A stretch of 25,187 nucleotides of DNA, from the IMG/VR virus record IMGVR_UViG_3300020042_004724, positions 1-25,187 of that record. One strand, given 5' to 3'. Position 1 is the stretch's first letter. The number at the start of each line of letters is the position of its first letter. A model generated the notes under the pieces. That model ran no database searches. It worked only from the letters and a program-made list of their open reading frames with translations, and was not told where the DNA came from. Source of the stretch: a virus. Taxonomy: Duplodnaviria; Caudoviricetes. Made by a program: the position numbers and the translations under genes. This document shows, piece after piece, positions 1-25,187 of this stretch.

Positions 1-3
1 TGT

Positions 4-75
4 GCTGCCGGGGGTGCACTAGCGAAGCACGGCCCGACAAGGGAAGGCGATCAGGTGCAAATCCTGAACGGCAGC
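4..75 (+). ncRNA. tRNA-like (pseudo-tRNA) cloverleaf element upstream of the small terminase gene
   Basis: 72 nt. 7-bp acceptor-like stem GCTGCCG(4-10)/CGGCAGC(69-75), D-like arm GTGC(14-17)/GCAC(27-30), weak 3-bp central arm CCC/GGG, T-like arm TCAGG-TGCAAAT-CCTGA (51-67). No canonical anticodon arm and no CCA. Confidence 0.45.
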
Positions 76-101
76 TTAACCCCAGGAGTGCGATTTCCTC
101 C

Positions 102-653
102 ATGTACACACCGGTCATCGATTACGACGTACCACTTGCAGACTATGCACCCACCTTCCAAGACTTGAGGGATCGGGTGGCTTCCGCCGTTGCAGCGCTG
201 GAAGACTTGGACTACATGCCGGAGCCGACAGAAGAAGATCGACGGGTGAGCCGGGCAATTTTTGCTGGGGAGCAAGGGGCCACGGACACAGACCTGTCCA
301 GCCCCGGGGTAATCGTGCATGTGGCTGCATTACTCAATGAATATGACCGCACCGTGGTCAAAAGTGCTGCACAACTGCGGACCTACGTCACAAACAAGCT
401 GATCTTGGAGTCCGACAACCAAGACCCACGCATCAGGATCAAGTCACTGGAGCTACTGGGTAAGATTTCAGACGTTGGATTGTTCACAGACAAGACAGAA
501 ATCACCATGCGGCACCGTCCCACCGAGGAATTGGAGCAAATGCTGCGCGAGAGGCTCACAAAAGTCATCGAAGGCGACGTTTTTGAGGTGTCCAACCCCG
601 CAAGTCTGGCCGAACGGCCCAAAATGGACGTTTCTGAGGTGCTTGGCGAGTGA
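102..653 (+). CDS. putative terminase small subunit
   Basis: 183 aa ORF directly upstream of terL and overlapping it (GTGA). Helical 'RIKSLELLGKISDVGLFTDKTE' segment typical of TerS C-terminal regions. Confidence 0.65.
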   Translation: MYTPVIDYDVPLADYAPTFQDLRDRVASAVAALEDLDYMPEPTEEDRRVSRAIFAGEQGATDTDLSSPGVIVHVAALLNEYDRTVVKSAAQLRTYVTNKLILESDNQDPRIRIKSLELLGKISDVGLFTDKTEITMRHRPTEELEQMLRERLTKVIEGDVFEVSNPASLAERPKMDVSEVLGE

Positions 654-2176
654 TTACCGACGATGTGCTAACCCCGGAGCGAGTAAATCGCATCGTGAAG
701 AGTTTGCCGTCGGCGGAAGCGGCAGAACTGCTGGCTTTGATGGACGAATTGCAGGGCCGCAAGCGTATTGACATGTGTCAACTGGACTTTTTGGCGTTTA
801 TTGCGGCCATGGACCCCACATATAAGTTCGGAGTCCACCTAAAACGGTTGGGAAGCCTGTTAATGGACGTGGAAAAAAACATCAAGAGCCGTATTGCGGT
901 GTCGATGGCCCCCAGGATGGGCAAATCGCAGATGATTTCCATCTATTACCCGGCTTGGTACCTCGGTTTGCACCCCGATCACAAGGTAATTGTGGCCTCC
1001 CACACGGCTGATTTGGCTGTTGTGATGGCCAGAAAAGTGCGAAATCTCATCAATACGCCCGAATACAAGACCATATTTCCCAACACTGCGATCGCCGCAG
1101 ATGCCAAAGCAGCGGCCCAATGGAACACCACAAAGGGCGGAGAGTACTTCGCAATCGGTGTGGGCGGCGCGTTGGCCGGTCGCGGGGCGCACTTAATCAT
1201 TGCCGACGATCCGTTGTCGGAGCAAGACATCAAGGCAGGCAACACCTCATCGCTGGATTCGACCTATGAGTGGTTCTCGGCGGGCTTGCGCACTCGTCTG
1301 ATGCCAGACGGAAAAATCTGCGTGCTGCATACGCGGTGGCACCAGCGGGACTTGATTGGGCGACTGATAAAAGACTCGGCCACGAACGAGGGCGGGGACA
1401 AGTACGAGGTTTTTGAGTTCCCTGCCATCCTTAATGAGAACACTGACAACGAGAAATCCATCTGGCCCGAGCAGTGGACGATCGAAGCGCTGCAACAAAC
1501 CCGGGCGTCAATGCACCACATCATGTGGCAGTGGTATGCACAGTACCAGCAAAATCCCACGGCGTCGGAAGCAGCCATCATCAAGCGGGAGTGGATCAAG
1601 TGGTGGACAAAGGATGACCCACCTGCGGTTGATTTCATTGTGCAGTCTTACGATACGGCGCTCACCACCAAGCAGCGGTCTGACTTCTCTGTGTGTCATA
1701 CATGGGGCGTGTGGAAAAACGAAGAGGACGTTGACAACGTGATTTTGCTTAACCGGGTCAAGGGCAAGTACGAGTTCCCTGAGCTTAAAGTCATGGCCCA
1801 CGAACAGTTTAAGAACTGGGAGCCCGATAGCGTTATCGTGGAGGCCAAAGCGTCTGGACAACCGCTCATTGACGAAATGCGGCGCTCGGGTATATTTGTG
1901 CAGGACTTCAGCCCTGGCAAGGGGCAAGACAAGATTGCGCGGCTCAATGCTGTGGCAGATATGTTTGCCTCTGGTCAGGTATGGTTTCCTGAGACTGCGT
2001 GGGCAGCGTCAACCGTTGAGGAAATCTTGGCTTTCCCGGCGGGCGAAAACGACGACGAGGTGGACGCGATGACGCTGGCTTTGATGCGAATCAGAAAAGG
2101 CGGGCTGTTGCGGTTGCACACCGACCACGAGGATAATGAACCCTTCTACCGGGCCCGTCGGCCTGCGTACTACTAA
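650..2176 (+). CDS. terL: terminase large subunit
   Basis: Walker A-like MAPRMGKS, Walker B LIIADDP, coupling motif TRWH, RNase H-like nuclease motifs QSYDTA and DDEVDA. GTG start with GAGGTG SD. Confidence 0.95.
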   Translation: MITDDVLTPERVNRIVKSLPSAEAAELLALMDELQGRKRIDMCQLDFLAFIAAMDPTYKFGVHLKRLGSLLMDVEKNIKSRIAVSMAPRMGKSQMISIYYPAWYLGLHPDHKVIVASHTADLAVVMARKVRNLINTPEYKTIFPNTAIAADAKAAAQWNTTKGGEYFAIGVGGALAGRGAHLIIADDPLSEQDIKAGNTSSLDSTYEWFSAGLRTRLMPDGKICVLHTRWHQRDLIGRLIKDSATNEGGDKYEVFEFPAILNENTDNEKSIWPEQWTIEALQQTRASMHHIMWQWYAQYQQNPTASEAAIIKREWIKWWTKDDPPAVDFIVQSYDTALTTKQRSDFSVCHTWGVWKNEEDVDNVILLNRVKGKYEFPELKVMAHEQFKNWEPDSVIVEAKASGQPLIDEMRRSGIFVQDFSPGKGQDKIARLNAVADMFASGQVWFPETAWAASTVEEILAFPAGENDDEVDAMTLALMRIRKGGLLRLHTDHEDNEPFYRARRPAYY

Positions 2177-2185
2177 GGATCAGAC

Positions 2186-4744
2186 ATGGAAAAAGGTTTA
2201 TACGCAGCCCCACTGGGCCTTGACAGCATTGTTCCAAACGGGATGGGCGAGGATGCCTTGGAGATCGAGATTGAGGACCCCAAGTCAGTAACGATGAGCG
2301 ACGGCAGCATGGAGATTACTCTGATGCCGGACGCCGCTACAGGCGAAGACTTCGATGCCAACTTGGCCGAAGAGATGGACGAGGGGGAGCTACAAAAGAT
2401 AGCGGGCGAACTGCTGGAGTTAGTTGACGCTGACATCAATAGTCGCAAGGATTGGGTTGAGATGTACGTCAAGGGGCTAGAAGTCCTCGGCATGAAGTAC
2501 GAAGAGCGCACTGAACCCTGGACGGGCGCGTGCGGGGTGTACTCCACAGTGCTGACAGAAGCGGCAGTGCGTTTCCAGAGTGAAACCATCATCGAGACAT
2601 TCCCCTCCGCTGGCCCAGTGAAGACAGAAATCATCGGTGCCATTGACCGGTACAAGACTGAGGCAGCAGATCGAGTTCGTGAGGACATGAACTACCAGTT
2701 GACCGAGGAGATGCCTGAGTACCGCCCTGAGCACGAGCGGCTGCTGTACTCCCTGGGGCTGGCTGGGTCCGCATTCAAAAAGGTGTACTACGACCCGTCA
2801 CTGCGCCGTCAAGTGGCAATTTTTATCCCGGCGGAAGACATCATCCTGCCGTACTCCGCGTCAAGCGCCCGCTCCGCAGAGCGGCTTACGCACACCATGC
2901 GCAAGACCAAGAACGAGGTCAAAAAGCTCCAGGTCAGTGGGTTTTACCGGGATGTGGACCTGGGTGAGCCGGTCACCATCCACAACGACATCGAGAAGCG
3001 CAAAGCTGAAGACCAAGGGTATTCCCTTACTGACGATGAGCGCTACCAGATCTATGAGATCCACGTTGACTTTGATCTGCCAGGGTACGAGGACGACGAT
3101 GGGATTGCGCTGCCATACGTCATCACCATTGACCGCAACACTCAGAACGTGCTGGCCATCAGACGCAATTGGGAGCCGGACGATGAGCGCCAGCTAAAGC
3201 GTCAGCACTTCGTACAGTACACATACATACCAGGGTTTGGCTCCTACGGCTTGGGGCTGATTCATTTGATCGGTGGCTACGCGCGTGCGGGCACTATGCT
3301 CATCCGTCAGTTGGTCGATGCGGGGACACTGAGCAACCTGCCCGGCGGGTTGAAGGCCAGAGGGTTGCGGGTCAAGGGCGACGACACGCCCATCGCCCCG
3401 GGCGAGTTCCGCGATGTGGACGTGCCAAGCGGCAGCATCAAAGACAACATCATGGCCCTGCCGTACAAGGAGCCAAGCCAAGTGCTGGCCGGGCTGTTGG
3501 AGAAGATCACCGACGAGGGTCGTCGTCTGGGCTCTATTGCGGACATGAACGTCAGCGACATGAGTGCAAATGCCCCGGTGGGTACCACGCTTGCGTTGCT
3601 GGAGCGGCAGTTGAAGGTAATGTCGGCTGTCCAGGCGCGGGTGCACTACAGCATGAAGGAGGAGTTCAAGCTCCTCAAAGACATCATCCGCGACTACGCT
3701 CCGCAGGACTACGATTACGACCCCGCCAGCGGTGACCGCCAAGTCAAGCAGTCGGACTACGACATGGTGGACGTGATCCCAGTGTCGGACCCCAACAGCA
3801 GCACGATGGCCCAGCGGATCATGCAGTACCAAGCGGTCATGCAGATGGCCCAGGGTGCACCGCAGATCTACGACTTGCCTTACTTGCACCGCCAGATGAT
3901 TGAGGTGTTGGGCGTGAAGAACGGCGAGAAGCTAGTGCCTATGGCCGAGGACATGAAGCCCCGAGACCCGGTGTCAGAGAACATGGCGTTCCTCAACGGG
4001 GAGCCCACCAAGGCGTTTATCTACCAAGACCACGATGCGCACATCGCTGTGCACACAGCCATGATGCAGGACCCGCTCATCATGGCGCAGATTGGTCAGA
4101 ACCCCCAGGCGCAGAAGATGCAGTCGGAGATCATGGCCCACATCAGTGAGCACTTGGCGTTCGCCTACCGCAGCAAGGTCGAGCAACAACTCGGCGTTGA
4201 GCTCCCCGCGCCCAACGAAGACATCCCCAAAGAGTTGGAGGTGCAGTTGTCCCGCTTGGTGGCCCAGGCCGCACAGCAGGTGTTGGCCCAGAGCAAATCC
4301 CAGGCTCAGCAACAGCAAGCCCAGCAGATGGCACAAGACCCGATCGTCCAGATGCAGCAGGCTGAGTTGCAGATCAAGAAGCAGGAAGCTGACACCAAGG
4401 CCAAGAAGGTTGAGGGTGACTTGTTGCTCAAGCAAGCTGAGATTGAGCTCAAGGCGCAAGCCCAGGGCAGCGCGGTCGAGGACCCCGTGATGATCGCCGA
4501 GCGTCACCGTCAAGAGATGGAGATGCAGAGCCAACGTCACGACATGGAGATGGCCCAAGCGCAGCAGGCTCAACAGCTTGAGGCGCAAAAGCAACAGCAG
4601 GGTATGGCGCAGGCGCAACAGATGCACGCACAACAAATGGCCCACGGCGGGCAGGTGCACAACCAGAAGCTCACACACGCGCAGGAGCAGGCGAGGATAA
4701 AAGCGGACCTGATGCGCAATCAACCGGGCGATAAGGAAGAGTAA
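2186..4744 (+). CDS. portal protein (P22-like) with long Q/M-rich C-terminal coiled-coil extension
   Basis: 852 aa directly after terL. Motifs 'GSAFKKVYYD', 'GFGSYGLGL', 'RQLVDAGTLSN', 'PGEFRDVD', 'APVGTTLALLE'; Q-rich helical tail. Confidence 0.9.
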   Translation: MEKGLYAAPLGLDSIVPNGMGEDALEIEIEDPKSVTMSDGSMEITLMPDAATGEDFDANLAEEMDEGELQKIAGELLELVDADINSRKDWVEMYVKGLEVLGMKYEERTEPWTGACGVYSTVLTEAAVRFQSETIIETFPSAGPVKTEIIGAIDRYKTEAADRVREDMNYQLTEEMPEYRPEHERLLYSLGLAGSAFKKVYYDPSLRRQVAIFIPAEDIILPYSASSARSAERLTHTMRKTKNEVKKLQVSGFYRDVDLGEPVTIHNDIEKRKAEDQGYSLTDDERYQIYEIHVDFDLPGYEDDDGIALPYVITIDRNTQNVLAIRRNWEPDDERQLKRQHFVQYTYIPGFGSYGLGLIHLIGGYARAGTMLIRQLVDAGTLSNLPGGLKARGLRVKGDDTPIAPGEFRDVDVPSGSIKDNIMALPYKEPSQVLAGLLEKITDEGRRLGSIADMNVSDMSANAPVGTTLALLERQLKVMSAVQARVHYSMKEEFKLLKDIIRDYAPQDYDYDPASGDRQVKQSDYDMVDVIPVSDPNSSTMAQRIMQYQAVMQMAQGAPQIYDLPYLHRQMIEVLGVKNGEKLVPMAEDMKPRDPVSENMAFLNGEPTKAFIYQDHDAHIAVHTAMMQDPLIMAQIGQNPQAQKMQSEIMAHISEHLAFAYRSKVEQQLGVELPAPNEDIPKELEVQLSRLVAQAAQQVLAQSKSQAQQQQAQQMAQDPIVQMQQAELQIKKQEADTKAKKVEGDLLLKQAEIELKAQAQGSAVEDPVMIAERHRQEMEMQSQRHDMEMAQAQQAQQLEAQKQQQGMAQAQQMHAQQMAHGGQVHNQKLTHAQEQARIKADLMRNQPGDKEE

Positions 4745-4941
4745 TGGACAACAAGATACTGGGGCTGCTGCACTCCAAGCTGGAGGAGCGCAAAGTTGGA
4801 CTCATCGAAGTTTTGAGTGATGGTGGGGCGTCGTCCTACGATCACTACAAAGAACTGTGCGGGACTATCCGAGGTCTCCTGACCGCACAGTCAGAAATAG
4901 GCGACCTCGTGCGTAGACTAAAGGAAAACGACGATGACTGA
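4744..4941 (+). CDS. small helical hypothetical protein
   Basis: TAATG coupling to the portal, AAGGA SD, 'YKELCGTIRGL' helix; sits in the head module. Confidence 0.75.
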   Translation: MDNKILGLLHSKLEERKVGLIEVLSDGGASSYDHYKELCGTIRGLLTAQSEIGDLVRRLKENDDD

Positions 4942-5335
4942 ATTTGACGTTGCGGCAGTAGACCTGTCAGGTATCTTGAATACCTCGGCAGAAGAGAAGG
5001 CAAAGCAAGTGCCTGACCCAGTGACCTTCCATTTGTTGTGTGTCCTTCCAGACATTGACGAGGAGTATGGTGATAGTGGGTTGGTGAAAGCCGGGCAAAC
5101 CATGCACTTTGAGGAAATTTTGTCCCCAGTGCTGTTTGTTGTGAAGGTTGGCCCAGACGCCTACAAAGACGAAAAACGCTTCCCCAATGGACCATCTTGT
5201 AAGGTCGGAGACTTTGTGTTGGTTCGCCCCAACACCGGCACGCGGATCAAAATCCACGGCAAAGAGTTCCGCATCATCAACGATGACTCCGTGGAAGCAG
5301 TTGTGCAAGACCCCCGTGGTATCACCCGCGCTTAA
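4934..5335 (+). CDS. GroES/Cpn10-like co-chaperonin
   Basis: GroES-type pattern 'VVKVGPDAY...CKVGDFVLV..NTGTRIKIHGKEFRIINDDSVEAVV'. Confidence 0.85.
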   Translation: MTEFDVAAVDLSGILNTSAEEKAKQVPDPVTFHLLCVLPDIDEEYGDSGLVKAGQTMHFEEILSPVLFVVKVGPDAYKDEKRFPNGPSCKVGDFVLVRPNTGTRIKIHGKEFRIINDDSVEAVVQDPRGITRA

Positions 5336-5344
5336 GGAATAACC

Positions 5345-6277
5345 ATGGAAAAAACTGAATTTGAGTTTCCAGACGAGGCGCAAGCCAAAAAGCCTGGGGT
5401 AAAAGCGGCAGAGGAATCGCCGGAAATTGAGATCGTTGACGATACTCCCCCAGAGGACCGCAATCGCAAGCCGATGGCCGACACCCCCAAGGAGATGACC
5501 GACGAGGAGCTTGATAAGTACGACGAGAGCGTTAAAAAGCGCATTCAGCACTTCACCAAGGGCTACCACGAGGAGCGCCGGGCCAAAGAATCCGCCCTGC
5601 GTGAGCGCGAGGAAGCCGTGCGGGCAGCGCAAATAATTGCTGAGGAGAACAAGAAGCTCAAGGGCTCTTTGTCTCAGGGGCAAACCGCGCTGCTGGAGCA
5701 GGCCAAGAAGGTCGTGGCCAATGAGATGGACCAAGCCAAGCGCAAGTACCGAGAGGCATATGAGGCCGGGGACTCGGAAGCTTTGGCCAACGCCCAAGAG
5801 GAAATGACCTCGGCCAAGATTAAAGCGGAGCGTGTAAATAATTTCAAACCTGCCCCTTTACAGGAGGGAAGAAATGAGGTACAAACGCCCCAACAGCCCC
5901 CTGAGCCGCGTAGAGACCCTCGCGCAGACGCTTGGCGGGATTCCAATCCTTGGTTTGGCACTAACCGGCGAATGACGGCTTATGCGATTGCCTTACACGA
6001 GGACTTGGTAGAGAATGAACGGGTTTCCCCGGCCAGCGACGATTATTTTCGCCGTATAGACGAGGAAATGCGGTCCAGGTTTTCAGATGAGTTTGAGTCT
6101 GAGAAACCCGCTGATGCGTCACCTCAGCGCCAGAAGTCAAACGTTGTCGCACCGGCAACGCGGAGTACTGCGCCCCGAAAGGTCGTACTTACCAAATCGC
6201 AGGTCGAAATCGCCCGACGGCTTAATGTGCCCTTGGAACTTTATGCCCGTAAGGTTGCGGAAGAAATGAGGAAATAA
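5345..6277 (+). CDS. putative capsid scaffolding protein
   Basis: Acidic disordered N-terminus, long charged coiled coil, short C-terminal helix-turn-helix 'LTKSQVEIARRLNVPLELYARKV'; lies between portal and capsid; AAGGA SD. Confidence 0.7.
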   Translation: MEKTEFEFPDEAQAKKPGVKAAEESPEIEIVDDTPPEDRNRKPMADTPKEMTDEELDKYDESVKKRIQHFTKGYHEERRAKESALREREEAVRAAQIIAEENKKLKGSLSQGQTALLEQAKKVVANEMDQAKRKYREAYEAGDSEALANAQEEMTSAKIKAERVNNFKPAPLQEGRNEVQTPQQPPEPRRDPRADAWRDSNPWFGTNRRMTAYAIALHEDLVENERVSPASDDYFRRIDEEMRSRFSDEFESEKPADASPQRQKSNVVAPATRSTAPRKVVLTKSQVEIARRLNVPLELYARKVAEEMRK

Positions 6278-6278
6278 A

Positions 6279-6743
6279 ATGAGCGAAGAAAATACCCAAA
6301 CAAAACGTGGTAGTCGAGACCTTGAGTCCCGTGAACAAACGATGCGTCCGCGCAAGTGGGCACCCCCGCAGTTGCTGCCTGATCCTGAGCCTGAGGATGG
6401 ATGGGCCTTCCGTTGGATTCGTTTGTCTACGCTCAATAATCCCGACCCGCTCAACATCTCTTCAAAACTCCGCGAAGGTTGGGAACCTGTAAAGGCCAGC
6501 ACTCAGCCAAAATTGCAAATCCTGAGCAACCCACAAAGTCGCTTCCCGGATTGCATTGAGGTAGGAGGCTTGTTGCTTTGCAAAACCCCAGTGGAATTCT
6601 CTCAGGATCGTGACGCGTATTACCAACATCAGGCCAATTCGCAGATGACCTCAGTGGATAACACTTTCATGCGTGAAAATAACCCGAAGATGCCGCTTTT
6701 CAAAGAGCGGAATTCAAGTGTTACTTTCGGTAAAGGTATCTAA
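6279..6743 (+). CDS. hypothetical protein of the head module
   Basis: 154 aa ORF with GAGG SD, 1 nt after the scaffold stop; motifs WAPP, FRWIR, EGWEPV, VGGLLLCK. Confidence 0.75.
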   Translation: MSEENTQTKRGSRDLESREQTMRPRKWAPPQLLPDPEPEDGWAFRWIRLSTLNNPDPLNISSKLREGWEPVKASTQPKLQILSNPQSRFPDCIEVGGLLLCKTPVEFSQDRDAYYQHQANSQMTSVDNTFMRENNPKMPLFKERNSSVTFGKGI

Positions 6744-6758
6744 CTTTTGGAGGCTTAA

Positions 6759-7382
6759 ATGGCATCTACTTCAACCCCCTTCGGCCTACGTGCGATCAAT
6801 TTGATCGGCGGTCAGGTCTTCGCGGGCTCGTTCCGCGAATACAAGTTGTCCACCAACAACTCAAACGCCATTTTTAATGGCGACATTGTTCAGCTAACCA
6901 GCGCTGGCAATCCTCAAGCACTGACTGCAACTCCTACCGCTGGCACCACTGCCGGTATCGTGGGCGTCTGCGTTGGTGTGCGTTATGTAACCCCCGGTTT
7001 GAACCAGCCGCAGTTCGCTCAGTACTGCCCCGCTGGCGCTATTACCGCTGGCTACACTGACGTGTATATCCGTGTCATTGATGACCCGGACGCTCTGTTC
7101 CAAGTCCAAGGCTCCGCCGCTTACGGTACTTTGACCAACGGTGCCGCTGGCGCTGTGGGCAAAAACGCCGCTCTGGGCAACTTCAGCGCTGGTAACACCC
7201 TTACCGGTAACTCTGGAGTGAACTTGGTGGTTGGTACAAATGGTGCCTCTTTGGCCAGCACCAGTACCCTGGCAATGCGTATTGTTGATTACGATGAAAA
7301 CACCGCAACCGACACTTACCCCGATTTGATCGTCAAGTTCAATTTCGGCACGCATTCCTACTACTTCGCCACTGGCGTTTAA
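6759..7382 (+). CDS. putative capsid decoration/cement protein
   Basis: GGAGG SD; G/A/T-rich beta protein ('PFGLR', 'IFNGDIV', 'VIDDPDALFQVQ') directly upstream of the major capsid gene; highly-expressed codon bias (GCT/ACT/GGT). Confidence 0.6.
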   Translation: MASTSTPFGLRAINLIGGQVFAGSFREYKLSTNNSNAIFNGDIVQLTSAGNPQALTATPTAGTTAGIVGVCVGVRYVTPGLNQPQFAQYCPAGAITAGYTDVYIRVIDDPDALFQVQGSAAYGTLTNGAAGAVGKNAALGNFSAGNTLTGNSGVNLVVGTNGASLASTSTLAMRIVDYDENTATDTYPDLIVKFNFGTHSYYFATGV

Positions 7383-7395
7383 GGAGTAATCTAAA

Positions 7396-8307
7396 ATGGC
7401 AATTTCACGTTCACAACTGCTCAAAGAGCTACTCCCCGGCTTGAATGCCTTGTTTGGTCTCGAGTACGCTAAGTACGGCGAAGAGCACAAGGAAATCTAC
7501 GAAACCGAATCCTCGGAGCGTAGCTTTGAAGAGGAAACCAAGCTGTCTGGCTTCCAGGCCGCTCCCGTTAAAAACGAGGGCGCTGCGATTGCTTATGACA
7601 ATGCGCAGGAAGCTTGGACTGCACGTTATCAACACGAAACCATTGCGATGGGCTTCTCCATCACTGAGGAAGCTGTGGAAGATAACTTGTACGACAGCCT
7701 CTCCAGCCGCTACACCAAGGCTTTGGCCCGTGGTATGGCTTACACCAAGCAAGTCAAGGCTGCTTTCACTTTGAATCAAGCGTTCAATACATCGGTTACC
7801 TACGGTGACGGTAAAGCCTTGTGCGTTACTGACCATCCCCTGGTCTCTGGTGGCACCAACAGCAACCGGCCCACGACTGGTGCCGATCTGAATGAAACCT
7901 CCTTGGAAAATGCCGTGATTCAAATCGCTGCATGGACCGATGAGCGTGGATTGCTGATCGCCGCCAAGCCTAAGAAGCTGGTGATCCCTCCCGCCCTGAT
8001 GTTCGTGGCTACCCGCCTGCTCGAGACCGAGTTGCGTGTTGGTACCGCTGACAACGACATCAACGCGATCAAGAGCAACGGTTCGATCCCTGGTGGTTAC
8101 TGCGTTAACCACTTTTTGACCGACACCAATGCTTGGTTCTTGTTGACTGACGTGCCTAACGGTTTGAAGCACTTTGTCCGTACCCCGCTGTCCAACAGCA
8201 TGGACGGCGACTTTGACACCGGCAACGTCCGCTACAAGGCCCGTGAGCGTTATTCGTTCGGCGTGTCTGATCCCCTGGGTATCTTTGGATCGCCCGGTTC
8301 GTCTTGA
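7396..8307 (+). CDS. major capsid protein (HK97 fold, Mu gpT-like family)
   Basis: AAGGAG SD; 303 aa; motifs 'GFSITEEAVEDNLY', 'DGKALCVTDHPL', 'PKKLVIPPAL', 'RYKARERYSFG'; strong codon bias; followed by a terminator. Confidence 0.9.
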   Translation: MAISRSQLLKELLPGLNALFGLEYAKYGEEHKEIYETESSERSFEEETKLSGFQAAPVKNEGAAIAYDNAQEAWTARYQHETIAMGFSITEEAVEDNLYDSLSSRYTKALARGMAYTKQVKAAFTLNQAFNTSVTYGDGKALCVTDHPLVSGGTNSNRPTTGADLNETSLENAVIQIAAWTDERGLLIAAKPKKLVIPPALMFVATRLLETELRVGTADNDINAIKSNGSIPGGYCVNHFLTDTNAWFLLTDVPNGLKHFVRTPLSNSMDGDFDTGNVRYKARERYSFGVSDPLGIFGSPGSS

Positions 8308-8314
8308 TGAGACT

Positions 8315-8345
8315 GGAAAAGGGGCCTTGTGCCCCTTTTTCTTTT
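8315..8345 (+). terminator. intrinsic terminator after the major capsid gene (possibly bidirectional)
   Basis: AAAAGGGGC-CTTGT-GCCCCTTTT hairpin followed by TCTTTT. Confidence 0.85.
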
Positions 8346-8355
8346 GGTGTATATT
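8327..8355 (+). promoter_or_regulatory. candidate sigma70-type promoter overlapping the terminator
   Basis: TTGTGC (8327-8332), 17-nt spacer, TATATT (8350-8355). The predicted start near 8361-8362 lies just before the structured RNA. Confidence 0.45.
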
Positions 8356-8364
8356 GCATTCATC

Positions 8365-8436
8365 CCGGGGTCCCCGGTGTATCTGACAGTCCCGGCTGAC
8401 GACATGCAGACAGATACGCCCCACTTGCATGTAAGG
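8365..8436 (+). ncRNA. structured RNA downstream of the capsid gene (candidate Mu-gpT-DE motif)
   Basis: Three pairings: CCGGGG(8365-70)/TCCCGG(8390-95), GGTGTATCTG(8376-85)/CAGATACGCC(8411-20), ACATGCAG(8402-09)/TTGCATGT(8425-32). Ends at the AAGGA SD. Position after a gpT-like gene matches my recollection of the Mu-gpT-DE motif. Confidence 0.65.
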
Positions 8437-8443
8437 AAAAATC

Positions 8444-8986
8444 ATGGCACGCACTACGTTTCAAGGCCCAATTCGTTCTTTGGGCGGCATCTACCAGCAA
8501 GGCCCAGCCTCTGTTGTAGAAATTACCACTAGTACCACTTTGAGTCCTGAAGCTCACGGCGGTCGTATCATTTCTGTCGGTGGCTCTTTGGCCGCTGCAC
8601 TCACATTGACGCTCCCCACAATCAATGTTTCGACCAACCCGACCACGTCTGGCCCCGGTCAAGACCCCAATACACTGAACAACGAAGGCGTTGTTTACAC
8701 AATCTGGGTTCCTACTACCATCTCTACAAGCTCTTTGAAGATTGCTACTGACGGTACTGACAAGTACATTGGCTCAATCACTATGAACGACGTTGACGCA
8801 GACGGCGCTGCATTGGTTGGTTTCTTTGCCGCTGCCGCAAACGACTTTATTAACTTAAACGGCACTACCACTGGCGGTGTTGCTGGCTCATGGGTACAGA
8901 TTGTTGCTGTTGCTGCTCTGAAGTACATGGTCAACGGCACAGTGCTTGGTACGGGCACTGTTGCAACCCCGTTTGCCAACTCTTAA
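8444..8986 (+). CDS. putative virion structural protein (minor capsid/head fibre-like)
   Basis: AAGGA SD; N-terminal 'MARTTFQGPIRS'; T/G/A-rich beta protein; highly-expressed codon bias; own terminator. Confidence 0.7.
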   Translation: MARTTFQGPIRSLGGIYQQGPASVVEITTSTTLSPEAHGGRIISVGGSLAAALTLTLPTINVSTNPTTSGPGQDPNTLNNEGVVYTIWVPTTISTSSLKIATDGTDKYIGSITMNDVDADGAALVGFFAAAANDFINLNGTTTGGVAGSWVQIVAVAALKYMVNGTVLGTGTVATPFANS

Positions 8987-8996
8987 TCAACTCAAT

Positions 8997-9015
8997 GGGG
9001 CTTTGGCCCCTTTTT
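8997..9015 (+). terminator. intrinsic terminator
   Basis: GGGGC-TTTG-GCCCC followed by TTTTT. Confidence 0.75.
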
Positions 9016-9029
9016 AAAGGAGATTGATT

Positions 9030-9536
9030 ATGAATCAGACCGATGTAAAGCAAGCACACCTAAACGGTAGCGGCTTTATGGTAATGGGGCGCAACCGTAT
9101 CAAAGGCATCTCTTTTACCGGCACAGCAACCGCAGGTTTTGTGGCATTGTTTGATACGGTAACTGCACCTGTAACAACGGGAACCTACGGGCGTGTAGGC
9201 ACACTGGTAACAGTAACGCAAGCGGCACACGGCTTTACAACCGGGGACGTGGTTGGTATTGACTTCGCTGCTGGTACGGGCGGTACGGCCACAAACGGTA
9301 ACTACGCCGTTACTGTATTGACATCAAGCACGTTCACCATCACAGACATCAACTCTGGCAGTATCACTGCGGGCGCATCAGCGGTGTATTCAAATCGCTG
9401 GTTGATGACCTATGATGTGGCGGCTTCGGATACTTATAACAACGCGCCAATCATTCCCCAGAACGGCGTGTTAGTAGTCAACGGCATTTATGCCTACATG
9501 TCTAACGTAACTTCGTGCAACATTTACTATGGCTAA
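9030..9536 (+). CDS. putative virion protein with an inserted beta domain (E1-FCCH-like)
   Basis: AAGGAG SD favours ATG 9030 over TTG 9024. Central 'VTVTQAAHGFTTGDVV...NGNYAVTVLTSSTFT' pattern; ends in IYYG. Confidence 0.65.
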   Translation: MNQTDVKQAHLNGSGFMVMGRNRIKGISFTGTATAGFVALFDTVTAPVTTGTYGRVGTLVTVTQAAHGFTTGDVVGIDFAAGTGGTATNGNYAVTVLTSSTFTITDINSGSITAGASAVYSNRWLMTYDVAASDTYNNAPIIPQNGVLVVNGIYAYMSNVTSCNIYYG

Positions 9537-9774
9537 ATCACCCGCATGGACACGCAAGGAAGGCAAGAACCCCAAAGGCGGACTCAACGCCAAGGGCCGA
9601 GCCTCTGCGAAAAAACAAGGTATGAACCTGAAGCCTCCTCAACCCGAGGGCGGCAGCAGGCGCGACTCTTTTTGCGCCCGTATGGAGGGGATGAAGAAAA
9701 AGCTGACCAGCCCCAAGACGGCCAAAGACCCGGATTCACGGATTAACAAAAGCCTGCGGGCTTGGAAGTGCTGA
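9529..9774 (+). CDS. small basic protein (DUF6321-like)
   Basis: Lys/Arg-rich; 'AWTRKEGKNPKGGLNAKGR', 'SFCARM', C-terminal 'SLRAWKC'. Family assignment is from memory. Confidence 0.7.
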   Translation: MAKSPAWTRKEGKNPKGGLNAKGRASAKKQGMNLKPPQPEGGSRRDSFCARMEGMKKKLTSPKTAKDPDSRINKSLRAWKC

Positions 9775-9775
9775 C

Positions 9776-9994
9776 ATGAACCACGACGTAAAAACAATGA
9801 CTGATGGCGCTGCCGTAGTAATGGGCCTTGGGGGCTTCTTAGGATGGATGACTCCCGTGGTAACGCTCATTGGCGGCGTGTTGACCATCGTATGGATGGT
9901 TATCCGCATCTGGGAAACTGATACCGTACAGCGGTGGGCATATCAAGATTTTGCCAACCGCAAGAAAGGCGTCGATGAAGACAAAAAGATTTAA
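9776..9994 (+). CDS. small membrane protein, holin-like
   Basis: 72 aa; hydrophobic stretch AAVVMGLGGFLGWMTPVVTLIGGVLTIVWMVIRIW, then a charged C-terminus. Confidence 0.55.
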   Translation: MNHDVKTMTDGAAVVMGLGGFLGWMTPVVTLIGGVLTIVWMVIRIWETDTVQRWAYQDFANRKKGVDEDKKI

Positions 9995-10292
9995 CGTTGG
10001 TGGGCTGACTGGGCTTGGTAATTCCGGCGGGGCGCAAGGCGCTATGGACCAAATGGGCCAGTCTTTGGAGCAGATTAACCAAGCCGTGAATGGCAACCAA
10101 GGGTCGTCCTTTGGGTTTAGCCCCAACGCCAACTCCAACGCTGCGCCTACTCCCGGCCTGCCGTCGGCATCTGATTCCATAGCCAAGTTAACCCCATCCA
10201 AGACCTTCAAAAAGGGCGGCAAGGTGGCTGGAGCGTCCAAGCGCGGCGATGGCATTGCCCAACGCGGGAAGACTCGTGGAAAATACATGTAA
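9975..10292 (+). CDS. small low-complexity basic protein with GG motifs
   Basis: ATG 9975 preceded by AAAGG; contains FNVGGL, FKKGGKV and C-terminal 'SKRGDGIAQRGKTRGK'. Confidence 0.65.
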   Translation: MKTKRFNVGGLTGLGNSGGAQGAMDQMGQSLEQINQAVNGNQGSSFGFSPNANSNAAPTPGLPSASDSIAKLTPSKTFKKGGKVAGASKRGDGIAQRGKTRGKYM

Positions 10293-10630
10293 TGCCAAGC
10301 ACGAGCAAAAAGCAGCACAAGTTCATGGAGGCGGTGGCGCACAGCCCATCGTTTGCCAAGAAAGTGGGAGTCCCACAGTCTGTGGGTCAAGATTTTTCCA
10401 ACGCGGACAAGAGCCGCAAATTTTCAAAAGGTGGCAATATGGCAGGCAAAATGAACCCCGGTTTCATGGCAATGATCGCCAAGAAAAAAGCAGGCGCTAA
10501 AGACGCTATGCCGATGAAAGAAGGCGGCGGCGTCAAGGCTTCGTCTATGGGCGCAGTTCGTACCGCAGCCCCCAGCCGCGACGGTGTTGCCATGAAAGGC
10601 AAGACCAAGGGCAAGCAGATCAAGATGTAA
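10292..10630 (+). CDS. small basic protein with GG motifs
   Basis: TAATG coupling; FSKGGNM, MKEGGGV, C-terminal 'SRDGVAMKGKTKGKQIKM'. Confidence 0.75.
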   Translation: MPSTSKKQHKFMEAVAHSPSFAKKVGVPQSVGQDFSNADKSRKFSKGGNMAGKMNPGFMAMIAKKKAGAKDAMPMKEGGGVKASSMGAVRTAAPSRDGVAMKGKTKGKQIKM

Positions 10631-10640
10631 GGACCTCAGT

Positions 10641-10916
10641 ATGAGAGCCAGCCGGGGGATGGGGGCTATTCTGCCCTCCAAAATGCCCCGTGCCGTGAAG
10701 AAGGCACGTCGGGATGACACTGACTTTACCGAGTACGCTGAAGGCGGAGAGGTGAATGCGGCTGGGAATTACACTAAGCCGGACATGCGCAAACGAATTG
10801 TGGCCCAGGTAAAAGCTGCGGCAACTCACGGCACGGGCGCAGGCCAATGGTCGGCCCGTAAGGCACAACTTGTCGCTAAGAAGTACAAAGCGGCTGGCGG
10901 GGGATACAGAGATTGA
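10641..10916 (+). CDS. small basic protein (N-terminal half of a DUF5872-like domain)
   Basis: AAGGA SD; YAEGGEV, then 'NYTKP..RKRI...GQWSARKAQLVAKKYKAAGGGY'. Confidence 0.75.
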   Translation: MRASRGMGAILPSKMPRAVKKARRDDTDFTEYAEGGEVNAAGNYTKPDMRKRIVAQVKAAATHGTGAGQWSARKAQLVAKKYKAAGGGYRD

Positions 10917-11146
10917 AAGCACCGCAGACTTCCCTGAAAAATTGGGGCGACCAGAAATGGCGTACCAAGTCGGGGAAGCCTTCGTCAAAAACAGGCGAGA
11001 GATATCTCCCTGAGGCGGCAATCAAGTCTTTGTCTCCCGCCGAGTACGCAGCAACCACCAAGGCCAAGCGTGCGGGCAAGGCAGCCGGTAAACAGTTTGT
11101 GGCGCAGCCCAAAACCATTGCAAAGAAAACGGCAGGATTTAGATGA
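10913..11146 (+). CDS. small basic protein (C-terminal half of a DUF5872-like domain)
   Basis: TTGA overlap with the upstream stop; 'QTSLKNW..QKWRTKSG...RYLPEAA...GKQFVAQP'. Confidence 0.75.
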   Translation: MKAPQTSLKNWGDQKWRTKSGKPSSKTGERYLPEAAIKSLSPAEYAATTKAKRAGKAAGKQFVAQPKTIAKKTAGFR

Positions 11147-11856
11147 CCACTTCCGGCACCACCGCCTTCAACATGAACTTCACGGAGATTGCCGAGGAAG
11201 CATGGGAGCGTGCGGGCCGCGAAATGCGCTCTGGCTATGATCTGAAGACCGCTCGGCGATCCATGAACCTGATGACCATCGAGTGGCAAAACCGTGGTAT
11301 CAACATGTGGACCATCGAAGAGGGCTACATCAACATGGTGCAGGGCACGTCCACATACGTCCTCCCCGCCGATACCATTGACATCATGGAGCATGTGATT
11401 CGCACGGGTCAGGGGGATGTGTCCACGCAAGCCGACTTGTCCATCACGCGTATTAGTGTTTCTACTTACGCCACCATTCCTAACAAGCTTCAACAATCCC
11501 GACCAATTCAGGTTTGGGTGCAACGCTTGCGCGACGCCCCCCAGATAACTGTATGGCCAGTGCCTGACCAGGGTACCGCTGGGAGCCCCTATTACGTGTT
11601 TCGTTACTGGCGCTTGCGTCGTGTCCAGGATGCAGGCGCTGGCGTGGAGACCCCCGATGTGGTGTTTCGCTTCCTGCCCTGTGTTGTGGCGGGCTTGGCA
11701 TATCACATCGCCATGAAGAATCCTGACTTGATGTCCCGCGTAGAGATGCTTAAAAGAGCTTACGACGAGCAGTTTGACTTGGCGGCAGGGGAAGACCGCG
11801 AGAAGGCGGCAATTCGCTTTGTGCCCCGTCAGATGTTCATTGGCGGGGGTACATAA
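11143..11856 (+). CDS. head-to-tail adaptor / tail tubular-like protein (P22 gp4-like)
   Basis: ATGA coupling; 'EIAEEAWERAG', 'ARRSMNLMTIEW', 'GTSTYVLPAD', 'VWPVPD', 'GLAYHIA'. Confidence 0.65.
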   Translation: MTTSGTTAFNMNFTEIAEEAWERAGREMRSGYDLKTARRSMNLMTIEWQNRGINMWTIEEGYINMVQGTSTYVLPADTIDIMEHVIRTGQGDVSTQADLSITRISVSTYATIPNKLQQSRPIQVWVQRLRDAPQITVWPVPDQGTAGSPYYVFRYWRLRRVQDAGAGVETPDVVFRFLPCVVAGLAYHIAMKNPDLMSRVEMLKRAYDEQFDLAAGEDREKAAIRFVPRQMFIGGGT

Positions 11857-12245
11857 TGAGTAACCGGTTTGCGTCTGGCAAAAACAGTATTGCGCAGTGC
11901 GATCGGTGTGGCCAGCGGTACAAGCTCAAGAAGCTCAAGTTTGAGGTCATCAAGACCAAGCAGTACAAGCTCAATGTTTGCCCCGAGTGCTGGGACCCCG
12001 ATCAACCTCAGTTGCTGTTGGGAATGTTTCCTGTAGATGATCCCCAGGCGGTGCGCAACCCAAGGCCCGATAATACGTATTACCAGTCAGGCACTACGTC
12101 AACCGGGTCGATCGGCGGCGGTAGCAGGGTCATTCAGTGGGGGTGGAACCCAGTTGGCGGGTCTCGAAGTTTTGATAGTGCGTTGACGCCAAACTACTTG
12201 GCTTTGTCAACGGGAATTGGTACAGTCACAGCAAACGTAATCTAG
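11856..12245 (+). CDS. hypothetical protein with two CxxC motifs (putative Zn binding)
   Basis: CDRC ... CPEC followed by WDPDQPQL and DPQAVRNPRPD; TAATG coupling. Confidence 0.75.
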   Translation: MSNRFASGKNSIAQCDRCGQRYKLKKLKFEVIKTKQYKLNVCPECWDPDQPQLLLGMFPVDDPQAVRNPRPDNTYYQSGTTSTGSIGGGSRVIQWGWNPVGGSRSFDSALTPNYLALSTGIGTVTANVI

Positions 12246-12253
12246 GAGCAGAC

Positions 12254-12445
12254 ATGGACAAGAAAGACACAGCACAAGACAAGGCTATGATTAAAAAAGC
12301 CTTTTCACAGCACGACGCCCAAAAACACAAAGGTGGCAAAGGTACTGCTTTGAAACTCAAAAAAGGCGGCCCCACCAGCATGGACCGCAAAACATACGGC
12401 AAGAATTTGTCTCGCGCTATGAACCAGAAATCTGGGAGCAAATAA
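12254..12445 (+). CDS. small basic protein with GG motif
   Basis: AGGAG SD; 63 aa, Lys-rich; LKKGGPT. Confidence 0.75.
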   Translation: MDKKDTAQDKAMIKKAFSQHDAQKHKGGKGTALKLKKGGPTSMDRKTYGKNLSRAMNQKSGSK

Positions 12446-12708
12446 TGGCTAAATTCAGCAAAAAGGTAATGGGCAAAGAAGTTGGCGATGCCAGCGTCTA
12501 CGCCAAGCCCCACACCATGGACGGCAAGCCAATGCGTATTTCTGAGAACCCCGGCAGTGGCCCAAACCGCAGCCGCGCAGACACGGTCAACATGTCGGTG
12601 GGCAACATCAGCAAGTCTGATGGCGGCGCAACCAAAACCAGCGGCATCAAAATGCGTGGTACTGGCGCAGCCACCAAAGGTGTGATGTCAAGAGGCCCGA
12701 TGGCATGA
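12445..12708 (+). CDS. small basic protein
   Basis: TAATG and ATGA couplings; C-terminal 'GIKMRGTGAATKGVMSRGPMA'. Confidence 0.75.
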   Translation: MAKFSKKVMGKEVGDASVYAKPHTMDGKPMRISENPGSGPNRSRADTVNMSVGNISKSDGGATKTSGIKMRGTGAATKGVMSRGPMA

Positions 12709-13604
12709 AGTACGCGGAGCTAGTCACAGCAGTTCAGGACTACACGGAGAACACATTTCCGACGATAGACCTGAACACAATGATTCGGGTAACTGAGCAG
12801 AATATTTATAACACTGTTCAGTTGGCAAACCTGCGTAAAAATGTGACCGGCACGTTCTCAACCACAAGCGAGTATCTAGCGGTGCCCAGCGACTTCCTGT
12901 CCATCTATTCGTTGGCAGTTGTAGTAGGCGGGGTGTACTCCTACTTGTTGAGCAAAGACGTGGATTTTATCCGCGAGGCGTACCCTAACCCAACAGTCAA
13001 AGGCGTGCCACAACACTTCGCTTTGTTTGGAACCCGCTCTAACGCAGTCAATGACTTAACCTTCATTGTTGGCCCAACGGCCACTGCGGCGTATACCGCC
13101 GAGATGCACTATTACTACTACCCCGAGTCGATTATTCAGCGGGCCATTGGTAGCTTGGGCACAATTGTTCCTGGGTCTGGCTATGCCAACCGGTTTTACT
13201 TTAATGTGCCGCTTACGGGGTCGTCCTCGGGCGTGGGCGCTACGGCCAATGTCCAGGTCACAGGTGGCGCAGTGGTGGCGGTCACCATCGTCAACCCCGG
13301 GTGTTATTACGCAGTTGGCGAGACGCTGACTGGTGTGCTTGGTAGCACTGGGTCCGGATTCTCCGTGCCGGTGTTGACTGTTACCAATGAGAACGGCGAG
13401 ACTTGGGTGGGCGAGCACTTTGATGCAGCGTTGCTCAACGGCACTTTGATTGAGGCCATTCGCTATATGAAGGGCGAAAAGGACTTGGTTGATCTGTACC
13501 AGACGCAGTATTTGCAATCCATTGCACTGCTCAAGAACTTGGGTGACGGCAAGCAAGAGGCTGACACATATCGTGATGGCATGCCAAGAGTTAAGGTGTC
13601 CTAA
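12705..13604 (+). CDS. second adaptor/tail tubular-like protein with an inserted beta-rich domain
   Basis: 'YAELVTAVQDY', 'YLAVPSDFL', 'GVPQHFA', 'FIVGPT', 'ALLNGTLIEA'; ~85-aa G/V/T-rich insert. Confidence 0.6.
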   Translation: MKYAELVTAVQDYTENTFPTIDLNTMIRVTEQNIYNTVQLANLRKNVTGTFSTTSEYLAVPSDFLSIYSLAVVVGGVYSYLLSKDVDFIREAYPNPTVKGVPQHFALFGTRSNAVNDLTFIVGPTATAAYTAEMHYYYYPESIIQRAIGSLGTIVPGSGYANRFYFNVPLTGSSSGVGATANVQVTGGAVVAVTIVNPGCYYAVGETLTGVLGSTGSGFSVPVLTVTNENGETWVGEHFDAALLNGTLIEAIRYMKGEKDLVDLYQTQYLQSIALLKNLGDGKQEADTYRDGMPRVKVS

Positions 13605-13607
13605 TCC

Positions 13608-14060
13608 ATGGCAATCTCACAAACCGCAACCACCAGTTTTAAAGTTGAACTGCTCCAAGCAGTCCACAACTTTGGCCCCACGTCGCCCAACACGTTCTAC
13701 ATTGCGCTGTATACCTCGGCAGCTAACATTGGCCCGAGCACTACGGTGTACACCACGTCCAATGAAGTGTCGTCTGTTGGTACGGGCTACGCGGCTGGGG
13801 GTAAGGTGTTGACAATCAGCACTTCCCCGACCTCTGGCACAAACACCAGCGGAACCACTACGGCATACATCTCGTTCGCCACAGTGACATGGCCCAATGC
13901 GAGCTTCACCGTGCGCGGAGCGCTGATTTACAACGTGACTCAAGGTAGCAAGTCTGTTGCGGTGCTGGACTTTGGGTCCGACAAAGTTTTGAATGACGAC
14001 ACCTTGCAGGTAATCTTCCCCACCCCCGATGCCAACAGCGCCATCGTGCGGATCACATAA
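13608..14060 (+). CDS. putative virion (tail) structural protein
   Basis: 'SFKVELL', 'FYIALYTS', 'GTGYAAGG', 'RGALIYN', 'VAVLDFG'; T/S-rich. Confidence 0.7.
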   Translation: MAISQTATTSFKVELLQAVHNFGPTSPNTFYIALYTSAANIGPSTTVYTTSNEVSSVGTGYAAGGKVLTISTSPTSGTNTSGTTTAYISFATVTWPNASFTVRGALIYNVTQGSKSVAVLDFGSDKVLNDDTLQVIFPTPDANSAIVRIT

Positions 14061-14071
14061 CAGGAGTTTTT

Positions 14072-14647
14072 ATGAACAAGCCCGAAACCAGTATTGCCCA
14101 AGATGTTGTCTCCGCCGGATTGGTGACCCACAGAACCGCTACTGAGCAGGTGGGCGCGGGCGGCGTGTATACCGTCGAGTGCGTGGCACCGGACGGCACC
14201 GTCAAGTGGACGGATACCTTCCTCAACTTGGTGATGAACGAAGGCGTTCAGTACATGAACACCCAGACGTTCAAAGGCGCTGCTTATACCGCCGCTTGGT
14301 ATCTGGGCTTGGTGACTGGCCCTGGGTCCGGCACTACCTTTGCTGCTGGGGACACCCTTGTTACTCATGCGGGCTGGACTGAGAGCGCTGCGTATGCTGG
14401 GTCCCGCAAGGCGGTGACTTTTGGCACGGCAACCACGGCCAACCCATCTGTTATTTCCAACTCCGCATCCCCCGCTTCGTTTGTGATGAACGCAACGGTC
14501 ACCATTGCCGGGGCTTTCTTGACCAACGTGTCAAGCGGCACCTCAGGCGTCTTGTTTTCCGCAGGTGACTTCACTGGCGGCGACAAGTTTGTGGACAGCG
14601 GCGACACTCTGAATGTGACCTACACTTTCTCGCTGACCGCCACTTAA
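14072..14647 (+). CDS. putative virion (tail) structural protein
   Basis: AGGAG SD; 'NLVMNEG', 'WYLGLV', 'GDTLNVTYT'; beta-rich. Confidence 0.7.
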   Translation: MNKPETSIAQDVVSAGLVTHRTATEQVGAGGVYTVECVAPDGTVKWTDTFLNLVMNEGVQYMNTQTFKGAAYTAAWYLGLVTGPGSGTTFAAGDTLVTHAGWTESAAYAGSRKAVTFGTATTANPSVISNSASPASFVMNATVTIAGAFLTNVSSGTSGVLFSAGDFTGGDKFVDSGDTLNVTYTFSLTAT

Positions 14648-14658
14648 TAGGGGGTTAG

Positions 14659-15687
14659 GTGTTTGGAATATCCGCATTCGCCCAGGCTCCATTTGCATCT
14701 TTAGGTAAGACGAGCGTCATTGTTGACGTATCGCTGGCTGAGGCTGCAAATGCGGTATCGGCGTATTTGTCGCGGGCCGATTTTGTTGCTACGGATGCGG
14801 AGACCGGCACTGCGGCTGAGGTGGTCAACACCGTCAACAACATCTTCAACCCGGTGGTGGCGGAGACCGCAAGCAGCTTAGGTGTGTTTGCCAGCCTCGC
14901 CAGCTTTGCTCCTACCATTGACGAAGCTGCATCCGTAGGAAATACCTTCACCGCGCAAGCTGACTTTGTAGCCACCAACGCCGAAGCAGCGCAGGCTACA
15001 AGTGCACAGACAGCCCAAGCTGACTTTTTAGCCGCAGTTGCCGAAACCGCCTCAGGGGCAGGCGTGTCCACCAGCGTTGCTACATTTGTAGCGTCAATAC
15101 TCAGTACCGCGTCTGGGGCCGGGGTTTCAACCGCTCAACTTCTCTTGGGCGCAAGCATTTCAGAGGCGGCGTCGTCGCAAGCCGCTGTAGTGGGGCTGGC
15201 TACATTTGCAACCAACATAGCTGAGCTTGCTCAAGCAGCAGAGTTCTCTTCCAGCCAAGTTGCGTTTCAAGCCGCGCTTTTAGAAGCGGCGTCGGGGGCG
15301 TCGGCCAGTTCAGGCGCTATTGTTTTTGCGGTCTCAATATCGGAGCAAGCGTCCGGCGCGTCTGCGCAAACTGTGACTGCGGTGCTTAACAGCACGGTTG
15401 CGGAAGCGGCCACGGCCTTGTCGGCTTTGACGGCGTTGCGGTACGCCAATGTGTATCTCACCGGGGTCCAAATTTACGTTCAGATTGGCAATGCGCTGGT
15501 CTGGGGGAAAATACAAGACGGCGGCGCAGTAAACTGGCAAAATGTGCCTACGGCGCTCTCAGCATCTTGGACAGGGGTTACAACCGGATCAGACGTGGCT
15601 TGGACAGCGACTGCAAGCGTTTCGGCCCCCACTTGGGACCCGATCGTGGTACCCCAAGCACCAGACTGGGACAACATCCCATCGTAA
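14659..15687 (+). CDS. Ala-rich repeat protein, putative fibre/shaft component
   Basis: GTG start after GGGGG; N-terminal 'MFGISAFAQAPFASLG'; ~11 20-aa repeats; six Trp at 11-aa spacing at the C-terminus. Confidence 0.7.
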   Translation: MFGISAFAQAPFASLGKTSVIVDVSLAEAANAVSAYLSRADFVATDAETGTAAEVVNTVNNIFNPVVAETASSLGVFASLASFAPTIDEAASVGNTFTAQADFVATNAEAAQATSAQTAQADFLAAVAETASGAGVSTSVATFVASILSTASGAGVSTAQLLLGASISEAASSQAAVVGLATFATNIAELAQAAEFSSSQVAFQAALLEAASGASASSGAIVFAVSISEQASGASAQTVTAVLNSTVAEAATALSALTALRYANVYLTGVQIYVQIGNALVWGKIQDGGAVNWQNVPTALSASWTGVTTGSDVAWTATASVSAPTWDPIVVPQAPDWDNIPS

Positions 15688-15696
15688 GGAAATGAC

Positions 15697-18600
15697 ATGG
15701 CCCTCGTAGTAAAAGACAGAGTACAAGAAACAACCACAACCACAGGTACCGGCACGCTTACCTTGGGCGGGGCGGCGCTTGGATTCCAGTCCTTTGCAAC
15801 AATTGGTAACGGCAACGCCACTTACTACACCATCAACGACACTATCACTGGGGATTGGGAAGTTGGCATTGGTACGTACACCGCGTCGGGTACAACCCTG
15901 TCGCGCACTACTGTGCTGTCTTCCAGCAATGGCGGAGCGCTGGTGTCGTTTACCGCCGGGTCCAAAAACGTCTTTGTGACCTACCCGTCCGAGCGGGCTG
16001 TGTACAAGGACTTGGCGGATGTTTACACGGTGCAACAAGCGTTTGATGCGCTTACCGCCAACTCAATTGCGCTGACCACGGGAACAATTAGCACAGCCCC
16101 GGTCAACAACACAGATATTGTCAACAAACAGTACGCCGACGCCATTGCGTCTGGCATTCACTTTCACGAAGCTGTGGATTTGGCGACTACCACAGCCCTG
16201 CCAGCAAACACATACAACAACGGCGCATCTGGGGTAGGGGCAACGCTCACCGCAAACGCCAATGGCGCTTTGTCTGTGGACTCAACGCTTACCGTCGCTT
16301 CAAACCGGATATTGGTGAAGAACGAAGCCGCGCAAGCAAACAACGGTGTGTATACGGTCACTCAGGTTGGCTCCGCTGGGACGCCATACATTCTGACTCG
16401 GGCAACCGACTTTGATACCGCTGGAACCGGGGTTGACCAGATTGACGAGGGTGACTTTTTCTTGGTGACCAGCGGCACAGTAAACCTGAACACCGCTTGG
16501 GTTCAACAGACTGCGCCCCCGATAACAGTTGGCACAACGGCAATTGTCTTCCAGCAGTTTGCTGCGCCAATCACATACACGGCGGGTACGGGTTTAAATG
16601 AATCCCCAAGCTACACCTTTAACATTGCTACCACAGGGGTGAGCGCGGCAACCTACGGTTCTGCGTCCCAAGTACCTGTGTTTGCGGTCAACGCCCAGGG
16701 CCAGATCACATCGGTCACCAATACGGCCATAGCGATCGCCGCTGGTGCGGTGTCGGGCCTCGCAGCTTCAGCCACCACGGACACAACCAATGCAAGCAAT
16801 ATCTCATCTGGGACGCTCCCTACGGGGCGGCTGTCTGGTTCTTATACAGGAATTACAGGTGTTGGTACTCTCGCTGCTGGTACTTGGAACGGGAGTGTTA
16901 TTGGTCCTGTGTATGGCGGTACTGGATTCGGTACTTACGCTGTGGGAGATTTGCTGTACGCGGATACAACGTCTTCTCTGGCCAAACTCGCAGACATAGC
17001 TGTTGGCAACGCACTGATCTCCGGCGGTGTGAGTTCAGCCCCAAGTTGGGGCAAGATTGGCTTGGCCACGCACGTTAGCGGCACCCTTCCAATCGCCAAC
17101 GGGGGTACAAATACCAGCGCCACGGCCACCAACGGCGGGGTCACCTACGGCACGGGCACCGCGTATGCCTTCACGGCTGCGGGCACTTCCGGCCAAATTT
17201 TGCAGAGCAACGGCGCAGCGGCTCCGACTTGGGTTAGCTTGTCCACAGTGGGCGTTACAACATTCAGCGCGGGCACCACGGGGTTTACCCCTAGCACGGC
17301 AACATCTGGCGCAGTCACGTTGGCAGGTACATTGAACGTAGCCAATGGTGGCACGGGCGTAACCACTTCCACAGGCACCGGGGCTGTTGTGCTGTCTACC
17401 AGCCCATCGTTGACGACTCCAATTCTAGGAACCCCTCAGTCTGGCAACTTCAGCACTGGCACTTTTACTTGGCCCACGTTCAATCAGAACACCACTGGCA
17501 ACGCCGCCACGGCAAGCAACGCAAGCTTGTTAAACAGCATATCCGCTGTTAATTTGTACAACAACATGGGGGCTGTCCACGGCGCAATAGCTTCATTTGA
17601 TGCCACAACTCCCTCTTATGACTTTGGGTATCGCTATGTGCAAGGGAGTGCCAATGGACCCGGTACAGGGCAATCGCAATATTATTCTTGGTACATAGGT
17701 CTTGGCTCTCAATATCCTGCAACTGGCGCGGGGTCTTATGGTGCCATGTTTGCTGTAGGCAGAACTCCGGGCACACCATATCTCTCTGTCAGATATAACG
17801 AATCCAATTCATTTTCGGCTTGGCAAAAAGTTGCGGCGGGTTATGCGGATAGCGCAGGCGCAGTTGACTACAACAACCTGACGAACAAAACAGGGGGTAC
17901 GGGTACATACACAACCAGCGGGGACTACCGCGCTCCCATCTTCTATGATTCCAACGACACCACATATTATGGAGATTTTGCTAGTACGTCTAACATTTAT
18001 AACCTAACAATTAAAGGTGTAATGGGCGATGGTACAGCCCCGCTACGGCTTTCACCAACAAGCTCTTCCGGCACTTTTCAATGGGCATCCACTGCTATAT
18101 CAGCCTCGCTTGGTGCTGGTCAGACGATGGCTCATTTTATTGGAAACGCACTTAGCGCCGGTAATAGTGGGTATTTGGGGTTCAACTACGCCGGTGCAGC
18201 ATCAGCAAGTAACTACGTATCGCTGGGCCATTACGGAAACGATAATATCTTACGCGTGTACTACGGTACATACACTCAATCTTCGGGTAGTATGCGCGCC
18301 CCCATCTTCTACGACTCCGACGACACCACGTATTACGTTGACCCCGCCAGTACATCAAATATGAATGTTGTTCAGTTGCTGAACGGCAAATGGTACCCCG
18401 TTAACAATGAAAGCGGCCAATCAATAAACATATATGTCCGCCCCAATGGAGATAATACGTATGTCTGGAGGCACATTTATGGAGGCACAGGTTCTGGGTA
18501 TGGCACTGGCGTGGGCGGCTACGGCATTTATAACCAGACATTGGGAGGGGACTACAACTTAATATTCAGTCCCTCTGGCTTTGTCACGGCCCCCTATTCC

Positions 18601-20823
18601 TACCGCGCCCCCATCTTCTACGACTCCGAGGACACCGCGTACTACCTTAACCCCAACTCTACAAGCGACTCTGCTTTGCGTATTCGCGGCGGTGCTTTAC
18701 ATGGGCCAAATGTAACTTGGAGCAAGTATTTGCTTGTTGGGGGGGATGGGCGACAAAACTATATCAACAACGCAGACGTTGCGTCTGTCTGCACGACAAA
18801 CGGCAACTTGCACATGGACGCTGCAAGTGGCACTGATATGTATCTTAACTATTACGATGGCGTTAATATCTACATTGGTAATGGAGCAACAGCCACAGTT
18901 TCCAGTTTAAACGGGGGTGACGGAAGCCACCGCGCTCAAATTTTTTACGACTACAACAACACCGCGTATTACGGCGACTTTGCCAGCACATCAAACGTCA
19001 ACCAAATAAATATGCAGGGGTTCCTGCGGCGCAATACGTCCGCTGCCGGGTATATGGAGGGCAACTATCCAACCAGCTTGGATGGCAATGCTTCAGCGGC
19101 AATCTACACAATTGGCGGCATTTATCAGCCTGCCGCCAACACCCTTGGAAATATGTATGGTGTTGGGTACACGGTAGGTAACGGTACGGCTAGTCCAGGA
19201 TTGGGTCAAACTGGCTGGGGCTTTTATGTTGCATCCGGTGGAACATCCAGGATTTTTTTGGATTCTGACAGCGGCGTTGGTATTGTAACCGGATCACTCC
19301 GTGCTCCCATTTTCTATGACTCCAACAACACCGCGTATTACGGCGACTTCGCCAGCAATTCAATCTTAAACACTCTTACCGTTAATAGCGGGTCTAGTTT
19401 AGGAACGTGGTATGTCACTGGAAACGGATCAGTTAACGGCTCTTCTAATGTAGGTTTAAATGTATATTCTAGTGGCGGTAGCGGCGCAATTATGGCGTTC
19501 CATCGCGGCGGGTATTACGCTGTCAACATGGGGCTGGACTCTGACAACGTGTTGCGCATCGGCGGCTGGTCTGCCGCAGCAAGCCGCTGGCAACTGGATA
19601 TGTCTGGTAACAATTACATTGCCGGAGACTTCTACGCGGTCAACAATGTACGAATAGGTAAGGGTAATCTCTCCGTAGCCACCAACACGGCGGTCGGGGT
19701 AGCTGCGCTTGCCTCTGTAAATAGCAACTATCACACAGCGGTGGGCTACCAAGCCTTGCAGGGGATGACTACCTACGTCAACCCTGTTTACCCAATTGCA
19801 GGCGGCAGCACAGCGGTCGGGTATGGCGCACTTCAATCCAACGTTGGCAACACTACGCTTGGCTCTGGGAATACCGCAATAGGTTCCGGGGCGATGTACA
19901 ACGCAACGGGCGCATATCTGTGCACCGTTGTTGGAGCCTACGCCGGATACAACCTGACAGGCGGAGCCACAAACACAATAATTGGGCACCGCGCAGGCCA
20001 AGTTATGGCAAATAACAGTAGCTCAATTATTATTGGGTACAACACTGCGCCCAACCTTAACTCCAATTATGGGTCAGGTAACTCCAACACTATTATTGGA
20101 AACAACGCGGGCGCATTTTATTATGGCAGCAACAACACCATATTAGGGGCTAATACAGGCTTTAACATGGCGTTCAGTGTCAATGCAGCCAACGCCAGCA
20201 ATGTTTTAATTGGTGCAAATACCTTATATACCCAGGAATATACAACGACGCAGTGTACGTTTGTGGGCTATGCCTCAATGAATACTTGGAATGGAGATGT
20301 TACCAACTCAGCGTCTTTGGGGTACCTTACCGACGTAACCGGTAACAACCAAGTTCAGCTTGGGAACTCCAGCACCACAACCTATGTGTATGGCACGGTG
20401 CAAAACCGGTCGGACGCACGGGACAAAGCCGATATTCGGGATACTCAGCTTGGGTTGGGTTTTATTGAAGCCTTGCGCCCAGTGGATTTCCGTTGGGATT
20501 ACCGGGAGTCTTATATTGACCATATTCCGTCAGAGGACGAAGATGGCAACGACACCTCCACTCGGATTGAGCACCCCAAAGACGGTAGTCGCAAGCGCAC
20601 CCGCTACCACCACGGCTTGATTGCCCAAGAGGTCAAAGAGATGCTGGATGCCAAAGGGATTGACTTTGGTGGATACCAAGACCACTCAGTGGCTGGGGGC
20701 AAAGATGTGCTGACTATCGGGTATGACGAACTGGTTGGGCCGCTCATCAAAGCGGTGCAGGAGTTGTCAAATCAAGTAAAAGCGTTATCATTGGAACTGG
20801 CCGATTTGAAGGCCAAATCTTAG
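15697..20823 (+). CDS. long tail fibre 1 with C-terminal peptidase S74 intramolecular chaperone
   Basis: 1708 aa G/T/S/N-rich; GTLPIANGGT shaft repeats; five RAPIFYD repeats; NTAVG beta-roll repeats; 'RSDARDK...LRPVDFRW...GLIAQE...LIKAVQEL'. Confidence 0.9.
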   Translation: MALVVKDRVQETTTTTGTGTLTLGGAALGFQSFATIGNGNATYYTINDTITGDWEVGIGTYTASGTTLSRTTVLSSSNGGALVSFTAGSKNVFVTYPSERAVYKDLADVYTVQQAFDALTANSIALTTGTISTAPVNNTDIVNKQYADAIASGIHFHEAVDLATTTALPANTYNNGASGVGATLTANANGALSVDSTLTVASNRILVKNEAAQANNGVYTVTQVGSAGTPYILTRATDFDTAGTGVDQIDEGDFFLVTSGTVNLNTAWVQQTAPPITVGTTAIVFQQFAAPITYTAGTGLNESPSYTFNIATTGVSAATYGSASQVPVFAVNAQGQITSVTNTAIAIAAGAVSGLAASATTDTTNASNISSGTLPTGRLSGSYTGITGVGTLAAGTWNGSVIGPVYGGTGFGTYAVGDLLYADTTSSLAKLADIAVGNALISGGVSSAPSWGKIGLATHVSGTLPIANGGTNTSATATNGGVTYGTGTAYAFTAAGTSGQILQSNGAAAPTWVSLSTVGVTTFSAGTTGFTPSTATSGAVTLAGTLNVANGGTGVTTSTGTGAVVLSTSPSLTTPILGTPQSGNFSTGTFTWPTFNQNTTGNAATASNASLLNSISAVNLYNNMGAVHGAIASFDATTPSYDFGYRYVQGSANGPGTGQSQYYSWYIGLGSQYPATGAGSYGAMFAVGRTPGTPYLSVRYNESNSFSAWQKVAAGYADSAGAVDYNNLTNKTGGTGTYTTSGDYRAPIFYDSNDTTYYGDFASTSNIYNLTIKGVMGDGTAPLRLSPTSSSGTFQWASTAISASLGAGQTMAHFIGNALSAGNSGYLGFNYAGAASASNYVSLGHYGNDNILRVYYGTYTQSSGSMRAPIFYDSDDTTYYVDPASTSNMNVVQLLNGKWYPVNNESGQSINIYVRPNGDNTYVWRHIYGGTGSGYGTGVGGYGIYNQTLGGDYNLIFSPSGFVTAPYSYRAPIFYDSEDTAYYLNPNSTSDSALRIRGGALHGPNVTWSKYLLVGGDGRQNYINNADVASVCTTNGNLHMDAASGTDMYLNYYDGVNIYIGNGATATVSSLNGGDGSHRAQIFYDYNNTAYYGDFASTSNVNQINMQGFLRRNTSAAGYMEGNYPTSLDGNASAAIYTIGGIYQPAANTLGNMYGVGYTVGNGTASPGLGQTGWGFYVASGGTSRIFLDSDSGVGIVTGSLRAPIFYDSNNTAYYGDFASNSILNTLTVNSGSSLGTWYVTGNGSVNGSSNVGLNVYSSGGSGAIMAFHRGGYYAVNMGLDSDNVLRIGGWSAAASRWQLDMSGNNYIAGDFYAVNNVRIGKGNLSVATNTAVGVAALASVNSNYHTAVGYQALQGMTTYVNPVYPIAGGSTAVGYGALQSNVGNTTLGSGNTAIGSGAMYNATGAYLCTVVGAYAGYNLTGGATNTIIGHRAGQVMANNSSSIIIGYNTAPNLNSNYGSGNSNTIIGNNAGAFYYGSNNTILGANTGFNMAFSVNAANASNVLIGANTLYTQEYTTTQCTFVGYASMNTWNGDVTNSASLGYLTDVTGNNQVQLGNSSTTTYVYGTVQNRSDARDKADIRDTQLGLGFIEALRPVDFRWDYRESYIDHIPSEDEDGNDTSTRIEHPKDGSRKRTRYHHGLIAQEVKEMLDAKGIDFGGYQDHSVAGGKDVLTIGYDELVGPLIKAVQELSNQVKALSLELADLKAKS
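17929..19360 (+). repeat. five dispersed in-frame direct repeats (~60 nt, encoding RAPIFYDSxxTxYYxD/NxxS)
   Basis: Starts at 17929, 18295, 18604, 18931 and 19300. Copies 2 and 3 share 26 identical nt; copies 4 and 5 share 27 identical nt. Confidence 0.9.
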
Positions 20824-20835
20824 GAGCGATAAACC

Positions 20836-21192
20836 ATGGCAATCACTTACACATGGGCTGTGACCGGTATGAAAGTCACGACCGCCGGGGCCAACCCCGA
20901 CTACGTTGTGCAGACATACTGGACAAAAACAGGTACCGACGAGAATGGCAACACGGGCGTGTTCAGCGGCGCAACGCCGTTTGCACCCAACCCCAGCCAA
21001 CCAGACTTTGTGCCGTTTGACCAGTTGACGCAAGAAATTGTGCTCAGTTGGATTGAGCCCTTGGTCGTTGGTTCCTACGCGGAACACGTAGATGGTGTGA
21101 TTGCCAAACAAATCGCCGATAAGATTGATCCCGTGACGGACGCCGACTTACCGTGGGCTCCCCCGTCACCAACTCCAACTCCACCCGTCTAA
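20836..21192 (+). CDS. tail fibre-associated small protein (assembly chaperone-like)
   Basis: AGGAG SD; directly follows fibre 1; 'ITYTWAV', 'FVPFDQLTQEIVLSWI', 'LPW'. Confidence 0.7.
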   Translation: MAITYTWAVTGMKVTTAGANPDYVVQTYWTKTGTDENGNTGVFSGATPFAPNPSQPDFVPFDQLTQEIVLSWIEPLVVGSYAEHVDGVIAKQIADKIDPVTDADLPWAPPSPTPTPPV

Positions 21193-21201
21193 GAGGACAC
21201 T

Positions 21202-21390
21202 ATGAACGACACAATCAAAATTGAGATAACTCCTGCCGAATACAACATCGTGATGCGCCAGATTGCTATGGGCCCGATCGCTGAATGCCTCGACTTGTTT
21301 ATGAAGCTGCGCCAAGTTGGCATGGAGTTTCAGGCAACCCATGTGCCGCCTCCCCCTTCCGCAGCGGAGCAAGCAGCGCAGATTCAGTAA
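21202..21390 (+). CDS. small hypothetical protein
   Basis: GAGGA SD; 62 aa, helical, between the two fibre genes. Confidence 0.7.
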   Translation: MNDTIKIEITPAEYNIVMRQIAMGPIAECLDLFMKLRQVGMEFQATHVPPPPSAAEQAAQIQ

Positions 21391-21417
21391 TCCGGCGCGT
21401 TAACCCAAGGACCCAGC

Positions 21418-24327
21418 ATGTCAACTTTTTCCAGTCTCAAATTTGAGCTTATACTGACCGGCGACCAGTCCGGCCAGTGGGGCAACACAACCAATGCAAA
21501 TATTGGTACTGCGATCAACGAGGCAATCGCTGGGTCCGTCGATATCACATTTGCCAGCGCGGACTTGACCCTCACGCTGACGGATACCAACGCGGCGCAA
21601 AGCGCACGCAACCTGCGGCTGAACCTGACCGGCACTGCTGGCGGGGCTGCACGCACACTTACCCTTGGCTCCGGGTGCCAGATCAACAAACCCTACATCG
21701 TCAACAACACCCTCGCAAACGCTGTGACGGTCAAGAATACGACGGGTACCGGCATCGCCGTGCCCGCAGGCGCAACCATGTGGTTGTTCAATAACGGCAC
21801 CAACGTGGTGGACGTTGTGTCCTACCTCTCCTCCCTGACCCTGGGCACCGCACTTGTCGCTACCTCTGGCGGTACTGGTCAATCCAGCTACGCGGTTGGT
21901 GACCTGCTTTATGCCAACACCACCACAACCCTTGCAAAACTTGCAGACATAGCCACGGGCAACGCACTGATCTCGGGAGGCGTAACAACTGCGCCAAGCT
22001 GGGGGAAAATTGGCTTAACCACGCACATTACGGGCACTCTTGCCGCAACCAACGGCGGTACTGGCGCAAGTACTACCACCACGGGCGACTTGTTGTATGG
22101 ATCGGCATCCGACACTTGGACAAAGCTGGCAGGCAACACCACAACCACCCGAAAGTACTTGGTGTCTGTGGGCAGTGGGTCTGCGGCAACCGCTCCAGAG
22201 TGGGATCAGATTGACATTGGTGGCACCGACATTACGGGCACTCTTGCCGCCACAAACGGCGGTACCGGGACAGCCACCGTGACTACGGGCGACATACTGT
22301 ATGGGGGGACGACCTCCAACACTTGGGCAAAGCTTGCCGCAGGCACTGCTGGTCAACTTCTTCAAACCAACGGTGCGGCGGCTCCGTCCTGGGTAAATGC
22401 ACCAACTTTTACCGGCGTATCGTCGTTTACCGGAGGGACTACCGGACTTTTACCGAGCACCGCATCTACGGGGGCAATATCGCTTTCAGGCACCCTGGCG
22501 ATAGGCTCTGGCGGTACAGGCGCAACTACGCAGCAAACAGCAATAAATGCTTTGGCTGGCGCGGTTACTATTAGAAAGTTTCTGCGGGGTGATGGCACTA
22601 ATGTGAGTATGGCGGATATCGAGGTGGCGGACGTTCCAACACTTAACCAAAGCACAACCGGCACAGCGGGGGGCTTGGGTGCCGGAATTGTTTTGCCGGT
22701 GGCTTCGGGTGGCACTAGCCATAGCAGTTACTCTACTGGTGACATTCTTTATGCCAGTGCCCCTGGCGCATTGACTAAACTGGCTGCGGGAACCACAGGC
22801 TACGCACTTCTTACAAACGGCCCATCAGCGGGGCCGTCATGGGGGCAGATAGCCTTAGGAAGCGCGGTGTCTGGCACGTTGCCTGTAGCAAACGGGGGCA
22901 CGGGCACAGCAACCCCGAGCCTTGTTGCGGGTACAAACGTTACCATTACCGGCACTTGGCCCAACCAAACAATTAACTCGTCGGGTGGCGGCGGAAGCGT
23001 TCCAGGAGGTGCCGCCAATCAGATTGTGTACCAGTCTGCCTCAAGCACGTCTACGTTTATCGCAGCCCCCACAACCGCCAGCACATATTTAAGCTGGACT
23101 GGGTCGGCATTTGCTTGGGCCAACGTAACTCCTGGCAGCACATTTGCCGGAGACATTTCTGTCAATGGCTTGACTGTTGGTAGGGGCACCGCCAGCGTTG
23201 CAACCAACACCGCCTTGGGGTATCAGGCCAACAATGCGGTGACCACTGCCCCAGGGCTAACTTCCGTAGGATACCAAGCGAATAAAAGCGTTACAACCAG
23301 CCCATTCCATACTGCTGTTGGGTATCAAGCCAATGCCGCTATGGTCGATAGTTATGGTGTTGGGCCTAATCCTTGGGAAACAAATACCGCCGTTGGCTAC
23401 CAAGCATTAACAGCAAACTATGGGTTTCCGGGCATATCATCAAATACCGCAGTCGGAGGAGGAGCCGCCGCTGGATTGACAGGCGGCTATCTCAATGTTT
23501 CTGTTGGCTCAGGCGCGGGGCCAGTATCGAGCGCGGCAACCAATGTCTGTATTGGCGCTTACGCTGGGCGTTACTACAGCAACCAAAATTCCATACTTAT
23601 TGGTTATGAAACGTATTCCCAAGTGACTGGCACCACCGCCACTGGCTCTGGTATAACAGCTATTGGGCACCAAGCAATGTACGGCGCAACGGCTGGTAGC
23701 TCGGGCAAGGTTACTGATAATTGCGTTGCCCTTGGGTATCGAGCACTTTATGCACTTGACCCCGGTTTGGGGGCCAATTCCTACCGCAATACAGCTTTAG
23801 GGAGCAATGCGGGGTCTTCGTTGGAAACGGGGGTCAATAACACCCTTTTGGGATACAGCGCGCAAGCCAGCACAACCACAGCATCCAATGAGTTTGTGTT
23901 GGGCAACAGTTCAGTGTCTGTTTTGCGTTGCCAACAGTCTTCAATTAGCGGCTTGTCCGATGCGCGGGATAAGTACGATATTGAAGACTTGCCGGTTGGG
24001 TTGGACTTCATCAACTCTCTTAAAGCACGCCGGTTCAAATGGGACAAGCGCGATGCGTACTTTGATGAAATAGAAAATGAAGATGGCTCCACAACTCAGG
24101 TGGCCGTCCCCAAAGACGGGTCGCGCAAGTCCGAGGAATGGAACGAAGGTTTTATTGCTCAGGAGATGGATGAGGCCGCAACGGCGGCTGGCGCAGACTG
24201 GATGAAGATTGTGTATAAATCCAACCCAGAAAAGTTGGAAATGGCCCCCGGCAAGCTCATCCCCGTTTTGGTCAAAGCCATCCAAGAACTGACGGCGCGT
24301 CTTGAGGCGCTAGAGGCAAGAAATTGA
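21418..24327 (+). CDS. tail fibre 2 with C-terminal peptidase S74 intramolecular chaperone
   Basis: 969 aa; N-terminal anchor 'GDQSGQWGNTTNAN'; GDLLY/GTLxxxxGGTG shaft repeats; NTALGYQA repeats; 'LSDARDK...GFIAQE...LVKAIQEL'. Confidence 0.88.
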   Translation: MSTFSSLKFELILTGDQSGQWGNTTNANIGTAINEAIAGSVDITFASADLTLTLTDTNAAQSARNLRLNLTGTAGGAARTLTLGSGCQINKPYIVNNTLANAVTVKNTTGTGIAVPAGATMWLFNNGTNVVDVVSYLSSLTLGTALVATSGGTGQSSYAVGDLLYANTTTTLAKLADIATGNALISGGVTTAPSWGKIGLTTHITGTLAATNGGTGASTTTTGDLLYGSASDTWTKLAGNTTTTRKYLVSVGSGSAATAPEWDQIDIGGTDITGTLAATNGGTGTATVTTGDILYGGTTSNTWAKLAAGTAGQLLQTNGAAAPSWVNAPTFTGVSSFTGGTTGLLPSTASTGAISLSGTLAIGSGGTGATTQQTAINALAGAVTIRKFLRGDGTNVSMADIEVADVPTLNQSTTGTAGGLGAGIVLPVASGGTSHSSYSTGDILYASAPGALTKLAAGTTGYALLTNGPSAGPSWGQIALGSAVSGTLPVANGGTGTATPSLVAGTNVTITGTWPNQTINSSGGGGSVPGGAANQIVYQSASSTSTFIAAPTTASTYLSWTGSAFAWANVTPGSTFAGDISVNGLTVGRGTASVATNTALGYQANNAVTTAPGLTSVGYQANKSVTTSPFHTAVGYQANAAMVDSYGVGPNPWETNTAVGYQALTANYGFPGISSNTAVGGGAAAGLTGGYLNVSVGSGAGPVSSAATNVCIGAYAGRYYSNQNSILIGYETYSQVTGTTATGSGITAIGHQAMYGATAGSSGKVTDNCVALGYRALYALDPGLGANSYRNTALGSNAGSSLETGVNNTLLGYSAQASTTTASNEFVLGNSSVSVLRCQQSSISGLSDARDKYDIEDLPVGLDFINSLKARRFKWDKRDAYFDEIENEDGSTTQVAVPKDGSRKSEEWNEGFIAQEMDEAATAAGADWMKIVYKSNPEKLEMAPGKLIPVLVKAIQELTARLEALEARN
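22025..22250 (+). repeat. 22-nt perfect direct repeat within fibre 2 (shaft unit duplication, 204-nt period)
   Basis: ACATTACGGGCACTCTTGCCGC at 22025 and 22229. Confidence 0.8.
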
Positions 24328-24892
24328 TCCAATCACGGCATTCGCACTTTGCAAGGGAGCCTATGAAGGCATAAAGGGGTGCATTGCCGTCTACCAAGAC
24401 CTGAAGAAAACAGGCAACGATCTGACAAAGATCACAGGTGAAGTCAGCGGGGCGCTCTTAAAGTTTTTCAAAGGCCATGCAGAGTTGGAGGCCAGCCATG
24501 AGAAGGCCGAGTACCAACGCGAAGAGAACCAAAAGAAGGGAATCAAAGACGACCTTGCCACACAAGCCATAGACAATGTAATGTATCTGCGGCAGACCAA
24601 GCAGTTTTATGCCGATCTTGAGAGAATGGTGCGCTGGGAGATGGGGCAACCCGATCTCTGGCGGGAAATCGTTGAAGAGTATCAACGGCTGTTGGATCAA
24701 AAATCGGAACAAGCGGCGCGTGAGTTGCACGAAAAGCGGGTGAAAGCATGGCAGCGACAAAGATTAAAAAATCTGATCCTGGACAGGGTGCTGGAAACGC
24801 TGGTGGTGGTTTTCGTAACCGGATACCTGATATGCCTAATGTGGATAATCAGTCTTCATCATCGGGGTCGTTTGGATACCTTCTGGTCTTAG
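24323..24892 (+). CDS. coiled-coil protein with a C-terminal transmembrane helix; probable ATT start
   Basis: Frame is open from the stop at 24311-24313. Reads (M)DPITAFALCKGAYEGIK from ATT 24323, with GAGG 6 nt upstream. TM segment LVVVFVTGYLICLMWII. Confidence 0.6.
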   Translation: MDPITAFALCKGAYEGIKGCIAVYQDLKKTGNDLTKITGEVSGALLKFFKGHAELEASHEKAEYQREENQKKGIKDDLATQAIDNVMYLRQTKQFYADLERMVRWEMGQPDLWREIVEEYQRLLDQKSEQAARELHEKRVKAWQRQRLKNLILDRVLETLVVVFVTGYLICLMWIISLHHRGRLDTFWS

Positions 24893-25053
24893 TGCTGTTT
24901 GCACTGGTCTTTGTGCTGATGATCCCGCTTGTTGGGATGTTGTATGTGGATACGATGGTAGTGAAGCGAGAGGCCAAGGCCCAGATGGAAAAAGTGGAAA
25001 AGCTGCGTAAGCAGGTTGAAGAAGATGCCAAACGAGAAGCCGAACCCAGATGA
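24748..25053 (+). CDS. small membrane protein (single TM plus coiled coil), overlapping the upstream gene
   Basis: Polar N-terminus, long hydrophobic YLLVLVLFALVFVLMIPLVGMLYV, charged helical tail. Confidence 0.6.
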   Translation: MAATKIKKSDPGQGAGNAGGGFRNRIPDMPNVDNQSSSSGSFGYLLVLVLFALVFVLMIPLVGMLYVDTMVVKREAKAQMEKVEKLRKQVEEDAKREAEPR

Positions 25054-25187
25054 CACCTTGAGCAAGGTGCTGGCCTATGTGGACAGCCCATTCAAGCTAA
25101 TCGCCATCCTGTTGATGGGGGTGGTAACGTTTACAGGGTATTTTCTTTGGCAGAACCAAGAATTGTTGGTGGGGGCATACCGGGAGA
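25025..25187 (+). CDS. membrane protein, possibly holin-like; truncated by the window end
   Basis: ATG 25025 reads MPNEKPNPDDTLSKVLAYVDSPFKLIAILLMGVVTFTGYFLWQNQELLVGAYRE; one TM helix; open to the end of the window. Confidence 0.6.
   Translation, partial: MPNEKPNPDDTLSKVLAYVDSPFKLIAILLMGVVTFTGYFLWQNQELLVGAYRE

Follow-up and report, generated by a model that had tools for sequence, protein, structure and literature searches.

Shuffling at conserved coding motifs is already known from the adhesins of T-even phages. In the gp37/gp38 fibre genes, conserved coding motifs alternate with variable segments, and the sections of PMC3157838 used here describe exchanges within or near these motifs, from a shared pool and with no dedicated recombinase, citing Tetart 1996 and Tetart 1998 for the recombination at motifs. 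In gp38, according to the same sections, glycine-rich motifs stand between hypervariable segments in strict synteny, and the segments are short loops of one domain. The tail fibre gene described here is built in a similar way around a coding motif, RAPIFYD. Unlike gp38, however, whole modules of 85–160 aa are exchanged in free order, the fibre family has 1–19 motif copies per protein and 356 module clusters, the modules are common to podovirus-like and T4-like phages, and the motif sequence has no obvious relation. Searches of the PDB and Pfam gave no sequence match to gp37/gp38, and the motifs lack a fixed synteny; an Atlas feature match to T4 gp36 at 0.92 provides a lead. Judged by sequence, the fibre works like T-even adhesin shuffling, and on present evidence it is no member of that system by descent.

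In the antireceptors of Streptococcus thermophilus phages, collagen-like repeats lie between domains, with a variable region VR2, and there too repeats separate variable domains of a receptor-binding protein (PMC5601072). As far as the cited part of that paper goes, the antireceptors have few variable regions, low-complexity repeats and one host species; here the motif is complex and 20 aa long, and the pool is large. The PeSLs of T4-type phages are similar in that modules are inserted, deleted and replaced when repeated elements recombine; in the cited excerpt they are intergenic promoter–terminator cassettes that move whole genes, whereas here a coding repeat moves parts of a protein (PMC2839356). 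The S74-chaperoned trimeric fibres (Bdellovibrio MAT fibres, PMC10769870; the T5 L-shaped fibre; T4 gp34) combine a C-terminal S74 domain, a beta-rich trimer and mosaic construction. A C-terminal Peptidase_S74 domain and a mosaic build are present here as well, but there is no significant sequence or fold match to these fibres, and the portion of the MAT-fibre account used (PMC10769870) contains no recurring DNA seam. Excerpts of other papers report recent mosaicism across phage families in fibres and spikes (PMC10684548), the suggestion that mobile fibre domains aid transfer (PMC12143355) and invertase-driven stf exchange (PMC3945230). What is notable here is the scale, the free order, the exchange between phage types and the group-specific spelling of the motif.

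Integron arrays, the R64 shufflon, the Cin/Gin/Min invertible fibre tips, DGRs and CRISPR arrays share the repeat-spacer look or the diversification of attachment proteins. A sequence-only reading of this DNA had proposed an integron- or CRISPR-like architecture within one open reading frame. The likeness is architectural only, and no cognate recombinase, reverse transcriptase or Cas gene was found in the records searched. In contrast to integrons, shufflons and invertase systems, there is no fixed DNA site, hairpin or inversion, and the repeats are direct, coding and in frame. A DGR has a reverse transcriptase with a template and a variable repeat, whereas here there is no PF00078 domain and, within the window, no second copy of any module. 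The repeats of a CRISPR array are non-coding and near-identical, with spacers of 25–45 nt, whereas the five repeats here are coding and 62–85% alike, with spacers of 249–309 nt.

Layout of the fibre gene and its repeats

The window, which is the whole stretch of DNA analysed (25,187 nucleotides), contains a phage head-tail block with terminase, portal, capsid and SU10-type adaptors, recognized by family and profile matches. The capsid has 73% identity to MinM2/Yong1/JY27 and 65% to pelagiphage HTVC023P. The best matches of the capsid gene (7396–8307) are three 65,014-bp records of equal score with three different listed hosts, and thus the capsid gives no host hint. A 61-kb relative carries PolA, a helicase, a PD-(D/E)XK nuclease and an ejection-protein match. 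We read the source phage, from these sequence matches, as an uncultured freshwater podovirus-like phage related to HTVC023P.

Tail fibre 1 (15697..20823, plus strand, as are all features of the gene) is an open reading frame of 1708 aa that matches phrog_4636 (tail spike, E 2e-72), and it is predicted to be a host-recognition fibre. The Peptidase_S74 intramolecular chaperone lies at 20410..20655 (aa 1572–1653, E 2e-8). The conserved N-terminal chassis, an anchor and shaft (15697..17513), has 92–100% aa identity to relatives P0002 and P0067 in most 40-aa blocks, up to aa 600. It ends at the TTGNAATA stretch, which bounds the variable region on the left, and DNA identity to the related contig L140 breaks at about 17513–17522. 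The variable head module M0 (17514..17928), whose left border is not the repeat, is absent from L140, P0002 and P0059 and has a 78% homologue in P0022.

The five in-frame 60-nt repeats start at 17929, 18295, 18604, 18931 and 19300, with the spacings of 366, 309, 327 and 369 nt first reported for them. Repeat 1 (17929..17988) looks hybrid; its right half is identical to the copy preceding M1 in the AT-rich genes L009/L087. Module M1 (17989..18294) is common to the window and a T4-like myovirus. Between repeat 2 (18295..18354) and repeat 3 (18604..18663) lies M2 (18355..18603), which is 89.6% identical in aa to the first module of P0002 and belongs to a cluster of 14. M3 (18664..18930) is the commonest module of a sample partly gathered using M3 itself (cluster of 75), and it has 47 kinds of upstream neighbour among 64. 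Repeat 4 (18931..18990) is a RAQIFYDY variant that travels with M3. M4 (18991..19299) is found at 96.9% aa identity in P0059, and a member of its family matches phrog_6162 (tail fibre). Identity to L140 resumes at repeat 5 (19300..19359), followed by M5 (19360..19620), which matches phrog_4900 (tail protein) and is the last or an inner module in relatives.

Several neighbouring genes were also noted. A second S74 fibre of 969 aa (21418–24327) lacks the RAPIFYD motif and shares with fibre 1 a 173-nt stretch at 72% (21889–22061 vs 16936–17108). Directly after fibre 1 is a DUF7936 gene (20836–21192), whose product is possibly a fibre-associated chaperone; in genome G001, too, a member of this family comes after the array gene. 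Residues 150–225 of an SU10-type adaptor (12705–13604) match tail-fibre and baseplate PHROGs, which suggests an adaptor with an inserted domain. The gene at 14659–15687 has repeats with a period of 60 nt, and its Ala-rich product of 342 aa matches no family. An NCBIfam search gave a match for none of three queries.

The repeats contain longer exact DNA matches than the protein requires, as the sequence-only reading had pointed out: 26 identical bases in copies 2 and 3, and 27 in copies 4 and 5. Two such exact pairs were seen in 0 of 5000 simulations in which synonymous codons were redrawn from the gene's own usage. The spacers are mutually unrelated by profile comparison, with hhalign probability at or below 2.2% among the four, and the modules of the family are rich in G, Y and N, as proposed (14% G, 10% S, 9% N, 7% Y). 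Copies 2–5 were also said to favour C-ending codons against AT-richer spacers. The contrast itself is seen, since third-position GC is 0.45, 0.80, 0.85, 0.65 and 0.70 in copies 1–5 and 0.39–0.54 in the spacers, but it is the spacers that deviate. The rate of C-ending at two-fold codons is 32/45 in the repeats, like that of the N-terminal part of the gene (65/98, p = 0.70), and 50/97 in the spacers.

Could faulty assembly of the metagenomes at the repeats have produced the mosaics? Contigs do sometimes break near repeats, but the copies are too unlike each other (62–85%) to favour this, and difference-free single contigs bridge repeats 2–5 in run X1 (18139–20246) and repeats 1–3 in run X3 (17642–18670, with 18671–19729 as the adjoining contig). 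Wherever contigs of runs X1, X3, X5 and X6 cover the array, they agree with it at every base, although the best-matching run may be the source sample itself. Furthermore, the blocks shared with other phages are 81–87% identical, not 100%, and the cultured phage genome OR003938.1 has a 4-motif array. The array is not an assembly artefact, and mis-assembly as a source of the mosaics, to which we give next to no chance, is already largely refuted.

Module exchange between phages

Searches of viral contigs with the spacers alone gave 8 loci for M1, 5 for M2, 80 of 93 for M3 and 21 for M4. The motif was present in 102 of the 114 loci listed from these searches, with 0 matches in shuffled sequence. 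A protein search scored 7998 sequences, of which 1479 were relatives; all 120 of the 120 matches listed contain the motif. After removal of 57 of 249 arrays as at least 90% redundant, the motif-bearing family comprised 192 non-redundant proteins with 1375 motifs and 1167 inner modules, which fall into 356 clusters (183 singletons) in a sample biased towards the window's own modules; L195 was excluded from the DNA statistics. Among 153 genes there are 152 distinct module strings, a figure inflated by the removal of redundant arrays. The unit length is 70–160 aa in 79% of cases, with quartiles of 103–152 aa. Among chassis relatives there are 0 to 7 motif copies, and none in 46 of the 56 complete ones. 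An array of four motifs also occurs in the cultured Synechococcus phage DSL-LC03 (accession WJZ47903.1), in a 3161-aa protein that carries no annotation. We found no description of the RAPIFYD motif or its family in the open-access literature searched.

A scan of species genomes gave 10 motif loci in bins of scattered taxa and no host call. Two loci in one bacterial bin, L212:1-6791 and L213:1-7095, have closely similar arrays of 12 and 13 motifs that differ in the middle, and are probably co-binned phages. Motif copies only 26 aa apart, i.e. empty units, are seen in L216:3501-7935, which is in a Myxococcales bin with GC3 >0.8, and in the arrays of L039 and L042, which are phage genes; L039/L042 also have two adjacent modules from one cluster.

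The modules recur elsewhere in different order and number, as had been predicted. For cluster pairs that occur together in two or more genes, 187 of 600 are found in both orders; a fixed module order, which would have told against shuffling, is not seen in the relatives, where both orders and numbers vary. Among near-identical module pairs (at least 75% aa identity, n = 818), 598 have non-homologous neighbours on both sides and 100 have homologous neighbours on both. L140 is 93–97.6% identical to the window over 6694–17522, then has a different array until repeat 5, and holds none of M0–M4 at high identity. P0002 (N-terminus 95.7%) has M2 in the first module position. From the third motif onwards P0002 and P0067 differ in one block only, and their first modules also differ. 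The expectation that homologues are always flanked by the repeat was not borne out: flanks on both sides were found for 20 of the 32 close homologues and for 17 of the 51 distant ones, and modules also occur first, last, or in fibres that lack the motif.

Each window module has a DNA partner with a common block that runs from repeat to repeat. For M1, the block is 86.7% identical in nucleotides over 17932–18367 with L009/L086 and 86.1% over 17941–18344 with L087/L088; for M3, 81% over 18616–18978 with L006; and for M4, 82.8% over 18940–19363 with L094. The stretch 19300–19613, with M5, is 83.8% identical to L006. The M1 partner L088 is in G004, a complete 162-kb genome of 34–39% GC with genes for a tail sheath, a T4-type head and capsid, and UvsX. 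By its gene content G004 is a T4-like myovirus, and the sequences point to exchange of M1 across phage types. In GC-rich genes, 13 of 43 modules have an AT-rich homologue at 75% identity or above.

Where does the shared ancestry switch? The repeats had been proposed as homology joints. For blocks of at least 85% DNA identity, 63 of the 92 ends lie at the motif in both genes (−15 to +75 nt from the motif start), where 25% are expected, in 36 genes whose pairs are not independent, and 60 of the 63 are in the same register. The shared blocks thus mostly begin and end in the repeat, as proposed, but not every break is at a repeat: 29 of the 92 ends are off detected motifs, some of them at degenerate copies, and breakpoints are seen at 17513 and mid-module, as in one of the P0002/P0067 breaks. 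Selection for folding would also place ends at the motif, as would alignments that run on through it, and so the location of the ends is in itself no proof of mechanism.

Around the motif, excess identity tied to the upstream module is 0.5–0.8 before R and falls to about 0.1 at most positions from +11, while that tied to the downstream module starts at 0 and reaches about 0.6 by +21. Upstream relatedness fades and downstream relatedness builds across the same residues, 0 to +14, and the crossover points are spread over about 40 nt.

The TTGNAATA stretch (17492–17522), at the chassis end, is the left break against both L140 and P0002. In fibres that lack the repeat, NATAT-type runs stand before M4-like modules. 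The TTGNAATA and NATAT-type runs are possibly a second class of joint; the codons of the TTGNAATA stretch are scattered among 8 copies.

Silent sites of the motif and structure of the unit

The genes were divided into a GC-rich set, to which the window belongs (14 genes, GC3 of at least 0.40), and an AT-rich set (71 genes). The 14 GC-rich genes are kin, so p-values overstate. In the GC-rich set, Pro is CCC in 35 of 42 cases (22% expected), Gly is GGG in 24 of 28 (26% expected), and GCC (31/44) and ACC (37/56) are likewise preferred, against an expectation of 22–26% with codon context. The choice is position-specific: CCC, GCC and ACC are used, yet also GGG and GCG, and TAT is followed by TAC. 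Synonymous identity between GC-rich genes is 0.65, compared with 0.41 expected, and exact runs of at least 20 nt are found in 9.8% of GC-rich pairs, compared with 0.1% expected. In the AT-rich set the position biases are milder, and silent identity between genes equals the expectation (0.52 vs 0.52); between the GC classes it is below expectation (0.30 vs 0.38). The median exact run is 6–7 nt among AT-rich genes and between classes, yet modules crossed classes. A spelling fixed across the family is therefore not found: AT-rich genes have AGA GCA CCA where GC-rich genes have CGC GCC CCC. A metagenome scan with the shaft found the motif in 1 of 80 loci and did not replicate the codon pattern independently; a DNA-pattern scan (19 loci) selects on spelling and was kept out of the codon test.

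Since an excess is seen between GC-rich genes and none between AT-rich genes, protein constraint alone fails to explain the repeat identity in the window's group, and there is no family-wide DNA site. The claim that identity extends beyond protein need thus holds for the GC-rich group. Gene-specific conversion alone was considered and rejected. Silent identity within a gene exceeds that between GC-matched genes in 44 of 62 genes, but for the window itself the two are alike (0.655 within the gene vs 0.635 to GC-matched other genes).

One alternative is that the motif is only a protein joint, where rare illegitimate events are filtered by folding and the spelling reflects descent or GC pressure. 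The equality of observed and expected silent identity between AT-rich genes and the breaks off the motif are consistent with this, as is the GC3 of the GC-rich genes, which is simply higher in the motif cores (0.77) than in the modules (0.48) or chassis (0.57). However, the ancestry switch falls within the motif instead of at its edge and keeps register, and a control stretch, TGNAATA, has scattered codons in its 8 copies, in contrast to the position-specific choices in the motif. Furthermore, in four GC-rich pairs with 45–65% aa identity in the module, the silent sites of the module are at chance (0.37 vs 0.35 expected), while those of the flanking cores are not (0.77 vs 0.41). We consider it unlikely that the motif is a protein joint and nothing else.

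A structural role in addition is probable. The unit repeat 3–M3–repeat 4, modelled as three copies, is predicted to be an intertwined homotrimer with ipSAE 0.97, compared with 0.00 for the best of 3 controls; 20 of 30 solved pairs passed the mark used for this score, as did 1 of 23 single chains. The trimer prediction, which had been proposed with the original reading, has pLDDT 96 and about 600 inter-chain contacts, and runs agree in 98% of contacts. Because motif residues are in the predicted trimer interface, which the protein-joint explanation would also expect, the motif is probably a structural joint as well.

What do the modules do? None of the 61 modules reached the Pfam cut-off, including for a Shufflon_N/PilV link that we looked for and rejected, and 6 of 61 have a PHROG match, five of these labelled tail. 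Only 2 of 78 pairs among 13 common clusters are related. A sequence search of the PDB gave chance matches only. Monomer models are all-beta with middling confidence (pLDDT 70 and 64), a Foldseek search of folds gave no match at E 0.001, and the best VIA Z was 4.7, on the monomer model of pLDDT 64. The top fold neighbours, weak and non-significant (Z <5), include Bdellovibrio Bd2133, T4 gp34, the T5 L-shaped fibre and phage spikes. The shuffling could be real while most modules are spacers that tune fibre length, stiffness and surface, with the distal domain alone binding the receptor. The lack of Pfam matches or a solved relative, the weak neighbours, which are trimeric beta-fibres only, and the narrow quartiles of unit length all suit such spacers. 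On the other hand, 356 clusters and cross-type exchange would fit diversifying selection on exposed surfaces better, and the richness of the modules in G, N, Y and W also seems to speak for exposed, diversified surfaces. We consider the spacer interpretation rather unlikely.

Recombination and proposed mechanism

The sequence-only reading had suggested diversification without an invertase or reverse transcriptase, and this agrees with the gene content. PF00239, PF00589 and PF00078 are absent in five records (G000–G004), with positive controls; four of these are at least 90% complete and the window's own genome about 40%. No RecT, ERF or AAA_24 was found in three podovirus-like relatives, and the T4-like partner G004 encodes UvsX. 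Between the helicase and primase genes of G001 there is a conserved 302-aa protein, widespread in phages (L198:271-1176), with no named match; by its position alone it is a candidate DNA-binding or annealing protein. A 2820-aa open reading frame (L198:4714-13173) is located beside ejection and endolysin-like genes in the podovirus-like G001.

Six metagenome runs show a single arrangement of the array, with no rearranged copy with long flanks in their contigs, which drop rare variants. Joints at repeats that looked like deletions were rejected, as their sides were 22 and 34 nt or other letters lay between, and they belong to other phages' genes. Given one arrangement and no long-flanked rearranged contig, slow exchange on an evolutionary time scale fits better than programmed switching. 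The cited part of PMC3945230 describes phage recombinases that act on short, diverged homology.

A dedicated site-specific recombinase might instead act on the repeat, as in an integron or a shufflon but within one open reading frame. The fixed spelling in the GC-rich group, with otherwise infrequent codons, and the block ends in register would be in keeping with this, and the incompleteness of the window's own genome leaves room for such a gene. But the spelling tracks genome composition, the repeats form no hairpin (z −0.4 to +1.8) and the five window copies are direct. Moreover, no serine or tyrosine recombinase is present in the four near-complete genomes, a single arrangement is seen in the metagenome runs, and crossovers spread over about 40 nt. 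We regard a dedicated recombinase as very improbable.

In the best reading, general recombination driven by homology acts at a coding seam and folding filters its products; the system is not an integron or a CRISPR array. We put at about 70% the probability that the short coding motif is both a structural joint and a homology seam at which general recombination swaps whole modules in frame. The gene is a chain of unrelated modules split by the motif, and relatives show these modules in other orders and numbers. Within the motif the left part goes with the upstream module and the right part with the downstream one, as the statistics of shared identity show. Co-infecting phages would swap, insert or delete whole 85–160-residue modules in frame. 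Crossovers in two motif copies would keep frame and register. The product would still fold, since every module begins and ends on the same joint. In the GC-rich podovirus-like group, repeated exchange and conversion may homogenise the silent sites of the motif, and the longer perfect matches that result would favour further exchange. By analogy with other fibres, the modules would bind host-surface structures and new chains would alter adsorption. Candidate catalysts are host RecA, the partner's UvsX, or an unrecognised annealing protein.

A bolder proposal, which we consider quite unlikely, is that the RAPIFYD repeat is a DNA-level standard selected for recombinability, in a cassette library of podoviruses and T4-like myoviruses that is integron-like within coding sequence. 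If true, hundreds of binding modules would form one library across freshwater hosts, perhaps by way of an unrecognised phage annealing protein.

For the renewal of host recognition in uncultured aquatic phages, these results mean that one motif marks the exact borders of modules in a large fibre family. The library becomes countable, with at least 356 module clusters that have no Pfam names. That phages of very different types have recently exchanged modules implies that they share hosts or are linked through relay partners. Whether conserved fibre motifs persist because they serve folding, recombination or both is now directly testable, with Synechococcus phage DSL-LC03 as a cultured carrier.
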